Source: a virus. From it: 64,000 nt of DNA. Below are positions 1-64,000 of this stretch, piece by piece. Under the pieces are notes generated by a model. That model did no database searches. It was not told the origin of the DNA and saw only the letters and a program-made list of their open reading frames with translations. The stretch is from IMG/VR virus record IMGVR_UViG_3300012921_000081, positions 1,206 through 65,205 of that record; one strand, written 5' to 3'. Position numbers and translations under genes: made by a program. Each line of letters opens with the position of its first letter. Within the stretch, counting starts at the first letter, position 1.

Positions 1-850
1 CGGGCGTGATCCAGCCCGAGAGCGAGAGATCGGCGAGTTCGCCGCCGGCGGTGGAGGCCAGATCGCGGAGCACGCCGTCGGCCATGCCGTCCACGTCCGC
101 GCCCGAGAGCGTGTCGACGTATTCCTCGTAGCCGATCGGCGCGAGCGGACGGACAAGCATGAGCCCGCCGCCGGGGTTGACCGCCAGGGCCGAGTCGGGC
201 AACCGCAACGACTGGATGAGTTGGCGGGCGGCGTCGGCATCACCTGCGGGCGCATCGCCGACGGCGACGAACGCGGAGGCGTCGGCGAGCATCGGCTGAT
301 AGAGGTTGCGGCTGAGCGAACTGGTGTACGCGGGCAGACCCTTCTTGGTCAGCAGCGCGTCGTCGGTACACAGCGCCCAGGGCGCGTTGGTGCTGCGATC
401 GACGGTCGCGATCGGCTGGAGGGTTTTGCGATCGACGAACAACGGCTCGGGGTGCTTGTCCTCCCAGCCGACGCGGATGATGCCCGACGCGCCGTCGCCC
501 ATCTCCATCGCGTCGCAGCGTTCGATCCAGCGGCGATCGAGTCGCTCGTTGCTGAGCGACTCTCGATACGCCGGGGCGGCGTTGGCCAGTCCCGCGACAT
601 CCTGCACCCAGATCTCCAGCCACGACTGCACCTTGTTCTTGGCGTCGGCGACGCACCCGAGCAGGACGCGGGCGTCGATGGTCTCGCGGAGCACGACGAG
701 CGGCGACTCACCCTTGGTGTCGGTGGTGCGCACGATGACGCAGAGTCGCAGGCCGGCGGGTTGGGCGGGCTGGATCGGCACCGCCGCGTGCCCGCTGGGC
801 AGCGTCTTGGTCTGGCTGGCGAACACAAATGCCGGAACGCCTGAAGTCAC
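1..850 (-). CDS. Host hypothetical protein (partial, runs off left edge)
   Basis: Manual translation: open minus-strand frame MTSGVPAFVFASQTKTLP... to position 1. GTG at 850 with GGAGGT upstream. Missing from the ORF track because there is no stop in the window. Confidence 0.75.
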   Translation of the reverse strand, partial: MTSGVPAFVFASQTKTLPSGHAAVPIQPAQPAGLRLCVIVRTTDTKGESPLVVLRETIDARVLLGCVADAKNKVQSWLEIWVQDVAGLANAAPAYRESLSNERLDRRWIERCDAMEMGDGASGIIRVGWEDKHPEPLFVDRKTLQPIATVDRSTNAPWALCTDDALLTKKGLPAYTSSLSRNLYQPMLADASAFVAVGDAPAGDADAARQLIQSLRLPDSALAVNPGGGLMLVRPLAPIGYEEYVDTLSGADVDGMADGVLRDLASTAGGELADLSLSGWITP

Positions 851-1025
851 CACGCGCGCACACCTCCGCCGAGCCCCGGCGATCGCTGACTGAAGAAACA
901 TGTCGGCACTGAACTCGACGGGGCCCTGTAGTCTACTTGGGTTGGGGCTCGGCTGCATCGCGTCCACCGAACGAAACCCGCAGAATGGCGCGGATTCGAG
1001 CGCGGGCGTCGCGTACCGTCGCCGG

Positions 1026-1823
1026 ATGCTGATCCGACCCGAGAACTTGACGCGCTTGGGTGTGCCGGCGGCGTTCTCGACGCGGGTCGGGGGCGTGTCG
1101 CCGCCGCCGTTTGACTCGCTGAACTTTGGGAACCCGGGTGAACTGCCCGAGGGCGTCGCGCGAGACCCGGCGGCGAACATTCGCGCCAACTTCACGCGGG
1201 TCGCCGCGGAGTTGAGATGCGCGGGGCGGCGGATTGTGCAGGTACACCAGGTCCACGGCAGCGCGGTGCATGTGCATGAGGCCGAGGCGTGCGACACAGA
1301 CTCGTCGTGGGAACGCACACGTTCGGGGGCGGACCCGAAGGCCGACGCGATCGTGACGCGCGACCGGAGTGCGCTGATCGCGGTGCGGGTGGCGGATTGC
1401 GTGCCGATTGTGATGGCGAGCGCGGACGGCGCGATCGTGAGCGCGGTGCACGCGGGCTGGCGCGGCGTGGTGGGCGGAGTGGCGAATGTCGCGACGCGCG
1501 CGATGCGCGAGTCGGGAGCACGAGAGATTGTGGCGGCGATCGGGCCGTGCATCGGGCCGGAGAAGTTTGAAGTCGGGCCGGAGGTGGTGGCGGAGTTTGA
1601 GCGCGTGTTCGGCGCGAGTGGGTTCGTGCGCGAGGTCGGGGGCGGCAAGGCACTGATTGATTTGCAACGGTTCATTGAGGTGCAACTCCGCGGGGAGGGT
1701 GTGGAGGATGTGGAGGTGTGCCGCCGCTGCACGGTGTCGGAGCGTGAGGCGTTTTTCAGCCATCGGCGGGATCGGAACGTGACGGGGCGGATGATCGGGA
1801 TTGTCGGAGCGCGGGCGGGGTGA
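1026..1823 (+). CDS. pgeF: Polyphenol oxidase/laccase-domain protein (YfiH/PgeF family)
   Basis: Family motifs FSTRVGGVS, QVHQVHG, ADAIVT, VRVADCVPI, VHAGWRG, AIGPCIG, FFSHRR. ATG at 1026 lies in ORF 900..1823. Confidence 0.92.
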   Translation: MLIRPENLTRLGVPAAFSTRVGGVSPPPFDSLNFGNPGELPEGVARDPAANIRANFTRVAAELRCAGRRIVQVHQVHGSAVHVHEAEACDTDSSWERTRSGADPKADAIVTRDRSALIAVRVADCVPIVMASADGAIVSAVHAGWRGVVGGVANVATRAMRESGAREIVAAIGPCIGPEKFEVGPEVVAEFERVFGASGFVREVGGGKALIDLQRFIEVQLRGEGVEDVEVCRRCTVSEREAFFSHRRDRNVTGRMIGIVGARAG

Positions 1824-1888
1824 GCGTGAGGACGGGCGCGAGCGCTCGCGCCGGATGCGTCCTCCATATCTCCGGGTCGCGCCCACGA

Positions 1889-2036
1889 TTGCGCGCGCAA
1901 ACGTGGACATGCGCGGAGACGGAAGTGGGTTTGGGGCTGTGATTCTTGGAGAAAAAGAATCTTTGAAATTTTTGAGCGGGTCGGGTGTTGCGTGCAGATT
2001 TGCGCGCGCAAACGTGGATACCCACGTTTGTGCGCA
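1889..2036. repeat. Two 19-bp copies TTGCGCGCGCAAACGTGGA (1889-1907, 2000-2018), each with a 12-bp palindrome; second copy extends into a hairpin
   Basis: Read directly from the sequence. Hairpin GCGCGCAAACGTGG-ATAC-CCACGTTTGTGCGC at about 2005-2036. Confidence 0.7.
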
Positions 2037-2232
2037 TGGTCGCAAAGCCTCGGATGACGCGTGGCACAGGCGGGAGGCAAGGGCTGTGCGAGGAGCGCGG
2101 CGTGCATAGAGTTGTGGCCGCGCGGGAGACGGATCGAGGATCTGTTTCTTGACTTGCTTCTCGACCTGTTTCTTGGCGCGGCGTGCGCGAGTGGCCCGAC
2201 CAAGGCCGTCGCGACTGGGTTCATTGACAACT

Positions 2233-2576
2233 GGGGCCGAACCGGATTCGACCGGGCAGGGAAGACTTGTTGTGGCGCGTCCAGGAGCATGCCGGCCTGG
2301 TAAAAAGCATGCAACACATTGATTGCTGAGCGTAACTACGCACTCGCGGCCTAAGGCCGTGACGTTCCCCGACCGACGCCCGATAGGGCGGGGAACGAAG
2401 CATCGGGCTGGTCGTCGTGTGGTGCTCTCAGGCACGACGATGAGAAACTACTGTGGGCTGGACCAAAGGAAACGCTGTCGTTGGCGGTTCCGCGGTTGAC
2501 GACAAATCAACGACTACACGCGTAGAGGCGACCTGTTGACTGTCTCGGGACGGGGGTTCGATTCCCCCCGGCTCCA
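2233..2576 (+). ncRNA. ssrA: tmRNA (SsrA)
   Basis: 5' GGGGCCGAACCGGATTCGAC, 3' T-arm and acceptor GGGGGTTCGATTCCCCCCGGCTCCA, and an internal tag frame ending YALAA-stop. Confidence 0.96.
2325..2354 (+). other. tmRNA proteolysis-tag reading frame AERNYALAA*
   Basis: GCT GAG CGT AAC TAC GCA CTC GCG GCC TAA. Resume codon inferred by analogy to ANDENYALAA. Confidence 0.85.
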
Positions 2577-3804
2577 TTTCCCCGGAAGCATGCGTCCGAC
2601 CCTTGGGGTTGGACGCTGCTTCAACGGGTGGTTCACGTTTCTCCGCCGGAGATTGCTGAGGCCTCTTGGGCGGGAAAACTGCGAAACCACTCGGTGAGTC
2701 AGCAAGATTTGTCGGAAGGGGCAAGGCCTCAGCACCAACATCTTCGGCGATCTGGCCCCCGGGTGTCAAGTCCATTGGCTCTATTTTTCTGGCCCGCTCC
2801 ATAAACCCATTCAGCCGAGGCAGTTGGTTGGCAGCTTGGGCAAGCGGCAACAGACGCGGGTCCGTGTAGACGTCCATCGTGAGCTTCTCGTCGGTGTGCC
2901 GCATGAGTTTCCTGCGGACGTCGACGTCGATTCCTTGACGCGCCATCTGTGTGTTCACACCCTTCCGCCATCGGTGCCATTGGCCCTTCTCTCCAGCGAC
3001 CTCCTTACCGCGCGCGATGCCGACCGCCTTCATGTCGACTTCCAACGTGTGATGAGACGGCGCACGATCGAAGACCAGCTCGCCCTTGCTGTGGTTTCGC
3101 CAGTCCATCAACAGCGCGACGAGCTCCTCGTTCATCGGGATCAGGTCGTTTCGCTTGGACTTGTCGCCGGTGAGGCGCAGGACCTTCTTGGCGAGGTTGA
3201 TGTCTTCCCAACGCTGGCGCCGTGCCTCGCGATACCGCAGTCCGGACAATGCGAGAAAGCCATAAAACGTCGAGGCGAGCGGGCCCTTGTGTCTTGCCTG
3301 CCAGTTCTCCGCCTCGCGCTTCTCGGCGTTGAGGATGATGGCCTGCATCTGCTCCCACGTGAACGCATCTGCGCCCTTGCCTCGACGACACCGGGGCAGA
3401 CGGATCGCGTCAAACGGGTTGTTGGTGAAGTGGCGCTTCACTTCCAGATAGGCACCGAAGCAACGGACCTGACTGAGTTTGTTCTTCGCCGTCTTCGCGG
3501 CGCCCGGACCTCCAGCGTTGATCTGCTCGGAGAGCCAATCGACCAGACGGTCGGTGCAGAGATCTGCTGTTGTTGACCACTCGAGCTCGGCCGCGATCTG
3601 CCGAACCGTTCGAACGCTCTTGTCCGCATGCTGGCCACTGAACTGCAGCAGCCCGACCATGTGCTTACGCCAAAGTTTGAGCGCGTCCTCGATCGCGATC
3701 GGCGAGAGGCCGACGCGAACGGATGAAACAGGTTTGTCAGCAGCCTCGTGCTGCGGAGAGCATGCCTCCGCGTCCGACTGCGGAGGGGTTTGGCTCGGAG
3801 ACAT
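2428..3804 (-). CDS. int: Tyrosine recombinase/phage integrase; ORF reads through attL into antisense tmRNA
   Basis: Catalytic motifs LSGLRYREA (R), GDKSKR (K), WHRWRK (HxxR), LMRHTD (H), MDVYT (Y). Start taken at ATG 3804 (MSPSQ). Confidence 0.93.
   Translation of the reverse strand: MSPSQTPPQSDAEACSPQHEAADKPVSSVRVGLSPIAIEDALKLWRKHMVGLLQFSGQHADKSVRTVRQIAAELEWSTTADLCTDRLVDWLSEQINAGGPGAAKTAKNKLSQVRCFGAYLEVKRHFTNNPFDAIRLPRCRRGKGADAFTWEQMQAIILNAEKREAENWQARHKGPLASTFYGFLALSGLRYREARRQRWEDINLAKKVLRLTGDKSKRNDLIPMNEELVALLMDWRNHSKGELVFDRAPSHHTLEVDMKAVGIARGKEVAGEKGQWHRWRKGVNTQMARQGIDVDVRRKLMRHTDEKLTMDVYTDPRLLPLAQAANQLPRLNGFMERARKIEPMDLTPGGQIAEDVGAEALPLPTNLADSPSGFAVFPPKRPQQSPAEKREPPVEAASNPKGRTHASGEMEPGGIEPPSRDSQQVASTRVVVDLSSTAEPPTTAFPLVQPTVVSHRRA
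2551..2578 (+). repeat. attL core, 28 bp CGGGGGTTCGATTCCCCCCGGCTCCATT
   Basis: Identical copy at 63070-63097; corresponds to the tmRNA 3' end. Confidence 0.95.
2585..2622 (+). terminator. Strong GC hairpin directly 3' of tmRNA (phage-supplied); no U-tract
   Basis: GAAGCA-TGCGTCCGACCC-TT-GGGGTTGGACGC-TGCTTC folds into a long stem. Terminator function is inferred. Confidence 0.4.
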
Positions 3805-3840
3805 GTCGGACACGTTGACACAGGACGCGCGGCATGTCAA
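3805..3840 (-). promoter_or_regulatory. Putative integrase promoter overlapping a TTGACA-N14-TGTCAA palindrome
   Basis: Minus-strand TTGACA (3840-3835), 17-bp spacer, weak -10 CAACGT (3817-3812), ATG 7 nt later. Would imply a leaderless mRNA. Confidence 0.4.
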
Positions 3841-4347
3841 TACAAATCTTTGCTGTGCCTGCGCTTGCGAACAGCCGTTCAAATCGATCTCGATGCACAC
3901 CCGCAGCTCGTGAGGAGCCGTGTTCTGTCCTCCGCTCGGGGGACACGAGTCGGCTCCATTCTGGCGCGATGTATCACCTGGCCGCGATTGTCGCGGCTTG
4001 GGCGCGTGTTCATCCCATGGCATACCCCAGGCCCCTGACCCCAAGGCGTCAACACCGAATCGTCCATGATCCGGCCACAACCCAACGATGTCTTCAGGAA
4101 ATGCAACACTGCCGTCAAGAGCGATCAGTCACGCCCGACAGCGCGTCGCCTCACGTTACTCGCATGGACGAGCGACGTGAGCAAATAACGGATGCGGAAA
4201 ACCATGTGCTGACTTTTCGCAGAGTGAGCATGCGGGGGCTTACGCCTCACATGCGAGCACGGTTTCACGAATCATGAAGGCATCTTCACGCATCCACAAG
4301 TTCAGGTGATCGCCCCATCCGCTCGTGTGAAGCTGGGGAATTTCCGA

Positions 4348-4668
4348 TCAGCTGATACCCGTCACATTCGCATCCGTGAGAACGTACTTCCAGTTCGTGC
4401 CATCGGAATAGATGTGCCTCTTTTGTCCCGACTCAGGATCGACCAAGTACCCGTAGTGCCCCTCGAAGTTCGCCGCCGGATAGTCGACCAGGTTCAGGAC
4501 CGCGCCCAGGGATGCGTTACTCGCGGAGACGCGCTGCAGACGCTTGTGCTGGTGCGGCTGGCCGTCGAGGTACTGCCGGACGGCGGCGAAGTTCCCGTTG
4601 GCGTCGGCCGGCCAGGAAGCCTGCCCGAACTCGATCTCCAGTTGTCCAAAGCGCGGAGCGGTACCCAT
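4348..4668 (-). CDS. Small tail-tip/fibre-associated protein (DUF2793-like N-terminus)
   Basis: Follows the tail-tip gene with a GAGGA RBS; N-terminal motif APRFGQLEIEFGQASW...N...LD. Confidence 0.55.
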   Translation of the reverse strand: MGTAPRFGQLEIEFGQASWPADANGNFAAVRQYLDGQPHQHKRLQRVSASNASLGAVLNLVDYPAANFEGHYGYLVDPESGQKRHIYSDGTNWKYVLTDANVTGIS

Positions 4669-4678
4669 GGCTGAATCC

Positions 4679-7144
4679 TCAAGGTTGGCGGCGGACAGTG
4701 ATCACGCGCGGCCGAGAACGGCGAGCGCCGATCGCGTTGCTGATGGCGACGACGAATGAGTCGGGATCGGAACTGCTGAAGTCTTCCCCTCGCATTGCCT
4801 GCGTGTAACCAAAGGCTGCGTCAGTCACGCTCACCGTGCGGCGTGGGGTGGATAGGTCTGCCGAGTCGAAGATCTCCACCACGAAGGGACCATCGGGCGG
4901 CGCCTGGACAACTTCACCGTCCACAGTCGTGAGCGCGGCTCCCCAAGTCTGCTCGCCCGCGGCATTGCCGGACCCATCACGCACGCGGTATCGCCATGTG
5001 CCGACCCACGTCTCTCCCGCCTTGTACTCCGGCGGCCAGATGCTGTTGGGCGGGAGCGCGGCCAGGGCGTAGCCCTTGAGGTTCTTGCTGACAGCCGTCA
5101 CCGCCTCCAGGCTGACACCGGGCGGCTGGCTCTTGACATACACGGTGGCACCCGGCGTGAGAGTGGTGTCGCGGATGACGGTGATGGAGTCGCGGCGGAA
5201 GATGTAGACCTTCGCGCCTACGGCGTGCGCCTGCGGCACAGTGCCGCCCTGGGCCGGGATCAGACCATCGAGCCGGTACCCACCGGTGACGGCCGTGAGA
5301 TTGCGGAGGCAGTACAGCTCGTCATCGATAAGGACCATCTGCCGACCAGAGAGCCAGGCCGTGCGATCGCCGCTGAGATCGAGCACACCCAGAATGTCTG
5401 TGTTGAACGCGGTGATCACCGGACCTTCCTCGATGAGCCCGCGCACGTCAGCCGACATTGCTGACTGCAGTGTTCCACCCGAAGCCCAGGCGGTCTGATT
5501 CGCCGCAGCGTCGTAGCTTGTGCCGTTCGCAGATAGGTGGATGATCGCCGCGCCAGAACTCTTGCTGCCGCGCACGCGCACGACGCCGATGGCAAGCTCG
5601 GCTCCGACGACTTCGTACGGCATCTCGACGATGACGACGTGCGTGTCGGGAGTGGGAATGCCGGCGGCTGAAGATTGCGATCCATCCCCCGGGTCATAGC
5701 CAGTCGGCGCATATGAAAACACGTCGCGGACGACTTCGAACTCTGTCGTTGTGGATTCCGATGTTGCGCGACGTGCATTGCAACGCAGCGGTCCGAAGCC
5801 TTCGACAGAGAACTGCATTCCCGGCCAGAGATTCCGCGCCGTGAACCCGAGCTTCATCGTGTACTGATTGAGCGCGGCGAACGCTTCCAGTTCTTTCCGG
5901 TCCGCCGCAGCCCGTGCCAGTGATCCATGCGTGATCGTTTGAAACGTCTGCTCGGAGTACTTGCGTCCGGCGGTGCGCGACGTCGCTTCATCTTCTGACC
6001 GAGCGGTGTTGGGCTTGAACTTCAGAGTGCGGTCCGCGAAGAGCCACACCACGCGATTGGTCTCGGGCTCTCCCTGCGGAGACTTCTCGAGCGGAGGACC
6101 TCCGACGATCGCATTGGCAGCAAACTCTGGCGGGGTGATGACCTCGCGAATGGGAAAGAACACGAGCTTGTCACCGACCTGCGAGAGCATGATGCCATGC
6201 TCCTGCATGATGTCGCCGATGATCTCCGCGGCCGTCCGGCCTTCGGACCCATTGAGAGCGTCTATCGCCACCGCGATGCGCTCGTTCTCCCCGAGCACGC
6301 CAACGCGTTCCAACGCCTCGGTGTCGAATGCGGAGGCCCGTGCGCCGCCTCCATGCGGCCAGCGTGCCGTCGCGTACTGATACAGCACGTGGCCGACGTT
6401 GGGTCCATCGTCGTCGCCAGCGACGGGAGCAAGATACGCGAGCGAACGATTCAGTTCGGATCCGACCGACGTCGCCTCGATCTCATACTCAAGCTGCGGC
6501 CAGATAGCCGACGTGCCCTGGCGGAATGAGATCCAATCGACGCGGCACATGTACGGCCAGCGACTGTTGATGCCCACGCGCGACGGGTGCCCGAGCCAGG
6601 TGTTGACCGGCTGATCCACCGTGCCCCACCAAATGGCGAAGGTGCCTTCGGACGTTTCAATCTGCGTGCCGCTCGGCGTGTTGTAGCGGTCGATCGGACC
6701 CTCCCAGAGGACCTTGCCGCTGCGGTAGATGCGGTGGAGTTTGTCGATAGGGCCCACCCTGAGCAGGTGCGAACCCTCCTCGTAGTAGATGTTCTGCGCG
6801 GCCGCCTTGGGCTTTCCACCTTTGCCGCCTCCGCCGCCCTCCTGGCGAACTTCGCGGTTTCCCGCCCAGGCGAAGATCGGCGCACATTTGCGCCGGCCGT
6901 TGAGTGGTACGAGGACGCTGCCGCGCGTGGTGAGTGTCGTCGGCGTGGACTGAACCTCAAGGTTCGTCTTGGGCTTCTTCGCAGTGAGGTAGGCCAGACC
7001 GCCCAGTGCGATCGACGCGATGATCAACCCCGTGGTGAGCTCGGCCTGTTGAGTGTCGCGACGGCGCTCGATCGAGCCGGCGACGATCGATCCAGCGAAG
7101 GCCGCAATGCATGCGCCGGTTGCGAACCGCGAGAGTGCGTTCAT
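4679..7144 (-). CDS. Central tail/host-specificity protein (GTA g15 / phage-tail_3-like)
   Basis: GGGGGKGGKP linker, GPIDKLHRIY..GKVLWEG and YRLDGL.. motifs; position after NlpC/P60; ATGA overlap at 7144. Confidence 0.8.
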   Translation of the reverse strand: MNALSRFATGACIAAFAGSIVAGSIERRRDTQQAELTTGLIIASIALGGLAYLTAKKPKTNLEVQSTPTTLTTRGSVLVPLNGRRKCAPIFAWAGNREVRQEGGGGGKGGKPKAAAQNIYYEEGSHLLRVGPIDKLHRIYRSGKVLWEGPIDRYNTPSGTQIETSEGTFAIWWGTVDQPVNTWLGHPSRVGINSRWPYMCRVDWISFRQGTSAIWPQLEYEIEATSVGSELNRSLAYLAPVAGDDDGPNVGHVLYQYATARWPHGGGARASAFDTEALERVGVLGENERIAVAIDALNGSEGRTAAEIIGDIMQEHGIMLSQVGDKLVFFPIREVITPPEFAANAIVGGPPLEKSPQGEPETNRVVWLFADRTLKFKPNTARSEDEATSRTAGRKYSEQTFQTITHGSLARAAADRKELEAFAALNQYTMKLGFTARNLWPGMQFSVEGFGPLRCNARRATSESTTTEFEVVRDVFSYAPTGYDPGDGSQSSAAGIPTPDTHVVIVEMPYEVVGAELAIGVVRVRGSKSSGAAIIHLSANGTSYDAAANQTAWASGGTLQSAMSADVRGLIEEGPVITAFNTDILGVLDLSGDRTAWLSGRQMVLIDDELYCLRNLTAVTGGYRLDGLIPAQGGTVPQAHAVGAKVYIFRRDSITVIRDTTLTPGATVYVKSQPPGVSLEAVTAVSKNLKGYALAALPPNSIWPPEYKAGETWVGTWRYRVRDGSGNAAGEQTWGAALTTVDGEVVQAPPDGPFVVEIFDSADLSTPRRTVSVTDAAFGYTQAMRGEDFSSSDPDSFVVAISNAIGARRSRPRVITVRRQP

Positions 7145-7617
7145 CGGAAGTACTCCGCAGGCAGGCGCATGGCACGGCGGACCTTTAGGCCGTTCGTGTC
7201 GAGGCCCTGGAGTGAGCCCCGCGAGTTGGCACCGTTCGGCCGGTCTGCATGCCACACGGTCACAAGATCTGCATCGAGGATTCCAACGTGAAACGGATTG
7301 CCCGCGAGTTGCACGCCGAGGATGTCGTACGCCTGCAGCGCCTCGCGATCGACCAGTATCTCCGACGCGCCGTGGCGATCCAGCATCAACGCGATCGTGT
7401 GGGCGACAATGCGAGGATCGTGGAACGCGGCGTCCTGGGCGTGGCGAGGAAGAGGAGCCAGCGTCACCCTCCGCAGCATCTGGCACCAGTCGTCCACATA
7501 CCGCAGGCAGTCAACGCCTCCCTGCAGCTCGTGGCCGCCGGAAGGGCAGCACTGACCCGCCATGTACGGCGTGCCAGACCAGCGGGCGAGAAACTCAGCG
7601 AACCTCGTGTTCATCAA
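7141..7617 (-). CDS. NlpC/P60-family tail peptidase (GTA g14-like)
   Basis: WSGTPY...GVDC catalytic Cys motif, HVGI, WHAD. Confidence 0.85.
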   Translation of the reverse strand: MMNTRFAEFLARWSGTPYMAGQCCPSGGHELQGGVDCLRYVDDWCQMLRRVTLAPLPRHAQDAAFHDPRIVAHTIALMLDRHGASEILVDREALQAYDILGVQLAGNPFHVGILDADLVTVWHADRPNGANSRGSLQGLDTNGLKVRRAMRLPAEYFR

Positions 7618-8438
7618 TCCTCGCTCGTCTCATACTGAGGATTGCGGGAGGACATCGCCGTCCCGGCGCCGGTGAAGTTGGACTCGTTGTTGTACTTGCT
7701 CCTGCAGTTTTCGATGAGCTTGTTGCATCCAGGCGTGAGGACGGCCGTGGCATTCAACCACTCACGCGGCGGCGGCCACATCATCTGGAATGAGCTCCCA
7801 GATTCCCAATGGCGGATCGTGATCTCATAACCGTCGACACTGATCGTGCCGTCGTTCCACCACAGCGCAGGTCGGGCAAGCACCGCGGCATCTGTGATCG
7901 TGAGGATGTTCTTGTTGATAGCCACGACCGTGGCGGTCTTGCGCAGCGGAGCGAGATCGACGCGGCACATCGGACCGCCCAAGTCGTCCTGGCACTCGTT
8001 GGTGATCGGAATGCCGACGGGTCGATCGAGCTGGGCCTTGAGTCCGATGAGGGGAACGCGGGCCTTGTCTGGGCGATTGTCGACGTTGAACTCGACATCG
8101 CCGACGCGGCCGAGCCACGTTGTGCGCCTCGTTGCCGCGGCATCGCGGGGATCACACTCCTCGATCAATGCTGAGACAGGCGTGAAGCGTTGACCACGGA
8201 ACCGGGGAAGAGGCTCAGCCGATGACGTCATCGTGAGTTTGGCGGGCTCGTCCTCGGTGCCACCATTTTGATTCCCGTAGTCAACCTCGAGCAAGGGGAG
8301 AGCGGTGAACGTCTGGCCTCCGATGACAACGTCCGAGGTCCACCTGGCGTAGCGCACGATGGTGGGGGCCAGACCCCAACTGAAAGTCACGAGCGTGGCC
8401 AGTGCCGATGCCGACTTGGTATCGAGAGGACTCGCCAT
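7614..8438 (-). CDS. Baseplate hub protein (DUF2163/BR0599, GTA g13-like)
   Basis: CQDDLGGPMCRVDL and PGCNKLIENCRSKYNNESNF motifs; TGATG overlap with the upstream gene. Confidence 0.85.
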   Translation of the reverse strand: MASPLDTKSASALATLVTFSWGLAPTIVRYARWTSDVVIGGQTFTALPLLEVDYGNQNGGTEDEPAKLTMTSSAEPLPRFRGQRFTPVSALIEECDPRDAAATRRTTWLGRVGDVEFNVDNRPDKARVPLIGLKAQLDRPVGIPITNECQDDLGGPMCRVDLAPLRKTATVVAINKNILTITDAAVLARPALWWNDGTISVDGYEITIRHWESGSSFQMMWPPPREWLNATAVLTPGCNKLIENCRSKYNNESNFTGAGTAMSSRNPQYETSED

Positions 8439-8806
8439 CAGTTGTGCTCCGTCCATCGAGGCGGCGAGTCTGGGCAGGCCTCGGATGCGTCGAGGACCTT
8501 GGTCATGAGCCCGTGCCCAGCGCACCCGCAGGCGAGGCATGCCCCCTCACCCGACGCTATCGTCGCGTACTTGCCGCATGCATTGGATTGGCACACGGCC
8601 AGCCGGACGTCGGCGACTTCGCGCGGCACCGATGCTCCGACGACGCGACGAACCTCCGATGTGACACGTGCTGCGATCGCCACGCCCTTGTCGAGCCCTG
8701 ACCTCACCCCTAGAGCGATGGCGGTGAACTCGGCCTCGGTCATCTCCGAAGGATGGCGCCCGCGCTTGCGGCATTCGTCCAGGATGGCGACATCGAAACT
8801 GTGCAC
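8438..8806 (-). CDS. Small Cys-rich tail-associated protein
   Basis: CQSNAC...CLACGC...ACPDSPPRW; translationally coupled to the next gene. Confidence 0.65.
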   Translation of the reverse strand: MHSFDVAILDECRKRGRHPSEMTEAEFTAIALGVRSGLDKGVAIAARVTSEVRRVVGASVPREVADVRLAVCQSNACGKYATIASGEGACLACGCAGHGLMTKVLDASEACPDSPPRWTEHN

Positions 8807-8840
8807 GCCGGACCATACTCGCCAGCGATGTGATTCCCCG

Positions 8841-11771
8841 TCAGATGCGGAAGTTGACAGCCACCTGCTTGATCGTCTCGTCGTTGCAGCCGCCGCTGCT
8901 GGGACAGTCGTTGTTGGCGACCACGATGCGTATGCCCTTCCGCGTATTCGCCCAGATCGCTCGGCTGCAAGGCATCGCCACGCTGGGGAATATCGCGACG
9001 GGCCAGTCCGGGAACGAGTAGGTCACGGTGCACGCGCTCGAGCCTGGGCAGCCAACGCAACCGGCGCACACGGTGTCGCCGGGTCCCTCGGCGTCCTCGG
9101 TCAACGTGAGTGACCATCCGGCTGGCTTGAGCTGCGCCCGCACCTCAGCGGTTGCATCCGGATCCGTGAGGCTGGGGATCACCGTGCGCCAGACGATGCT
9201 TCGGTCGCTCTGGTCACCAGTCGCGTCGTAGTTGACTTCCCATGGCGTGAGTATGTGCAGTCGATCAACCACGCCGACGACGAAGTCTGCGCGGTCCACA
9301 AGCACACCCGCATCGTTGTAGCTGTACGAGGTTCGCGATATTGCAGCGCGCAGCGTCAAACGGATCTGGCTCGACGTCGAGACGCATGCCGAGAACACCG
9401 GGACGTGCGAACCCGTCACCAGTCCGAAGCAACTGAGCGAACCCTTGGTCGGTGAGTCGGGATGCCCGCTGCAGCAGTTGAGCGGAGTCTGTGGCGGAGT
9501 ACACACACGCATAGTCACAGAAGCCGGCGGTGAGTACACAATGCCGCCCGCCGAGACATTCCACCCCGCATTCGTCGGCCGCAACGCGGTGAGGCCAGTG
9601 CCAGCGCCCGCGTTCTCGAGCGTGATCAGCGGGATGAACTTCCCACCTCTGCAGGATCCGCCCAGCGTCATGCACCCGCGCTGATAGCCGCTGCGGCCGA
9701 ACACGGCGTTGTCGATCGCGTCGTCGGCCAGCCCGCTCGACCAGGGCGCACCAGGTGGTACCGCCTCGCCGGTCTCGCCCGGATGCGCCCACTTCGCGCC
9801 GCAGGGCGATTGAAACGTCGTCGGCACGTGGCCGATCAACGCGAGCTGAGGATGGGCGCGCTTGGCACTCGCCCAGACCGCCGGATCGTCGCGGTAGAAG
9901 TTCACGCCGCTGACAGCGGTGCCGTCCACGAACGACGGGTTGATCTCGTCAGAGAACACGTACAAGTGAAACAGCGCCCCGTATGCGCCCGTGAATGCAC
10001 TGGTCTCCCATTCCGCAACCAGGCGGACCTCGATGTTGTGCGGCTGCCCATCGTCGCCCTCGTATGTGTCTAGCGCCCGCCAGACTTTGCGAGAGACGTT
10101 GACAGGATCTGTGCCATTGCCAAGGCGCCACAGCCAGTACGGTGGGGGACTCGGAAAGCTGACCCCGTTCGGGGCTGCCGTGATGTGGTGCCAGTGCCGC
10201 GAGTTGGCACGGCCGTTGGTCCACGTCGGGTCGTACTCGAGCACCCACTTGCCTTCGAGCTTGTCGATGAGCGAGGTCAATGCGCCCGCATGCGAGTGCG
10301 TGGCATCCTTCGCGAACTGTCCAGGAGCAAAGTCGAGACGCATGCGTTTCGGCATGAGCAGGTCCGCACCGCGAAAGACCGGTCGCTGATCATCGAGGCA
10401 GGCGCACGGGACCTCATACATCGGAACCGTAACGCCAGAACTGTTCACGCAGTCGGCGTCTGGTGACCATCCGTCGAGCGGATCCGAGTCTGAGCGCGGA
10501 TCTGAGATCTCGGGCGATGTTGGCTTGGCCTCGGCGTCGCCGCTTGTGTGGAGCGAGATGATCGGGAGCGTGGCGCGATGAGTCTCGTCCGTTACCCAGG
10601 ACGAATCCATGTCATCGGCGTCAAACCGCACCAAGTCACACCATGCGCCGCGGCGAACGGTGTCGATAGTGCCCGACGGAGGTGGTGTCACGGCGAGTTG
10701 CACACTCCCGGCGACGTCGGCCGCGGCCGTGACCCGGTGCACCGTAACGGATCCATCGCGGCGGACCAACGCGAGGTGCCTGCCCACTCGATCCTGTGCG
10801 GATGCGAGCGTCGGAAAGCCGGCGACACAGACAATGGTGGACCCGGCGATCGATGCGACTCGGAAATCATCGTTTGGCCGAGGTAGCCAAAACGGGTACG
10901 TGCGCCCCGCCCGCGAGTCGAAGAGTGCGAGGATCTGCCGCGCCTGCGATCGCCGCAGTGAGGTGAAGTCGAGAGATGGAGCAAAGCGACCGCGCGGTCC
11001 GCGAATATCAGGCGACTGGCCGAGTCCGATCTTGGCAAGTGATCCAGCCCGCTTGATCGATACTGCGACATCGGATGCCCAGTCGTAAGCCAGATGCATG
11101 ATGGGATGACCGGCGAACTCTGCAAAGCCAGGCGGAGTTGTGCCCGGCGCGCAGAGCGATGGCAGTTGATCCGGACCGGCAATCTCGGTCGCAGAGATCT
11201 CGGCCGTCGCGTGGATCCGCGTGTGTAGCGAGACGCTGGAGTTGAGAAGTACTTCCGCGCGGAACGCCGGGAACACGCGTGAGCCTGCTGGCCAGGACTG
11301 AGTTAGGGCATCGATCGTGATCGTCGTCGTGGTCACGGCCGCGACGGTGCGCCGCTCCCAGATCCACCTGGTGCGGTCAACGGTGCTGCGCTTGGCGATG
11401 ATGATCGGGACACCGGGACCATACCGGCGAGCATCGGTTGATCTGACATTGAGTACGGTGGCACCGCCCGCCGCGTCGGCCGTGAGTGTGGCATGATCGG
11501 ACACAAGGGGAAGTAGTACGCGCGAGCCGGCGAGTTGCTCGAGCAAACCGATGAGCGTGGATGAATCCGGACCGCGAGACGAAATCGCCCGATGCCGCAG
11601 CGTCATCGTGAGCGCACCCGCGTGGACGAGCGAAAGCCGCTGCTCAAGGTCACCGTCAGAAGTCTGGATGTCCGTCTGGTAGCTGCAGCGCACGTCGACG
11701 CCGCGGGCCCAGTCAGCTAGGAACAGCGTCACAGGATCTGCATTGGGAGGCGGCGTCGTTTCGGCGGGCAA
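8841..11771 (-). CDS. Distal tail protein (DUF2460/GTA g12-like repeats) with a long Cys-rich C-terminal extension
   Basis: TTG start with AGGAG. DWARGV..YQTDIQTSDGDLEQRLSL and FDSRAGRTYPFWLP motifs; 976 aa. Confidence 0.7.
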   Translation of the reverse strand: MPAETTPPPNADPVTLFLADWARGVDVRCSYQTDIQTSDGDLEQRLSLVHAGALTMTLRHRAISSRGPDSSTLIGLLEQLAGSRVLLPLVSDHATLTADAAGGATVLNVRSTDARRYGPGVPIIIAKRSTVDRTRWIWERRTVAAVTTTTITIDALTQSWPAGSRVFPAFRAEVLLNSSVSLHTRIHATAEISATEIAGPDQLPSLCAPGTTPPGFAEFAGHPIMHLAYDWASDVAVSIKRAGSLAKIGLGQSPDIRGPRGRFAPSLDFTSLRRSQARQILALFDSRAGRTYPFWLPRPNDDFRVASIAGSTIVCVAGFPTLASAQDRVGRHLALVRRDGSVTVHRVTAAADVAGSVQLAVTPPPSGTIDTVRRGAWCDLVRFDADDMDSSWVTDETHRATLPIISLHTSGDAEAKPTSPEISDPRSDSDPLDGWSPDADCVNSSGVTVPMYEVPCACLDDQRPVFRGADLLMPKRMRLDFAPGQFAKDATHSHAGALTSLIDKLEGKWVLEYDPTWTNGRANSRHWHHITAAPNGVSFPSPPPYWLWRLGNGTDPVNVSRKVWRALDTYEGDDGQPHNIEVRLVAEWETSAFTGAYGALFHLYVFSDEINPSFVDGTAVSGVNFYRDDPAVWASAKRAHPQLALIGHVPTTFQSPCGAKWAHPGETGEAVPPGAPWSSGLADDAIDNAVFGRSGYQRGCMTLGGSCRGGKFIPLITLENAGAGTGLTALRPTNAGWNVSAGGIVYSPPASVTMRVCTPPQTPLNCCSGHPDSPTKGSLSCFGLVTGSHVPVFSACVSTSSQIRLTLRAAISRTSYSYNDAGVLVDRADFVVGVVDRLHILTPWEVNYDATGDQSDRSIVWRTVIPSLTDPDATAEVRAQLKPAGWSLTLTEDAEGPGDTVCAGCVGCPGSSACTVTYSFPDWPVAIFPSVAMPCSRAIWANTRKGIRIVVANNDCPSSGGCNDETIKQVAVNFRI

Positions 11772-11816
11772 GGGAGACTCCTCGGGCGCGGGGGCACGAG
11801 GACTCTAACCGAGAAA

Positions 11817-12068
11817 TCACGTTGTCCCGTTGAGAGGAGGGCACACAACCGGCACAACGTCGCCCTCGGATTCGGACGGCGGCTTCACGGGGCCGCCCGT
11901 GGCAAAGCCGGTCGAGTTCAATGCGATTGGTGCGGTCTCGCTGCGGAACCCGCCTTCGTTTGTGACGTGTGATACTGCGGGCACAAGTCCGCCCCGTGCG
12001 AAGCCCTGATCTGACGCCGGTGTTTGGTCATTGCCACTGTTGCCCATAAGACGTTCAACGATTCCCAT
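11817..12068 (-). pseudogene. Short ORF with two tape-measure C-terminal-type motifs (GFARGG, GFATGG); possible TMP remnant
   Basis: Motifs resemble GFADGG in the intact TMP; lies directly upstream of the distal tail gene. Confidence 0.4.
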
Positions 12069-12184
12069 GTGTGAAGCTCCGAGGGGTGAACTTTCAGGCC
12101 CGCCGTTCGCGGCGAGTTCTGTAAAGTCATACCCGTTGGCGGATCAAATCCCCGAAGCAGGCGTTGTTCGTTGCCATGAACCGA

Positions 12185-12688
12185 TTAGCGAATACGGCTC
12201 GCCTGATCAGTGCAAAAGTTAATGAAGTCTGACAGAGCACCCTTCTCCGGCATCGCATCCGAGCTCCGAGACTCTTCATTTCGCTGATTCAGGTCTTTCA
12301 GTACTGCCGTCAGCAACCCAGACAATCGCTGCACACGTGCTTCATCTGATTCAAGAGACTTCACTTTCACGACCGCGATGAGCAGCTGCTCTACAGCATT
12401 CGCTGCGCGCCCTCTATATCGCTGGTCCGTATCAAACAGTTTCTCCTCGCTGAGAGATCCTGCCATCGACTTTTGAGTGGCATCGGCGATATCTCGAACC
12501 TCCGTCCTGAACCGGTCGAGTTCCATAGCTCGCATGTGCAGTATCAAAGCTTGCCCACCTGCGCGTTCGTAGGCTGCACCGAGTCGTTGACTCTTTGTCT
12601 CGCGGCGCGACGCGCGGCTTTGATACCAGATCGTTGCGCAGGCGGTTAGGAGTGTGCTTCCGGCTCCGAGAAGAAATGACCAGTCCAT
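12185..12688 (-). CDS. Cargo hypothetical protein with N-terminal membrane anchor
   Basis: MDWSFLLGAGSTLLTACATIWY followed by a helical body; visibly more AT-rich than flanks. Confidence 0.65.
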   Translation of the reverse strand: MDWSFLLGAGSTLLTACATIWYQSRASRRETKSQRLGAAYERAGGQALILHMRAMELDRFRTEVRDIADATQKSMAGSLSEEKLFDTDQRYRGRAANAVEQLLIAVVKVKSLESDEARVQRLSGLLTAVLKDLNQRNEESRSSDAMPEKGALSDFINFCTDQASRIR

Positions 12689-12865
12689 GTAGCCTCCGGC
12701 ATGATTGAGCGAGCAAAAGTTGTCGCGGTGTATCCAGCGGTCTTGCGGGCAGCGAGCGATAACCGCACTGCCTGAAATATACGATCGGGCATTGTGACGC
12801 AAGCCGCACCGCTAGGAATACGAAAGTTCAAGATGCGGGTCAGCGTTTCTTCGGGAAAGATCACG

Positions 12866-13135
12866 TCATGTTCCGAGGAAGAGCGCCTGCACCCCCTTGA
12901 CCAGTCCGACAGCCGCGACGGCTAGTTTCAAAATCTCCAGAGGCTTTCCTGAAACAAGCCATCCGCCGAGACGTTGGACCGCTCTGGTCGTTCTCCACAC
13001 GATGGAGCCAATCCAGTCGTGCCAGTCGCCGCCCTCCATGGCGTTCCGCTGCTGGTCCGCCGAGGTCAAAGCTTCCGGGGTGCCGTTCTCTAGAGCCGAA
13101 ATCAGTTCGGAGTTTGGGGCCTGAAGTTGTGCCAC
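12866..13135 (-). CDS. Small hypothetical protein with hydrophobic C-terminus
   Basis: ORF track, 89 aa; C-terminal LAVAAVGLVKGVQALF. Confidence 0.45.
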   Translation of the reverse strand: MAQLQAPNSELISALENGTPEALTSADQQRNAMEGGDWHDWIGSIVWRTTRAVQRLGGWLVSGKPLEILKLAVAAVGLVKGVQALFLGT

Positions 13136-13481
13136 GTTGAGCCTTCTGCCACCGGTGCTCGGCCCGTTCCAAACGCTTGGATTGCGGGCCCCGGTTGACC
13201 GGCACTACAGGCCGGAGCCTCAGTTGCGCCACCGCCCGCCCGCCGGCGGTGGGCGCATGAGGCCAGACCACCCGGTTTTACGAGCGGTCGTCAGGGAGGT
13301 GGAATCGCTTTACAGGCCGGGAGTTGGGGGACTCGTCCACCCTAAACCTGCTGGATCAGGTCCCCCGGTGACGGACTGGACGAACGCGGCGGACGGGAGG
13401 GGAAACTCGTCCACCCCCGCCGAATGCCCCGGATCGACCCTCCCCGCAAGTCCAGCCGTCGACGTGGTAGGATGGGATTGC

Positions 13482-13712
13482 GTGCCCGACGATCTCGACG
13501 CCCAGCTTGCGACGGTACTGCTCGACACCATGAGGATGTCGCTGCGAGTGAGCATTGGCCATATCCAGTTCACCGATGCGGCTGGCCGCGTCGTCTGGCG
13601 GATCACCGCCAGGGCCGAAGATGGGCAAGCGTGGACCGGCGAGCACGAGGACTACTACCAGGCCGCGTTGCTGCTGGCTGAGCTCACCGGGTTCGATGTC
13701 ATGGATGGGTGA
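13482..13712 (+). CDS. Small hypothetical protein
   Basis: Protein-like 3' part of ORF 13137..13712; GTG at 13482 (MPDDLDAQL...GFDVMDG). Confidence 0.55.
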   Translation: MPDDLDAQLATVLLDTMRMSLRVSIGHIQFTDAAGRVVWRITARAEDGQAWTGEHEDYYQAALLLAELTGFDVMDG

Positions 13713-13724
13713 CTACCTTGCCGC

Positions 13725-13985
13725 ATGGCCAATCCCGCAATCTCCCCCGCCACCTGGAGTCGACTACGAGAGCTCGACGCGACCTGTGATTTCACGATGA
13801 CGCGGCGATCGACCAAGCCGCAACCCGGCGAAATGGTCGGTGCACGCAACTATCCGCGCATGTGGGTCGTCGAGATCTCGCTGCAAGTTGATCCGATGAA
13901 GCGGGTAAGGGCAGAGGGGCCAGATCTCGACGGCACCGTTCAGGTTGCAGTCGAGCAGGCGGCACATCTGACACGGGCCCTCTAA
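13725..13985 (+). CDS. Small hypothetical protein
   Basis: ORF track, 86 aa; 12 nt after the previous stop. Confidence 0.5.
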   Translation: MANPAISPATWSRLRELDATCDFTMTRRSTKPQPGEMVGARNYPRMWVVEISLQVDPMKRVRAEGPDLDGTVQVAVEQAAHLTRAL

Positions 13986-14084
13986 CGTTAACCCCGCCAC
14001 TTGTCTGGTTCGCATGCACAACCCATCCTCGCCAGCCCGTTCGGGAGTCGATAGACTCCAAGACACCTCGACCGGAGACCCCAA

Positions 14085-14891
14085 ATGGCAGTCCCCAAGC
14101 GCGTGTCCGACCGCATCGCCGCAACCCTCAAAACGTTCCAGAATGTGCTTCAGCAGCAGAAGGCCCGAGACGTGTCCGAGGCCGACACGGTCACGATCGT
14201 GAAGGACTTGCTGAGCGAGGTCTTTGGATACGACAAGTACGCCGAGCTCACGAGCGAGCACAGCATCCGCGGCACGTTCTGCGACCTCGCGGTGAAGCTT
14301 GAAGCCAAGCTCGCATTCCTTATTGAAGTGAAGGCAATCGGCCTCGATCTGAAAGACGGGCATGTAAAGCAGGCAATCGACTATGCGGCGAACCAGGGTT
14401 GTGAGTGGGTGATTCTCACCAACGGCATCTGCTGGCGTCTGTATCACGTGCTCTTCAAGAAGCCGATCGACAAACAGGAGGTCGCCAGTTTCAACCTGTT
14501 GGACGTCACCGCCAAGAGCGCCGCCGATCTCGAGCTGCTCTACCTCATCACTCGCGAGGGCTTCACGAAGAGCGCGATGGCAGACTTCCGCGACCGCAAG
14601 GACGCGACAAGCCGCTTCATGCTTTCGGCCATCATCCTCAACTCGGATTCTGTGACGAGCGCGATCCGCCGAGAGATTAGACGCGTCAGTGAACTCAACG
14701 TCGATGAGGCGGTAATCGACAAGATGCTCCGCGAAGAAGTGCTCAAGCGTGACACCATTGAGGGGCCGGACGCCGAGGCTGCCGCTCGTCGCTTTGCGAA
14801 GAACTCTGATCGGAGCCTGAGAAAAGCAACGGAAAAGGAAGAGCCCGAAGAGACGCCAGTGGACGTCTCCAACTCAATTCAGCCGAGTTGA
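14085..14891 (+). CDS. Stand-alone type I restriction HsdR N-terminal-like (PD-(D/E)XK) nuclease
   Basis: SEADT...LLSEVFGYD...CDLAV...IEVKAIG...KQAIDYA...WVILTNG; no helicase, hsdM or hsdS nearby. Confidence 0.8.
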   Translation: MAVPKRVSDRIAATLKTFQNVLQQQKARDVSEADTVTIVKDLLSEVFGYDKYAELTSEHSIRGTFCDLAVKLEAKLAFLIEVKAIGLDLKDGHVKQAIDYAANQGCEWVILTNGICWRLYHVLFKKPIDKQEVASFNLLDVTAKSAADLELLYLITREGFTKSAMADFRDRKDATSRFMLSAIILNSDSVTSAIRREIRRVSELNVDEAVIDKMLREEVLKRDTIEGPDAEAAARRFAKNSDRSLRKATEKEEPEETPVDVSNSIQPS

Positions 14892-14942
14892 AGTACCGCT
14901 CCATGCTCTGGCGTCACACGCTCGATGCTTGCCGGTACATTG

Positions 14943-15833
14943 CTACTCGCGATCGTCGTCATCGTCGCGTTCTTCACGTTCCTCCCGGGCCTTCTGTCGT
15001 GCGCGTCTGAGTCGTGAGATCTGGCGTGCCCTGTCGTGGAGGAACGCGAAGATTGCTCTTTGTGCCTCAATGATCGAAGTGAAGCTCCCAGGCACAGGAC
15101 TTCCCATTGCTTCAGTCTCGAAACGCCCGTCTTGGTGGACAATGATCGCCTTGATGGAGGCTTTCTCAAGCCCTCGATTGGTTCGCTCCCAATCAGCTTT
15201 ACAGAATGCTTCGATACGTCCACCGTGCTTGGCGATCTCCTTCCGAATTTTCATCGCCATCGTCTCGCCGGTCAGGAAGTCACAGCACACAGTTCCCACC
15301 TGCATTGGCTCCCAGTGCTTGTGATCAACGATAAATCCATATCTGATGTCGGTGCCGCATAGATCACACTCTTCGCAGACTTCTTCGTGATCGACGTGCT
15401 CGATGAAATCCCACCCGGACATCGGCGGAAACTTTCCATGCTTAACAGCGTGGCATCCGCTGCAGAGCGTTTCGAGTTCCTCAAGCGGATACTCCCAGGG
15501 CATCTTTCCGGCCTCATACCGCTTGTGATGGACCTGAAGTTGCACCGGACGCTCTGCGCCCCGCAGGCACTCGACACATCTCATTTGATCCCGCTCAAGA
15601 ACTTGGGCTCGACGTAGCTCCCATTCAGGCGTCATGTAGCCTGCATGGATTGACTTCCATTGCTTGACGCGTGGAGCGCGCGGCTTCGGCTTGTTCTCGG
15701 TGCCGTCCGGGTTGGTGGAGACCGGTCGCTTTGAACTAGCCCGCCTGCGCTTCCGAATCGCCTTGTCAAACTGAGCGTCGAACGAAAGTTGAGCAGCCAC
15801 TTCCGGAGGCTTGCTCTTTGCTCGCCTTGCCAT
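14943..15833 (-). CDS. HNH endonuclease with extra Zn-finger domain
   Basis: EWELRRAQVLERD..RCVEC...LQVHH..Y...LETLCSGCHAVKH; second CDLC...CC cluster; AAGGAG RBS before ATG 15833. Confidence 0.8.
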   Translation of the reverse strand: MARRAKSKPPEVAAQLSFDAQFDKAIRKRRRASSKRPVSTNPDGTENKPKPRAPRVKQWKSIHAGYMTPEWELRRAQVLERDQMRCVECLRGAERPVQLQVHHKRYEAGKMPWEYPLEELETLCSGCHAVKHGKFPPMSGWDFIEHVDHEEVCEECDLCGTDIRYGFIVDHKHWEPMQVGTVCCDFLTGETMAMKIRKEIAKHGGRIEAFCKADWERTNRGLEKASIKAIIVHQDGRFETEAMGSPVPGSFTSIIEAQRAIFAFLHDRARQISRLRRARQKAREEREERDDDDDRE

Positions 15834-16155
15834 GCATGCGCTCCTTGCGCACTCGGTGACTAGCCGAGTAATGTCAATCCCTTGAATGCGCATGCTAACT
15901 GCACGGCCGTCGGGCATCGCGATTTCCCGCTTTCGACGTCGATCGCAGGGCCGATGTGGACGGGGTGTGGAAACTTGACGGCCTGGCGCCAAGCTGATCC
16001 CTCAGAACTCTTGCATTTCTCCAACTCACGCGGCGGCGTTGCACCCTCAAGTACCAGTGCTTCCCCGGGGCTTGTTTCGTGCCCACTCCCGTGTTAGGGT
16101 GGAACCCACGCCCCGTGCGCCTCGCATGGGATAGGAGCCACCGGAGCCCCTCCCG

Positions 16156-16905
16156 ATGACCGCAGACCAGCAAGCCGCACTCCGCCAGGACGGCACCGCC
16201 GCGAAGCCCCCGACCCGTCCTTGGGTCCCCGAGCCCATCCCGGCGCACAAGCCCGAGTACGTCGATCCCGGCCGTACGCATGCCGCTTATGTCGGCGCGA
16301 TGATGCTCGTTGTCCTGGTCATCGCTGTGATCGGCGTCATCGCACTCACGGGAAATGATCCCCCGGAACGGCCGTACGTGTCGACGGCGCCGATCGAACG
16401 GGCGCAAGGCGCCGCCGTGGTCCCCACCATTGGTCAACCTCAGACGCCGCCTGTAAGTTCATCCCCATCTGAGGCCAGCAAGGTTGCTGAGACGCTTGTC
16501 CCGCTGGGTTTGAAAGCATCATCGGAACTTGTACCTCCCCCGAAGGTCTTCAAGGATGCCCAGTCACTTGTCGACACATTCTGCGCCACCCCTGTCTGGC
16601 TCGCGCAAGCGGACGGGTATTCCATCGGCTTCCTGAGTAAGGGCACTCCGCGCGACGCCGTCACTTGGGCTCAGCTTTACATCCCGCAAGAATCTCAGCA
16701 GGACGCGGATTGGGAGTTCCCCACTCTGCCAACATTTACTGCATGCCATGACGCACTCGGCAAGCCGTCATACCTGCTGGTCTACGAGGGCGTTGCGACG
16801 CTGCGATCCGGTAAGAAGTGGAAGGTACCGATCGTGATCTGGCTCTACACCGATGACGACATGATGCGTGTTCGAGCGATCAAGTTCGGCGATCCCTATT
16901 GGTGA
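16156..16905 (+). CDS. Single-pass membrane hypothetical protein (moron)
   Basis: TM AYVGAMMLVVLVIAVIGVIAL, then a Pro/Ser linker and globular domain; stop abuts the TMP stop. Confidence 0.7.
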   Translation: MTADQQAALRQDGTAAKPPTRPWVPEPIPAHKPEYVDPGRTHAAYVGAMMLVVLVIAVIGVIALTGNDPPERPYVSTAPIERAQGAAVVPTIGQPQTPPVSSSPSEASKVAETLVPLGLKASSELVPPPKVFKDAQSLVDTFCATPVWLAQADGYSIGFLSKGTPRDAVTWAQLYIPQESQQDADWEFPTLPTFTACHDALGKPSYLLVYEGVATLRSGKKWKVPIVIWLYTDDDMMRVRAIKFGDPYW

Positions 16906-19900
16906 TCAACGCCGGCCAAGGACATCCCGCACAAGCCGCTCCAGCGTCGCTCTCGACTTGCCTTGGGTGAGCTCTTCTGCCATCCGCTCGGATGAAACAA
17001 TGACCGCCGCTTGGGACCCGCCTCCGCCCGTTGCCACGCGGCCTCCAGAGTTCAGGCCTTGATACCCGCCGCGAGGAGGCTTGGAGATCGTCATCGCCGG
17101 CAAGCCTCGGCCGCTGTAGATACCAGCGAGCGCAGCCAGAGCCTCCCGAGGAATCAGCATTCGGTTGATGGAATCGAGGATCACGTCGTCATAGTAGTTT
17201 GAGGCTTCACGACGCACCATGTATTCTTTGGGCGTGGCGGCAATAAGCACGCTGTCGACATCGGGCCCACTGCCCGGAATGCGACCGCCATCCGCAAAGC
17301 CAGGTACGCGGCCGCCCTTGTTCAGACCGGCGCGACCTGCATACGGCAACACGCTCGCGACTCCGCCGCCTCCACCTCCTGTTGCCGCTGCGGCGCCACC
17401 TCCGAATAGCCCGAGGCTGCCAAGGCCCGCAGCGACCGCCTGCAACACAGTGAACTGAATGACGAGGTCGGCGATTCGATTGACGAGACCGATGTAAAAC
17501 TCCTCGAAGGCCTCGCCCGCCGACGTTGTTCCGCTCTTGAGCGTGCTTAGAAACCCACTGATTGACGATGCGCCGGCGTTGGCCAAGTCGCCGCCCAGTT
17601 GCTTGGCGCGGTCATAGATCCTCGCCGCGTCATCGACGAAGTTCTGGAAACCAGCCTTGAGACCGCCAACAAAGTCGCCCTGATCAGGTTGGGTGAGCTG
17701 GCGGATTGAAGAGTTGATGCGCTTGAGTGCCTCCTCGATCTGCCGCGCAAACTCGGGCGACTCGTCCGCGAGTTGCTTCAGGCCGTCGCGGATGGCGATG
17801 AGTCGATCGCGAGCGGCCTTCGCCTCCTCGGAGTTTGCCTTCGCGACCTCTGTGCCTGTCAGCTGGCCCGCTTTCTGGAGGGCTTCACGCTCCGCAAGGT
17901 TGGACTGGTAGACACCCTCAATGCGTGACGCTTCCTCAGTTGCCGCGTTCAGCTTCTGCCGGACGAGCAGGCTCTGTGCTTCCAGGTCCTGCACCTGCTG
18001 AAGAGCGATGAGCGCCGTCGCCGAATTGGTCCCGAGGAGTTTGACCAGGTCAGCCCGCTCCTTCGCGAACTGGGCTTCTTGCTTGAGTTGCTCGGCACGG
18101 TCGGTGTTCTCGCGTCCTCCCAGGGCGGCGAGACGACGTGCCTCCAGGTCGATCGCGAGCTGCGTAAGTGCGGCGGCGGCCTTGGGCGCCTTGCTCACGA
18201 TGCCGTCAAACCATTCCTTGGTTTGCTCCGTCAATCGAGCGATGGTGAGGCCGAACGACGTAGCGGATTCACGGAGCTTCGAGAACAGATCCGTCTTGGA
18301 GACTACCGGCTCATCGACATTGACAACCGCAGCCAGATCCTTGCGGAGCTCGTTGACTCGCTTGTTTGCATCCGTGACCTTTGCCAACGCGGAATCGATT
18401 CGCCGGCCAGCCTCTTCCGATGTGTCATTGATCACCTTGTACGACGAAGCAAGTTGATCACTCAGTGCTTTCGCACGTGCTGAATCGTCGCGCTGGATGC
18501 GCCGCTGCAGATCGCCGGAGATGAGTTTGAATGCATTGATGCGTGCTTCGGTATCGCGGATCTCGCGGCGTTTGAAGGACACGTCAGCATCCAGGCTGCT
18601 GATCTGTCCACGAATGACATCAAGGTCATCTGCAGAGGAGTTCTGAAGGGCATCAACGAGGCCTGCTCGTGCCTCGGTTAGATTCTCGATCTCTCGCTTG
18701 AGTTGCTCGACGGCCGCCTCATCGACGGCGTTCTCCGCAAACTGACCGCGCGGAGTTCGTTCGATGGAGACACCGGGCAAGCGGTTCAATACCTGGCCGA
18801 TGCCGTCTCTCAACGCGTCGATCAACGGCGGTGAGATCAGAGCAATTCCCACCCGGAGGGTTTCGAGAATTCCCGCTCCGATGATGCGTCCAGATTCAAC
18901 AAGGATGGTCTTGCTCGCGGTAAGCGATTCATCGATTACCGACTGTGCGGCATTGCGTAGCTGCTCATTGCTTGGAAAGAACGATGAGATTTGCCGGTCC
19001 GCGCTATCCAGTGGTCGATCCAGCGGGCGCGGACGATCGAGCGCGTTTGTGAGTCTCTGCTCGTTGAAGCCCGCCAACGCCAACGTGTCAAACGCGTTAC
19101 TGACCGCAGACACCACGTCGCGAATCTTGGTCACCTTGCCCGTCGCGGCGTCGATCTGCTTGATCAGCGCCGGGCCAACAGCGGTGAGGGCTACCGCCTT
19201 CACCTTCTCCCAAGCGCGTCCGACCTTCAGTATCGCGTCGGTGAGATCGTCGCCGACCTTTGCTTCCACTTCGGTGAAAGCGAGATTCAGACGATCGATA
19301 TCAGCAAGTGTTTTGCTGATCTGGGCGGATCCAATGTCGAAGAGTGGGAGAAGTTCTTGCCCCTTGCTTCTGCCGAAGAGTGAGTCGAGCACGCGGAGTC
19401 GGTCGCCGGTGGACAGAGAAGCAATGCCGTCGGCGATCTGAGGAAGAAGGTCCGTGACGTCTTTCGTCGCCCGAGCTCGCTCAGGATCAATCCCTAGTTC
19501 TCGAAGCGCCCGACTCGCTTCCTTTCCTTGGGCAGAACTGAGCGATGAGAGCCGCTTCTGAAGCGTACCAATTGAACGGAACAATGGGTCCGTGTCAACA
19601 TTCTGGAGTTCCCCGAGGATCTGAAGCGATGACAACGACTTCACGGTCGCGCCGGTACGAACAGATGAGGCGTTGATCTCGTCGAGGGCTTTCGCAGTGG
19701 AGTAGAGCCCGCCGATCAGCCGCGTTGCTCCCAGGGCGCTGGCCACCGTTCCGATTACAGCGCCGACGCCGCTGAGCTTGAATGCAGTTGAGACGAGCGA
19801 TGAACCGGTGTTCACCGCTCGCCTGGCAACGGTATCAAAGACCGTCGAAAGCTTTGATGCCTTCTTGCCGGTCTTATCAGATTCGTCACCGACCTTCTTG

Positions 19901-20115
19901 CTGCTATCGGCGACGCTTCCGAACGCGCGCTTGACGCGCTCGGACTCCTCAGTCTGTTGCTTCATCGCTGCGGAGATCTTCTTCCCCGCCTGCGCTGTCT
20001 TGTCGGACTCGTCGCTGATGCGCTCAATTGCGACTGCGACATCTTCGGCCGGCCTGCTGAACAAGTCCTTCAGCAGGGCGACGACTTCAACTTGCACCTT
20101 CGACGTGTCGCCCAT
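16906..20115 (-). CDS. Tail tape measure protein
   Basis: 1069 aa, helical and Ala-rich; C-terminal GLNKGGRVPGFADGGRIPGSGPD..ATPKEYMV; follows the tail chaperones. Confidence 0.9.
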   Translation of the reverse strand: MGDTSKVQVEVVALLKDLFSRPAEDVAVAIERISDESDKTAQAGKKISAAMKQQTEESERVKRAFGSVADSSKKVGDESDKTGKKASKLSTVFDTVARRAVNTGSSLVSTAFKLSGVGAVIGTVASALGATRLIGGLYSTAKALDEINASSVRTGATVKSLSSLQILGELQNVDTDPLFRSIGTLQKRLSSLSSAQGKEASRALRELGIDPERARATKDVTDLLPQIADGIASLSTGDRLRVLDSLFGRSKGQELLPLFDIGSAQISKTLADIDRLNLAFTEVEAKVGDDLTDAILKVGRAWEKVKAVALTAVGPALIKQIDAATGKVTKIRDVVSAVSNAFDTLALAGFNEQRLTNALDRPRPLDRPLDSADRQISSFFPSNEQLRNAAQSVIDESLTASKTILVESGRIIGAGILETLRVGIALISPPLIDALRDGIGQVLNRLPGVSIERTPRGQFAENAVDEAAVEQLKREIENLTEARAGLVDALQNSSADDLDVIRGQISSLDADVSFKRREIRDTEARINAFKLISGDLQRRIQRDDSARAKALSDQLASSYKVINDTSEEAGRRIDSALAKVTDANKRVNELRKDLAAVVNVDEPVVSKTDLFSKLRESATSFGLTIARLTEQTKEWFDGIVSKAPKAAAALTQLAIDLEARRLAALGGRENTDRAEQLKQEAQFAKERADLVKLLGTNSATALIALQQVQDLEAQSLLVRQKLNAATEEASRIEGVYQSNLAEREALQKAGQLTGTEVAKANSEEAKAARDRLIAIRDGLKQLADESPEFARQIEEALKRINSSIRQLTQPDQGDFVGGLKAGFQNFVDDAARIYDRAKQLGGDLANAGASSISGFLSTLKSGTTSAGEAFEEFYIGLVNRIADLVIQFTVLQAVAAGLGSLGLFGGGAAAATGGGGGGVASVLPYAGRAGLNKGGRVPGFADGGRIPGSGPDVDSVLIAATPKEYMVRREASNYYDDVILDSINRMLIPREALAALAGIYSGRGLPAMTISKPPRGGYQGLNSGGRVATGGGGSQAAVIVSSERMAEELTQGKSRATLERLVRDVLGRR

Positions 20116-20512
20116 CGCTCATCTCCTCAGACGCCATCAGCTTCGTTTGACCTTCCCTGAACTTGGCCGCCGCGTCCTTTCCGCCAAGCGCCGAGGCAGT
20201 ACCCAGCGTGATCTGCTGGGCGATGATGCCGATCAGCTTCCGTTCTCGGGTGGCTCGTTCTCGCTCGAAGTCGACGGCTCGTTCGACGTAGAACCAGAGC
20301 TGGGGAACGGTCCATCGCTCGAAGATGTCCCGGGCGTTGTGCCCGTGGCGGACGAGAAGATCGATTGCATTGCCGAGATCGAACTCTTGTTGGACATCAG
20401 CGCCGCGAACGTTGTCTTCGCCGCGGCGATCCAAGGGCGGATGCGCTTCTCCGATCCAAAGGACTCGAGCAACCATGCTTCGGCGACTTGCGCGAGTACT
20501 TCGCATGGGCAA
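20087..20512 (-). CDS. Tail assembly chaperone, downstream (gpT-like) frame
   Basis: In the -1 frame overlapping the upstream chaperone. Coding-like from about DVQQEFDLGNAIDLL to the stop. True start or shift site unknown. Confidence 0.6.
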   Translation of the reverse strand: MPMRSTRASRRSMVARVLWIGEAHPPLDRRGEDNVRGADVQQEFDLGNAIDLLVRHGHNARDIFERWTVPQLWFYVERAVDFERERATRERKLIGIIAQQITLGTASALGGKDAAAKFREGQTKLMASEEMSDGRHVEGAS

Positions 20513-20904
20513 TGCTCATCCATGAGGTCGATGCCAGAGACAGAGCCAGCGATCAGGTTCACGGCCTCGTCAACGAGCACCGGCAACAAAGACGGAGCAG
20601 TCTCAAGCAGGAGGCCAGTGATCCATTTGTCAGACGGACGCTCAATGGCCTGTCCACCCGGTTCATCCGAGGGAACCACCTGCCATTCGATGGGATGGGT
20701 CTGCCAGTATGCACGGCCGGCACGAATCAACTCCCCGATGAGCGCCGAGATTGCTCCCTGAAAGTCGCGCATTTGGCGCACTGAGAGAGGACGGACAATC
20801 ACATCAATCGCCGGCACTCCCTCCACGTCGGAGACGATCGTGACCTTCCGGCCGGGAAACATGATCGACAGAGGGCTGGCGTTTTTGAGAGGGGACGTGG
20901 ACAC
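20233..20904 (-). CDS. Tail assembly chaperone (gpG-like)
   Basis: Between tail tube and TMP; VIVRPLSVRQMRDF motif; Ser-rich tail typical of an overlapping frame. Confidence 0.7.
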   Translation of the reverse strand: MSTSPLKNASPLSIMFPGRKVTIVSDVEGVPAIDVIVRPLSVRQMRDFQGAISALIGELIRAGRAYWQTHPIEWQVVPSDEPGGQAIERPSDKWITGLLLETAPSLLPVLVDEAVNLIAGSVSGIDLMDEHCPCEVLAQVAEAWLLESFGSEKRIRPWIAAAKTTFAALMSNKSSISAMQSIFSSATGTTPGTSSSDGPFPSSGSTSNEPSTSSENEPPENGS

Positions 20905-20994
20905 GGGGATCCGCCTTTGCAAAGCGGCCGGGGACCGCGACTGGCCCCCGGCCTGGGTTGATGGGTGTGAATGTGGACCGAAGCCAGCGCGGGC

Positions 20995-21816
20995 TTATGC
21001 CGCAGGACCAGTCGGCAACGCGCCCTTGATCTTGAGGAGTCGGCCAGCGGGCTGCTGAGTCTGCGTGATGTCGGACACAACCGCCGCCTTGAACTCGATC
21101 GACGAGTACTGGTCGACGGTGATTGAGCCAGCACCGGGCGTCAGAATGACGTTGGCCTCGCGAACAACCTGGTGCTGGTTGTTGTTGATGCCCCAGACAA
21201 GCATCATCTTGCCCTTGATCGACGCGCCGCCGGTCTGAGGAAGCACGAGTCGCTTACCGCTGAGAGCGTTGGGCGTGATGTCGATCTTTAGAACGGCTCC
21301 ATGCGCGATGACGCTTCCGCTCAGGATCTGGATCAGGCCGCGGTCCTTTGACACCCACTTGTAGTCGGTGTTCTCGACATAGGTGGTAACGCCGTCGTTG
21401 GACTTGACAACGATGTCGGCGATGTTGAAGAGCCAGGTCTTTGCCGGGGCAGGACCGTGCAGCTTGATCATTTGCCCCGCGCCCTTCACGGCGATATGGG
21501 GGACGGCCAAGATCACGTCCGTGGCCTGGGTGAACTCCTGCGGAGTGGCCGCGAGATAGAACAGAGCGAGGTTGTCCAGCGTGAAGTTGCGACAACGAAT
21601 CGTCAAGGTCTCATTTTGCTTGATAAGGGCCTTGTCGGCGGTTGTCTTGATTCCGCCGTCGGAGTCTTCGAGCTCAATCTCCTCCGGACTTGTTTCGGGG
21701 CTCACCGGCTCGATGTTGCCCAAGTCGTACAAGGTGTCGTACACGTCGCCTTCGCGCTGCAGATACGCGCGCGAGCCGGCGACCCAGAATTCCTGTTGAC
21801 CAACTACGCCCGGCAT
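20995..21816 (-). CDS. Major tail tube protein
   Basis: LYDLGNIEPVS...EEIELEDSDGG...LTIRCRNFTLDNLALF; canonical position. Confidence 0.8.
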   Translation of the reverse strand: MPGVVGQQEFWVAGSRAYLQREGDVYDTLYDLGNIEPVSPETSPEEIELEDSDGGIKTTADKALIKQNETLTIRCRNFTLDNLALFYLAATPQEFTQATDVILAVPHIAVKGAGQMIKLHGPAPAKTWLFNIADIVVKSNDGVTTYVENTDYKWVSKDRGLIQILSGSVIAHGAVLKIDITPNALSGKRLVLPQTGGASIKGKMMLVWGINNNQHQVVREANVILTPGAGSITVDQYSSIEFKAAVVSDITQTQQPAGRLLKIKGALPTGPAA

Positions 21817-21866
21817 GGCATGGCTCCCTTGGCGTTCCCCCGCCTCGGAAGTTCAGTCCATCGATC

Positions 21867-22343
21867 TCAATACTCTACGGTGAAGGAGATCTCAATCCCC
21901 TGAATCGAATAGGACGCGTCGGCAAACTCGCGGGCCCGCGTGGCCAGGTCACCCGTGGTGATGAGCCTTGCGATGATCGGATCGCCCTGCTCATTCTGCT
22001 GCTGGAGCAGGAGGTCCAGGAACGCCTCGGCATCTTGGGTGAGCTGATCCAGGACATGCTCGTCCATTCCCTCGACCAGATCCTCCCGACGCGCATCGCT
22101 TTCGATCGCCAGCTTCGTGGCCAGCGCCAGTGAGAACGTCGCCTTGTAGAAGGGTTCGGACCCGGCGCGGACCAGCGGGAAGTCTGTGACGTTGAGGGCC
22201 GCGATGAACGGCCGATACCGCCAGTCATGCCCAGTCAGCGGGATCACGCCCCGCACGATCCGGTACCGATCGGTCCCAAGCGATCGAATGACGTTCGCCA
22301 TCGCCTTGAGTGCCGTCAACCTCGCCCTGTATGCCTCAGCCAT
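21867..22343 (-). CDS. Tail terminator/completion protein (putative)
   Basis: Position before the tail tube; C-terminal IQGIEISFTVEY. Confidence 0.6.
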   Translation of the reverse strand: MAEAYRARLTALKAMANVIRSLGTDRYRIVRGVIPLTGHDWRYRPFIAALNVTDFPLVRAGSEPFYKATFSLALATKLAIESDARREDLVEGMDEHVLDQLTQDAEAFLDLLLQQQNEQGDPIIARLITTGDLATRAREFADASYSIQGIEISFTVEY

Positions 22344-23064
22344 CGAATGACTCCTTGACCAGCGCGGCGAGGTCCTCCGCCAGGCCGCGCGAGATCAATG
22401 CACGATTCCGTTGCAGCCCGTCGCGGAGGAAGAAGTTGGGCTTGATGTCGACTTTCTTAAGCAGCAGATATTGCGGCTTGCGCTTGAGGAGCTCGTCGTC
22501 GAGATCTCCGGGTGCCAGGAACGCCGCGTCATAGTCCTTCTTGGCGTACAGCCATTCGGCACCGGTGATGGACTTCGACCCGATGACACGCTTCTGCACC
22601 AGGGCGACGTACCTCAAGCCTCCTGGGTAGTCGCGGGCCGAGTCATACCTCGGCACACCGGCAGGCGTGAGGACGTTGCCTGCACTGGTCGGGATCGTGA
22701 GTCGCTTGCCCTTGCGCGGCACGATGGTGTCGAAGGGACTGTCCGGGTTGTACTTCTTGGTGCCGAGTTCCTGCACCGGGCCGTACCGAAGCGCCGGGCC
22801 CTTGTAAATGCCAATGGCAAGTCCGGGGATCTGCCCGACGTAGATGGCGCGACCAGTCACCGCCCTGGCGAGATCGCCGCTGCGGATCCGCGGGCTGCCT
22901 CCCTGCATCCCCTTGGAGACGTTACCGGCGATCTCGAGTGAGGTGACCGCGAACGAATCGTGGACGACGCCGTAAAGCGCCTTCTTGTCGCCGATCTTCT
23001 TGGCGGCGCTGGTGAGTCTGCGCTTGGCATCCTGAGTCAGTTGGATGTCAACGGGCTCAGCCAC
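22336..23064 (-). CDS. Neck/virion morphogenesis protein (HK97 gp10-like, putative)
   Basis: RSGDLARAV, YGPVQELG and KPNFFLRDGL motifs; position. Confidence 0.6.
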   Translation of the reverse strand: MAEPVDIQLTQDAKRRLTSAAKKIGDKKALYGVVHDSFAVTSLEIAGNVSKGMQGGSPRIRSGDLARAVTGRAIYVGQIPGLAIGIYKGPALRYGPVQELGTKKYNPDSPFDTIVPRKGKRLTIPTSAGNVLTPAGVPRYDSARDYPGGLRYVALVQKRVIGSKSITGAEWLYAKKDYDAAFLAPGDLDDELLKRKPQYLLLKKVDIKPNFFLRDGLQRNRALISRGLAEDLAALVKESFDG

Positions 23065-23065
23065 C

Positions 23066-23629
23066 TCACACCACCAGTCGCATGCGGGAGCGGGCGGTGG
23101 CCTTGAACAGTTCGCAGTAGTCCGCGGCGGCCATCACGGTCGTTGCGTCGGGCCCAACGGACTTAGATGTGACGGCCACGTTGTCCGCCGAGTTGCGCTG
23201 GAACCAGTGCATGACTTGGGTGATCAAAGCCTCGCGAACATCCGGCGGGCATGTCAGGTTGGTATAGCCACCCGTCATCGTGGCCTTGATACACCCGCTC
23301 CACTTCGCCCCGACCAGGCGGATGGCGCCGACGTCGAGCTCGGCATCCAAGTCTTCGGCGGCGACGGTCTCGGCATCAGCCTCGCGCTGGGACCTGTTCC
23401 AGACCTTCACGCTTATGGTCTCAAGCGGATAAAGCTCCAGCCAGAGCGTCTCGCGCGGATCGATGAAAGGGATGGTCCACCGTTGCGTGTGCCCCGTGCG
23501 GTGGTTCCACAGTCGCCCAGTGGCGGATTCCCAAGCACTGATCGCGGACGTGCACAATGGCGAGATCGTGGCAACCTCGACCTCCGCCGATGTGCGCATG
23601 CGGGAACGGATGTCTTCGACGCTGATCAT
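23066..23629 (-). CDS. Head-tail connector (gp6/gp15-like)
   Basis: MISVEDIRSRM...AISAWESATGR...MTGGY...PPDVREALITQVMHWF. Confidence 0.75.
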   Translation of the reverse strand: MISVEDIRSRMRTSAEVEVATISPLCTSAISAWESATGRLWNHRTGHTQRWTIPFIDPRETLWLELYPLETISVKVWNRSQREADAETVAAEDLDAELDVGAIRLVGAKWSGCIKATMTGGYTNLTCPPDVREALITQVMHWFQRNSADNVAVTSKSVGPDATTVMAAADYCELFKATARSRMRLVV

Positions 23630-23970
23630 GAGGACGCTCCGGGAGCGCCGACGCCGACGCGCAATGGCACCGGCCGGCGGAGACGGTGCACGCGGGTTGC
23701 GATCGTCAGTTCGACATAGAGCCAGTACTCGCCGGGAGGGAGGGCATTTGCCTGCTCCTGCGTGAGCTGGTACCGGACGGAGCTACCGCTGATCGTCCCG
23801 TTGACGTCAAGCAGCGTGGTTGCCCCTGCCATGGCACCGGTCGCGATCCTGAGCCGCGGAGCAGTCGCGCCCGTGAGATCCTCGTCCTTGCCCTGATCAT
23901 CGGTCAGACACACCTCGATGAGGTCTGCCGACCCGGACGTGAGCTGCAGGATGAGCGGGGCATCGTTCAT
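23626..23970 (-). CDS. BppU-N-like beta-sandwich structural protein (putative)
   Basis: DLTGATA...VRYQLT..Q...LPPGEYWLYVELT pattern. Confidence 0.5.
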   Translation of the reverse strand: MNDAPLILQLTSGSADLIEVCLTDDQGKDEDLTGATAPRLRIATGAMAGATTLLDVNGTISGSSVRYQLTQEQANALPPGEYWLYVELTIATRVHRLRRPVPLRVGVGAPGASS

Positions 23971-24107
23971 TGGGTTCGCGGGGAGAGCACCGCTTGCACG
24001 CGGCGCACGAGGGCGAGTTCAGCACGCACGCGGTTGGCGGCCGACGATGCCGGCGATCGTGGCGGAGTTGGCGGCGGAGGCTGACGCGGATCCTGGTCAA
24101 CAGACAT
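23967..24107 (-). CDS. Small 46-aa protein (below ORF-track cutoff)
   Basis: Manual: GGAGG RBS, MSVDQDPRQPPPPTPPRSPASSAANRVRAELALVRRVQAVLSPRTQ*, ATGA overlap with the next gene. Confidence 0.55.
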   Translation of the reverse strand: MSVDQDPRQPPPPTPPRSPASSAANRVRAELALVRRVQAVLSPRTQ

Positions 24108-24196
24108 AGGACCCTCCGATCACTGCGAGGGCCGGAGGCGCCGCCCGCCCCTCAGTGGGCAAGCACCTCCGGCCCGTACCGCAGCGCACGACGCGA

Positions 24197-24712
24197 TTAG
24201 GTGTCGGGGTTGCCGAGGGTGTACCGCTGCTTGTTGAACAGGTCCTCGACCACCGCGGTGCCGACGGGGCGCGTGTACGGATGGCCGATGACGTAGCCGA
24301 TGCCAATGACGACGTTCTGAGCCACGCCGTTGATGGCGACAATGCGGAGCGCGTCGTAGTCGTAGTCCGCGCGGCCGTCGGGCTTCTTCACCGTCTGGAT
24401 GCGGTTGAGGTCCAGTTCACCGACCCAGAATCCCGTCGTGCCGAGCTGGCCGGTGGGAGTCTGCGCCGTCGAGACCACGTCGTTGCCGCCGGGATCCTTG
24501 AGGCGATCCCAGGTGCTGGTGCCAGCGCGGCGGAGTTCGATCTTGAACGTGATCGAATCGTTGGTGGCGAAGGCGCCAGCGGTCGCGATGAACAGCAGGC
24601 TGTGTCCAATCGACCACGGATTGACGATGGCCGCGCCGTTGACCTGTGCGTTACCAACATTCTGCGGAACGAGTGCCACGCCCGCGTTCAACTGCTCAAA
24701 GAGCCTGATCAT
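24197..24712 (-). CDS. Capsid-associated/decoration protein (putative)
   Basis: Directly after the MCP; beta-rich; AGGAG-like RBS before MIRLFEQL. Confidence 0.55.
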   Translation of the reverse strand: MIRLFEQLNAGVALVPQNVGNAQVNGAAIVNPWSIGHSLLFIATAGAFATNDSITFKIELRRAGTSTWDRLKDPGGNDVVSTAQTPTGQLGTTGFWVGELDLNRIQTVKKPDGRADYDYDALRIVAINGVAQNVVIGIGYVIGHPYTRPVGTAVVEDLFNKQRYTLGNPDT

Positions 24713-24834
24713 TGCTGTTGCTCCCGATCGTTGTGGGCGTCGATTTGACGGGACGCCGTGCCGTCTGAATGCCCCGTTCCTGCTCGCGCAGGACACGGGA
24801 CGAGGTGGGGGAACTCCGACAACTGCCGAGCCGC

Positions 24835-26211
24835 TTACTTCCGCATGCGGGCGTCGGGGCAGTGAATGATCGATTCAGGGCGGCGGTACATGAGGTCCGC
24901 GTAGAGGTTGAGCTTCATGTAGATCTTGCCGCTGGCAAAGCCCTTGCCATTTCCGCCGTCGTCCTTGATGGTGAGGCCAGCGCCGCGCACCAGGATGACG
25001 TCGTCCCAGTTGCCGAACAGCACGTCGCCGAACTTGTTCGACGAACCCGCGGCCGGTGTCCAGCCAGCGGATTGGCCGGGAGTTTGGCCGCTCTTGAGCT
25101 TGTTGTTCTTGCTGAACGGACCGATGATCTCGGCGAGGCGCGAATCGGGAATGCGCGGGAAGCCGACCAGGTAGTCCTGCTGGCCGGTCTGTCCGTTGTA
25201 GGACGACACCTTCTGCTGCTTGAGCCGGCGGAAATAGCGACCCGCCGCGTGGATGCGGGCGTTGGGCGAGATTCGCTGCACGGTGTCTTCGACCGCGCCC
25301 ATCATCTCGTCGATGCCGTCGTAGTCCAGTTCGCCGCCAACGTTGTTGGCCTGCTGCGGCGCACCGACCTGCACCTGGCCCGTGGCAGCGCTGAACCGCT
25401 GGATCTTCGGATTGTTGATGATGCCAAGCGGCATGTTGCTCGAGCCGGTGCCGTAGGCGCACGTCCAGTCCAGCTTCTCCGCGGCCGACAGGATCATGTC
25501 TTGGCGGAGTGCCTGCTCGAACCCGTTGGCACCGTAGAGCCGCATGCGCTCGGTGATCGCGGTGAGGACCGAGAGCTCCTTGAGCTTGTAGTCCACATCG
25601 CCACCGGTCATGAACGACTCAGCGGCCGCGTCTTCCTCGCCCACCCAGTATGCAACGCAGCCGCGCTCGGCCTTGTGCATCTTGCCCGATTCTGCGGTGA
25701 CGCCCTCGATGAGGCGCAGGCTGGTCGAGCCGTCGGCGGCGTTGCCGGTGAGGTTGACGAACGACGACGCGATATAGATCGCGAGGATGACCTCGGGCAT
25801 GACCAGGTCGGGGAGGAAGAATCCGCCGCGCGAACCGATGTCTACCACCTGCGAGGCCTTCTCGACCATCGCCTTGATGACGGACTCCTCGTGCTTGGCC
25901 TGCTCCCAGTTCTTCTCGCGGATCGCGATCATGGTGCGGATGAGGGAGAACTTGGGCAACTCGTCCTCGATGCCCGGCACATAGAAGGGGCTGTTCACGG
26001 TCAGACGCTGAGTCTGCTTGGTGAACCACGCCTTCATGCGCTCGAACTCTTCGAGCGTCTTCTTGATGTCAAGATTCTCAAGCCCCTTGTACTGTTCCTT
26101 CAGGGCCTTGAGTTGAGCCGCGATCCCGTTCTCGCCCTGCAGCTCCTTCGTGAGATTCTCAATGTTCGTCAGCAGTTTGACTGCAACAGCCTCTTCGCCC
26201 GGCATCGCCAT
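24835..26211 (-). CDS. Major capsid protein (HK97 fold) with N-terminal coiled-coil delta domain
   Basis: GGFFLPD, AYWVGEE, KLKELSVLTAITE, LDWTCAYGTG...PLGIIN, VLFGNWDD; AAGGAG RBS. Confidence 0.92.
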   Translation of the reverse strand: MAMPGEEAVAVKLLTNIENLTKELQGENGIAAQLKALKEQYKGLENLDIKKTLEEFERMKAWFTKQTQRLTVNSPFYVPGIEDELPKFSLIRTMIAIREKNWEQAKHEESVIKAMVEKASQVVDIGSRGGFFLPDLVMPEVILAIYIASSFVNLTGNAADGSTSLRLIEGVTAESGKMHKAERGCVAYWVGEEDAAAESFMTGGDVDYKLKELSVLTAITERMRLYGANGFEQALRQDMILSAAEKLDWTCAYGTGSSNMPLGIINNPKIQRFSAATGQVQVGAPQQANNVGGELDYDGIDEMMGAVEDTVQRISPNARIHAAGRYFRRLKQQKVSSYNGQTGQQDYLVGFPRIPDSRLAEIIGPFSKNNKLKSGQTPGQSAGWTPAAGSSNKFGDVLFGNWDDVILVRGAGLTIKDDGGNGKGFASGKIYMKLNLYADLMYRRPESIIHCPDARMRK

Positions 26212-26293
26212 GCTCCTTGGTGTTGTTCCCCGCACCTCGGAGCCAGATCACCCTACACAAGCGCTCCCGGAATCCCCCGGGGCAGCGCGACTT

Positions 26294-27601
26294 TTACTTC
26301 TTCACCGTTCCGGTCGTTGCGTCCTTCACCGCCGTCGATAGCTCCGCAATCCGCCCCTCGAGCTTCTTGAGGACGTCGCTCTCGATGACAGTGCCTGCAC
26401 CCGACGGTGCGAGTTCCTTCGAAACCGACCGCTCGACCAGCGTCTTAATTTCGTCGAGCGTGGTCTCCAGCGACTTGATGCGCACCATCAATCGCTCTTC
26501 AACCGCCGCGAGTTCGGCATTGCCTCCGGCATCGTCCGTGCTTTCGGAGGCCTTGCCATCGCCGCCGCCGGCCTTGGCGTCGGTTGGTTCGTCCTTCTTG
26601 TCGTTCTTGGGCTCCTCGATCGGAGCGACTTCCTCGGCCGAGAAGAAACCCATCTCGCGGCCCTTCACTTTCACGGCGTCCCAGATCAGCGGCACGTCGA
26701 TCTCGTCGTGCTTCGGGATTTCCGCATCGGGGAAGAGTGACTTCCACATAGCGCGGATCAGCGAGTCCTTGGCGGACCATTCCTGGGCCGAGCGGCTGCC
26801 ACGCATGATCATCTGTCGCGACAGGTCGCGGATGACCTGAACGTCCTGGGCGCGGAGCAACTTGGCGTCGCGCATGCTTCGGAGCGTGACAATGTGCGCG
26901 CCCGGGTTCGCCGGAATCGTCGCAACCGAGAACTCGTTGAGCTCGTTCTTGTCGAAGATGAGGCCATCGTTCTCGATGCCCAGCGCCTGCCGTTCTTTGA
27001 CGTCGCGGATGGTGATCACCCGACCAGGCATGAGGCCGACGCTGCCAGTGGTGAGGAAGCCGCTGTCAATCAGGCGGAACACGGTGGTGGCGAAATCCCA
27101 GTCGTCACTGAAGAGCGGGTTCATGCGAAGTGCCGGACCGGTGTAGTCACCGCCCGCGCGCTGCAGGACCTCCTCTGCGATCGACTTGCCGATGGGCGGC
27201 ATGTTCCAGTCGTGCCCGAACAGAATGACGGCGTTCTTGCGATAGTCGTTCAGAACCCAGTTTTGCAGAACGACGTCCCGGTGCTTGTCGATTCGCTGGT
27301 CGCTGGCCCACCATGCCACCACGCGTTTCTCCATGCCGTCCTTCCACTTCAGGCCGCGCGCCTCGGCGAGCGACTTGATGCTGGAGGCTTCCACCGCGGC
27401 GTCAGCCTTCGAGTGGATGCCGGGCATGCTCTTGATGATTTTCAGACGGCCGTCACCGTCGAGCCAAGCATCCGTCGCCGCGGCGAGGGTGGGGGAGACT
27501 GACCGAAGCCGCTTGCTGCGCTCGGTGATTTCAGCCAGTGCCTTGTCGAAGGTGAGCTCCTCGACCGACTTGAGATTCTTGAGTTCAATGAGCGGAGGCA
27601 T
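26294..27601 (-). CDS. HK97-family prohead protease
   Basis: WASDQRIDKHRDVV...NAVILFGHDW..PPIG...GSVG...ELNEFSVATIPANPGA. Confidence 0.9.
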   Translation of the reverse strand: MPPLIELKNLKSVEELTFDKALAEITERSKRLRSVSPTLAAATDAWLDGDGRLKIIKSMPGIHSKADAAVEASSIKSLAEARGLKWKDGMEKRVVAWWASDQRIDKHRDVVLQNWVLNDYRKNAVILFGHDWNMPPIGKSIAEEVLQRAGGDYTGPALRMNPLFSDDWDFATTVFRLIDSGFLTTGSVGLMPGRVITIRDVKERQALGIENDGLIFDKNELNEFSVATIPANPGAHIVTLRSMRDAKLLRAQDVQVIRDLSRQMIMRGSRSAQEWSAKDSLIRAMWKSLFPDAEIPKHDEIDVPLIWDAVKVKGREMGFFSAEEVAPIEEPKNDKKDEPTDAKAGGGDGKASESTDDAGGNAELAAVEERLMVRIKSLETTLDEIKTLVERSVSKELAPSGAGTVIESDVLKKLEGRIAELSTAVKDATTGTVKK

Positions 27602-27611
27602 GGTGGACCTT

Positions 27612-30098
27612 TCATCGCAAGGGTCGGTGGTTGCACCGGCAGTTCACGACTTCGGAAGCGGGAGCCTCGGGGTCGTGCGGGTATCGAAGTTTCCCGCTCA
27701 CGGCTCCCAATCCCGCAGGACGAATGGTGAGAAAATCAAAGCCAGCCTCGACGACACCCTTTTCCCCGTACGTCGCATGGCTCTCGCGGACGTGCTCGCC
27801 GCCGGCCGTGATCCATTCCTTACGCTTCATCCCTTGGGCGGTGAACATGACGTCGCGGCCACCGTTCGCGAATGCACCCGCCTCGGTCCGGGCCACCGAC
27901 AGAGACTTGGCCGAGGACGCGGAGACGTCATACACGTGCGACACGCGCTGCCGAAGTTCGGCACGCGTCTCACCCGCCAGGAATCCCTCCACCAGTGAGG
28001 ACCGCAGATTCTTCTGAATGGTCGTTGACACCTGGCCCACGAACCGGCGCTGATACACGTCGAGCCAGTTCATGAGTGGAGGATCGTCGAACTCGAACAC
28101 CGTCACTCCGGCGAAGTCATTGGCGGCCGTGAACGCGTACACGTTCTCGAGTGACGCGACGTATGTCGGGCGGATCGACCTGGCCAGGCGGTTGGTCATG
28201 TCGTTTGTGGGAACGATGATCTCGTCGGAGTACTTCTCGGCCTCGGCTCGCTTGTCGTCGTCGGACGTTGCGCGGATGACGACGCCAGCCGACGTCATCT
28301 TGAGTCGCCTCGTCGCGGCGTCAAACCGCTGCAACTGCACGTCGCTTTCGCCGCGCACCCATCGCCTCCAGACGGGGACGTAGACCCGCTCCATCGGGAC
28401 GCAGACCTTTTCCTGCAGCTCGCCCCAGTAGCGGTCAGAACGGGCGCGCCGGATCTCGGAAGTGAGTGACGTGGCGAGACGGCGCAGGCCGGCCGACGGA
28501 GTGGGTTTGCTTTGTTTCGGCGGATCAGTTGCATCGGGCGACGGTTGGGACGGATCCGAGCCAGGCTCCGCGGACGGGTCGGTGTTTGCCGCGGCGGGAT
28601 CTTGCGGATCCTCACCCGGATTCGCCGTTGGCTTCGTGCCGGAGACATCGGACCCGCCGTCCAGGATCGACTCACTCGGAACGACCATCGGCGACACCAA
28701 CGCAACGTCGTCGCCGTCGTACGCCGGGACGTCGAGGCCCACCACGTCATATGCCACGCGCGGCGGTGCATGCAGTTCGGTCCCGCACATGCTGCGCGCG
28801 GTGGCGATCTTGTCGGAGACGCCAGCGCGGAGGGCCTGAACCGTGGACGTGTCGAACATGCCGACTATGGAATCCGGTTCCTCGTTGAGCAGCGTCTCGT
28901 CGAAGATGTCCTCCGCGAGGCGGACGATGGGGAAGAGGCACTTGTCCCAGAAGTTGAAGTCCTGGCTGATGGCGCTGGCGTAGGGCAATCCGTCGTTGAT
29001 GCTCAGCACCGACTTTGGGACGCTGAGGGTGGCGAGTACTTCATCGCGGTCCCATTCCCGCATGCGGCCATGTTCCATGTCCTTGGGCGTCATGCCGGTC
29101 TGCTGGTAGTCGAAGAACCCATCAAGCACCAGCATGCGGTTCACGTTCTCTGGGCCCGAGTGCCGCTCGTTGATGTCGGCTTCGAACTTCTGACGTTCCT
29201 TCGTGTCTTTGAACGTGCCACCGGTGCGGCGATCAAAGACGATGCCGCCAGGATTGGCGCCGTTGATGAGCGTCGATCGATTCCAACGCATCGACAGCAT
29301 GTCGAGTTCGATGCCCGCCATGGCGGCCGCGATCGGCGCCAAGCCGCGGAGCGGATCGTCGGGGTTGTAGAACTTCAACTGGACGACTTCGGCGAGCGTG
29401 AGCGACTGAGACACCGCCGAGCCGAGCATTCCGCGCCGCGGGTTGTACCGCCACCCGACCAGCGTGGACCCCGCCACGATTGGTTCCAGGCACTCGGGTG
29501 GCACGGGCCAGATCTGAGAAGGGATCTCCGCCGGACCGAGCCGTGCCCCGCCCTCACCAGTCAGCAGCCAGGCACACTCGCCCTTCGCCACCCAGATAAC
29601 GATGGTGGCATACCAGAGCATCGCCGAACCTTGGATGTACGGGTTCGGGCGCGACATCGCGGCTGTCAGTGGGTGATCCGTGAAGCGCTCAACGCCGGTG
29701 GGATTCACGCCCGACTTCCGGCAAGCGCGGTTCAGGTGCCTTGTGACGGCCGTGCGTTTGTGCCCACGCTGCGGACCAGTCCACTGCCGACCAGACCGAA
29801 GCACCGCCTGCTTGCGGCGCTGCAGCTCGCCGTCGGTTTCCTGGTAGATCCCGAAGGACGCCTGCGAGATGTTCTTGGCGATCGCCGACGCGGCCGCGTA
29901 CACCCAGGCATGAGTCTTGAACGGGTTGAGCGCCCGCGACGTCGGCGGCATGCCGAGGCTTTGGATCGCCTCATAGAACTGCCCAATGGATTTGAACCGA
30001 ACCGTGACAGGCGCAGACGAGCGAGTGGTGTCCACCGATTCACGCCATGGCTGACCGTCCGGACCGAGCAGAACCGGCATCTTGCTTGAGTCGTTCAC
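27612..30098 (-). CDS. Phage portal protein fused to head morphogenesis (Mu gpF/SPP1 gp7-like) domain
   Basis: WVYAAASAIA, RPNPY, GLAPI, NGANPGG (portal); C-terminal ARTEA...KEWITA..HVRESH...RYPHDP...VNCRC. Confidence 0.9.
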   Translation of the reverse strand: MNDSSKMPVLLGPDGQPWRESVDTTRSSAPVTVRFKSIGQFYEAIQSLGMPPTSRALNPFKTHAWVYAAASAIAKNISQASFGIYQETDGELQRRKQAVLRSGRQWTGPQRGHKRTAVTRHLNRACRKSGVNPTGVERFTDHPLTAAMSRPNPYIQGSAMLWYATIVIWVAKGECAWLLTGEGGARLGPAEIPSQIWPVPPECLEPIVAGSTLVGWRYNPRRGMLGSAVSQSLTLAEVVQLKFYNPDDPLRGLAPIAAAMAGIELDMLSMRWNRSTLINGANPGGIVFDRRTGGTFKDTKERQKFEADINERHSGPENVNRMLVLDGFFDYQQTGMTPKDMEHGRMREWDRDEVLATLSVPKSVLSINDGLPYASAISQDFNFWDKCLFPIVRLAEDIFDETLLNEEPDSIVGMFDTSTVQALRAGVSDKIATARSMCGTELHAPPRVAYDVVGLDVPAYDGDDVALVSPMVVPSESILDGGSDVSGTKPTANPGEDPQDPAAANTDPSAEPGSDPSQPSPDATDPPKQSKPTPSAGLRRLATSLTSEIRRARSDRYWGELQEKVCVPMERVYVPVWRRWVRGESDVQLQRFDAATRRLKMTSAGVVIRATSDDDKRAEAEKYSDEIIVPTNDMTNRLARSIRPTYVASLENVYAFTAANDFAGVTVFEFDDPPLMNWLDVYQRRFVGQVSTTIQKNLRSSLVEGFLAGETRAELRQRVSHVYDVSASSAKSLSVARTEAGAFANGGRDVMFTAQGMKRKEWITAGGEHVRESHATYGEKGVVEAGFDFLTIRPAGLGAVSGKLRYPHDPEAPASEVVNCRCNHRPLR

Positions 30099-30784
30099 TT
30101 CTTGGTCTCCTGGCGGAATCGATCTTGAACCGCTCGGAGCAACACTCCGCGTTTATCACCGTGGATCACGCAGGCCTCCGGATACTTCTCCAAGACGTCG
30201 GGCTCGATGGGCGGTCCGTCGCGGTGCCACAGGCAGCGGATGAGCGATGTCGGATAGCCGCGGTGCACCGGGAGTTTGCGGCGGTTGAACAGCTCCAGGT
30301 CCCAGGACTTGTTCGGGTTCACGCGCTCGACCGCGTCAAGGAGCTCAGGCGTCGTGACGTACACCGAGCAGCCGCTGTAATGCTCGACCGGCGCGTCGGG
30401 CGTGAATCCCGGCACCTTCCAGTGCCCGAAGACACACCGCTTGAGGTCGAACGGCTTCCGCGACTGGCACAATTCGTCAAGCTCGTTCAATGCCGACGGC
30501 CGCGTGAGAACGGCGTCAGGCTCCAGCCAAAGCACCGGAGAATTCACGGGCATGTCACGCATGATGAGTTTGAACATGCTCGTGCACGACCTGGGCCATC
30601 CCCCAGACCAAGCCTTGCCCACAGTGATCTCGGGTCCGTCGTCGTCCTTGCATTGAACGACATACCCGTCGTCCTGGCGGTGGTAGCGGAGGATCGAATG
30701 ATCGCCCGCGCACTGGCCCGCGAGGTTCGCCAGCTCGTGCGCCATGGCGAAGTCACCCATCCAGCTGGGAATCACCACGATCAT
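30095..30784 (-). CDS. Putative GT-A-like glycosyltransferase, paralog 1
   Basis: LWLEPD (DxD-like), VFGH, SGCSVY, terminal IHGDK. Family call is an inference. Confidence 0.5.
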   Translation of the reverse strand: MIVVIPSWMGDFAMAHELANLAGQCAGDHSILRYHRQDDGYVVQCKDDDGPEITVGKAWSGGWPRSCTSMFKLIMRDMPVNSPVLWLEPDAVLTRPSALNELDELCQSRKPFDLKRCVFGHWKVPGFTPDAPVEHYSGCSVYVTTPELLDAVERVNPNKSWDLELFNRRKLPVHRGYPTSLIRCLWHRDGPPIEPDVLEKYPEACVIHGDKRGVLLRAVQDRFRQETKK

Positions 30785-31464
30785 GCGTCACCCCATACTG
30801 CGCGAAGCAGCGCGCCAGACTTGTCGCCGTGAATGAGAGCCGCGTTCGGGAAGGCATGCAGCGCCTTGGTAACGTCGTAGCGGAGATCTTCGAGGTACGG
30901 CTCGGACTGCCACCCCCAAATGCAACGGATGAGATTCGTGTCACGGTGAAACGCGCCGCCCTGGTCATCAGCCATCAGCAACTCGCCCAGCTGCTGGTCG
31001 TGCGGTTTGGCGTAGGTGATCTCGCGCAGGGCGGCAAGCAGGGTCGGCGTCGTGCGGTAGACGCACGCGCCGTTCACGAATCGAAATGACAGGACCATGT
31101 CGCGCTTATCGTGACCGAACAGGCAGAGTTCTGGTTGGTCTTGCACGCGGAGGTCAAACAGATCCTCGATCTCGTCGAGAAACGTCGCCCGAGTCGGACA
31201 GCAATCCGGCTCCAGCCAGAGGAACGGGCAACCAACCGGGAGCCAGTCCGCGATACCACAAACCATCTGGCCGCAGGTGTACGGGCCGGCGTTTGGGCGC
31301 ACGCCGAAGTGGAAAGGCTCGACGATGCCGTCAGGGCCGCAGTAGACGCGCACGAGCTTGTGCCGCTGGCGCCGATCGCCCAACTCGCACGCAGTCTTGG
31401 TGACGGAGTAGAGGCGGTCGGCAAGCTGCCGATCCGCGTCGCAGTATGGCATGAGGACAAGCAC
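30781..31464 (-). CDS. Putative GT-A-like glycosyltransferase, paralog 2
   Basis: LWLEPD, LFGH, NGACVY, LIRCIW, IHGDK; alignable with paralog 1 end to end. Confidence 0.5.
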   Translation of the reverse strand: MLVLMPYCDADRQLADRLYSVTKTACELGDRRQRHKLVRVYCGPDGIVEPFHFGVRPNAGPYTCGQMVCGIADWLPVGCPFLWLEPDCCPTRATFLDEIEDLFDLRVQDQPELCLFGHDKRDMVLSFRFVNGACVYRTTPTLLAALREITYAKPHDQQLGELLMADDQGGAFHRDTNLIRCIWGWQSEPYLEDLRYDVTKALHAFPNAALIHGDKSGALLRAVWGDA

Positions 31465-31473
31465 GGGAGGACC

Positions 31474-33123
31474 TCACAGCATGTCGTGGATGTACGCGGC
31501 GATGGTCGCGCGCATGGGAGGGGACTGAGTGCCGAAGCGAGCGGGGATCTTGATCTGCGACGTGCGGATGTCAGGCTTGGCCGTGTTGTTCGGCCGATCC
31601 ACAACCTGCGCCGCGCGAGATGACGCCCAAGATTGGAACTGGCGCCAGACCGCGAGGAAGCGAGTGCTGTCCCAATTGCCATAGCCAGGCAGAGCACCCC
31701 AGATTGCATACTCGTACACACCCTCGTCCCAGCAGGCCTTTAGAACCTCGAGCAAGTACGCGTCGTCGCCAGACTCGAACTTCGTCTCGTCGGTGTACTC
31801 GATCTGCTGAGCACCGATCCACGGGATGATGCGTTTGGACCGATCGCACGAACGGATCCTCGCGCGGGCCTGCTCAAGGTTGAGCTCGGCCGACGCTTCG
31901 TTGCGCGGCAAGTGGCCATTGGCATAGAGCACCGGCATCGAGATGCCACCGAGGATCTCCGGCATGCCGTGGTCGTAGTTCCCGTAGTCGTAGATGGCGC
32001 CGGGTTTGACCTTGACGTGGTCGTAGTCGCCCCACGCGACGGGCATGCCGGCGGCGGCGAACGGATCGGCAAGCGTCTCCTTGATGAGGTGCTGAGTCGC
32101 GTTGATGTAGAGCCGTACCACCTCGCGGCCGAGCACGTCGAGCTGCTCAGTACCAGCCAGGTTGAAGAGCGCGTCAGGCAGGATGTCGTTTGACCAGGCC
32201 CATATTCCGCGCGACACGAGCGAGGCCCGCCATGCTTCCAGCGTCATCGCCGTTCCGGTTGTCGGATCGGTGTAGACGGTTTCGGTGGTGTAGCGCGTCG
32301 TCGTCGAACCGGCCTCGGTCTTCGCGGCTTTCAGGTTCCGAAAGTCGCCGAGACGCCTGAAGCCGGGCAGAGTGACGTCGTAGCGCACCGAGTGAAACGT
32401 GCGGATGTCGTTGTAACACTCCGAGTCCCACATCAAGGCTTCGGGATATTGCAGCTGCACGGTTCCGCCGCCAAGGCCGCTCGGCACGCTGAACGAATCG
32501 CACTGCTGCTTGAGCTTCGCCGCGAACCACTGGCCGAACTTCTTGTTGGCTGTCAGCGCGTTGGCGTTGTACGGGTTGAACCGGCCCATCGGGATGTCGT
32601 CGGCGTCCGTGATCGGGATCCACGTCGGCTGCTTGTAGTCCTGCTGGACCGGGCTGCTGTTGCTGACCCCGTCAGCGGGATGGGCGAACGCCGTGAGCGA
32701 ACTGCCAGACGGCGTGTTGTCGAAGACGCCCCAACCCTGCGTGAAGACCGAACCACCGCGCGAGCCACCCGAGTATGCGCCGACGCCTCGGATGTACCCG
32801 TAGAAGTGCAGACGCTGGGCGTGGTTGACCGCCATGGCTTCTGCGATCGCCTGCAACTCCGCATCTGTTGCGGGGTAGTTGGTCGGCTGCGGTGCCGTTA
32901 CCGAGGGGTATCCGAGCGGCGTGTTCCCCGACCCGTTGGTGTATTTGGAGTTGGTGAAGTGAAAGAAGTTCACCGACGGATCGGTTCGCAGTGGGTCGCT
33001 GGTTCCGAGTGACCCCGCGCTGTCGACGTCGTTCCAGAGGTGGCACACTGGTGTTGACGGCGACGGCGCGAACCGCTGCTGGGCCGGGATCGGCGTCGGC
33101 GTGATGACCTGCGACTGCGTCAC
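31474..33123 (-). CDS. Large hypothetical protein, possibly TIM-barrel glycoside hydrolase-like
   Basis: 549 aa; alternating beta/alpha pattern with MWDSE, MPVLY, IIPWIG, YAIWG. Fold call is an inference. Confidence 0.4.
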   Translation of the reverse strand: MTQSQVITPTPIPAQQRFAPSPSTPVCHLWNDVDSAGSLGTSDPLRTDPSVNFFHFTNSKYTNGSGNTPLGYPSVTAPQPTNYPATDAELQAIAEAMAVNHAQRLHFYGYIRGVGAYSGGSRGGSVFTQGWGVFDNTPSGSSLTAFAHPADGVSNSSPVQQDYKQPTWIPITDADDIPMGRFNPYNANALTANKKFGQWFAAKLKQQCDSFSVPSGLGGGTVQLQYPEALMWDSECYNDIRTFHSVRYDVTLPGFRRLGDFRNLKAAKTEAGSTTTRYTTETVYTDPTTGTAMTLEAWRASLVSRGIWAWSNDILPDALFNLAGTEQLDVLGREVVRLYINATQHLIKETLADPFAAAGMPVAWGDYDHVKVKPGAIYDYGNYDHGMPEILGGISMPVLYANGHLPRNEASAELNLEQARARIRSCDRSKRIIPWIGAQQIEYTDETKFESGDDAYLLEVLKACWDEGVYEYAIWGALPGYGNWDSTRFLAVWRQFQSWASSRAAQVVDRPNNTAKPDIRTSQIKIPARFGTQSPPMRATIAAYIHDML

Positions 33124-33126
33124 GGC

Positions 33127-34302
33127 TTAAGCCCCTTGTGTTGAAACGGCTTCCATCTCGAGCTCATGACGCAACCAGGCCAGCTTCTCGGCGGTCGTGG
33201 GCAATCGGTGACGTGCGGCGCGACCAGATGCTCCCGCAGGCGCGACCACTTCGGACTGCGACTGGTAGAAGACTTCAAGTTCGACGCCGGCGCATCCGCA
33301 CAACGCACCCACGTCGCCGACGACGGTGCCATCGATCTGCAGGCCGAAGCTTGCGTCGGCGATCGCCGCCTTCGTGAGTTCGTATGGTCCGTGGCCCCAC
33401 AGGTCTGAGGATCCGCCCAGCGTCACGACGTTGAGGGCCTTGGTCATTGCTGCCAGGTCCAATGTCGCCGGGATGTCGAGCGATTTGATGTCGGCAGTCG
33501 GGTAGAGGCCGCCGGTGAGGTTCGCGGCACAGACAGACGCGGCGAGATTGACGCCGCCGCCGTAGAAGCGAAATACCACTCCGCGGATGATGGCGTCATC
33601 GGGAAGGCCAAGCGCAAAGCCAGCGAACACTCCGCCGTCCAGGTTGTTGCCGTCAATGTCGGCGACCGCGACGGGATTCAGGAAGCCGCCAAGCACGTTC
33701 ACAGACCCGTCAAAGACAGTGTCCGGATTGAATGGAACGTAGAAGCCGTCCGCGACGTAGCTGGTTGCCGCAGCGACCTTCGAACGGATCGGAAGCGATG
33801 GATAAGCGGCAGGCTCGTCGTAGACCACCTCAACCGTCACGGAGTGAACCCGTGCCTGCTGGCCCGCATTGGTCACGTACGCGGCGAACCGCACACCAAA
33901 CGATGTGCTGTTGATATCTCGCCATGTCCACGTCGTGCCCCAGAGATCTGAGAGAAGGTCACCGAAGATCTTGTCTGTCGATGTGGTCGGGTTGAGGTTG
34001 TTGCCCACGGCCTTGTTGGTGCCGATCGGTGACCCGTTCTTCAGCAGATGGACATCACTGTCGACCGTGCCCGAGGCGCCCGACTGCGAAAGTCCGAGTG
34101 TCACCCGCACTGATCGAACGATTGAGCCGGCGGGAAGGCTGAACCCAAAGTTGGTGAGGTCGAGGAAATCTGTTGCGCCCGATCCACTCGACGCCGTCGC
34201 AGTCGGGAACGTGCCCGGAGTCTGCCAGGAACGAGGGCTGCTCGCGTTGTCGGTGTTCACCCGGCTGGAGGGGTTCGTCTTTGTTGACGTGACGGTTGCC
34301 AT
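33127..34302 (-). CDS. Putative virion decoration/fibre protein with two internal beta-sandwich repeats
   Basis: Repeated FGFSLPAGSIVRSV...SDLWG..W...SFG and FALGLPDDAIIRGV...SDLWG...ASFG. Confidence 0.55.
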   Translation of the reverse strand: MATVTSTKTNPSSRVNTDNASSPRSWQTPGTFPTATASSGSGATDFLDLTNFGFSLPAGSIVRSVRVTLGLSQSGASGTVDSDVHLLKNGSPIGTNKAVGNNLNPTTSTDKIFGDLLSDLWGTTWTWRDINSTSFGVRFAAYVTNAGQQARVHSVTVEVVYDEPAAYPSLPIRSKVAAATSYVADGFYVPFNPDTVFDGSVNVLGGFLNPVAVADIDGNNLDGGVFAGFALGLPDDAIIRGVVFRFYGGGVNLAASVCAANLTGGLYPTADIKSLDIPATLDLAAMTKALNVVTLGGSSDLWGHGPYELTKAAIADASFGLQIDGTVVGDVGALCGCAGVELEVFYQSQSEVVAPAGASGRAARHRLPTTAEKLAWLRHELEMEAVSTQGA

Positions 34303-34304
34303 GA

Positions 34305-34805
34305 TCAGTTGTCCTGGTTGGGCGTGAACCGCTGCTCAAGATCCCGGATGGCATCCGTGAGCTGCGAAATGGCCTTGGTGTGTTCCTGGCGGTCGCGTCG
34401 AAGTTCCTCGCGGAACTCCTCACGCTGCAGACGCGATTCCTCGACAAACTGCGAAAAGACGTTCTTGGTGTGCTCAGCGAACTGCGAGACGATGCGCTCG
34501 GTCTGCTCACGGTGTGCGGTTGCCTGACGCTCGACTTGGTCACGCGCGGCGACTTGTGATCGCTCGAAAGCGTCGCCAATGAGCTTCATCGCGGCCGCGA
34601 TGCGGGGCACGGCCCAGATCACCAGTACGGTGACCAGGAGCAGGAAGGCGAGGAAGGTGCCGACCTCCGAGACGAGCTTGAGCACCTGCGCAGGTGGCAT
34701 CGAGTCAGCCTCGCCAGCCGTCATCAACCACATCGCCAAAGCCATGAGAGTGCTCCCGGACAAACCTGCACCGACGATGCTGACCGTGCCCGCGCGGCGG
34801 CTCAT
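34305..34805 (-). CDS. Holin-like membrane protein
   Basis: Two N-terminal hydrophobic helices followed by a charged coiled-coil; next to the spanin candidate. Confidence 0.5.
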   Translation of the reverse strand: MSRRAGTVSIVGAGLSGSTLMALAMWLMTAGEADSMPPAQVLKLVSEVGTFLAFLLLVTVLVIWAVPRIAAAMKLIGDAFERSQVAARDQVERQATAHREQTERIVSQFAEHTKNVFSQFVEESRLQREEFREELRRDRQEHTKAISQLTDAIRDLEQRFTPNQDN

Positions 34806-34812
34806 GTGGACC

Positions 34813-35070
34813 TCAGGCGACGATTTCGCAGTCCGAGCAAGTCACGGTTGTGTTGTAAAGGCCGGCGTGCTTTGTAACGATTCGGGCGCTGCCTTCTTCG
34901 TCACGTCCGTCGGAGATTTCGACTGCGACATCGATGTCAGCATTGCACGATGCCACGCCTTCTGCGACACGTCGCACAGTGCCGATACGCGTGACGCTGT
35001 CGTCGGGGTTGTGCTTGTGCTTGACGACTGAGCCGACCTTGACCTTGTTTCCGTTGCGATCATGAGGCAT
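34813..35070 (-). CDS. Small hypothetical protein (KOW/SH3-like)
   Basis: DRNGNKVKVGSVVKH motif; AGGAG RBS. Confidence 0.6.
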   Translation of the reverse strand: MPHDRNGNKVKVGSVVKHKHNPDDSVTRIGTVRRVAEGVASCNADIDVAVEISDGRDEEGSARIVTKHAGLYNTTVTCSDCEIVA

Positions 35071-35151
35071 TGCGAAACACTCCTGGCGTTTACCGAAACA
35101 TCTGGCCCCGATTTCGATACGGCGGTGCCGATCCGTGAAACGAAACGCTGA

Positions 35152-36003
35152 TCAGGTGAGACGCTCGTCGGCCACGATGGCGCGGGCCTCGGGCGTGAGC
35201 AGCAGCTGCAGTTCGGGCTTGAGTGCCTTCATTGCACTCGCCACTTCCGGTACCTGCCGCGCGCGGTCGACCAGGTTGACGATCGAACGCGCGGCCTTGT
35301 CCTTGGTCGTGGCGAGTTCCTCAGCGTCGTCTGCCCGGGCTTCCTGGGCCTTGGCGGTGAAGTGCTTGGCGACAGCCAGGACCGAAGCGCCTGCGGCACC
35401 AGTCAGACCGAGGCCGCCAATGAGCAGTGGGAGAAGTCCGCCGCTTCCGTTCTCGCCGAACACGGCACCAGTGATGGTGGACGTCCACGCCTTTTGTTCC
35501 GCGATCGATGCTTGAGCCGCCTGGATGCGTCCCTCGGTGATCTTGGCACGGGCGGCGAGGTCGGCCGTGAACTGGTTCCACCCGGCACTGATCTCAGCCT
35601 GCTTGGCATCGATCGACGCGAGGGCGGTGCGGAGCGAGATCTCGTCGTCATCGGATTCCGCGTCCACCCGCGCCGTGAGCTCGGCGACCTTCTGCCGTGT
35701 CTCCGCGTCGAGCTTGGCCAGTTCGTTGTCGAGCAGACGCTTGCGCTTCTTGGCGGCGGCCGTTGCCTTGTCGCGTGCTTCCTGGGCGGCGCGTTCCTCG
35801 GCCGACAGTTTGGCCTTCGCGGCGGCCTGCTCTTTCGCGAGGTCGGCTGCGGCCTGCCGATCCGCCTCCAGTTGCTCGAGCTTCAGGCCGGTGGACGTGA
35901 CACGCTTCCCGCTGACGGGGGATTCGACGGTGAACCAAGACTCACACCCGGCGGCGATGGCAACCGCGGCCGCGGCGACGACAAGGCAGAACGCGCGCTT
36001 CAT
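35152..36003 (-). CDS. Lipoprotein with coiled coil and C-terminal TM (unimolecular spanin-like)
   Basis: MKRAFCLVVAAAAVAIAAG-C lipobox, about 190 aa heptad region, TM LLPLLIGGLGLTGAAGASVLAVA. Confidence 0.6.
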   Translation of the reverse strand: MKRAFCLVVAAAAVAIAAGCESWFTVESPVSGKRVTSTGLKLEQLEADRQAAADLAKEQAAAKAKLSAEERAAQEARDKATAAAKKRKRLLDNELAKLDAETRQKVAELTARVDAESDDDEISLRTALASIDAKQAEISAGWNQFTADLAARAKITEGRIQAAQASIAEQKAWTSTITGAVFGENGSGGLLPLLIGGLGLTGAAGASVLAVAKHFTAKAQEARADDAEELATTKDKAARSIVNLVDRARQVPEVASAMKALKPELQLLLTPEARAIVADERLT

Positions 36004-36079
36004 GGGCAAAGACTCCGCGTTCCCCGAACCTCGAAGTCATGGTAACGGTCGGCAGATGAATCCCCGTCATTCGCGGCCT

Positions 36080-36892
36080 TCAGGATTTCGCACGCTGCCG
36101 CGCGAGCGCGTCGAGGATCATCTGTGCCAGCAGTTCCGGTTTGCCCGCGATCTGGCCATACCGCACCGACGCCTCCCAGTGCGGCTTGGGCGCGCACCCG
36201 TGCCAGAGTGTCGGCCCGTCGGTGACAAGGCCGATGGTGGGAGTCAGTGTCGCGGCGGTCAGGTGCAGAGGTGCCGAGTCGATCGACACAACGAGCGCCG
36301 CTCGCTCCATCAAACCGCAAAGGTCCTGGATGCGTTCGGCCGCGAACGGCCCTACACCCACGGGATTGATGCGGTCGCCGATCAGGCATGCGGCATCGTG
36401 CATGGTTTTTGAGAGCTCAGGCGCCGGCGATGACGTTCCCTCGGTGAAGAAGAGCACCGTGGGATCTGACGGCGAGACGCCGACCACCGTGCGCTCTGCG
36501 AGTTGTCGCTCCCGCTCCAGATTGCGGCGGTCAAGCACCAGCGGGAAGGATCCCCAGGCGAACTTCTCGTTGTTGTCGACGGCAAGGCGCCACGAGTCCA
36601 GGCAGAATGAGCCGCACTTGCGGTCGGTGTTGTTGTCGCCGTACACCTGAGTGACGTGGACCTGGTCAGCCAAGCCGCTTGCGATCTCGACGGCGGTGCT
36701 GACCTTGGTGAGCGGGACATCAACGGCATGCACGTCGGCGTAAGACACGGCCTCAAAGAGGGACGCGTACTCGCGGCGCGTGACGACGATCGGATTTTCT
36801 CCAAACTCCCGCTGTGTCGCCCAGGCGAGCGGGAGCATGTTCAGGATGTCGCCGAACCGGCCGAGCTGAACGAATGCGTGCTTGCGCTTCAT
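36080..36892 (-). CDS. Glycosyltransferase family 9 (heptosyltransferase-like)
   Basis: QLGRFGDILNMLP and LCGLMERAALVVSIDSAPLHLTAA..TPTIGL. Confidence 0.85.
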   Translation of the reverse strand: MKRKHAFVQLGRFGDILNMLPLAWATQREFGENPIVVTRREYASLFEAVSYADVHAVDVPLTKVSTAVEIASGLADQVHVTQVYGDNNTDRKCGSFCLDSWRLAVDNNEKFAWGSFPLVLDRRNLERERQLAERTVVGVSPSDPTVLFFTEGTSSPAPELSKTMHDAACLIGDRINPVGVGPFAAERIQDLCGLMERAALVVSIDSAPLHLTAATLTPTIGLVTDGPTLWHGCAPKPHWEASVRYGQIAGKPELLAQMILDALARQRAKS

Positions 36893-37623
36893 CGGTTGGC
36901 TCCCATCGTGGCCGGCGTTTCACCGAAGAGGTATGGTGGGTTGACGTTGATGTATTCCCGTAGCCCCTGCGCCTCGGCCCAGGCGTACGCCACGGTTCGG
37001 TTGTGGACTTGGCACGGGTGGGTAAGGATGCTCTCCTCCCAGCGCGGACGATGCCGCTGGTGATACAGCACCGGTGGGAACGCACCTGCGTCAAACCCGG
37101 AGCGGAGCATCAAGACCTTGAGGACGAAGTCCCACCCTTCGAACCCGACGTGCAGGTTGGGGATCAACTCCAGGTTGTGATGCCACCACTCCCGCGTGAA
37201 TGCGAACAGGTCGGCGCCGCAGTAGGTGCCAAACCGGGGGAGATCCGAAAGCCGAAGCGGCGTGAACGCCTGCACGTCCACCCTCGGGGAGAAGTAGCAC
37301 CCGAACTTCTGCACCGCGGCTCTGATCACCGAGCCGGCCTCAATCACCGGAGCGACGTCGACGTTGGCGTAGACGATGATGTCGTCAGGCAATGACCTGC
37401 TGACTTGCTCGGCGCAGTTGAGGACATCTGCGATGAACGGAGGCTTTCCGTCCGGCGTGTTGGCACCCGCGTCCAGGCCCAAGTCCCAAAGGGCGACAGA
37501 GGTATCGTGCTGGGTCAGCCGCATTCGCTGGTTGTCAGCGAACGCGAAGCGCTCAGACTCGTCTTGGTCGCGCGGGGTGTAGCCGGCGATGCAGTAACGG
37601 ATCTCGCGGATCTGGTGGGGCAT
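36889..37623 (-). CDS. Putative GT-A-like nucleotide-sugar transferase
   Basis: IVYANVDV, RVDV, GADLFAFTREWW, GWDF, LYHQRH. Confidence 0.55.
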   Translation of the reverse strand: MPHQIREIRYCIAGYTPRDQDESERFAFADNQRMRLTQHDTSVALWDLGLDAGANTPDGKPPFIADVLNCAEQVSRSLPDDIIVYANVDVAPVIEAGSVIRAAVQKFGCYFSPRVDVQAFTPLRLSDLPRFGTYCGADLFAFTREWWHHNLELIPNLHVGFEGWDFVLKVLMLRSGFDAGAFPPVLYHQRHRPRWEESILTHPCQVHNRTVAYAWAEAQGLREYINVNPPYLFGETPATMGANR

Positions 37624-37804
37624 TGAGGGGCTCCAGGGTTTGCGTGGCGGCGAGCAGACGCGCCGCAGAATCGATGTGTTGTTCGGCCCGCTTGATCAGT
37701 CGATGCGCGGCGTCGAAGTGCCATCGACGCGACGCATCCTCGGCGTCATCCAGCAGCGACTGGGCCCGCTCGAGCAATCGCTCAAGGTCGCTGCCGGCGT
37801 CCAT
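37553..37804 (-). CDS. Small helical hypothetical protein
   Basis: GGAG RBS; helical ORF; overlaps the next gene by 71 nt. Confidence 0.5.
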   Translation of the reverse strand: MDAGSDLERLLERAQSLLDDAEDASRRWHFDAAHRLIKRAEQHIDSAARLLAATQTLEPLNAPPDPRDPLLHRRLHPARPRRV

Positions 37805-37807
37805 GGC

Positions 37808-38557
37808 TCATCTCCGGGTGCAGACCCAGTCCCATTGGCGGTCGTCGTAGCGGTAGTACTCGCGGACCTGATACCCGGGCAGGCGAGAGAGGATGTCCTC
37901 GGCACGCCAGCCGCCCTGATAAGCGAGCATGGGGAGATTCACTTCGACCAGCACCGTCGGGGAGTCACGCTCGATGACTCCGCGAGCTCCGTCCAGGACG
38001 CATGGCTCCATTCCCTCCGCGTCGATCTTGATGAGGCGGATGGGTTCCTTCGCAGGAAGAATGATGTCATCGATTCGGAAGGTCGAAATGTCGCCCTCGC
38101 CCGGCTTGGTCACGGGCATGCAGAATCGGGCGCCCATGTTCCCGCCCTTGCCATCGCTGAGGGTGACGTAACGGCCGTCGCCGGCGGGATGATCGACGAA
38201 ACACCAGTGGCCGTTCTCGACGAAGGATCTGAAGTTGATTCGGAAGCAAGCGGCGGCGTCGGCCTGTGGCTCGAACGCGAGGACGCGAGCGCCGCGTTCC
38301 TGGAAGTGAGCTGCGGTATCACCGATGAACGCACCGACGTCGATGACGCGGTCGCCTGCGTTCAGCGCTTGGACTTCGGGCAGGCTCCCGATGCGGTAAT
38401 TCCAGGCGAGCTTCCCCGCGCGGATGCACTCTGGCGTTGTCGCGATGTCATCGCGGAGCGCGTAGTTTTCGGTGCCGGGGATCCGCACGAATGCGGACGC
38501 GTTCACGTCGGTGTCTTTCTGAGGTTCGATCGCGGTAGAGGGAGGGGCTTGGTTCAT
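37808..38557 (-). CDS. FkbM-family SAM methyltransferase
   Basis: VIDVGAFIGD, VLAFEPQ, LIKIDAEGME..VLDGA. Confidence 0.92.
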   Translation of the reverse strand: MNQAPPSTAIEPQKDTDVNASAFVRIPGTENYALRDDIATTPECIRAGKLAWNYRIGSLPEVQALNAGDRVIDVGAFIGDTAAHFQERGARVLAFEPQADAAACFRINFRSFVENGHWCFVDHPAGDGRYVTLSDGKGGNMGARFCMPVTKPGEGDISTFRIDDIILPAKEPIRLIKIDAEGMEPCVLDGARGVIERDSPTVLVEVNLPMLAYQGGWRAEDILSRLPGYQVREYYRYDDRQWDWVCTRR

Positions 38558-38581
38558 GTCGAACCCTACCCGTTGGTGTCG

Positions 38582-40198
38582 TCACTCCCCGCCGCCGATC
38601 CAACGAGCGGCCCGCATGCGCGGCTGCTTGCGCATCTGCCAGGCGATCGCCCACTTCATGACGCGGTCATCGTGCGACCCAGCGTCGGCCGCGTACTTGC
38701 CAGCGGACTGCCGGTTAAAGGTGAGCATCTCGCGGAGGAGGCCTCGATCGCGGACGGTCATCCCTCGCTCGCCATCAAGCGGAAAGCATGCGTTCGACAG
38801 ATCGTTGATCAGTACCGGACGAGATACCGGATCGGTGACCCATCCGGCGCTGCCTCGTTCGTAGTAGAGCTCGATTCCTTCGCGCACGTATCCGAGGTCC
38901 TGCACCTTCTGCAGAACCGCATGGCCGTGGTTGTTGCGTTCGACGCCGAGCAGAGCATCGTTGTACCGGCGGCACAGACGAACCGCGTGGTCTGCGAGTT
39001 CGCGGGGTGTGAAGCAACCGTGGATATCTGCCACCTGCTCACCCGTCGAATCGTTGATGATGCCAACGCCGTTCGGGTCGGATCCCGCAACGCCTTCCGA
39101 GGTGTCGGCTCCAGCGGAATAGGTCTGACCAGGCTCCGGAGCGGCCCAGATCGTCTCGATTCCGCCGCCGGGGAGTTCGCGCACCGTCGCACCGGGGAAC
39201 GGATCGGGCAGAGCCTCGAGCAACGCGAGCACTCGAGCAACGGGGAAGTAGCTGGACCCCGTGACAAGGAAGCAGGATTCGTCGTCCTCGGGGTGTTCCT
39301 GGGCGAAGAGCGGTCCGAGGTCCGCGACCTTGCGGCGGCGCCATTTGATCTGGCTGGAGCTGAGGCGGTGCATCCGCACCAGGTCCGCCTCTCGCGAACT
39401 GAGCGATGAGAGGATCTGCTCAGCCTCGTCGGGCGCCACAGGGTCAGTATTCGTCGGATCGATAAACCACGGGAGGAAGATCGCGGTGAAGCTGTTGCCG
39501 CCATGCTTTGCCTCGATGTACTTCTCGCGGAAGAGTTCGGATCCGTTGGCCGTCGTCTCCAGGACCAGTTCGCCGTTCTCGGTGGCGTCCATCAATCCGG
39601 TGAGGAGTTCCCGCTGCTTGCCGATCTTCCCGGGCCCGGTGCATGAGTGTGCCACCTCCGACCAGTGGACCTTCTGGTATGTGCCGCCACGGCCGCCGGC
39701 CTTACTTCCGGCGGTCGAAAGCAGGAAGACGCTGTTGAGCGTTGGGTAGAGGAGCGTCTTGGACTTGCCCGTGCCCTCGCGCTCCGGCGCCGTGCCGTCG
39801 CTGCGATACATCAGCTCGACCATCTCGAAGATCTCGCGCGTCTTCGGGTCGGTCTGAGCGAGCGTCATGATCCGTTGATTGCGGCGGGTCACACTCAGCC
39901 AGTAAGAGTGGGCCTGCTCGCAAGTTGTGATGCCGCCCTGGCGATACTTGAGGACCAGATACCAGGGCTTCTTTCCCGCCCCAACCGCCGCGGCCTTCTG
40001 GGCGAGGTAGTGTCGTTGAACCGGGTTGAATGCAAGCTTCACCAATCGCGGAGGCGAACCCTTGGTCTTGATCGTGATGCGCTCGGCAGCGAACCGTTCG
40101 AACGGCGTGCCCATGTCGGCGGCATCGAGCGCCGTGAAGGTCCGCCGCAGTGCTGCGAACATCAGCTGCACGTTCCGCGCTTCCTCGGGAGTGCGCAT
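38582..40198 (-). CDS. terL: Terminase large subunit
   Basis: LVLKYRQGGITT (Walker A-like), HWSEVAH (Walker B), ETTANG, GADTSEG, GVERNNHG, HDDRVM; TGATG coupling with terS. Confidence 0.92.
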   Translation of the reverse strand: MRTPEEARNVQLMFAALRRTFTALDAADMGTPFERFAAERITIKTKGSPPRLVKLAFNPVQRHYLAQKAAAVGAGKKPWYLVLKYRQGGITTCEQAHSYWLSVTRRNQRIMTLAQTDPKTREIFEMVELMYRSDGTAPEREGTGKSKTLLYPTLNSVFLLSTAGSKAGGRGGTYQKVHWSEVAHSCTGPGKIGKQRELLTGLMDATENGELVLETTANGSELFREKYIEAKHGGNSFTAIFLPWFIDPTNTDPVAPDEAEQILSSLSSREADLVRMHRLSSSQIKWRRRKVADLGPLFAQEHPEDDESCFLVTGSSYFPVARVLALLEALPDPFPGATVRELPGGGIETIWAAPEPGQTYSAGADTSEGVAGSDPNGVGIINDSTGEQVADIHGCFTPRELADHAVRLCRRYNDALLGVERNNHGHAVLQKVQDLGYVREGIELYYERGSAGWVTDPVSRPVLINDLSNACFPLDGERGMTVRDRGLLREMLTFNRQSAGKYAADAGSHDDRVMKWAIAWQMRKQPRMRAARWIGGGE

Positions 40199-40761
40199 CA
40201 CGGCTTGACCTCCGGCAACGCACCATGTTCCCGCATCCACCCCGCGAGCCACGCTTCCAGTTCGCGAAGGCACGCTTCTCGTTGGTCTTCAGGCAAGTAC
40301 TTCAGGACGATCGCACCGATCTGGGTACCGAACTCCTGGGCCTCCTGTCCGATCAAGCGCTGCCGTTCTTGCGGCCCGAACTTTGCCTCGATCCCGTAGA
40401 TGCGATCGAGCCGCTCCTGGGCCTTGATGCGGTCGCGCGGGTCGGCCTCGGCGTCACGGATGATTGACTCGTACAGGGCGATGGCCTGGCACCGCTCCTC
40501 ATCCGGGTCACGCGACTCGCGGTTGATGATGACCGCGCGGCCGAGGGTCAGGATCTGCTCGCGCTGCTTGCGGCCGATGGGATGCTTGAGCGCGGCCTCG
40601 ATCTCCGCGATGATCTGATGTTTGTGCTTTCGCCTGGCGAGGCCATCGGCCGCGATCGCGATTGCCTGATCGGTAACGGATGTGACCGGGCGGCCGCGCT
40701 TGGGTTTCACACCATCAGGCGACGGCGTGCCGCTTGCATCGGTGACACCCGGCGTGCTCAC
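40198..40761 (-). CDS. terS: Terminase small subunit (putative)
   Basis: Directly upstream of and coupled to terL; N-terminal HTH plus RIKAQERLDRIYGIE helix. Confidence 0.65.
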   Translation of the reverse strand: MSTPGVTDASGTPSPDGVKPKRGRPVTSVTDQAIAIAADGLARRKHKHQIIAEIEAALKHPIGRKQREQILTLGRAVIINRESRDPDEERCQAIALYESIIRDAEADPRDRIKAQERLDRIYGIEAKFGPQERQRLIGQEAQEFGTQIGAIVLKYLPEDQREACLRELEAWLAGWMREHGALPEVKP

Positions 40762-40861
40762 GGCATGTCCTCGACGTCGGCACGGGAACCCTCACGCGCA
40801 CGCGCGCGTGTCGAAAAGATCGGGCGAGGCATGTTAAGGCCGCTGACTATGCATTCCCCGA

Positions 40862-41149
40862 TCACGAGCCAGTACGGGTCCGGATCAACTCGGTGAGTTC
40901 CTCGGGAAGGGCGTCAATGATCTTGTTCAACGCGGTGCGTTGGATGCGCTCAAGCCGGCGATCATCGCCACCGAGGACCACGGCGAGTTGGTTCATGGTC
41001 ATGTGCTCGCCATTGCGCAGCAGGTCAAGGCAGTGGAGGACCGACAGGTCGGCATTCTTGCTGCCCTGCGGTGGCGGCGGTGCCGCCGCTCCCGGTTGAC
41101 GCTCGGGTGGGCGGCGACGTACAGCCTTCCTGGCTTTGGCCTTCCCCAT
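40862..41149 (-). CDS. Sigma-70 region 4-like HTH protein (late regulator?)
   Basis: MTMNQLAVVLGGDDRRLERIQRTALNKI pattern. Confidence 0.55.
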   Translation of the reverse strand: MGKAKARKAVRRRPPERQPGAAAPPPPQGSKNADLSVLHCLDLLRNGEHMTMNQLAVVLGGDDRRLERIQRTALNKIIDALPEELTELIRTRTGS

Positions 41150-41239
41150 GAACGTGACTCCGCATGATCCTGTGCGCATACCAGGAAATATACCGCATAC
41201 GGATCGGCGGATGAGTCAAGTTTGCTCCAGTGGGCCGGA

Positions 41240-41704
41240 TCAATAGTCACGTCTGACGTGCGTTCCGGGCTTGGGTTTGCCCGCGATCGGCAGCGAACCG
41301 AGGCTTTGAAGGGTCTTCACTGCCTCGATGAGGAGCATTGCGGCCTGTTTCTCGGTCTCGATCTTGGCCGCAGCGGAGACGCCTCGACCCCGAGCGTGGA
41401 CCCGCATGCGCTCCGCGCCGCGCTGAGCGGCGGTGAGGATGTCTCCGGCGAGGATGGCGACATCGTTGGCGCTTGCCCGCAACGCTCGCCGCTCGCGGAC
41501 GTGAAGGTAAGCCTTGTCGAGCTTCGTGTCCGTGATCTGGAGCTGCTTGGTGATCTCGGGCCGCGACATCCCTTCGATGAGGAGGTGGTCGACCAGACGG
41601 CCGAGGTCATCATCGGAGATCTCGGATCCGCGGAGCTTTCCGGCGGCGGTGAGGGAAAGCATTTCCGCGATGTCGCGCGGCTCGGGTTGTGGTTGCTTGG
41701 CCAT
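41240..41704 (-). CDS. HTH-containing hypothetical protein
   Basis: LLIEGMSRPEITKQLQIT...; upstream of the terminase operon. Confidence 0.6.
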   Translation of the reverse strand: MAKQPQPEPRDIAEMLSLTAAGKLRGSEISDDDLGRLVDHLLIEGMSRPEITKQLQITDTKLDKAYLHVRERRALRASANDVAILAGDILTAAQRGAERMRVHARGRGVSAAAKIETEKQAAMLLIEAVKTLQSLGSLPIAGKPKPGTHVRRDY

Positions 41705-42026
41705 GCGGACGCCATCGGAGGGGGACCCGTGCGACTTCAGCGCCGCTCGGTTTCAAGGTTCAGCGCAGGTGGGTCCGCGCCGACGGTAACGACCAGGGCG
41801 AGCGTTGGCCGCGCGTGACGGGACGTTGAGAGATTCTGGACCCGTGGGCCGACCAGAGGACCGCAGCGCCGTGGCCGATCGTGGCGGGTCGCTGGCCCGG
41901 CCGTTTACCGGCCCTCATTCTTAGCACAAAAAACGTGTCTCTTTCGCTTGAAAAACGCTGGTTTTCGCGGATGTATGTGTCACCGGCAAACACACCGGCG
42001 ACAGAGAACCACACGGAGACACAGCG

Positions 42027-42284
42027 ATGATGATCAAGGCAATGACGATTCACGGGAAGCACGGGGACATCGAGATCACCCGGACCTTTAGCGGGGCTCT
42101 GGTGGTGAACGACCACGAGATCCTGTGCGAGATCGACCGGAGCGACACCAGAGAGGTGCGGTTTGCCAAGTCCCTCAACGCGGCGCGGTTTGTGTACGGG
42201 GCCAGCAAGACGCGCGAAGCGGATGCGACGAACTCAATGCTCGCGGCCTTCTGCGATGAGATTGATCGGGTTGCAGGATGCTGA
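42027..42284 (+). CDS. Hypothetical protein (plus-strand island)
   Basis: GGAG RBS; first gene of a divergent 4-gene block. Confidence 0.65.
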   Translation: MMIKAMTIHGKHGDIEITRTFSGALVVNDHEILCEIDRSDTREVRFAKSLNAARFVYGASKTREADATNSMLAAFCDEIDRVAGC

Positions 42285-42355
42285 GGCAGCCTCCCTTCCC
42301 TGAGAAGGGAGGGGACGGCTTTACCGCCCGCGCCGGGCGGCATGAGGAGTTCACC

Positions 42356-42709
42356 GTGAGAACCCAGCCAGTCGAGTTGCAGGACACCCAGCAGGATGAG
42401 GAAGCGATGGGAGAGGCCATCAAGACATTCGAGATCGAACGGATCACACCCCGCCAGGCACCGGGTCGGTGGGTCACCGGGACGATCGCGGGGCATTCCT
42501 TCGAGGCTTTGGTGTTCCGGGAGCATGCCGAGTCCGAGTCCTACGAGCTGGAGAAGAGCCGGATCTCCAAGTTGCAGCTGCGACAGATCCACGGCGACCA
42601 GATCGTCGCGGAGTTTGACCGGGGCTGGAGTACCGAGCCGAGCACCCCGGTCGCACGGCTGATCACGCGGATCTTCACGAAGGCATTGGCGCGGCTGGCT
42701 TACCCCTGA
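42356..42709 (+). CDS. Hypothetical protein
   Basis: GAGGAG RBS before GTG 42356; WVTGTIAGHSFEALVF.EH...SRISKL...FDRGW. Confidence 0.65.
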   Translation: MRTQPVELQDTQQDEEAMGEAIKTFEIERITPRQAPGRWVTGTIAGHSFEALVFREHAESESYELEKSRISKLQLRQIHGDQIVAEFDRGWSTEPSTPVARLITRIFTKALARLAYP

Positions 42710-42772
42710 CACCAGCGCCGGTGTCACCGACAGGTGACGCGCGGCGATTCCCCCCGAACCTAGGAGAAACCC

Positions 42773-43006
42773 ATGGCAGCCAAGACGACGAAATGGAAAG
42801 AGACGCGCGACAACCTCAAGCGAGCTGCGAGCGGTGGGGCGGCCGTCGACGCCTACGTGAAGCGGCGGTACCTGCCTGACGACGGCGACGCGCTCGACCT
42901 TGTGACCGAAGTGCTCCACTGGGTCGCGGCCCGAGGCGAGTCGCCAGAACGGTTGCTGAAGGACGCGAGGACTTGGTTCAACATCGAACGCGAAGGCCGC
43001 TGCTGA
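42773..43006 (+). CDS. Small hypothetical protein
   Basis: AGGAG RBS; 77 aa. Confidence 0.65.
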
Positions 43007-43083
43007 ACCGCGCTCGTATGGGCTTGACCGCCCGCCCGAGCGATTCCCCCGACCGATTGTGGCGGGGCATTTGGAGCAAGATC

Positions 43084-43866
43084 ATGTCGAAGTCCAAGAG
43101 CGGTTCGAAGAGTGGTTCGAAGGGCGGGTCTCTCGGCGGGTCCAAGGGCGGGAAGGGCGCGAGCAAGCCCAGCGGCAAGCATGCGGCCGGACGCCAGGCC
43201 GCGTCAGGGCCGACGGACAGTCTGACCCGCAAGGCGCGTGCGGAGATTGCAGAGCGTCTCAAGAAGCTGGACGCGGCCGAACAGGATGGTGAGTTGGTCG
43301 GCCAACGGGAGGATCCGCAAGCGACACTGCACGGCGACACGCCAGCGCCGGTGGACGCGCCGGTCGATGGACTTGAGAATGCACCCGATGCTTCACCTGC
43401 CACGCTTGGAATGACGGACGCGGCGGATGCGGCCGGTGAGAGCCAGCTGGTCGGTCCGGCGGAGAACGAACATCAACCCGCCGCGACGTCGCCGGATGCC
43501 CAGGCCGAACCGTTGGCGGCGGTCGGTACATCGGCTCCAGGAACGGAGGGTGAAGTTCCGGCGAGCGTCACTCCGCCGCAGGGTGGTGAGAAGCCCAAGC
43601 GGGTGCGCAAGCCCGCGGCTGAACCCAAGCCCAAGCGCGTGAGCCAGCTGGATGCCGCGGCACAGGTCCTGGCCGAGGCAGGGATTCCGATGGGTGCCAA
43701 GGCGATGGTCGCCGAGATGGAGGCCAAGGGATTGTGGAAGAGCCCCGGCGGTAAGACTCCCGATGCAACACTGAACGCCGCGATCATCCGCGAGATTGCC
43801 ACCAAGGGTGAAGCGTCCCGCTTTTCCAAACACGATCGCGGGTTGTACATCGCCAAGGCCCGCTGA
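43084..43866 (+). CDS. Protein with acidic disordered region and C-terminal winged HTH (HARE-HTH-like)
   Basis: [12 protein letters not shown]...[23 protein letters not shown]...RF...RGLY. Confidence 0.75.
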
Positions 43867-43948
43867 CCGGACTCGCGCGGCAAGAATGTACCGACGTACG
43901 GTACATCGGTACGTGATCACCTGCGACTACTGAACCAGTCAAGCCACT

Positions 43949-45295
43949 TCAGGCCCCGGCCACGATCGGGGCCTGTGGCACGCGGTAACGCTCAGCGACG
44001 TCGGGCGAAACGGCGTCCTCGCCAGCGAACGCGATGAAGCGACGGATGATGACATCGCAATATCGGGGGCTGATCTCCAGCCCGAAGCACCGGCGCCCTG
44101 ATCGTTGTGCAGCGATGAACTGCGTGCCCGACCCTGAGAAGGGTTCAAAGCAGATCTCGCCTGGGCGGGTGTGCTGCCGGATTGGGATCTCAAAGACTTC
44201 GATGGGTTTGGGCGTCGGATGATCCGGGCGCGACTTGCCTGCGGGGACGTCGAGTTCCCAGACCGTCGAGAGGTGCTCGCGCGTGATGCGTGAGGGCTTG
44301 TTGCCTGCCTTCCACCCCATCAGCGCGGGAATGTGCTGCTCGGGATACCACTCGGGCCGCTCGTCTTGCTGGGCGCCGACGAGGCACGGCTCGTGACCCC
44401 AGCCGTACCAGCTTCTGCCGAACACGGTCTTGTTCTTCACCCAGATGATCTGGCAGTGGGGGAGGAGCTTGTGCTTGCGGAACGTTGCCTCCAAGTGCGA
44501 ATGCCGGGAGCTTGCATACCAGACGTAGACCGCGGCGTTGTCGCGCGCTGCCTCGGCGAGTCCGGCACCGATGAACTTGTCGTAGAGTTCGCTGCCTGCA
44601 TCGGCATCATCCCATGTGATGCCATAAGACTCGCCCCAGCTGTGCCGACTTGGGTGGTTGGACCCGTCATAGCCAACGAGGTACGGCGGATCGGTGGCGA
44701 AGAGCGCAGCGCGTTGACCATCCATTAGCCTGCGTACGTGAGCCGGATCCGTGGAGTCGCCGCAGAGCAGCCGATGCTGCAGACCATCGTGCACACCGAG
44801 CGTGATGAGATCACCCGGCTGTGTGATCGGCGGCGTCTCGCGATCGATCTCCGCATCAACGTCGAAGGCTTCGTCGTTGCCTTTCCCCAGGACATCAGAC
44901 ACGAGCGACTGGGCCTCTGCGCGGGTGAAGCCGGTGGAGAGGAAATCAAAGTCAGGTGCTGAGTTGAACGAGTCGAGGAGCTCGGCCAGCTTCTGATCGT
45001 CCCAGCGGCCGGCGATCTTGTTGAGGGCGATGTTGAGTTTCTTCTCGGCGACATCGTCCAGGTCCACCACACTCGCGTCCGCGTGGGTGTCGCCGCGGTG
45101 CTTGAGCCAGGCGAGGCGTTGATGGCCGCCGACCAGATTGCCGGTGCGTTCATTCCAGATGAGTGGCTCGACCAGGCCGAACTCTTTGATCGATGCGCCG
45201 AGTGCATCCCATTCAGGATCACCCGGTTTGAGCTGCACGCGCGGGTTGTACGGAGCCGGGTTGATCTGGGTGATTGGAATGGAGCGGATGTTCAT
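43949..45295 (-). CDS. ParB/Srx-domain-fused N4C/N6A DNA methyltransferase (beta class)
   Basis: YNPRV..SIKEFGLVEPLIWN..VGGHQR (ParB), TDPPY, HPTPKP, EPFSGSGT. Confidence 0.92.
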   Translation of the reverse strand: MNIRSIPITQINPAPYNPRVQLKPGDPEWDALGASIKEFGLVEPLIWNERTGNLVGGHQRLAWLKHRGDTHADASVVDLDDVAEKKLNIALNKIAGRWDDQKLAELLDSFNSAPDFDFLSTGFTRAEAQSLVSDVLGKGNDEAFDVDAEIDRETPPITQPGDLITLGVHDGLQHRLLCGDSTDPAHVRRLMDGQRAALFATDPPYLVGYDGSNHPSRHSWGESYGITWDDADAGSELYDKFIGAGLAEAARDNAAVYVWYASSRHSHLEATFRKHKLLPHCQIIWVKNKTVFGRSWYGWGHEPCLVGAQQDERPEWYPEQHIPALMGWKAGNKPSRITREHLSTVWELDVPAGKSRPDHPTPKPIEVFEIPIRQHTRPGEICFEPFSGSGTQFIAAQRSGRRCFGLEISPRYCDVIIRRFIAFAGEDAVSPDVAERYRVPQAPIVAGA

Positions 45296-46167
45296 GCTGC
45301 ATTGTCGCCCGAGCCCTTCCGATTCCCCGGCCGCGCGGCAGACTTGCCCAAGCCCTGGGACCACGCGTCTGCGGGTTCGCCGCGTTCTGCCGGTGACTGA
45401 GCGAGCTCCCAGCGGATGAGTCCGCCGGTCTGATGGCGCCCATCCCACCACGCCATTGCGGGCGCGAGCCAGTGTTCGATGTACCCGCTCCCGGGAACGT
45501 GGCGCCGCGGGTAGGTGGTTGCGTCCTCGGCGCTGAGGCGATCGACCTTTCCGAGTCGCCAATCTCTGAGCGCGACCTCAAGCACGTCGGGCGTGAAGAT
45601 GAGGCGAGTCTCACCGTTGAGCCAGACCAGGACGCCGAGGATCCCAAAGTTCACCCAGTCCTGAACCAGGATCTCGAGCTGAGACTCCTTGACGCCGTGT
45701 TCCTTCTGCCCCTTGGCGCGGATGCGCAGGGCACGCTGGCGCTCGCCGTTGGACTTTGCCTCCATCTGGATGGGCACACTGACCGCGTGGCCGGCGACGA
45801 TGTATGGCACGCCTCCGTAGTAGTCGGGCTTCGCGCGGGAACTGAAGATCCTGACCATCCCGAAGTGACGCGGATCGGCGATGAGCCGATGAGGCGCGGG
45901 TTGAGTCGGAACCTCGGCCTTGTAGATCTGCGCCATCTGGCGCTGCTGGTAGTACTTGTGCGTCCACGCGAGCCATTGTTCAAAGGCCTTGCCGGCGCTG
46001 ATCGCCCGGCGGCCGCGTGCGGACTCGTCCCGCTTCGATGCCGCGGCTGGCGGCGAAGCAGGATCCGGAGCGACGGACGGCGGGGTCCGCGAAACAAATC
46101 GTCCTGCGACCTTCGAGTACCTGGCCAGAAAGTCATCTGCGTCCATCGGTTGTTGATCGCGCGTCAT
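45292..46167 (-). CDS. RecU-like Holliday junction resolvase
   Basis: GKAFE...Y...A.IYKAEVPT...KPDYYGG...MEAKS. Confidence 0.7.
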   Translation of the reverse strand: MTRDQQPMDADDFLARYSKVAGRFVSRTPPSVAPDPASPPAAASKRDESARGRRAISAGKAFEQWLAWTHKYYQQRQMAQIYKAEVPTQPAPHRLIADPRHFGMVRIFSSRAKPDYYGGVPYIVAGHAVSVPIQMEAKSNGERQRALRIRAKGQKEHGVKESQLEILVQDWVNFGILGVLVWLNGETRLIFTPDVLEVALRDWRLGKVDRLSAEDATTYPRRHVPGSGYIEHWLAPAMAWWDGRHQTGGLIRWELAQSPAERGEPADAWSQGLGKSAARPGNRKGSGDNAA

Positions 46168-46426
46168 TGCGCGTCTCCTTTTTTGCGGGGATGATCTCGT
46201 TGGCGAGTCCGCCATCCATTCTGTCGCGGACCTGAACTCGGTTGGTACACGGATGAAGCGAGGCACTCCTGGCGAGCGTGCCGCCGTCTGATCCATCGCA
46301 CCATCCCCAAGGAAACTCGGTGCCGTCGTCTTGGATCTGCGTCACGACGTACCGGTGGCGGCAATTGCATTCATGTCCAGCAGCTGGTTCGGGGCTGAAG
46401 CAAGGGCAGTCGCTGAAGTGGCTCAT
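46133..46426 (-). CDS. Small Cys-containing hypothetical protein
   Basis: ATGA coupling at 46426; overlaps the start of the RecU-like gene. Confidence 0.45.
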   Translation of the reverse strand: MSHFSDCPCFSPEPAAGHECNCRHRYVVTQIQDDGTEFPWGWCDGSDGGTLARSASLHPCTNRVQVRDRMDGGLANEIIPAKKETRNDARSTTDGRR

Positions 46427-46602
46427 TGCTTTCCTCGGCATGTTGGGCAAGGCTTGGTGACGGCCGTTAATGGGATGCGATTACCGAACTGGTTCGTACA
46501 GGTTTGCGTTCTGACGATGCCTGACCCGCCGCATGTCGGGCAGCGGGTCGGAGGTTCGCCCTTCACGGGGATGCGGGGAAACGGTTGATGATTCGTGTTC
46601 AT
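46423..46602 (-). CDS. 59-aa DnaJ-type zinc-finger protein (below ORF-track cutoff)
   Basis: Manual: MNTNHQPF...CPTCGGSG...CPTCRGKQ*; ATGA overlaps at both ends. Confidence 0.7.
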   Translation of the reverse strand: MNTNHQPFPRIPVKGEPPTRCPTCGGSGIVRTQTCTNQFGNRIPLTAVTKPCPTCRGKQ

Positions 46603-46967
46603 GACGTGGCCTTTGTGAGATATGCGTCGTGCTCGGCCTTCAGCGCAGCCTCATTTGCCTCGCACCAGTCGTACCACGTTCCCTCAAAGTCCGTGGGCTG
46701 CAACTTGCACAGCCGATAGGTCGCGTGCCAAAACTGGCCACCGATGCGGCGATTGGTCTTTGGATCGCGGCCGTCCCAGAACCCGGTCGCTGGGCGTTGG
46801 CACATGATGTAGGCGTGGACCTCCTCACCCGGAGCGGGCCAATCGTCGTTGCTCAGGATCCTGCACACAATCCCGCCACTGGCTACGCGCAGCATGATCG
46901 TGGGGCGATCGACATCCAGAGTTCCACCGTCAGCCGGACCGTCGATGAATGTTGCGGTTGAATGCAT
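46599..46967 (-). CDS. Hypothetical protein
   Basis: MHSTATFIDGPADG...; TGATG coupling. Confidence 0.65.
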   Translation of the reverse strand: MHSTATFIDGPADGGTLDVDRPTIMLRVASGGIVCRILSNDDWPAPGEEVHAYIMCQRPATGFWDGRDPKTNRRIGGQFWHATYRLCKLQPTDFEGTWYDWCEANEAALKAEHDAYLTKATS

Positions 46968-47170
46968 CACGCACCGCCTTTCGTCGTCGCCTCGATGGAC
47001 CGCGCACATCGAACCAACTGGAGAAACGGACTCGGCCGACGATTCGGTAGCAACCGATTGAGGTGGACCCAGACGCCAGCCCAGTAGCCAAACATCACGA
47101 ACTTGTACTTCGAGAGCGAAGAGATTGCTTTGCTCGCCGCCTCATCGAGCTCTCTCTCAATGTCCTTCAT
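46967..47170 (-). CDS. Small hypothetical protein
   Basis: Coupled on both sides; KFVMFGYWAGVWVHLNRL. Confidence 0.65.
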   Translation of the reverse strand: MKDIERELDEAASKAISSLSKYKFVMFGYWAGVWVHLNRLLPNRRPSPFLQLVRCARSIEATTKGGA

Positions 47171-47628
47171 TACGCACCATTCCTTGAGTCTTCCGGATGC
47201 TGATGCTCGCGCGGGCCGAGTCGGGTCTTGAATCCGTGCTTGTCACTGGTCAAGTTAAACTTCTCGACCACGGCCGATCCAAGATCGATGTTCAGCTTGC
47301 GGGCCAGTAGATCTGCTGTGATCACAACGTCGGCAAGCTCTCGCCGCATATTGTCTCGATCAATCGATCCTCCCGCGAGCCCGTGCTCGGATCTGATCTG
47401 TTTCTTTATCTGGTTTGCAAGCTCGCCAACTTCGCCGAAGAGTTCCAACAACGCGAACTCGATACCAAACTTCACTCCTTTAGGATTCCACTCCAAGCCA
47501 CGTGCGTCATTCGCGGCCGCAAGCTCGCCGAAGCTGAGGTTGAGAGGTTCGACCACGTCACGGCACTTCGAACACAGTCTCCCGTCATCTTCCTCGTGAT
47601 AGACCCCGCACCTGCAGTAGCCGCTCAT
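47170..47628 (-). CDS. mazG: MazG-like nucleotide pyrophosphohydrolase
   Basis: LELFGEVGELANQIKK...RELADVVITADLLA..LNIDL..AVVEKFN. Confidence 0.88.
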   Translation of the reverse strand: MSGYCRCGVYHEEDDGRLCSKCRDVVEPLNLSFGELAAANDARGLEWNPKGVKFGIEFALLELFGEVGELANQIKKQIRSEHGLAGGSIDRDNMRRELADVVITADLLARKLNIDLGSAVVEKFNLTSDKHGFKTRLGPREHQHPEDSRNGA

Positions 47629-47870
47629 GCAGCGTCCTCCTGAATGGACGGACCGGCAACGGTCGTGTCAGCCACGGGAGCATGAGCCTCATCCAGTTCC
47701 GACCGCAGGACGCGCACGCTCGCCAGTGGCGCCTCGATTCCGATGCGAACTCTCCGGCCGCCTTTCCGCCTCTCGCGGATATCGACGACGTTGATGACGA
47801 TGCTCGGCTTCTTCTCTCCATTGAGGTAGAGATTGATTGATTGGTCCTTCTCACGTGTCAGCACCAGCAT
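47625..47870 (-). CDS. csrA: Carbon storage regulator CsrA/RsmA homolog
   Basis: MLVLTREKDQSI...VRIGIEAP..VRVLRSEL; AAGGAGG RBS. Confidence 0.9.
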   Translation of the reverse strand: MLVLTREKDQSINLYLNGEKKPSIVINVVDIRERRKGGRRVRIGIEAPLASVRVLRSELDEAHAPVADTTVAGPSIQEDAA

Positions 47871-48016
47871 TCGAGCCTCCTTGCGTTTGTGTGTTTCGAG
47901 ACAAAGGGCGGGTGTTGGCTTTCAACCGCCGCGCGCCGGAACCACCCAGCGCTCGCGCCACCCGCCGGGGCCGGTCGAGCGATCACACCGATCGCCCAGC
48001 CACCGACCCGGTGGAC

Positions 48017-49114
48017 TTAGCGCCGGGACTTGGCGGACTTACCCGCTGACTTTCCGGCTTTCTTCTTCGCAGCTGCCTTCGTGCCCGCCTTCCGGTTCGC
48101 GGCTTCGTCGCGCTTGCGGGTGCGGCTCGCTGATCCACCCTGCGGACCAGTCGGAGCGTTGTCGGTGCCATCACCCTTGCCCGCCAGATCCCGCTCGCTC
48201 TCGTACACGGCCGCGGCGAGGGGACTGATGCGGCGGACGGTCTCGATGAGGCCCGACCGTCCGATGGCAAGCAATGCATCCCGGACCACGATGCTGGGTT
48301 CGATGAGCTGCAGTCGGCACACACGGTCGACCAGGAACGCCGCCAAGCGGAGGTCGATGTAGCTGGACAGCTGCTTTCCTTCCTTGGCGGCCTTCACCAG
48401 CAGGACCATGAGGTGAGTCGGATTCTCGATGCCGGCGGACTGGGCGATGAAGTTGACATCTTCAAAGCGATCGATGTACTTGCCGCCCACTTCGAGCTTG
48501 AGCGGCTGGGCGCTCGCGTCCGCGATCGGTTCCTCCGCCCAGGACTTGGCGATCCAAGAAGGGTCCTTCTTGCCCGGACCACGATGGGCCGCGATCAACT
48601 CTGCGTCACGTTCCGTCATGGCTTCTGGCGAGAACCCCAAGTCGTCCTTCTCGGCGACATCGCCAAGCGGCATCTGGCCGTCGACGTCCTGCTGCTTGTC
48701 AGCCTCTTCCTTCTTTGTGCGCTCTTCGTGCTTTGCCTTTGCATCCTCCCGCTGCTGCTTGGTCATCTGCGCGAAGAGCGACTTGGGATCGTCGATGTCG
48801 ACGTCGTCGTCGTGCAAAGTTCCCTGTGCATCTTCGTCGATGATCTCGTCCGCACGATCCGCGTACTTCTGGATGGCGTTGCGATGATGCTCGATCTTCC
48901 GCTGGGTCACGAGCAGATCTGCGGCGAGGTTCCTGAACTCATCCGAGTCCTTGTCCTTATAGCCGATCTCGTCAATCTGCCCCTCCAGGTCCTTGCGTTG
49001 CTTGAGGAGGTCATCGAGCCCGCTCTTGAGGTCGAGCCGGAACTTGCGGCACTTGCGGAGGGCCACGCTGGTCCTCGCGCTGAATGGTGAGTTTGAGATC
49101 TCTGTCTTTGACAT
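48017..49114 (-). CDS. Hypothetical coiled-coil protein with basic tail
   Basis: AAGGA RBS before MSKTEIS; 365 aa. Confidence 0.7.
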   Translation of the reverse strand: MSKTEISNSPFSARTSVALRKCRKFRLDLKSGLDDLLKQRKDLEGQIDEIGYKDKDSDEFRNLAADLLVTQRKIEHHRNAIQKYADRADEIIDEDAQGTLHDDDVDIDDPKSLFAQMTKQQREDAKAKHEERTKKEEADKQQDVDGQMPLGDVAEKDDLGFSPEAMTERDAELIAAHRGPGKKDPSWIAKSWAEEPIADASAQPLKLEVGGKYIDRFEDVNFIAQSAGIENPTHLMVLLVKAAKEGKQLSSYIDLRLAAFLVDRVCRLQLIEPSIVVRDALLAIGRSGLIETVRRISPLAAAVYESERDLAGKGDGTDNAPTGPQGGSASRTRKRDEAANRKAGTKAAAKKKAGKSAGKSAKSRR

Positions 49115-49148
49115 CGTGTCTGTCCTTGAATGGTTGAGAGGGTGAATA

Positions 49149-49379
49149 TCAGCGTTCAACGATCGCGTTTCGCGCCCACCGCTCGACGGTCTCCAGCATC
49201 CATTTGGACGCGGATGAGCGATCGACATTTGACACATACTGAGCAACGCCACCGGTGCCCATTGGTGTGGCGAGCACGACGAAGCCGGTGCCTTCAGGAA
49301 GCTTCGCCTTCACCACTGTTGCGATGTCGATGAACAACGCCTTGAGCTCCTGCTCTGTCATGTCGTCGAGCGTCTTCAT
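49149..49379 (-). CDS. Small hypothetical protein
   Basis: ORF track; ATGA overlap. Confidence 0.7.
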   Translation of the reverse strand: MKTLDDMTEQELKALFIDIATVVKAKLPEGTGFVVLATPMGTGGVAQYVSNVDRSSASKWMLETVERWARNAIVER

Positions 49380-49678
49380 GCGTACCGGCTCGCCTTCTTC
49401 GCTGCACGCCGCCGCATGCTTTCGAGCATCCGTCGTGCTTTGCGATTGCCGCCGGCGGGGACGTCCGTGCCTTTGAACCGTTCGAGGTCCACCTGGTCGT
49501 GCGAGGCCTTCAACGCCGCGATCTGGGCAGTCCAGGCTGCCATCCGCGCGGCGAGCTTCTGTGCGCTTGGGTGATGCGCGGCGGCATCCGCACTGACGGG
49601 TACGAGCCGCTCGCCGCGCATCCGTGCTTGTTCGATCTCCTGCGTTGTCTTGTAGACTTGTCCAGTGTCAGGGTTCAT
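49376..49678 (-). CDS. Hypothetical protein
   Basis: AAGGAG RBS; MNPDTGQVY. Confidence 0.7.
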   Translation of the reverse strand: MNPDTGQVYKTTQEIEQARMRGERLVPVSADAAAHHPSAQKLAARMAAWTAQIAALKASHDQVDLERFKGTDVPAGGNRKARRMLESMRRRAAKKASRYA

Positions 49679-49727
49679 CCGATGAAACTCCTTGAGAGAT
49701 GTGCTGTGCGCTCCAGCGCCAGCGGTG

Positions 49728-50624
49728 TTACTTCGCGGCCGCGCCGTGCGCTGGCCCGTTGATGATCAAAACTTCCTCGCAGTCATTTCCCCGCTGGTTC
49801 GTGGAGGAATGCCGCAGCCAGGTCCACTGGGGAGCGGAGTACAGACGCTCAATCAGGTGATGAGCGCCGTAGCGAATGACGATGCGGACGTTCCTGAACG
49901 TCGCCACCTTTGCGGCGATGCGGCCGTGGTACGCCGAGCTCACCTTGTGCTTGTACTCGTCGCCCAGATCGGGCCACGGGAGATCGATATACAAGCCGTG
50001 ATACGGCTCGTCCTTCACGCGATCGAGGAACTCAAGCGCGTCAAATGCGCTGAACTCCCAGAACTTGAGCGCGGCTCCCCAGGCCTCGAGCGACTCGACG
50101 GCCGACCGGAACCTGGTGCTGCTTGCACCGCCCGACGACGTGAAGCGGATCGCAAGGTTCTGGTTGAACTCGCGGACCTTACCGGCCTCGCCGCCGCGTC
50201 CCATCCAGGACGCCACGAAGTAGTCCGCCGCCCAATCCACGTCGCCGTTCTCGCGCAGAAGCACGGGTGCCGAACCGTCGCCAAAGAGTCCGCCGGTTGC
50301 CCCTTCGGCCTCCCGCTCGATGCATCGCTGCTGGGCCTGGGCCAGCTCCACGGGATGAAACAGGCGAGACTCGAGCAGTTCGATGAGCCGGCCACGCTGA
50401 TCGTTATGCCGGACCACCCGGGCGAGGTTGATGATGTGGGAGTGCAGGTCGTTGGCGAGGCCGGCAGTTGTGTCGATATGCGGGATCTCGCCAGCGCCGC
50501 CGACACACGGGATACCACACCAGCGCAGTCGTCCCAGTTGACGGCCGACCATTTCACCGCCGCTCCGGTTCGATCCGAACCAGTTGGCCAGCGAGGTGAT
50601 CTTCATTTCGCGGACGGGGTTCAT
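49728..50624 (-). CDS. Dam/D12-class adenine methyltransferase homolog with atypical motifs
   Basis: NWFGSN, PCVGGAG, ANDLHSHIINLARVVR, YIDLPW in place of DPPY. Confidence 0.7.
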   Translation of the reverse strand: MNPVREMKITSLANWFGSNRSGGEMVGRQLGRLRWCGIPCVGGAGEIPHIDTTAGLANDLHSHIINLARVVRHNDQRGRLIELLESRLFHPVELAQAQQRCIEREAEGATGGLFGDGSAPVLLRENGDVDWAADYFVASWMGRGGEAGKVREFNQNLAIRFTSSGGASSTRFRSAVESLEAWGAALKFWEFSAFDALEFLDRVKDEPYHGLYIDLPWPDLGDEYKHKVSSAYHGRIAAKVATFRNVRIVIRYGAHHLIERLYSAPQWTWLRHSSTNQRGNDCEEVLIINGPAHGAAAK

Positions 50625-52222
50625 TCCTCGTCCTCCCCGTCGTCATTGCTGCTGCCTGGCTTCTTCCCCTTGCCCGCCTTCCCCTTCGCTGACTTGGCGG
50701 ACGCTTTCTTGTCGTCGCTCCAGAAGTCCTCGAACTTGGGTGCTGGCTTCGCGACCTCGACGCCGAATGCCTTGGCAAACGTCTCCCCGACCGTCGGGTC
50801 AACCATGCCGCAAAACCGTGCGAAATCGACTGCGTCAATCTTCGCGTCCTCCATCACCGCCTTGAGTGCCTCGTCATCGAGCTTCGCCGCGACGGAGAGG
50901 AGCTTCCGCCATCCCGGCTTTGCGATGCTCTTTTGCCTGTCTGCCGGACTCCAATGCGACAGGTCACGAATGTCGCGGCATTCAGTCAGGTGCAAAAGCA
51001 CCGCTTTCCTCGTCGGAGTAAATGCCTGCCCGACGATCTGTGTGCTGATCGCATGGGCCCACTTCGAGCAGGCATGCTCGAACTTGCGCTTGGCGATCTG
51101 CTTGGGGTGATCCCAGGCGTCAGGGTGAGGCTCATTCTTCTTGCCCGCGGCGGCAACCTTTGATGCTGACTTCGGATCGACTGCCTTCTGGGCCTGACGC
51201 ACGAACGTGGAATCGCGCACGATCTTGGGGATCAGATTGCCAAGACCCGTCTTGGTGACTTCGAGGTCCTTGGACTTCTTCTTGGCGTCAACCACTTTCT
51301 CGACGCCGGCGACGATCGCCTTCTGCGTCACGCGCTTCTTGTTGTCGAAGCACCGCTGATTGCGGCAGACGTTGCCCTCGGGGTTGTGCTCTTTCGGGGC
51401 TCCCTCGAACAGCTGCGGATCGTTCGCGGTGTTGCTCGGGCATCCCTGGCACGCGGGCGCACCAGCGAATGCGACGTCGAGGCGCCATGGGACCACCTTG
51501 AGCGAGTACATGGACTCCGTAACTTTCCGCTGCAGGACCTCGAACGGTTCAAGGCCGACACCCGGCGTCTTGGACTCGAGCGCGCGGTATCCGATGATGT
51601 CGTGCGCGATGTCTTCGCACCGGCGAGGATCGGAGACCTTTGCCAGTTCCCTCGCGTAGGGCAGCGGGAGGTAACCACCCGCAAGCCAGGACAGGACCTT
51701 CGGCGGGAGCTTGCGGACGTACTGACGATCTCGCACCCAGGCAACGCTCTTGCCCATGCGCTGGGCGGTGATGACCATGTCGCCGCCCGCCTGGTCAAGC
51801 ACGCGGCCGACCGCGATGATCTTGTCGAGTTCGGACGGATCTTCGCGGTCGATGTTCTCCGCTGCTTTCCATTGCTGCACCATGTCAGGTTTGTTTGTGA
51901 CGTTGGCCCTGATCGTCGCGTGGCCCAACAGCCGCTTCGCGAAGAACCTGCGTTCACCAAAGACCAGGACAAAGCGGTCCGTCTCTGGCTCGTCAAGCAC
52001 GCCGATGGGCTGCAGGAGCGAGTTCGCTTGGATCGACTTCGCGAGATCCTCGATCGAGGTCGTGCTCGACGCCCGAGCCGATCTGTTCTCCGCCGGCTTC
52101 ACGATGATGCGATCCATCGGGATGTCGTGTTCGCCGACGGGCAGTGGGTCTCTCCGCTTGCCCGGCGGAGGGATGATCGCCTTGAGTTCTGGCTCGGGTG
52201 CTGGCTTCGGCTTCTTGCTCAT
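50621..52222 (-). CDS. parB: ParB/RepB/Spo0J-family protein with C-terminal Cys cluster
   Basis: LAKSIQANSLLQPIGV...VFGERRF.A...AENIDRED; CQGC...C..RC. Confidence 0.88.
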   Translation of the reverse strand: MSKKPKPAPEPELKAIIPPPGKRRDPLPVGEHDIPMDRIIVKPAENRSARASSTTSIEDLAKSIQANSLLQPIGVLDEPETDRFVLVFGERRFFAKRLLGHATIRANVTNKPDMVQQWKAAENIDREDPSELDKIIAVGRVLDQAGGDMVITAQRMGKSVAWVRDRQYVRKLPPKVLSWLAGGYLPLPYARELAKVSDPRRCEDIAHDIIGYRALESKTPGVGLEPFEVLQRKVTESMYSLKVVPWRLDVAFAGAPACQGCPSNTANDPQLFEGAPKEHNPEGNVCRNQRCFDNKKRVTQKAIVAGVEKVVDAKKKSKDLEVTKTGLGNLIPKIVRDSTFVRQAQKAVDPKSASKVAAAGKKNEPHPDAWDHPKQIAKRKFEHACSKWAHAISTQIVGQAFTPTRKAVLLHLTECRDIRDLSHWSPADRQKSIAKPGWRKLLSVAAKLDDEALKAVMEDAKIDAVDFARFCGMVDPTVGETFAKAFGVEVAKPAPKFEDFWSDDKKASAKSAKGKAGKGKKPGSSNDDGEDEE

Positions 52223-52437
52223 TGCTGTGGCTCCTGGCTCACGCCAATCGGCGCGGCGGTGTTACGAGCGGCCTCCTCGGCCGCGATTTCTTGTTTGATC
52301 TGGATGATGCGTGCGGCGTCGTCCATCGCGTCTGCGAATGCGCTCAATGGGTTGAAGCCCGAGGAGCCGACCGTGATGCCATCCAGTTCGTAGATGGCGA
52401 GGTACAGGTGGTTGCTGATGCGCGTGACGGTCAGCAT
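52219..52437 (-). CDS. Small hypothetical protein
   Basis: AGGAG RBS before MLTVTRIS; coupled to parB. Confidence 0.55.
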   Translation of the reverse strand: MLTVTRISNHLYLAIYELDGITVGSSGFNPLSAFADAMDDAARIIQIKQEIAAEEAARNTAAPIGVSQEPQQ

Positions 52438-52841
52438 GAAGCATGCTCCTGAAGGACTGGAAGATCTCGGCGAGTGGTTGAACGGGGCGGCCTTGCGACC
52501 CGCGCAGAAGATCTGCACTGCGGCGACGGCCGCGCTTCTGCGCGATGGGTCGGATTGAGGACGGCGTCGAGTTGTCCCGCAGCGAACAGCCTGAGTTCGA
52601 CGGCCTCGGCGATCGACCGCCCTTCACGCGTGAACGTCCAGGACGCCTCACGCGGACCAGTTGCAGCGCCGTCGAAGCGCAGGAGGATCCCCTCGGCGAC
52701 GAGCATGCGTAGAGTCGTCGCGGGATCGAACCCACCACAGAAGCGATGAGCGTCCGACCGGTGCATCGGGCGGGCGAGTCCGAGCAGTCGCATCAGAATG
52801 CGTTCAGCAAGAATCCATTCGCTGGGTGGGCGGGCGCTCAT
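52431..52841 (-). CDS. Small winged-helix-like hypothetical protein
   Basis: ATGA coupling; TLRMLVAEGILLRF...WTFTREG. Confidence 0.5.
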   Translation of the reverse strand: MSARPPSEWILAERILMRLLGLARPMHRSDAHRFCGGFDPATTLRMLVAEGILLRFDGAATGPREASWTFTREGRSIAEAVELRLFAAGQLDAVLNPTHRAEARPSPQCRSSARVARPPRSTTRRDLPVLQEHASC

Positions 52842-54676
52842 TTCAGCCCCGCCGGAAAGAGGATCGGTGCGGCGGTCACCTGGCCACGGCCGCGGACGAT
52901 GAATCCACGTGAGCTGAGTGTTGAGAGGTAGTTGTTGAATGTGCCGCTGACGGCGTAGCCCGTTGCCTTGGCCAAGCTCTCGACGGTGATTGGTTTGTTG
53001 CCGCCCGCGACTCGATACTTAAGCAGCGCATCGAGGATTGATGCGGCGGGTCGATCGAGCGTCGCGATGACTTGATCATGCAGAGCTGCCAGAGTGCGCG
53101 GCGCGTGTGGACGATCGGCGATGTGATGGCCCTGTGCGGTGAGAGCAACGGAGCCGCGGTCCCGCGTGATCAGACCAGCAGTGCTGAGCTGGCTGAGGTA
53201 GTTGTTAAAAGTTCCGCTCACCGCGTAGCCGGCGATTGATGCGGCTTGCGTGACCGTTGGATCTGCGACGCCGATCATCTTCCACCACGCGAGGCCACTG
53301 AGGATCTTGCGACATGGTGCGGACAGGGAACCAGCCCCTCCCTTTACCGCCGTGGCGCTGGCCCGATTGCCAGCGCCGCCGCCGCGTGGGTGCCCACCGA
53401 CCGTCCGAGCGGCACTGACTTGGGATCCGTTTTCCTCGGACTGCTGCGGATCCGCGCCACCAAGGTCGGGCCGGGTTTCCCCGGCGGAGGGCAAGTGGTA
53501 CTTCATTACCTGGGTCGATTCGACATCCCGGATGGAGTCGAGTTCGCCGAGCTGTTGTTCGAGATGGGTGCTTGCAATCCGCAACGCGTCCTGCACAAGC
53601 CGTGCCTTGCCACCAACGAACGTGGCCATCTCCGCGCGTGCCTCTGCGGCTGCCTCCCTGCGAATCGCATCGACGTCGATGGCTGGCGGGAGCAATTCGA
53701 TGCGAGGAAGCGGTTCGGAGTTGCCGCTCGCGCTCAGTCGCGCTTCGAGTTCCGCAACTCGCGCCCGCAACTTCTCCGGGTCGTTGGCTTCCGCCTCAGC
53801 GACTGCCACCGTCATCCTTGCCCGAAGCGCGTCCATGTCGATCGCGGCCGTCGTCACGGACAGGCGCGGAGCATCGTCCGTCGGCGTCGCGCTGCTGTCG
53901 TACGTCGTTATGGCCGGGAACGTCACACGCTTGAGCAATTCCATCGCGGGAAACCAGATCCAACCTTCGCCGCGCTTGAGCCGGGGCAAACCGTGGATGA
54001 CCTCGCGGATGTCCTTCGCTTCAGCCTGGCCCTCGACCCATCGCTCAATCGCCTCGCGATCCTGGGGAGCAACGACCTTCATCGCCACCATCGCCTGGGC
54101 CATGCCGAGCAGGTCCTTGTTGACCTTCGCCGGCCGCTGGCTCGCGAGCACAAGGCGGATGCCTCGGGCGCGGCCGCCCGTCGCCAAACGCTGGAAGCGG
54201 TGCAGCATCCGCTCGTGACCCTTGGGCGGCGTCTGAGGACCAAAAGTGTGGGCCTCATCGATCACGAGGTGCAGGACGCCCGCATTGCGGCGGTAGACGG
54301 TTTCGGCGAAGGCCTCGCCGAACGTGCGCTGCTCGTCGATCAAGAGTTCGGAGACATCGACCACGATCGGCGGCGCGTTCACTTCCGCCGCGAGGCTCGC
54401 GATCGCCTCGCCCATTTGAGCCGCGTCATTCCCGTTGAGAGGGACATCCGCATGGCGACCACCAAACACCACCACGGGAAACCCGGGGCCGGTGCCGGCG
54501 GCGTTGGACTTCAGTCCCCACCACGCGCCGGTCGGGTCAAGCACACATACGCGACGTCCAGCCTCGAGCAAGCGCTCAACGGGACGCTTGATGGTGTAGG
54601 TCTTGCCGCAGCCAGTTGTGCCAAGCACGGCCCAGTGCTGCTGAAGGATCTCTTCGGGAATCTCATAGTGCGACAT
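52838..54676 (-). CDS. HerA/FtsK-like (DUF87) ATPase with two C-terminal wHTH repeats
   Basis: GTTGCGKT, LVIDEAH, GRARG..LASQRP; duplicated GYAVSGTFNNYLS.LS..G.I. Confidence 0.85.
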   Translation of the reverse strand: MSHYEIPEEILQQHWAVLGTTGCGKTYTIKRPVERLLEAGRRVCVLDPTGAWWGLKSNAAGTGPGFPVVVFGGRHADVPLNGNDAAQMGEAIASLAAEVNAPPIVVDVSELLIDEQRTFGEAFAETVYRRNAGVLHLVIDEAHTFGPQTPPKGHERMLHRFQRLATGGRARGIRLVLASQRPAKVNKDLLGMAQAMVAMKVVAPQDREAIERWVEGQAEAKDIREVIHGLPRLKRGEGWIWFPAMELLKRVTFPAITTYDSSATPTDDAPRLSVTTAAIDMDALRARMTVAVAEAEANDPEKLRARVAELEARLSASGNSEPLPRIELLPPAIDVDAIRREAAAEARAEMATFVGGKARLVQDALRIASTHLEQQLGELDSIRDVESTQVMKYHLPSAGETRPDLGGADPQQSEENGSQVSAARTVGGHPRGGGAGNRASATAVKGGAGSLSAPCRKILSGLAWWKMIGVADPTVTQAASIAGYAVSGTFNNYLSQLSTAGLITRDRGSVALTAQGHHIADRPHAPRTLAALHDQVIATLDRPAASILDALLKYRVAGGNKPITVESLAKATGYAVSGTFNNYLSTLSSRGFIVRGRGQVTAAPILFPAGLK

Positions 54677-55856
54677 TCTGTGGTCCTTGTGTTTGTTCGC
54701 CGCGGTCGATGCGCAGCGTGTCGGTGGGCACTTCCAGGGAGACTCCCGCGGCGGCGGCCATCAGCGAGAGGACGCGGAGTTCCAAGTGCGGAGACTGGAG
54801 CTGCTCGATTTCGGTTGTGATCACGGCGCCCGTGGCGAGTGTGCGATTGCTCTCGATGGCGCGCGAAGCCGAACGGCAGAACGCGCCGAATGCGGCGTGG
54901 TCCGCGTGTGACCCCGCGAACCGTTCGGCCCTGCGAACCAACAACGCTCTGAATGCCTCGGCGACAGCGGGCGATGTCGGCGCCGGAGAATCCTGCGTGG
55001 GGGTCTGAGCGCGTGCTCTCGCGGCGAGGCGGCGATTGTCTTCGCGAACCCATGCCTTGTACCCGTCGAGGTGCTCCTCGCCCGTGCGGAGGAACTTCTC
55101 TGCGAGTTTGGCGGGATACACAATCCGCCCTGTCGCGCACGCCGTGTTGAGACGGTCGGCGACGTAGCGCACCTTGGTCATGCTCATGCCTTCGAGATGC
55201 GAGAGCTCGAAGGCAGTCGCGGTGCAGACCCCCAGGTGTTCGATGGCCTCGACGATGGCATCGATTTCATCCGGCGAGAGATTGCTGCCTCCGCCTCCTC
55301 CGCTTTCATGCTCGCGGATACCGCCCGCGTCGGCTGGGTGGGGCTTGGCCTGATGTTGTTGAGGATGTTCTGACTGTTCAGGATGTTCAGGTGCCAAAGC
55401 TCTGACACCTTTGTAATCCTGTTTTGACACCTTAGTTGATCTGGTTTGACACCTTTGTTGAGCAGGTGTGACACCTTTGTGTTGCGAATAAGGTGTCAAA
55501 GCTGTGACACCAATGCATACCCCGGTATCGGCAGTCGCGACGGAACCGAACAAGGTCTGCTGCTGCTCAAGCCAATCGAGCTCGATGCGGATTACGTGCG
55601 TCTGCTTGTACCCCTGGCCGCGACGCACGAAGGAAATCGCACCGACACGTTCAAGTTCGGCAAGGCGGCGAATAACTGTGCTTCGGGAGGCACCCAAAGC
55701 GGTACCGAGTGACTGCAGTGACGGCCGGAGGCACCCGTCGTCCCAACCCATCCACTGCACCATGGCCAGCAGAACATGGCGGAGCTTGGGCTCAAGCCTC
55801 GCACACCCGTTGATTGCTTCGATGGCACGCTGAGGACCAGTGACGGGGCGGCTCAT
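54663..55856 (-). CDS. Phage replication initiator (N-terminal HTH)
   Basis: RPSLQSLGTALGASRSTVIRRLAELERVGAI; iterons inside the gene. Confidence 0.8.
   Translation of the reverse strand: MSRPVTGPQRAIEAINGCARLEPKLRHVLLAMVQWMGWDDGCLRPSLQSLGTALGASRSTVIRRLAELERVGAISFVRRGQGYKQTHVIRIELDWLEQQQTLFGSVATADTGVCIGVTALTPYSQHKGVTPAQQRCQTRSTKVSKQDYKGVRALAPEHPEQSEHPQQHQAKPHPADAGGIREHESGGGGGSNLSPDEIDAIVEAIEHLGVCTATAFELSHLEGMSMTKVRYVADRLNTACATGRIVYPAKLAEKFLRTGEEHLDGYKAWVREDNRRLAARARAQTPTQDSPAPTSPAVAEAFRALLVRRAERFAGSHADHAAFGAFCRSASRAIESNRTLATGAVITTEIEQLQSPHLELRVLSLMAAAAGVSLEVPTDTLRIDRGEQTQGPQNVAL
55390..55511. promoter_or_regulatory. Putative replication origin: TGACACC iterons
   Basis: TGACACC at 55403, 55425, 55447, 55469 (22-bp period) and 55505; inverted copy 55492-55498; AT-richer patch. 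Confidence 0.8.
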
Positions 55857-56137
55857 ACGGGAATCCCCCCGTCGAAGAGCGACCTAGGACCAGCGGCGTT
55901 CCTTGCCTCCGTGGCGACCCCAGGGACCTCCACATCGATTCCGTTCTTGGCCAGGACGCGCACGACCTTCCGAGCCACCAATCGCCACCGTGCCTGGTCA
56001 CGCTCACCCAGCTGCCAATAGCGGAGCTTGCCCCAGCGCTGGATCTCGATCTCGTGTTCGGGGGTGTCGAACGCTTCCGCGATCACGGCGGCGAGGTCTT
56101 CAATGACTTGGTCGTTGTCGTTGTCGGTGGAGGGCAT
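55853..56137 (-). CDS. Small hypothetical protein
   Basis: ORF track; coupled to the initiator gene. Confidence 0.65.
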   Translation of the reverse strand: MPSTDNDNDQVIEDLAAVIAEAFDTPEHEIEIQRWGKLRYWQLGERDQARWRLVARKVVRVLAKNGIDVEVPGVATEARNAAGPRSLFDGGIPV

Positions 56138-56214
56138 CGTGCTCGTCCAGGGAAGGCGGGGATAGAAAGCGACCCGCGCCGCCGGTAGACGGCGCGAGTG
56201 CGGAGGAGAGAGAG

Positions 56215-57306
56215 CTACTTGGTGGAGGCGACCTGCGTGCCAGGGCGAGGGCTCAGCGGCGACGTCGTGCGCGATTGGACCGATTCACGCGTTGCCTCAC
56301 CCCGCGCGGCGGAGGCCTGCTGCATGAAATCGTGTGTGGTGAAGTCGCCCGGCTTCGGGTAGGGAGCACCCTTCGAAAGCGCAACCTCGATTGCAATCGC
56401 CGCGGCCTCGCGGGCAGAGGCCTCCGCCTTCTCCTGTGTGCGGCCATCCGCCATGCACATAGGAAGTTCCTTGGTCCATCCGACGAACCCAACGTCCTTG
56501 TCTGGTTGGATGTGCAGCGTGTACTGGGCGGCGATCTCGCGTGCTCGCGCAAGTGAATCCTGAGACTTGTCAGTCGCCTGCGCCTTTTCAGCTACCTCGG
56601 CCATCATGCCGGCGACGGCCTCGGCCGCTGACCCGCGCGGCGGTGTTGTCGAGGGAGCGCTCGACGGATCCTCGTCGACTTCGCCGTCGGGGAAGAAATC
56701 AGAACCGGTGACGGTCGAGTAGATGTATGCCAGCATCTTCCGCGTTGCCTTGCCAAGGATGGCGTCGACGCCCTGGCCCTTGTTGGTGCGCACAGGGATG
56801 TCGCGATGCAGGTTCTTCTTCTCGCCTTTCAGTTGAAACTCGGCGTCGTACGGAACGACGGCACCCTCAGTCAGGACACGGGGAAGACCAGGCTTCATGA
56901 CGAGATCTGACAGGCCGGGATACTCGCGGACCAAGCGCGTGAAACCTTCGCGCGTGATGTACGTGCGTCCGGCGATGATGTTGAACTCGTTACCGACCGG
57001 CATTACGCCGCGAACGAGGGCCTCAAGCATGCAATCGCGGACGGTCTTGAGCGGATATCCCCCGTCGTCAGCGCGGTCCGTGCGGAACCCCAAGGGGGTG
57101 TCCTGCAGCTCCATGATGTCCAGCATCATCTTGTCACTCAAGTATCCGCGGATCATGCGGATGGCCTGTGACATCACAATGGCCTTCTTGATTGCGGGGA
57201 CCTGCGACAACGCAAGCTCTTTAGCGCTGTCGATGGTCTGCTGAATCTCGACGTACTGCGCTTCTGACTTGTCAGCGACCTTTGCCAACGTATTCGAATC
57301 GTTCAT
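56215..57306 (-). CDS. Putative single-strand annealing recombinase with C-terminal HicB-like domain
   Basis: Follows the RecE-like gene; GNEFNIIAGRTYITREG core; C-terminal YTLHIQPDKDVGFVGWTKELPMCMADGRTQEKAEASAREA (HicB-like). Confidence 0.6.
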   Translation of the reverse strand: MNDSNTLAKVADKSEAQYVEIQQTIDSAKELALSQVPAIKKAIVMSQAIRMIRGYLSDKMMLDIMELQDTPLGFRTDRADDGGYPLKTVRDCMLEALVRGVMPVGNEFNIIAGRTYITREGFTRLVREYPGLSDLVMKPGLPRVLTEGAVVPYDAEFQLKGEKKNLHRDIPVRTNKGQGVDAILGKATRKMLAYIYSTVTGSDFFPDGEVDEDPSSAPSTTPPRGSAAEAVAGMMAEVAEKAQATDKSQDSLARAREIAAQYTLHIQPDKDVGFVGWTKELPMCMADGRTQEKAEASAREAAAIAIEVALSKGAPYPKPGDFTTHDFMQQASAARGEATRESVQSRTTSPLSPRPGTQVASTK

Positions 57307-57411
57307 GTGTGGTTCCTTTCCCGCGAAAGTGCGGAAAGGGGCGTGATGGACTCGAACCATCAAGCGTGGCCAGAACCGTCGCTTCGGCACGACGGAACCC
57401 ACGCCCGCCCC
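57307..57411 (-). ncRNA. tRNA-like element A plus SD-sequestering hairpin (leader of SSAP gene)
   Basis: GGGGCG/CGCCCC closing stem, T-arm GATGG-TTCGAGT-CCATC, 74 nt; followed by CCTTTCCGC-N6-GCGGGAAAGGAACC-ACAC-ATG. Confidence 0.65.
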
Positions 57412-57416
57412 TCGAT

Positions 57417-58316
57417 TCAGTTGTGCGAGGGACCGCCTGTGTAGCGCGACGAGTAGTAAACCCGCAGGTCGATCGGCCGCACCCCAGTTGGGAGGCCGGG
57501 CCATTCACCGGTGCGCAGACACATTGCGTAGTCGTTGAGAGCGCCGCGATATTCCTTCGCCGCGTAGCCCCGCATCAGCGTGTCCACCTCGGTCGTCGGG
57601 TAGTACGCGGCGATCTTGTAGGGTGCGGAGTTCTGAATAGCGAACCACTGGCCTGGCACGTTCTCCCGTCCCAGGATCCGCAGACCTTCCTCCTGCATGT
57701 GATCCTGGATGTGATAGCCGTACTCCCCGATGCTCCGCGCAAATCCGTCGGGAGTTGGGTCAGCGCAGGACTTGAAGTCAACGCGCGTGCCAGCCTTGGA
57801 ACCCTTCGGCCAGATGATCATGTCAGCACGCGCCTTGCAGCGAACGCCAGTCTCGGGGTCCACCCACGTGAAACTCACTTCAACGTTGCAGTCACGACCG
57901 CCGGAGATCCGCTGCTCCATCATGGCGGAGATCTCCGGATGCTTCAGCATGTTCGCGCGAATGCGGCGGATCGCCTGGACATCGTCATCCCAGGCGATGA
58001 TCTTGCCCGGGTGCTTGGCCTGATAGTCCTTGACGCCTTGAGCGTCTCTGGTCTTGTAGATCTCACCATTCGGCTTTGGCGGAGGGGGAATCATCAGCGA
58101 CGGGAGCCGCTCGGGCTCAAGCATCGCGGCATGAAGCAACGTGCCGAAGGCCATCTGGTCCGAAGTCTTTTCCGCTTCGTCGAGGTGCTCACGGACGTCG
58201 GCCATCGACACCCGTGCCCACTTGAGGGCGGAGAAGTTGATGGCCTCCCATTCGTTGTACTCGTGAAATGGAACGCCGAAGTAGATGCCGGGTGGAGGGG
58301 GTGGTACACGATTCAT
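57417..58316 (-). CDS. RecE/exonuclease VIII-like PD-(D/E)XK nuclease (DUF3799-like)
   Basis: INFSALK, MAFGTLLHAAMLEP, EVSFTW..ETGVRCKARAD, DFKS, YGYHIQ. Confidence 0.88.
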   Translation of the reverse strand: MNRVPPPPPGIYFGVPFHEYNEWEAINFSALKWARVSMADVREHLDEAEKTSDQMAFGTLLHAAMLEPERLPSLMIPPPPKPNGEIYKTRDAQGVKDYQAKHPGKIIAWDDDVQAIRRIRANMLKHPEISAMMEQRISGGRDCNVEVSFTWVDPETGVRCKARADMIIWPKGSKAGTRVDFKSCADPTPDGFARSIGEYGYHIQDHMQEEGLRILGRENVPGQWFAIQNSAPYKIAAYYPTTEVDTLMRGYAAKEYRGALNDYAMCLRTGEWPGLPTGVRPIDLRVYYSSRYTGGPSHN

Positions 58317-58350
58317 GACGGGACCTTTCTTCATGGCGCGGAGTGACCGC

Positions 58351-58731
58351 TCACGCGCACTGGTTGGAAACGGGCTGTTGCTGAATGGCGATGACGCCAG
58401 CGATCGCGTCGAGCTCCGCGGCGAGTTGCTGCAGATCCGCCGCTTCGTACTTGGCCACGTGGCCAGCAATGTCACGAAGCGACCTGGCGACGCGCGCGAG
58501 GTTCTTGGCCTGGGATGACTGGCAGATCGCGGCGAACGCGTTGTTGGCCAAGGCCATGACGAACTCGCGTACTTCCGGGGTTGCGGATTCGAGAACACAC
58601 CGACCGCCGTAGTCGGTCGGCTCGTTCTCGTAGGTGGTTGGAGCGTGCCGACTGATAAGCGCATCGGCTTGGTGAGATTTAGACCACGGGAGATACAGCG
58701 GTGCCTGACCGGGAGCGGGGGGAGTGGTCAT
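58351..58731 (-). CDS. Hypothetical protein
   Basis: ORF track; ATGA overlap. Confidence 0.65.
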   Translation of the reverse strand: MTTPPAPGQAPLYLPWSKSHQADALISRHAPTTYENEPTDYGGRCVLESATPEVREFVMALANNAFAAICQSSQAKNLARVARSLRDIAGHVAKYEAADLQQLAAELDAIAGVIAIQQQPVSNQCA

Positions 58732-59036
58732 GCCTGAAGTTCCATGAGTTGAGACTGCAGCTGGTCAAACGCCTGCAGCGCAGCCGGGGGAATGAACGAT
58801 GGGTTGGCGAGGGAGACGACTTCGTGCGGATAGACGGTGTCGGGATCAGTGACGCGCTGCTTGCGCTCAAGCCACTTCCAAGCACGCATGGATCTCACGG
58901 TTCCGTCCCGCCGCAACCGGATCGATCGCACAAGGCAGATCTGCGAGGTCACGGCGGACAGGCGGACGTTGATGATGTCGCCGACCTTGATGGTGAGCAG
59001 CGATCGGTTGTGCCCGCGAATCTGGTGAGAGGTCAT
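58728..59036 (-). CDS. Hypothetical protein
   Basis: Start at ATG 59036 (MTSHQIRG), ATGA-coupled. Confidence 0.6.
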   Translation of the reverse strand: MTSHQIRGHNRSLLTIKVGDIINVRLSAVTSQICLVRSIRLRRDGTVRSMRAWKWLERKQRVTDPDTVYPHEVVSLANPSFIPPAALQAFDQLQSQLMELQA

Positions 59037-59443
59037 GCGCCACCGCCTTCTCGCACGACCTCGTAGCCATCCTGCCTCGACTTTGAGAACCTCTGACCGG
59101 ACGCGATGAACTCTCGAATGAACACAAGTGCGCGACGGCACTGATCGAAGTCGAACATCCCAAAATGGGTGTCGTCTACAGGGATCTTCATCTTCTTCGA
59201 GAGCCACAGATAGGCGTTCCGCCGCCGACGTCCGCGTCCGGTCTTGTGGTCTCTCCACAAAGGGTCGAAGAGACAATGGCACTCATTGCGAATGGTGCGC
59301 GTTTCCTGATCGGCCGGCGTGCTTGTCCGACCGTCCCAGCATCCAACGGTGCAACCGGGGTACGTGCACGCGTGGAACACGCCGTAGCGCGTATTGCGAG
59401 GTTGCAATACCACCGCGTGCTTCGGGCAGGTGAGCACGGTCAT
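59033..59443 (-). CDS. Zinc-finger protein (DUF3268-like)
   Basis: CPKH...C..PGC..GC...A....R..R..CH..FDPLW...AY.WL...M.I....H.GMFD..QC. Confidence 0.75.
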   Translation of the reverse strand: MTVLTCPKHAVVLQPRNTRYGVFHACTYPGCTVGCWDGRTSTPADQETRTIRNECHCLFDPLWRDHKTGRGRRRRNAYLWLSKKMKIPVDDTHFGMFDFDQCRRALVFIREFIASGQRFSKSRQDGYEVVREGGGA

Positions 59444-60318
59444 GTGCCACCTCCCGACTTGGAAGCCATGGCCTTGCACGCGGCGACAAGGTCAGCTGTC
59501 GCCTTGGCTTTCTTGGCGTAGTCGTCCTTGATCTTCGCGATCTGCTCGTCGGCATATGCCCCGTCGTTGTCGTGCACGCGCTCAAGCTTCTCGATCACAT
59601 CGGCAGGAACCGGAATGCCAAGCCGAACGCACGACCGCACCAGCTCGACGTGGAGACGACTAAATCCACTCGCTCGATTCTCGTCGAACACCCGCGCTGC
59701 AATCTTGGTCGCCTCCGCGAGCGCTTCTTCGTATGACGTGCAGGGGATACACGTGTACCTGCCACAACCACTGCCGTCGTTGTAATCGTGAATCTTCCAT
59801 GACAGATCGCCCTGGGAGGATCCGTAGAGCGTCAGGAGCTTGAACTCTTGCGGAACCCTGCCGTAATGATCCGGCTTGCCGGACCTGGACTGAGGGATGA
59901 TCTCAAGACCGTCGTACTGCTCTCGCACAAAGTGCGTGACCTTGCCATCGATGAAGTCCTGAATGCGCGACAGGGCGGGAATGGCCGTTGTCTTGGCGAG
60001 CGCGGCAGCAAGCGACGTTTCAGCCCCGCGAATCTTGCTCGTGAGGTCGTTCAGTGTCTGCCGGGCATCTTCTGCGCGTTTCTCAAGGTCGATCGCGATC
60101 TCGTGCCGCTTTGGAACCCATGGGGATGTGAACGCCTGGCTAAGCACCACCGGGTACTCGGACGCGCGCACGCCGTAGTCATCGTCGGTGAACAGCTGTG
60201 CGGCCACGATTCCGTGAGCGGTCCAAGCGAGCATTTGGTACGCGTTGCCCTGATCATCGAAGATGTTCGACCCTTCCGGAGTCGATGTGTCGACAAGGTT
60301 GGCGGGTGCATCACTCAT
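59440..60318 (-). CDS. Hypothetical protein
   Basis: 292 aa; coupled on both sides. Confidence 0.75.
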   Translation of the reverse strand: MSDAPANLVDTSTPEGSNIFDDQGNAYQMLAWTAHGIVAAQLFTDDDYGVRASEYPVVLSQAFTSPWVPKRHEIAIDLEKRAEDARQTLNDLTSKIRGAETSLAAALAKTTAIPALSRIQDFIDGKVTHFVREQYDGLEIIPQSRSGKPDHYGRVPQEFKLLTLYGSSQGDLSWKIHDYNDGSGCGRYTCIPCTSYEEALAEATKIAARVFDENRASGFSRLHVELVRSCVRLGIPVPADVIEKLERVHDNDGAYADEQIAKIKDDYAKKAKATADLVAACKAMASKSGGGT

Positions 60319-60647
60319 GCCACACCCCCAGCCGCGGCCTTCTTGGTCATCGCGACCGCAGCCGCGAGATAGAGTTCTGCTTGCCGCTGGAGCGCCTTTG
60401 ACTCGCTGACGAAGATCTCGTCAGTGTCGATCGCACGTTCGTGAGCACTGCGCGGATTTGAGCAGTAGTCGATGAAAGCCCAGCCGTCACTTGGCGAATG
60501 CCCGAAGCCGACGCCACACCTCGACACTTCGAACCGCGGCGCATCGCTTGACGTGCTTCGGACCCACCACACGTCCGAAGTCGTTATGTCCTTCGCCGCG
60601 ACGCCGTCGGCCGTCACCAGTTCTCCGATTGTGGGTGCATACTTCAT
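60315..60647 (-). CDS. Hypothetical protein
   Basis: ORF track; coupled. Confidence 0.65.
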   Translation of the reverse strand: MKYAPTIGELVTADGVAAKDITTSDVWWVRSTSSDAPRFEVSRCGVGFGHSPSDGWAFIDYCSNPRSAHERAIDTDEIFVSESKALQRQAELYLAAAVAMTKKAAAGGVA

Positions 60648-60853
60648 GCCGCACCCCCGACTACCTTGCCATTGCGACAGATCGCGATCACGGTCTCAGA
60701 GTGGAGGAGTGGACCTGCGGCGCACACGCGGAAGCTGCTGCAGTCGGATGGCTGGACCAGCATCACGGGGTCATGTGCGATTGCGGAACACGCGCGGGCA
60801 TGTGCCACTGCCAGGTCGAGCGAGTCAAACGTGGAAGGAAGGTGCTCGTTCAA
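60644..60853 (-). CDS. Small hypothetical protein
   Basis: ORF track; coupled. Confidence 0.6.
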   Translation of the reverse strand: MNEHLPSTFDSLDLAVAHARACSAIAHDPVMLVQPSDCSSFRVCAAGPLLHSETVIAICRNGKVVGGAA

Positions 60854-62181
60854 GCCGCACCTCCAGCCTGTGCCGCAAGGGTCTTGGTGCTGACAACGCG
60901 GCCTTCTTCCAGGATGATGTTCTGACCTTCCGCAGCCTTGGCTGTGGCGACTTCGAGGATGAGCTGGAAGCCGAACTGGTGAGCGAGGTCGCGCAACATG
61001 GCGATCGTCGGTCCCTGCATGACATCGGCGTCACGGAACAGCATCACGCGGAGGTGCGGAGACTGACGCATTGCCACGTGGGCCGACACCAGGATCTGCG
61101 TGGCGCGGTTCACCTGGCTGAACAGCACGCCGTTCACGCGGAGGTTGCCCTCATCGTCAAACGCCAGGCCCTTGACCGGGATCTTCGTGTTCTTCAGCAG
61201 TTCGCGCTTGCGCTCGCCGATGTCCTCGATGCGACGCTGCTGCTCTTCATACTGCCGCGCCTTGATATCACGCCGCTCCAGAAGCCGGCGACGCTCCTGG
61301 CGCTGCCGCGCGGTTCTGTTCAGTTGGTCGATCTCGCCAAGCTGCTTCTCAATTGCAGAGACATCCGGATCAATAAGCGCCTCAATGGTGGGAGCGACGG
61401 GGCCGAGATCGGCGACGGCCGCGGCGTGCTTAGCCTTAGCCGAAGCGAGCTCCCGCTCCAGGGATTCGATAATCGTCTCAATGCTCTTGATGGTGTTGCG
61501 GCTGTCAGCAAGCCACTGGCGCTGAAGGTTGTTGTCGCGGATCTTTGCAAGCGCGCTTGCGTGTTCCTCGCGCAGTTGAGCGGCGTTGGTTTCCTCGTCG
61601 GGACCCTTGATGTCTGGAACGAGCGTCAGAGCGCCCTCGATCGACTTGAGCTCGACACCGGCGTCGCGGCGGAGCATGGTCGCATCGGCGAGCGCCGTGT
61701 CGAGAGCGGCGAACGCATCGGTCAGCCCGAGGACACGCCGCATCTCGTCGGCCTGGTCGCGCGGCTTGAGCCGGTAGAACTCACCAACGTCAAAGCAGCG
61801 TTCTGCCCGGAGCAGTTCCAGGAACCGCTGCGGCGGCATGTCAATCGGATTGCCTTCGCTGTCGGTGATCTTGACGGTGCGCGTGCCCTTCGCGGTCTGT
61901 GTTGCAGAGACGGTGTAACCGCTCAGCTTCCCAAGCACCTTGCACTTGTCCGCACCGATGCGCACGGGCTCGACGTTCGTGCCGTTCTTCTCGCCGAGCA
62001 TGAACTGGATGGCGTCGAGGAATGAAGTCTTCCCGGATCCGTTTGGCCCGGATACTTCGACGGTGTCTGCCTCCAAGTCCACCTGCAGGAAGCGGATGCC
62101 CTGGAAGTTTTCAATCGTGAGAGCGATGAGCTGCTGCGGCGCGACGTCGGGTACGTTCGAATCAAGTGCCTTGCTGACCAT
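60850..62181 (-). CDS. SMC/Rad50-like AAA ATPase
   Basis: LTIENFQGI, GPNGSGKTS, long coiled coil, C-terminal ABC half with degenerate signature (FSQVNRATQ). Confidence 0.85.
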   Translation of the reverse strand: MVSKALDSNVPDVAPQQLIALTIENFQGIRFLQVDLEADTVEVSGPNGSGKTSFLDAIQFMLGEKNGTNVEPVRIGADKCKVLGKLSGYTVSATQTAKGTRTVKITDSEGNPIDMPPQRFLELLRAERCFDVGEFYRLKPRDQADEMRRVLGLTDAFAALDTALADATMLRRDAGVELKSIEGALTLVPDIKGPDEETNAAQLREEHASALAKIRDNNLQRQWLADSRNTIKSIETIIESLERELASAKAKHAAAVADLGPVAPTIEALIDPDVSAIEKQLGEIDQLNRTARQRQERRRLLERRDIKARQYEEQQRRIEDIGERKRELLKNTKIPVKGLAFDDEGNLRVNGVLFSQVNRATQILVSAHVAMRQSPHLRVMLFRDADVMQGPTIAMLRDLAHQFGFQLILEVATAKAAEGQNIILEEGRVVSTKTLAAQAGGAA

Positions 62182-62296
62182 TGTCTGGTTCCTTTCCCGC
62201 GGTATTGCGGAAAGGCGTGGGGAGGGGTCGAACCTCCCGGAGCCCGTGCGTCGTCCCGAAGAAGGTCTCGAAGGGACGACGTGCCCACACACGCCT
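62182..62296 (-). ncRNA. tRNA-like element B plus SD-sequestering hairpin (leader of SMC-like ATPase gene)
   Basis: AGGCGTG/CACGCCT 7-bp closing stem, T-arm GGGAGG-TTCGACC-CCTCCC; followed by CCTTTCCGC-N6-GCGGGAAAGGAACC-AGACA-ATG. Confidence 0.65.
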
Positions 62297-62314
62297 CAAT
62301 GCGTGTGGGGCTGA

Positions 62315-62845
62315 TCAGTTGTCGCGAGAGATCTGGGAGTCGCGGAGGCGGTCGTAGTCCTCGATCTCTGGCGCGGCGTCGCGTTCGTAGAACTTGCCGC
62401 AGTCATCACATTCGAGGCCGCCGTTGCATGCGGACATTCCGACTTCGGGATCCGCCTGCGATGGCGACGAATCAATGAACTTGGTGCAACCGCAATCGCC
62501 ACAGACGGGCGCGTCGAAGTCGAACTCGGGAGTTACCACAGGAGCGGAGACCTTGCGGGCGAAGGTCTTGATCACCTGGTCGGTGTCACGAAGGCGACGA
62601 AACAGCGCGGCATCGGCTTGGGTTCTGCAAGCTTGGCACAAGACAGCGCAGTACTCCCCGGAATCGCCGCGGCTGCCGGTGCTGAGCTTGCCGCACTCGA
62701 TGCAGGGGCGGAGAGAAACGGCCGGGGCAGGCGAGCCTTGCGACTCGCCCGCGCCCGGCACTCGGGGGGGGCGGCTGTAATCGGCGACGATCTTGGGAGC
62801 GATCACCCCAACGACCTCGTCGAGGTTCGCCTCGGCCCGGGTCAT
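62315..62845 (-). CDS. Multi-zinc-finger hypothetical protein (first early gene)
   Basis: CIEC...C...CQAC and CGDC...CDDC pairs; ATG at 62845. Confidence 0.6.
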   Translation of the reverse strand: MTRAEANLDEVVGVIAPKIVADYSRPPRVPGAGESQGSPAPAVSLRPCIECGKLSTGSRGDSGEYCAVLCQACRTQADAALFRRLRDTDQVIKTFARKVSAPVVTPEFDFDAPVCGDCGCTKFIDSSPSQADPEVGMSACNGGLECDDCGKFYERDAAPEIEDYDRLRDSQISRDN

Positions 62846-63069
62846 TGCCCCGTTCACGCGGGCGGCGGACCGGGCCAGCAGATCGGTCCCAAGACGCGCG
62901 GACGGGCAGACACGGTCGGGGATCAGGGCGGCGGGGAGGGCGGAACGGGAGGAGCGGGAGGGGCATTCCATGCCTGGCTTCCTTTCGGGAGCCGGAGGCA
63001 TGCTTCAAGGGTGTCCAAGGTCCGCCTATAGGCATCTAGGATGCCCAAGATGACCTCGGGTGATAGAGC

Positions 63070-63097
63070 CGGGGGTTCGATTCCCCCCGGCTCCATT
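63070..63097 (+). repeat. attR core (displaced tmRNA 3' end)
   Basis: 28/28 identical to 2551-2578. Confidence 0.95.
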
Positions 63098-63313
63098 GTT
63101 TCGCTTCAGCTTCACCGGCTTGGGGTGCGCGCGGGAAGCCTGTCGCGCAGATTTGCGCCCGCTCGATGGTGACGTCGCCGCCGTCCGCCAGCAGCTGTCC
63201 TGGACGAACCAGTATCACGGGTCCGACGAATCGACCGTGCCGCTGGCGTCGGTGTCGGTGTCCTTGCCGGTCGACGGCTCAGCGCGCGATCTGCTCGTCC
63301 GCCCGGTCGGCGG

Positions 63314-63560
63314 GCAACACACCATCATCCTCCCAAAGCGTCGGATGATGGTGGCACATGCAGAGCCGTGTCAACTCCGGTGATCGGGCCACCTGCCCGA
63401 CAAACATCCGCTGGGCCCGTTCACGCGACACGGGTGAGTCGCTGCGGAGCTGCTGCCCGGCAGGGTCGCGCCCGGTGCAACACACCATCATCCTCCCAAA
63501 GCGTCGGATGATGGTAGCACATTCAGAGCCGTGTCAACTTCGGTGATCGGGCCACCTGCC
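63314..63560. repeat. Two 84-bp direct repeats (63314-63397, 63477-63560) with an internal 10-bp inverted repeat
   Basis: 3 mismatches between copies; ACCATCATCC-N12-GGATGATGGT in each. Confidence 0.85.
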
Positions 63561-63609
63561 GTCGGACGATGACGCGACATACGAAGTCGTGTCGCCGAGG
63601 AAAATCCGG

Positions 63610-64000
63610 CTACCTGCATTTTCCGACGATTTGACCACACTCAGAACAGCGAAGCATCTTCGGAATTATGCTATATCCACACCCGACACACCGAGAGTGC
63701 GCATGTCGCCGCATGCGAATAATCAATAAACACAAGCCATGCAGAACACAAAGCATACACGTCCACGCCAAAATGTTTACAAATAGCGACAAAAGTCTTG
63801 TGTGATACACATAGCACTTAGACACCGGGGATATCAAACCATTGGAACTATAAACCTCTGCAACCGCAAGCCAACGAAATACACTTCCTGAGCACACCTC
63901 TGTAACTTTGAATACATTACTATTATCACTTGTTGGCGATGATGAATTATCGCCCGCGTTGGACCACAAAGCGTGCGAAACAGTGTAGTACGGAAAGGCA
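63610..64000 (-). CDS. Host membrane protein with C-terminal zinc ribbon (partial, runs off right edge)
   Basis: TM then RCVGCGYSI...CSECG; frame open to 64000; AT-rich. Confidence 0.7.
   Translation of the reverse strand, partial: AFPYYTVSHALWSNAGDNSSSPTSDNSNVFKVTEVCSGSVFRWLAVAEVYSSNGLISPVSKCYVYHTRLLSLFVNILAWTCMLCVLHGLCLLIIRMRRHAHSRCVGCGYSIIPKMLRCSECGQIVGKCR

What the first reader, a model, noticed from the sequence alone, without database searches (positions are those of the whole stretch)
62182..62296. Second, sequence-divergent copy of the same tRNA-like leader architecture
Seen: before the SMC-like ATPase, a perfect 7-bp closing stem (AGGCGTG/CACGCCT), an internal GTCGTCCC/GGGACGAC arm and a T-arm GGGAGG-TTCGACC-CCTCCC, then the identical CCTTTCCGC-N6-GCGGGAAAGGAACC RBS hairpin. 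The stems differ in sequence from copy A but keep pairing, and only the N6 loop of the RBS hairpin varies. That amounts to internal covariation, which argues for selection on structure. Both copies gate DNA-recombination genes, suggesting coordinated post-transcriptional control of the recombination module.
Basis: partly seen in the sequence, partly recalled or inferred. Interest (0 to 1): 0.85.

Follow-up and report, generated by a model that had tools for sequence, protein, structure and literature searches.

The report
Conserved tRNA-shaped RNA leaders in prophage
Two gaps between genes in this prophage's DNA-recombination operon each hold a real, conserved folded RNA that is partly tRNA-shaped and sits next to the ribosome-binding site; it is not a tRNA, no RNA database lists it, and it most likely controls cutting or translation of the message.

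Summary
On the minus strand, 62296-62213 has a 7-bp closing stem, a long middle arm and a 6-bp T-arm-like hairpin. A UU linker, a CCGC-N6-GCGG hairpin, the Shine-Dalgarno (SD) sequence and the ATG of an SMC/SbcC-like ATPase follow. Copy A (57412-57307) lies between a RecE-like exonuclease gene and a Red-beta/RecT-like annealing-protein gene.

The bare architecture is common by chance here (84 matches against 74±8 in shuffles). The evidence is comparative:
- Eight distinct related phage contigs keep both copies at the same positions.
- Across 13 sequences the closing stem is 100% paired, with compensatory changes at 4 of 7 pairs.
- The T stem is 97% paired, with compensatory changes at 5 of 6 pairs.
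- The gaps are better conserved than the flanking genes.

It is not a tRNA. ARAGORN finds none, Rfam gives only 22-23 bits to tRNA-Sec, there is no D arm or anticodon loop, and the T-loop sequence is lost in relatives.

In copy B a stronger upstream hairpin competes with the closing stem, and the freed strand can mask the SD.

The best reading, which is inferred, is an intercistronic processing and translation-control signal like plant mitochondrial t-elements. No RNA data could test it. This scan noted similar tRNA-shaped modules in other phages, with no sequence similarity to this one.

The parts
62315..63001 (-). Upstream ORF (228 aa, Cys-rich, no family hit). It is the first gene after attR/attP, and its stop codon TGA is at 62317-62315.
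   Evidence: relatives carry a 179-aa gene here
62284..62310 (-). Copy B 'anti-closing' hairpin (CCCCACACGC / loop ATTGAG / GCGTGTGTGGG). Its 3' strand overlaps the closing-stem 5' strand, and it starts 4 nt after the upstream stop codon.
   Evidence: Forms in the minimum-free-energy fold. Relatives have an analogous CGCACAC/GTGTGCG hairpin 2 nt after their stop codon.
62290..62296 (-). Copy B closing stem, 5' strand (AGGCGTG).
   Evidence: 100% paired in 13 sequences
62239..62289 (-). Copy B variable middle arm: a weak outer stem GGGC/GCUC plus an inner 9-bp hairpin with a 15-nt loop.
   Evidence: the sequence is entirely different in relatives but always forms a two-part hairpin
62220..62238 (-). 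Copy B T-arm-like hairpin (6-bp stem, loop TTCGACC). It abuts the closing 3' strand with no linker.
   Evidence: 97% paired, 5 of 6 pairs with changes on both sides
62213..62219 (-). Copy B closing stem, 3' strand (CACGCCT). Together with the following UU it can instead pair with the SD region.
62197..62210 (-). Start-proximal hairpin CCGC-AATACC-GCGG, always 2 nt (UU, 62212-62211) after the closing stem.
   Evidence: Invariant stem in 13 sequences. L036 adds an A-U pair through a paired insertion.
62187..62196 (-). Extended Shine-Dalgarno box GAAAGGAACC (core AAGGA 62194-62190).
60850..62181 (-). Downstream gene: SMC/RecF/SbcC-like AAA_23 ATPase (443 aa), ATG at 62181-62179.
   Evidence: SMC_N, AAA_23; phrog_1499, phrog_77
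57307..57416 (-). Copy A, the paralogous leader. Closing stem AGGGGCG 57412-57406 pairs with CGCCCCT 57343-57337. T-like arm 57362-57344 has loop TTCGAGT. Hairpin CCGC 57334-57331 pairs with GCGG 57324-57321. The SD box is 57320-57311.
57417..58664 (-). RecE-like exonuclease (DUF3799/PDDEXK) upstream of copy A. Its stop codon 57419-57417 lies 4 nt before the closing stem.
   Evidence: PF12684; phrog_412, exonuclease VIII
56215..57306 (-). Gene after copy A: probable single-strand annealing protein (Red-beta/RecT/Rad52-like N-terminal domain) with a weak C-terminal HicB-like segment.
56172..56199 (-). Terminator-like GC-rich hairpin just after gene A; probable end of this transcription unit.

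Best explanation
SHOWN. Each leader is a conserved, sense-strand RNA structure inside a polycistronic recombination operon. It is a three-way junction made of a 7-bp closing stem, a variable long arm and a 6-bp T-arm-like hairpin. The T-like hairpin stacks directly on the closing stem, giving a 13-bp acceptor/T-like minihelix. After exactly two U residues come a GC hairpin, an extended Shine-Dalgarno box and the start codon.

INFERRED. The junction acts as a tRNA-shaped 'punctuation' signal, like a plant mitochondrial t-element. Host tRNA-maturation nucleases would cut at its edges, RNase P on the 5' side and RNase Z or a similar enzyme just after the closing stem. The downstream message would then begin with a protective hairpin 1-2 nt from its new 5' end and carry an exposed ribosome-binding site. 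This would uncouple the stability and translation of the ATPase and annealing-protein cistrons from the genes upstream.

The folded state also gates translation. When the closing stem is not formed, its pyrimidine-rich 3' strand (CCUUUCC) can pair with the SD. In copy B, a hairpin right after the upstream stop codon competes for the closing stem's 5' strand, so this masked form is the predicted ground state.
For: - Both copies are conserved at syntenic positions in 8 distinct related contigs.
- There are exactly two copies per phage record.
- In 13 sequences 94% of cells are paired, against 74.5% in shuffles. The closing stem is 100% paired with double changes at 4 of 7 pairs, and the T stem is 97% paired with double changes at 5 of 6. 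None of 500 shuffles and no slid register reach this.
- G·U pairs occur only in the sense orientation.
- A covariance model built from A-type copies alone finds the B-type copies at E 2e-12 to 2e-7.
- The elements are 91-97% identical where the flanking coding DNA is 57-80% identical.
- The 0-nt T-stem/closing-stem junction, the 13-bp stack and the 2-nt spacing to the hairpin are invariant.
- Weak tRNA-Sec matches cover just the acceptor and T parts.
- In A-type copies the three-way junction is the minimum-free-energy fold, or within 2.7 kcal/mol of it, and leaves the SD free.
- Distant relatives without the element have overlapping or near-abutting genes instead.
- t-elements show that acceptor-plus-T-arm folds direct RNase P/Z cuts that define mRNA ends (PMC1920247).
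Against: - There is no RNA evidence at all. The only runs holding this phage are contigs that are probably DNA.
- The T-loop sequence is not conserved. B relatives have a 6-nt GUCGAA loop, A relatives have UGCGAG or UUUGAG, and relatives give no tRNA-family hit.
- There is no 3' CCA, the +1 base is A, and the -1 base varies.
- In copy B the tRNA-like fold is predicted to be 3-15 kcal/mol worse than the alternative fold.
- The alignments used for pair counts were fitted to the model, and the sequences come from one narrow phage group.
- SD masking has thermodynamic support only. Its register differs between lineages, so it cannot be tested by covariation.
Confidence: 0.4

Rival explanations
1. 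The leader is a purely conformational translational relay with no tRNA-enzyme involvement, working like ermC/trp-type 1:2, 2:3, 3:4 alternative pairing. Segment 1 is the hairpin strand after the upstream stop codon. Segment 2 is the closing 5' strand, segment 3 is the closing 3' strand plus UUU, and segment 4 is the SD. A ribosome terminating on the upstream gene covers segment 1 in copy B, or segment 2 in copy A, and so decides whether the SD is open. The two inner hairpins only bring the closing strands together.
For: - In B-type copies the minimum-free-energy fold has the anti-closing hairpin plus an extended SD-masking helix.
- Masking a ribosome footprint at the upstream stop codon switches L025, L027 and L031 to the closed junction with a free SD.
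- The anti-closing hairpin starts 2-4 nt after the stop codon in both B lineages, although its sequence and register differ.
- In A-type copies, blocking the closing 5' strand makes the 3' strand pair with the SD.
- Element-less relatives couple these genes by a 4-nt overlap.
Against: - It does not explain selection on the T-like hairpin's exact abutment, the conserved xxCRA loop core, or the two-part middle arm.
- It predicts opposite coupling signs for copies A and B.
- With B_win, the footprint mask did not yield the closed form.
- It rests on folding predictions only.
Confidence: 0.25
2. The structured RNA has another function: a cis-acting processive antiterminator (like HK022 put), a binding site for a phage or host protein (an autoregulatory operator), or a stable trans-acting tRNA-sized small RNA.
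For: - There are two conserved structured copies in an early operon that ends in a terminator-like hairpin.
- Sequence-level invariance of CUUUCCGCA...CGCGG goes beyond what the structure needs.
- The SD box is more alike between paralogues within one genome than between orthologues. This hints at a shared trans factor or at gene conversion.
Against: - No Rfam family matches.
- The fixed position against the SD and ATG points to translation or processing rather than to RNA polymerase modification.
- No candidate binding protein was identified.
Confidence: 0.12
3. It is a DNA-level feature: a conserved 'linker' where phage modules recombine, or a captured tRNA/tmRNA attachment-site remnant, with the RNA fold being incidental.
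For: - A mosaic breakpoint lies inside the element in L035. Upstream it is 99.7% identical to L032, and downstream 88% identical to L005.
- The phage integrates at the tmRNA T-arm/acceptor end.
- The element is more conserved than the flanking genes.
Against: - Compensatory double changes, a paired insertion and sense-only G·U pairs are not expected for a DNA homology linker.
- Similarity to the att core is only loose.
Confidence: 0.07
4. It is a genuine but unusual decoding tRNA, or a neutral decayed tRNA pseudogene.
For: - Window copies carry GGTTCGANNCC and a 7-bp acceptor-like stem.
- ARAGORN at 80% stringency forces cloverleaves on some copies.
Against: - ARAGORN at default settings finds none, and the relaxed 'anticodons' disagree between orthologues.
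- Scores are 22-23 bits against a 47-bit threshold.
- There is no D arm, no 7-nt anticodon loop and no CCA.
- Conservation above that of the coding flanks, together with compensatory changes, excludes neutral decay.
Confidence: 0.03
5. The region is coding: an N-terminal extension of the downstream genes. ORFs 60850-62292 and 56215-57504 are open through the elements.
For: Both frames are open upstream in the window.
Against: - Intergenic lengths fall in all three mod-3 classes.
- Six relatives have an in-frame stop codon 15 nt before the ATG.
- An SD lies at the right distance from the ATG, and the protein alignments start at that ATG.
Confidence: 0.01

Closest known systems
t-elements of plant mitochondria (tRNA-like processing signals; Forner et al. 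2007, PMC1920247)
   Same: Both are non-decoding folds that keep an acceptor-like stem and a T arm and are embedded in mRNAs next to coding regions. The window copies even carry the GGTTCRANYCC motif used to find t-elements.
   Different: This is a bacterial prophage, not an organelle. Relatives lose the T-loop motif. The minihelix is 13 bp rather than 12 bp, and the fold is fused to a conserved hairpin and SD box. Cleavage has not been shown here.
RNase P-processed phage and operon RNAs (P1/P7 C4, P4 CI, phi80 M3, and intercistronic RNase P sites in E. coli operons). Recalled from memory, not checked here.
   Same: Both involve tRNA-like or minihelix-like folds inside phage or polycistronic transcripts that tRNA-maturation enzymes could use.
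   Different: There is no sequence or Rfam similarity, no antisense function is evident, and there are two paralogous copies tied to start codons.
Translational attenuation relays (ermC leader, trp-type alternative hairpins) and SD-masking intercistronic hairpins
   Same: Both have mutually exclusive pairings in which a ribosome on an upstream ORF could free a strand that decides whether the downstream SD is masked.
   Different: There is no leader peptide. The sensor would be the terminating ribosome of a full-length gene, and a conserved three-way junction lies between segments 2 and 3.
Start-Associated Sequences / Extended SAS of Cluster K mycobacteriophages (Pope et al. 2011, PMC3203893)
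   Same: Both have a conserved extended-SD box a few nt before ATG starts of non-structural genes, with conserved bases beyond 16S pairing and an upstream inverted repeat. The relatives' box GGTAGGAGCC resembles the SAS GGGATAGGAGCCC.
   Different: SAS occurs many times per genome (93 sites across the six Cluster K genomes), whereas this motif occurs twice. The SAS consensus is not enriched in the window: 12 matches against 17 expected. The ESAS authors found little support for RNA pairing, and pairing here is well supported.
tRNA-Sec (RF01852) and the tmRNA tRNA-like domain
   Same: All share a 13-bp acceptor/T stack and a long extra arm. The acceptor, long-helix and T-arm three-way layout resembles the tmRNA tRNA-like domain.
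   Different: Scores are far below threshold (23.3 and 21.9 bits against 47). There is no anticodon arm, no CCA and no tag reading frame, and ARAGORN's tmRNA mode is negative.

Membership tests
tRNA (canonical; ARAGORN / Rfam RF00005) | Detected by tRNA finders at their normal thresholds | tested here: not met
   ARAGORN finds 0 genes in the window and in all 13 elements. There is no RF00005 hit even at E up to 10.
tRNA (canonical; ARAGORN / Rfam RF00005) | Cloverleaf with a D arm and a 5-bp anticodon stem with a 7-nt loop, conserved between orthologues | tested here: not met
   A single two-part arm has loops of 6-15 nt. ARAGORN at relaxed settings gives conflicting anticodons (tct, aca, acg, undetermined).
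tRNA (canonical; ARAGORN / Rfam RF00005) | T loop U54-U55-C56-R57-A58 in a 7-nt loop | tested here: inconclusive
   Met in both window copies (TTCGACC, TTCGAGT). Relatives have GTCGAA (6 nt), TGCGAGY, TTCAAGT and TTTGAGC. Only R57 and A58 are invariant.
tRNA (canonical; ARAGORN / Rfam RF00005) | 7-bp acceptor plus 5-bp T stem (12-bp stack), discriminator base and CCA (or a CCA-addition site) | tested here: not met
   The stack is 7+6 = 13 bp in nearly all copies, and the closing stem is followed by UUCCGC.
tRNA-Sec (RF01852) | Score at or above the 47-bit gathering threshold | tested here: not met
   23.3 bits (E 0.017) and 21.9 bits (E 0.042). No hit in relative L031.
Plant-mitochondrial-type t-element (functional class) | Non-canonical tRNA-like fold keeping an acceptor stem and a T arm with GGTTCRANYCC | tested here: inconclusive
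   The fold is met in all copies. The motif is met only in the two window copies.
Plant-mitochondrial-type t-element (functional class) | mRNA 5'/3' ends coincide with the edges of the element, and RNase P/Z cleave it | not testable with these tools
   No RNA reads exist for this phage; the available runs are contigs and probably DNA.
SD-sequestering leader / translational attenuator | SD paired in one conserved conformer and free in an alternative conformer | tested here: inconclusive
   B-type copies are masked in the minimum-free-energy fold, and A-type copies are free in it. Both alternatives are predicted in every sequence. The register differs between lineages, so no covariation test is possible.
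Cluster K SAS/ESAS | 13-bp GGGATAGGAGCCC box repeated many times per genome before non-structural genes | tested here: not met
   12 matches at up to 3 mismatches against 17.3 expected. The two leaders match only at 3 mismatches.
Intrinsic terminator | GC-rich hairpin followed by a U tract | tested here: not met
   The scan reports no terminator at 62182-62314 or 57307-57416 on the minus strand. Only 3 U residues follow the closing stem.
Any Rfam 15 family | Match at the gathering score | tested here: not met
   Only the host tmRNA (2233-2579) passes in the window.

The most novel reading that the evidence does not exclude
The tRNA-shaped junction is a sensor rather than a passive cut site. 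It reads whether a ribosome is terminating on the upstream cistron, or binds a tRNA-recognising host or phage factor, and converts that into opening or closing of the downstream ribosome-binding site. The polarity would be opposite at the two positions: positive coupling before the ATPase and negative coupling between exonuclease and annealing protein. This would set the order and stoichiometry of a phage recombination machine. It would be a new class of intercistronic riboregulator built on a tRNA-like scaffold, possibly part of a wider and still undescribed set of non-decoding tRNA-shaped modules in phage operons.
Probability: 0.2. Interest if true: 0.75.

Novelty: new variant of a known kind. 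Interest (0 to 1): 0.55.

Why it matters
Structured RNAs inside phage operons are poorly catalogued. This motif has clear comparative support, two paralogous copies per genome and a defined position in a RecE/RecT-like recombination module. It also has a testable link between a tRNA-shaped fold and the ribosome-binding site.

If host tRNA-maturation enzymes punctuate phage messages here, tRNA-punctuation-type mRNA processing, best documented in organelles, would also apply to temperate phages of uncultured bacteria. It would also explain why non-decoding tRNA look-alikes keep turning up in phage genomes. If it is a ribosome-sensing relay, it would be a new way to set protein ratios in an operon.

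Practically, a covariance model now exists with which the family can be searched for in metagenomes.

Tried and rejected
- **Phage GenBank collection:** blastn of the region found no match.
- **Pattern scans:** exact-pattern scans of viral, genome and metagenome collections for the hairpin and SD motif found only the window and one relative. The other hits were chance, namely a Chitinophaga coding sequence and unrelated contigs.
- **Protein-seeded locus search:** The search for related loci in genome contigs found no confirmed relative. Gene A in viral contigs found none either.
- **Alignment:** MAFFT alignments of all copies together misaligned the 5' strands. Model-guided alignments were used instead, and these lean towards the model.
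- **Third copy:** the 18.5-bit hit at 37174-37288 lies in a coding region and has no T arm.
- **RNA evidence:** none is available. The 'RNA-Seq' wastewater runs are contigs and probably DNA.
- **Rejected readings:** coding extension, true tRNA or tmRNA, terminator and SAS membership.
- **Ribozymes:** no hammerhead, twister or other ribozyme family hit at E up to 10.
- **Gene A:** a sequence search against PDB gave only a weak HicB hit. The fold search was needed.
- **Earlier findings:** a look-up by sequence found nothing.

Full report
**Context**

The window is an IMG/VR provirus record. A tmRNA gene lies at 2233-2579 on the plus strand (154 bits). Its last 28 bases are repeated at about 63069-63098. 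A tyrosine integrase gene lies inside the ORF 2428-4080 on the minus strand, next to the tmRNA end. So a prophage of about 60.5 kb fills almost the whole window.

The finding lies at the right end of the prophage, where all genes run on the minus strand. In transcription order they are:
- a 228-aa Cys-rich ORF (63001-62315);
- leader B;
- an SMC/RecF/SbcC-like ATPase (62181-60850);
- three small or unknown genes;
- a RecE-like DUF3799 exonuclease (58664-57417);
- leader A;
- a 363-aa gene (57306-56215);
- a terminator-like hairpin (56199-56172).

An AlphaFold model of the 363-aa protein's N-terminal 250 residues has a mean pLDDT of 86.9. Its best solved-structure matches are lambda Red-beta, phage RecT, Rad52 and Mgm101. 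The E-values are weak, but the Foldseek probabilities are 0.9-1.0. Its homologues follow DUF3799 or YqaJ exonucleases in other phages, and in one case (P0016) are fused to a DUF3799 exonuclease domain. The statement that both leaders precede recombination genes therefore holds.

**Observation**

Copy A has the same layout with different stems. From CCTTTCCGC to GGAACCA the two copies differ only in the 6-nt hairpin loop.

Is it more than chance? The bare geometry is not. A 7-bp stem closing on an abutting 6-bp hairpin occurs 84 times in the window, against 74±8 in shuffles. With a TTCGA loop required, only these two sites remain. Shuffles average 0.10, and reach 2 or more in 1 of 500. Folding z-scores are -5.5 for B and -3.0 for A over the full gaps, but only about -2.2 for the cores. 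The window alone is suggestive, not decisive.

**Comparative evidence**

The ATPase has seven close homologues (67-75% identity) and the 363-aa protein has five (52-54%). These lie on eight distinct contigs. All contigs that reach the junctions keep a gap of about 112-114 nt before the ATPase and about 106-114 nt between the exonuclease and the annealing protein.

Parsing the first 11 of the 13 non-identical gaps gave the same anatomy every time:
- a closing stem paired 7 of 7;
- a variable middle arm;
- a T-like stem paired 5-6 of 6, joined to the closing 3' strand without a linker;
- UU, then CCGC-N6-GCGG, an SD box, 5-9 nt, and ATG.

The two further A-type gaps (L035, L036) were placed on the same anatomy by the model alignment.

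A covariance model built only from A-type copies finds window B at 55 bits (E 2e-12) and the B relatives at 36-41 bits. It finds exactly two copies per phage record.

On the 13-sequence model-guided alignment:
- 94.0% of cells pair, against 74.5% in shuffles;
- the closing stem is 100% paired, with changes on both sides at 4 of 7 pairs (GC/CG, CG/UA, GC/AU twice, with a G·U intermediate);
- the T stem is 97.4% paired, with double changes at 5 of 6 pairs;
- no shuffle and no slid register comes near (for subsets).

L036 lengthens the start-proximal hairpin by an A-U pair through a paired insertion. G·U pairs appear only in the sense orientation. Among relatives the gaps are 91-97% identical where the adjacent coding DNA is 57-80% identical.

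Two caveats apply. The alignment is fitted to the model, and all sequences come from one narrow phage group.

More distant relatives lack the element. The 28%-identical ATPase has a 16-nt gap, and two annealing-protein homologues overlap their exonuclease gene by 4 nt.

**What it is not**

- **Not coding.** Gap lengths fall in all mod-3 classes, and six relatives have an in-frame stop codon 15 nt before the ATG.
- **Not a tRNA or tmRNA.** ARAGORN finds nothing at default settings, and relaxed settings give inconsistent anticodons. Rfam gives only tRNA-Sec at 23.3 and 21.9 bits against a 47-bit threshold, aligned over the acceptor and T parts. A relative gives no tRNA-family hit at all.
- **T-loop sequence not conserved.** It is TTCGANN in the window. 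Relatives have GTCGAA, TGCGAGY, TTCAAGT or TTTGAGC, and only the R-A at loop positions 4-5 is constant. What is conserved is geometry: a 13-bp coaxial closing/T stack and a long two-part third arm.
- **Not a terminator**.
- **Not in Rfam**.
- **Not a Cluster K SAS/ESAS system.** The relatives' SD box resembles the SAS consensus, but that consensus is not enriched in the window.

**Alternative folds**

In the six A-type sequences folded, the three-way junction is the predicted minimum-free-energy fold, or within 2.7 kcal/mol of it, and the SD is unpaired. If the closing 5' strand is blocked, the closing 3' strand plus UUU pairs with the SD.

In B-type sequences, including the copy under review, a hairpin starts 2-4 nt after the upstream stop codon and uses the closing 5' strand as its own 3' strand. 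The predicted ground state has this hairpin plus an extended SD-masking helix. The tRNA-like form is 3-15 kcal/mol less stable. Masking a ribosome footprint at the upstream stop codon flips three of the five B sequences to the closed junction with a free SD. These are predictions only. The masking register differs between lineages, so covariation cannot test it.

**Mechanism**

I commit, at about 0.4, to a tRNA-shaped punctuation signal. Enzymes that recognise the acceptor/T minihelix by shape would cut at the junction edges. The invariant two-nucleotide spacing then places the GC hairpin 1-2 nt from the new 5' end, where it would act as a stabiliser, with the SD just downstream.

The closest documented analogue is the plant mitochondrial t-element (PMC1920247). 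RNase P-processed phage RNAs are a looser analogue, recalled from memory. The selection on the T-like arm's abutment and loop core argues for recognition of shape rather than a mere spacer.

The main rival (about 0.25) is a purely conformational relay of the ermC/trp type driven by the terminating ribosome. The two readings are compatible. Other functions (antitermination, protein operator, trans-acting RNA) and a DNA-level recombination linker are less likely, though a mosaic breakpoint does fall inside the element in L035.

**Novelty**

I found no paper describing such a tRNA-shaped module fused to an SD hairpin in phage operons. Earlier AI notes of this scan describe non-decoding tRNA-shaped modules in two other phages (e1-5328030, e1-3459338). 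Those notes are unchecked, and there is no sequence similarity to this element.

I rate this a new variant of a known kind: real and conserved, with its function inferred and untested.

Noticed in passing
window 2551-2580 and 63069-63098: A 28-bp identical core (the tmRNA T-arm and acceptor 3' end) marks attL and attR of a prophage of about 60.5 kb. A tyrosine integrase ORF (within 2428-4080, minus strand) abuts attL. The tmRNA tag reads AERNYALAA.
   Followed up: partly
window 63097 (read laying, runs X3 and X4): Wastewater contigs run from the attR phage side straight into the sequence that follows attL on the phage side. That is the attP junction of an excised or circular form, so the phage appears to be active in those samples.
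   Followed up: no
window 2233-2579: ARAGORN reports no tmRNA in the window, although Rfam's tmRNA model scores 154 bits over its full length.
   Followed up: no
L025:259-275, L027:6232-6248, L031:4089-4105 (minus strand): The related phages carry the same tmRNA-type T-arm core, antisense, inside the 3' end of their integrase genes. They probably also integrate at ssrA, with attP overlapping int.
   Followed up: no
L035:2207-2317 compared with L032 and L005: A mosaic recombination breakpoint lies inside the A-type element. L035 is 99.7% identical to L032 upstream and 88% identical to L005 downstream, with the switch between the closing stem and the middle arm.
   Followed up: partly
window 57299-57473 compared with 57231-57298: A variant strain in the wastewater runs shows 10 substitutions and 2 indels in the first 68 nt of gene A. 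It shows none across leader A or the end of the exonuclease gene.
   Followed up: no
window 56215-57306 (minus strand): The N-terminal domain of the 363-aa protein models confidently (pLDDT 87). Its best fold matches are Red-beta, RecT, Rad52 and Mgm101. Its C-terminal part (residues 261-327) weakly resembles HicB. In one metagenomic protein (P0016) this domain is fused to a DUF3799 exonuclease.
   Followed up: partly
window 56172-56199 (minus strand): A 12-bp GC-rich hairpin with a T-rich tail lies directly after gene A. It is the likely end of the recombination transcription unit.
   Followed up: no
window 57310-57324 and 62186-62200, compared with relatives: The SD box is more alike between the two paralogous leaders of one genome than between orthologues. 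The window has GGGAAAGGAACC twice, and relatives have GG(G)TA(A)GGAGCC twice. This suggests gene conversion or co-adaptation to a shared factor.
   Followed up: no
window 16128-16140 (plus strand): There is a one-mismatch match (GGGATAGGAGCCA) to the Cluster K mycobacteriophage SAS consensus. It is isolated and was not examined further.
   Followed up: no

What the first reader, a model, noticed from the sequence alone, without database searches (positions are those of the whole stretch)
62845..63097. No recognisable cI/Cro: integration may itself be the lysis-lysogeny switch
Seen: I find no XRE-HTH/S24 repressor or divergent cI-cro pair. On the circle, int, attP and the whole early operon are co-directional, and the attP-form int stop (62923) is only about 78 nt upstream of the first early gene (62845). 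Inference: integration disconnects the early genes from the int promoter, and in the lysogen int mRNA becomes antisense to the last about 150 nt of tmRNA, allowing retroregulation.
Basis: inference. Interest (0 to 1): 0.75.

Follow-up and report, generated by a model that had tools for sequence, protein, structure and literature searches.

The report
Integration unplugs phage early operon
In this prophage of a planctomycete-type bacterium the attachment site lies inside the integrase gene, just downstream of a conserved promoter-like element and directly upstream of the early genes, so insertion into the host tmRNA gene cuts the early genes off from their likely promoters; whether this replaces a repressor is not shown.

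Summary
A 60.5-kb prophage sits in the 3' end of ssrA, with 28-bp cores at 2551-2578 and 63070-63097. The integrase ORF runs across attL. In the free form it stops at 62923, and 10 natural free-form relatives show int, attP and early genes co-directional with no intergenic gap.

One correction: the first early gene starts at 62971, not 62845. It overlaps the free-form int by 49 nt, so there is no 78-nt gap.

Six-frame and per-ORF HMM searches find no XRE, S24, cI, Cro, RHH or Xis domain.

New here: a sigma-70-like element, TTGACW-17/18-NAWGAT (window 2769-2740), is embedded in the int tail about 160 nt before the core. It occurs in 7 of 10 free-form relatives, in two codon phases. It is followed by a stem that starts 2-3 nt after the predicted start site, and the next gene lies 244-307 nt downstream. 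Integration therefore separates the early operon from this element and from Pint. Both then point into ssrA antisense, and Int loses a conserved C-terminal helix.

"No repressor at all" is unproven and unlikely (about 0.12), and there are no transcript data. The scan has already noted the tail swap on other DNA; the promoter arrangement is the new part.

The parts
2233..2579 (+). Host tmRNA gene (ssrA). Its last 28 bases are supplied by the prophage-side core.
   Evidence: Rfam RF00023, 154 bits, E 1e-60. ARAGORN missed it.
2551..2578 (.). attL core (T-arm plus acceptor 3' strand of tmRNA).
   Evidence: Exact 28-bp repeat of 63070-63097.
63070..63097 (.). attR core.
   Evidence: Exact 28-bp repeat. 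A source-run contig runs through it into host DNA.
2428..3804 (-). Tyrosine integrase, prophage form (458 aa). The catalytic domain ends near 2866. The last roughly 40 residues are read from ssrA antisense.
   Evidence: PF00589, E 1.8e-15. An identical 458-aa public gene call exists. Tail comparison with integrated and free relatives.
3805..3840 (-). Pint-like element: TTGACA (3840-3835), 17 nt, CAACGT, 7 nt, then ATG 3804. The geometry suggests a leaderless int mRNA.
   Evidence: It is the only conserved block of the 543-nt gap when compared with L005, with identical spacing to the ATG. L006 has the same layout: TTGATT-17-CAGGAT-6-ATG.
2740..2769 (-). Sigma-70-like element embedded in the int ORF: TTGACA-18-GAAGAT. 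It points through attP to the early genes, and in the lysogen into ssrA antisense.
   Evidence: It occurs once each in the window, L005, L006, L010/L011, L012, L020 and L021, and nowhere else in those loci. Shuffles of the 64-kb window give 0.0 expected. Codon choice has p about 0.003 per lineage. It appears in two different codon phases.
2654..2734 (-). Predicted 5'-terminal leader stem. Arms 2734-2723 and 2665-2654 form 12 bp, starting at nt 2 of the predicted transcript.
   Evidence: MFE fold. 0 of 1000 shuffles match it. An equivalent stem with a different sequence occurs in L005, L006, L011, L012 and L020.
2583..2622 (.). Strong hairpin abutting the core on the phage side. It is probably the replacement terminator for ssrA, and it also lies in the leader.
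   Evidence: -36 and -33 kcal/mol, z about -5 on both strands. L005 keeps the stem with changed sequence.
62923..63069 (-). Free-form-only tail of Int (49 codons). It encodes a conserved amphipathic helix and is detached from int in the prophage.
   Evidence: Reconstruction. pN/pS is 0.33, with third-position bias in the int frame. A helix follows the core in all free-form relatives, although the core is read in three different frames. AF2 predicts helix 406-427 in L005 Int.
62315..62971 (-). First early gene (218 aa): two zinc ribbons plus helices, with no known family.
   Evidence: The start is conserved with L005. Homologs P0013-P0015 always lie just after int. AF2 and Foldseek give only generic Zn-ribbon matches.
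43949..62971 (-). Early operon. It includes an SMC-like ATPase, a PDDEXK nuclease, an O-like initiator with iterons, a HerA-like helicase, ParB-like proteins, methylases, CsrA and MazG.
   Evidence: Pfam and PHROGs.
43888..43912 (.). Palindromic hairpin between the convergent early operon and the plus-strand cassette. It is probably a bidirectional terminator.
   Evidence: Read from the gap sequence.
42027..43866 (+). Four-gene plus-strand cassette (85 aa, DUF7678, 77 aa, Lys/Ser/Gly-rich HARE-HTH protein). It is the best place for an unrecognised lysogeny function.
41705..42026 (.). Divergent 322-nt control gap between the late operon and the plus-strand cassette.
63314..63560 (-). Two host 84-nt dispersed repeats. 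Each carries a hairpin and a TTGACA-18-CATCAT match that points toward attR.
   Evidence: They are multi-copy in the source run.

Best explanation
ANATOMY
The phage genome is built as one transcriptional stream that passes through attP. After the integrase catalytic domain the ORF continues through four parts:
- about 95 codons that are not constrained as protein. They carry a conserved sigma-70-like promoter element (2769-2740), a structured leader and the 28-bp core;
- 32 codons beyond the core (63069-62972) that are under protein-level selection and encode a C-terminal helix;
- a last 16 codons that overlap the start of the first early gene (62971).

FREE PHAGE DNA
Both the promoter in front of int and the embedded one should read through attP into the early operon. 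The leader before the first early gene would be about 280 nt.

WHAT INTEGRATION INTO ssrA DOES
1. It leaves the early operon with only 126 nt of phage DNA between host sequence and its first start codon. No recognisable promoter lies there.
2. It turns both promoters into ssrA antisense.
3. It replaces Int's helix by about 40 residues read from antisense ssrA.

CONCLUSION
Integration is thus very probably one working part of the lysis-lysogeny control: a cis shut-off of the early genes plus a remodelling of Int. I expect a still unrecognised trans-acting factor to act with it.

SHOWN: the anatomy, its conservation, and DNA-level selection on the element.
INFERRED: that the element fires, that transcripts cross attP, and that the early genes are silent in the lysogen.
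For: - Cores and the int ORF across attL.
- The free-form reconstruction matches natural L005.
- In 10 of 10 free-form loci the next co-directional gene overlaps or abuts the int stop by 8 nt or less.
- L010 and L011 are one phage caught integrated in the tmRNA of a Phycisphaerales MAG and free.
- The embedded element TTGACW-17/18-NAWGAT occurs once per locus in 7 of 10 free forms and nowhere else. Chance expectation is 0.0 per 64 kb.
- Rare A/T-ending codons build the element, with p about 0.003 per lineage.
- It appears in two codon phases, DLT and VD[RK], so it is a DNA signal and not a peptide motif.
- The predicted start lies 144-163 nt before the core and 244-307 nt before the next gene.
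- A stem starts at nt 2-3 of the predicted RNA in six lineages with unrelated sequences. Shuffles matching it per 1000: 0, 3, 43, 84, 2, 0.
- Between the -10 and the core, codon periodicity is lost (differences .30/.30/.24, pN/pS 0.89). It returns after the core (.25/.19/.47, pN/pS 0.33).
- AF2 shows a disordered linker at 314-404 followed by helix 406-427.
- No promoter-like site lies in 62972-63097 or in any intergenic gap of the prophage.
- No terminator-like site lies on the minus strand between the element and the first early gene.
- Prophage and flank depths in the source run are about 1003-1031 against about 998, which fits a quiet integrated prophage.
Against: - There are no transcript data of any kind.
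- The -10 (GAAGAT) is non-canonical, and planctomycete promoters are poorly known. The failure of a consensus scan to find promoters in attR or inside the early operon therefore has little power.
- Three free-form relatives (L009, L013, L022) lack the element.
- A -33 kcal/mol hairpin lies between the element and the core and could stop transcripts.
- Two host-side TTGACA-18-CATCAT matches point into attR.
- A cis shut-off cannot silence unintegrated or replicated copies, so it does not explain establishment or immunity alone. This is reasoning from lambda and BPs biology.
- The plus-strand cassette with a HARE-HTH protein and about 45 ORFs without any family could hide a repressor.
Confidence: 0.55

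Rival explanations
1. Conventional switch with an unrecognised repressor. An early promoter lies inside or beyond the first early gene and is held off by a trans-acting protein, for example from the plus-strand cassette or one of the small unknown ORFs. The overlap of int, attP and the first early gene would then be mere genome compaction, as is typical of tRNA/tmRNA-integrating elements.
For: - Most ORFs have no family, so HMM silence is weak.
- A divergent unit with a winged-helix protein exists at 42027-43866.
- Gaps of about 300 nt inside the early operon (52519-52837, 58732-59032) could hold promoters.
- The L006 counterpart of the first early gene has a weak sigma-70 region-4-like HTH, so this gene family may itself be regulatory.
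- Trans silencing is needed to shut off replicating copies (established phage biology).
Against: - It does not explain DNA-level selection for a promoter-shaped element inside int in two codon phases, nor the conserved 5' stem and spacing.
- It does not explain the absence of an intergenic gap in 10 of 10 relatives.
- No operator-like repeat is shared between the gaps.
- The 85-aa and 77-aa cassette proteins have no HTH-like neighbours. The 85-aa protein has no homolog beyond its own record.
Confidence: 0.25
2. There is no repressor at all. Lysogeny is kept only because integration removes the early operon from its promoters, and induction is simply rare excision that rejoins them.
For: All the evidence for the best explanation applies. 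In addition, six-frame searches found no XRE, S24, cI, RHH, MerR or Xis domain, and no excisionase-like gene lies next to int.
Against: - Unintegrated copies would keep expressing the replication genes, which lie in the same operon.
- There would be no immunity to superinfection.
- In the known relative of this idea (BPs), integration works by producing an active trans repressor (PMC3694055).
- Absence of hits is not absence of function.
Confidence: 0.12
3. The embedded element does not drive the early genes. It could be a binding site for Int or a host factor within the attP arm. Or it could be a promoter whose purpose is an antisense RNA against ssrA, or against int read-through, in the lysogen.
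For: - It lies about 160 nt from the core, within the usual reach of attP arms.
- In the lysogen it faces ssrA.
- A strong hairpin follows it.
Against: - The hexamers equal the general sigma-70 -35 consensus, and the spacing is 17-18 nt, across integrases only 24-69% identical. Arm sites normally co-vary with the integrase.
- A stem begins right at the predicted +1.
- The distance to the next gene's start is conserved at 244-307 nt.
Confidence: 0.08

Closest known systems
Tn916: transfer genes are expressed only after excision, from Porf7 reading across the joined ends (Celli and Trieu-Cuot 1998, as described in PMC11658703)
   Same: Genes at one end have no promoter of their own in the integrated state. 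A promoter at the other end reaches them only when the ends are joined. A hairpin or terminator sits near the junction.
   Different: - Tn916 is a conjugative element, not a phage.
- Its mechanism is shown by transcripts, whereas here it is inferred.
- Here the promoter-like element lies inside the integrase ORF.
- Here the linear virion DNA already has the two parts joined, so only integration breaks the link.
Myxophage Mx8 IntP/IntX: attP inside the int coding sequence (PMC6070905, citing Tojo 1996 and Magrini 1999)
   Same: It is a tyrosine integrase whose ORF spans attP. Integration creates a new 3' end and an altered enzyme.
   Different: - No sequence similarity was detectable in the phage collection.
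- The target is tRNA-Asp, not tmRNA.
- The review read here mentions neither a promoter inside int nor abutting early genes for Mx8.
Integration-dependent immunity of mycobacteriophages BPs, Brujita and Charlie (PMC3694055, PMC4557955)
   Same: Integration is a working part of the switch. attP lies inside a gene, so the viral and prophage products differ. Integration also separates a gene from its promoter.
   Different: - There attP is in the repressor gene, and integration stabilises a trans-acting repressor.
- A divergent rep-cro pair exists there.
- Here attP is in int, no repressor or cro is recognisable, and the tail carries no ssrA-like degradation tag.
State-dependent promoter switching for int in ICEKp1 and ICEclc (PMC13023037)
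   Same: The promoter connectivity of an element integrated at a tRNA gene changes between the integrated and excised states. Stem-loops in the leader attenuate transcripts.
   Different: There the regulated gene is int itself, and the integrated form borrows the tRNA promoter. Here the genes affected are the phage early operon.
Lambda cI/Cro switch and sib retroregulation of int (textbook knowledge)
   Same: Both are temperate siphovirus-like phages. In both, integration changes what lies downstream of int.
   Different: - There is no XRE or S24 repressor and no divergent PR/PRM pair here.
- In lambda, sib acts on the free form, whereas here the antisense overlap arises in the integrated form.

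Membership tests
Tyrosine recombinase / phage integrase (PF00589) | Catalytic domain with the R..HxxR..H..Y residues | tested here: met
   PF00589, E 1.8e-15. R190, H277, R280, H303 and Y313 are invariant in the alignments. The AF2 model is confident up to residue 311.
Integrases whose ORF spans attP (Mx8 IntP/IntX type) | The att core lies inside the int ORF, so the integrated and free forms have different C-termini | tested here: met
   L010 and L011 are one phage caught in the two states.
Integrases whose ORF spans attP (Mx8 IntP/IntX type) | The two forms differ in recombination activity | not testable with these tools
   This needs recombination assays. Selection on the free-form tail is only indirect support.
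Integrases whose ORF spans attP (Mx8 IntP/IntX type) | Sequence kinship with Mx8 IntP | tested here: not met
   tblastn against 50,697 phage records found only a weak Helicobacter phage hit.
Integration-dependent immunity (BPs type) | attP inside the repressor gene, next to a divergent cro-like gene | tested here: not met
   attP is inside int. The next gene is co-directional. No repressor or cro domain was found.
Integration-dependent immunity (BPs type) | A C-terminal ssrA-like degradation tag on the viral form, removed by integration | tested here: not met
   The free-form tails end in PPSPPP, LSPPR and EGRRA, and none is LAA-like. A helix is lost on integration, not a tag.
Junction-crossing expression (Tn916 type) | A promoter at one end reads across the joint into genes at the other end | tested here: inconclusive
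   A conserved promoter-shaped element and leader were found. No transcripts are available.
Junction-crossing expression (Tn916 type) | No promoter upstream of those genes in the integrated element | tested here: inconclusive
   No consensus match lies in 62972-63097 or in the prophage gaps. The scan has little power in this host group.
Lambda-type cI/Cro switch | An XRE-HTH repressor, often with an S24 peptidase, divergent from a cro-like gene | tested here: not met
   Six-frame HMM searches were negative. The only divergent unit (42027-43866) has no such domains.

The most novel reading that the evidence does not exclude
A lineage of temperate phages that keeps lysogeny without any repressor. 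The early operon's only promoters sit on the integrase side of attP, one of them inside the integrase ORF. Integration alone would then silence the lytic programme, and rare excision alone would restart it.
Probability: 0.12. Interest if true: 0.85.

Novelty: new variant of a known kind. Interest (0 to 1): 0.62.

Why it matters
If the embedded element fires as predicted, this phage group uses the recombination event itself as a cis-acting transcriptional switch for its lytic genes. That principle is proven for the conjugative element Tn916. For phages it is known only in the different form of integration-dependent immunity.

It would also be a clear case of a promoter and a structured leader kept inside a protein-coding frame.

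Phages of Planctomycetota are almost unstudied. The prediction is precise: start sites near 2733 and 3804, a transcript crossing attP, and silent early genes in the lysogen. It can be tested with standard 5'-end mapping.

Tried and rejected
- Megablast of 23 kb against isolated phages: no match.
- Single-protein locus searches in IMG/VR for int and for the first early gene: one weak hit and none.
- attB pattern in GTDB genomes: no match.
- Sequencing runs: no RNA holder listed.
- Read laying gave contigs only. No contig showed an attP or an empty attB joint for this phage. An activated-sludge contig shows a related organism's tmRNA end. Contigs cannot show starts, ends or rare excised forms.
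- RNAalifold on five leaders failed because the sequences do not align. The stem was therefore tested per sequence.
- Foldseek (PDB, Swiss-Prot models) and the ESM Atlas for the first early gene: only generic zinc ribbons.
- Atlas for the 85-aa and 77-aa cassette proteins: unnamed viral or planctomycete clusters.
- PADLOC on the cassette and on the cargo island: nothing.
- Plus-strand ORF 58701-59066, considered as a hidden divergent repressor: rejected. Its translation is Arg/Gly-rich, and minus-strand ORF 58351-58731 codes better there.
- Plus-strand ORF 3834-4277 upstream of int: rejected for the same reason.
- Gene 4348-4668 as an excisionase: no family, and not conserved in L005.
- Motifs shared between Pint and other gaps: none above chance.

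Full report
WHAT IS THERE

The window is part of an IMG/VR provirus record. Rfam finds a complete tmRNA gene at 2233-2579 on the plus strand. Its last 28 bases (2551-2578) recur exactly at 63070-63097, which chance does not explain. Between the two cores lies a 60.5-kb prophage. Nearly all its genes are on the minus strand.

Right of attR is host DNA: two dispersed 84-nt repeats, then an RHS-type toxin and immunity pair. In the run that probably yielded the assembly, prophage and flank have the same depth, about 1003-1031 against 998. A contig runs from the early genes through attR into the host. The element is therefore integrated and quiet there.

THE INTEGRASE SPANS attP

The integrase ORF is 2428-3804 on the minus strand. 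A public gene call uses the same 458-aa frame. Its PF00589 domain ends about 140 codons before the stop. The frame then stays open through attL and about 150 nt of ssrA antisense.

This is not only a reconstruction. L005 is a 16-kb metagenome contig whose integrase is 69% identical. It is a natural free form with the order tail genes, int, early genes, and its Int tail matches the rebuilt tail residue by residue. L006, L009, L011, L012, L013, L020, L021 and L022 are further free forms. L010 is the same phage as L011, but integrated in the tmRNA gene of a Phycisphaerales MAG.

In every free form the core lies 30-55 codons before the int stop. The core is read in three different frames, yet a predicted amphipathic helix always follows it. 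Against L005, the 32 codons after the core show coding-type selection in the int frame: pN/pS is 0.33 and differences by codon position are .25/.19/.47. AlphaFold models L005 Int as a folded domain up to residue 311, a disordered stretch at 314-404, and a helix at 406-427. Integration thus removes a selected C-terminal helix.

The same principle holds for Mx8 IntP/IntX (PMC6070905). Other follow-ups of this scan have noted it on other DNA.

CORRECTION OF THE COORDINATES

The alignment with L005 shows third-position wobble well upstream of 62845, and L005 has GCG at that codon. The conserved ATG, preceded by AAGG, is at 62971, and a public gene call uses it.

The gene therefore overlaps the last 16 codons of free-form int. 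In all ten free forms the next co-directional gene overlaps or abuts the int stop, with at most 8 nt between them. There is no room for a separate terminator and promoter.

REPRESSOR SEARCH

Six-frame HMM searches of the whole 66-kb record found nothing at E<=1 for HTH_3, HTH_31, HTH_19, Peptidase_S24, Phage_CI_repr, HTH_17 and MerR_1. RHH_1 gave only a 13-bit hit in a wrong-strand frame. The same searches ring in the control genomes. Pfam, PHROGs and PADLOC on about 70 ORFs gave no repressor, Cro or excisionase.

The winged helix in 54663-55856 belongs to an O-like replication initiator, with iterons at 55403-55480.

It is not true that nothing diverges. Four plus-strand genes (42027-43866) face away from the late operon across a 322-nt gap. 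They end at a palindromic hairpin (43888-43912) that is shared with the end of the early operon. One of them has a Lys/Ser/Gly-rich N-terminus and a HARE-HTH domain. The others are unnamed.

A PROMOTER-SHAPED ELEMENT INSIDE int

Between the catalytic tyrosine and the core, the window and L005 share the sequence TTGACA, 18 nt, GAAGAT or GATGAT (window 2769-2740, minus strand). The pattern TTGACW-17/18-NAWGAT occurs exactly once each in the window, L005, L006, L010/L011, L012, L020 and L021. It is always at the same place in the int tail and on the int strand, and it occurs nowhere else in those loci. Shuffles of the 64-kb window give 0.0 expected. These integrases are only 24-69% identical.

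The element is built from rare codons: TTG for Leu, ACA or ACT for Thr, and GAA or GAT. By the phage's own codon usage this has a probability of about 0.003 per lineage. In L020 and L021 it lies in another codon phase, reading V-D-R/K in place of D-L-T. The constraint is therefore on the DNA and not on a peptide.

Downstream of the -10, up to the core, the window-L005 comparison loses codon periodicity (.30/.30/.24, pN/pS 0.89). The DNA there is still more conserved than synonymous sites in the catalytic domain.

The predicted start site lies 144-163 nt before the core and 244-307 nt before the next gene's start. In six lineages a stem begins 2-3 nt after the predicted start and closes 70-90 nt downstream. 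The six stems have unrelated sequences. The number of shuffles per 1000 that match them is 0, 3, 43, 84, 2 and 0.

A strong hairpin (2583-2622, z about -5) abuts the core and is kept in L005 with changed sequence. On the plus strand it probably serves as the replacement terminator for ssrA.

A second conserved block lies in front of int: TTGACA, 17 nt, CAACGT, 7 nt, then the ATG. Spacing is identical in L005 and the layout is the same in L006, which suggests a leaderless int mRNA.

WHAT FOLLOWS

On free phage DNA both elements point through attP into the early operon. In the prophage they point into ssrA antisense. The early operon is then left with 126 nt of phage sequence, of which 28 are the core, between host DNA and its first start codon.

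Neither the tool's scan nor my relaxed scan finds a promoter-like site there or in any intergenic gap of the prophage. No terminator-like site lies on the minus strand between the embedded element and the first early gene.

The closest proven parallel is Tn916, whose transfer genes have no promoter when integrated and are read from Porf7 across the joint after excision (PMC11658703). ICEKp1 and ICEclc switch promoters for int in a state-dependent way (PMC13023037). In BPs-type phages integration is part of the switch, but there it acts by producing a stable trans repressor (PMC3694055).

LIMITS

- There are no transcript data. No RNA holder was listed, and only contigs could be laid.
- The -10 is non-canonical, and planctomycete promoters are poorly characterised. 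The absence of consensus matches downstream of attR therefore carries little weight.
- Three free-form relatives lack the element.
- The hairpin before the core might stop transcripts.
- Two TTGACA-18-CATCAT matches in the host repeats point into attR.
- A cis mechanism cannot silence unintegrated or replicating copies, and the replication genes are in the same operon. A trans-acting factor is therefore still expected. It could be in the plus-strand cassette, among the many ORFs without a family, the zinc-ribbon first early gene (its L006 counterpart has a weak sigma-70 region-4-like HTH), or even Int bound to attP arms.

VERDICT

- Observation: partly confirmed.
- Interpretation: partly supported.
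- Integration-sensitive wiring of the early operon: confidence about 0.55.
- A completely repressor-free switch: about 0.12.
- Class: a new variant of known principles (Tn916-type junction-crossing expression, Mx8-type Int remodelling) in an almost unstudied phage group, with a sharp and testable prediction.

Noticed in passing
window 55403-55480: Four iterons (TGACACCTTWGT, 22-bp spacing) lie inside the O-like replication initiator gene 54663-55856. This is a probable origin, arranged as in lambda.
   Followed up: partly
window 63314-63397 and 63477-63560: Two 96%-identical 84-nt host repeats each carry an 11-bp hairpin and a TTGACA-18-CATCAT match that points toward attR. They are multi-copy in the source run, so they look like REP or MITE elements. 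They could insulate the prophage from the host RHS operon or feed transcription into it.
   Followed up: partly
L008 616-2217 (window 63610 onward): The right flank holds the C-terminal end of an RHS/YD-type toxin (low GC) and a 236-aa membrane protein, probably its immunity partner. Both are transcribed toward the prophage.
   Followed up: no
window 47625-47870: The prophage carries a CsrA homolog (PF02599, E 7e-11) in its early operon. L005 has one at the same place.
   Followed up: no
window 43084-43866: This plus-strand protein has a Lys/Ser/Gly-rich N-terminus, a long acidic or disordered middle and a C-terminal HARE-HTH domain. It could be a nucleoid-associated or silencing protein.
   Followed up: partly
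window 62923-63096: The ATG formed by the complement of the tmRNA ...CCAT end opens a 57-codon ORF in the int frame. In the window, L005 and L006 a G-rich Shine-Dalgarno-like run precedes it on the int side. The selected tail helix might also be made as a separate small protein from the embedded promoter's transcript.
   Followed up: no
window 2233-2579: ARAGORN did not report this tmRNA, although Rfam scores it at 154 bits. ARAGORN did find the homolog in L010 (tag ANSGYRLAA). The likely tag here is AERNYALAA.
   Followed up: no
window 38582-40273: This 563-aa ORF sits where a large terminase would be expected, but it has no Pfam hit at E<=0.01.
   Followed up: no
L020 3330-3370: In the distant relative L020 the tRNA-like T-arm of the core is in the same orientation as int, not antisense. 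That clade apparently targets a gene transcribed in the int direction, yet it keeps the embedded element and the tail helix.
   Followed up: no
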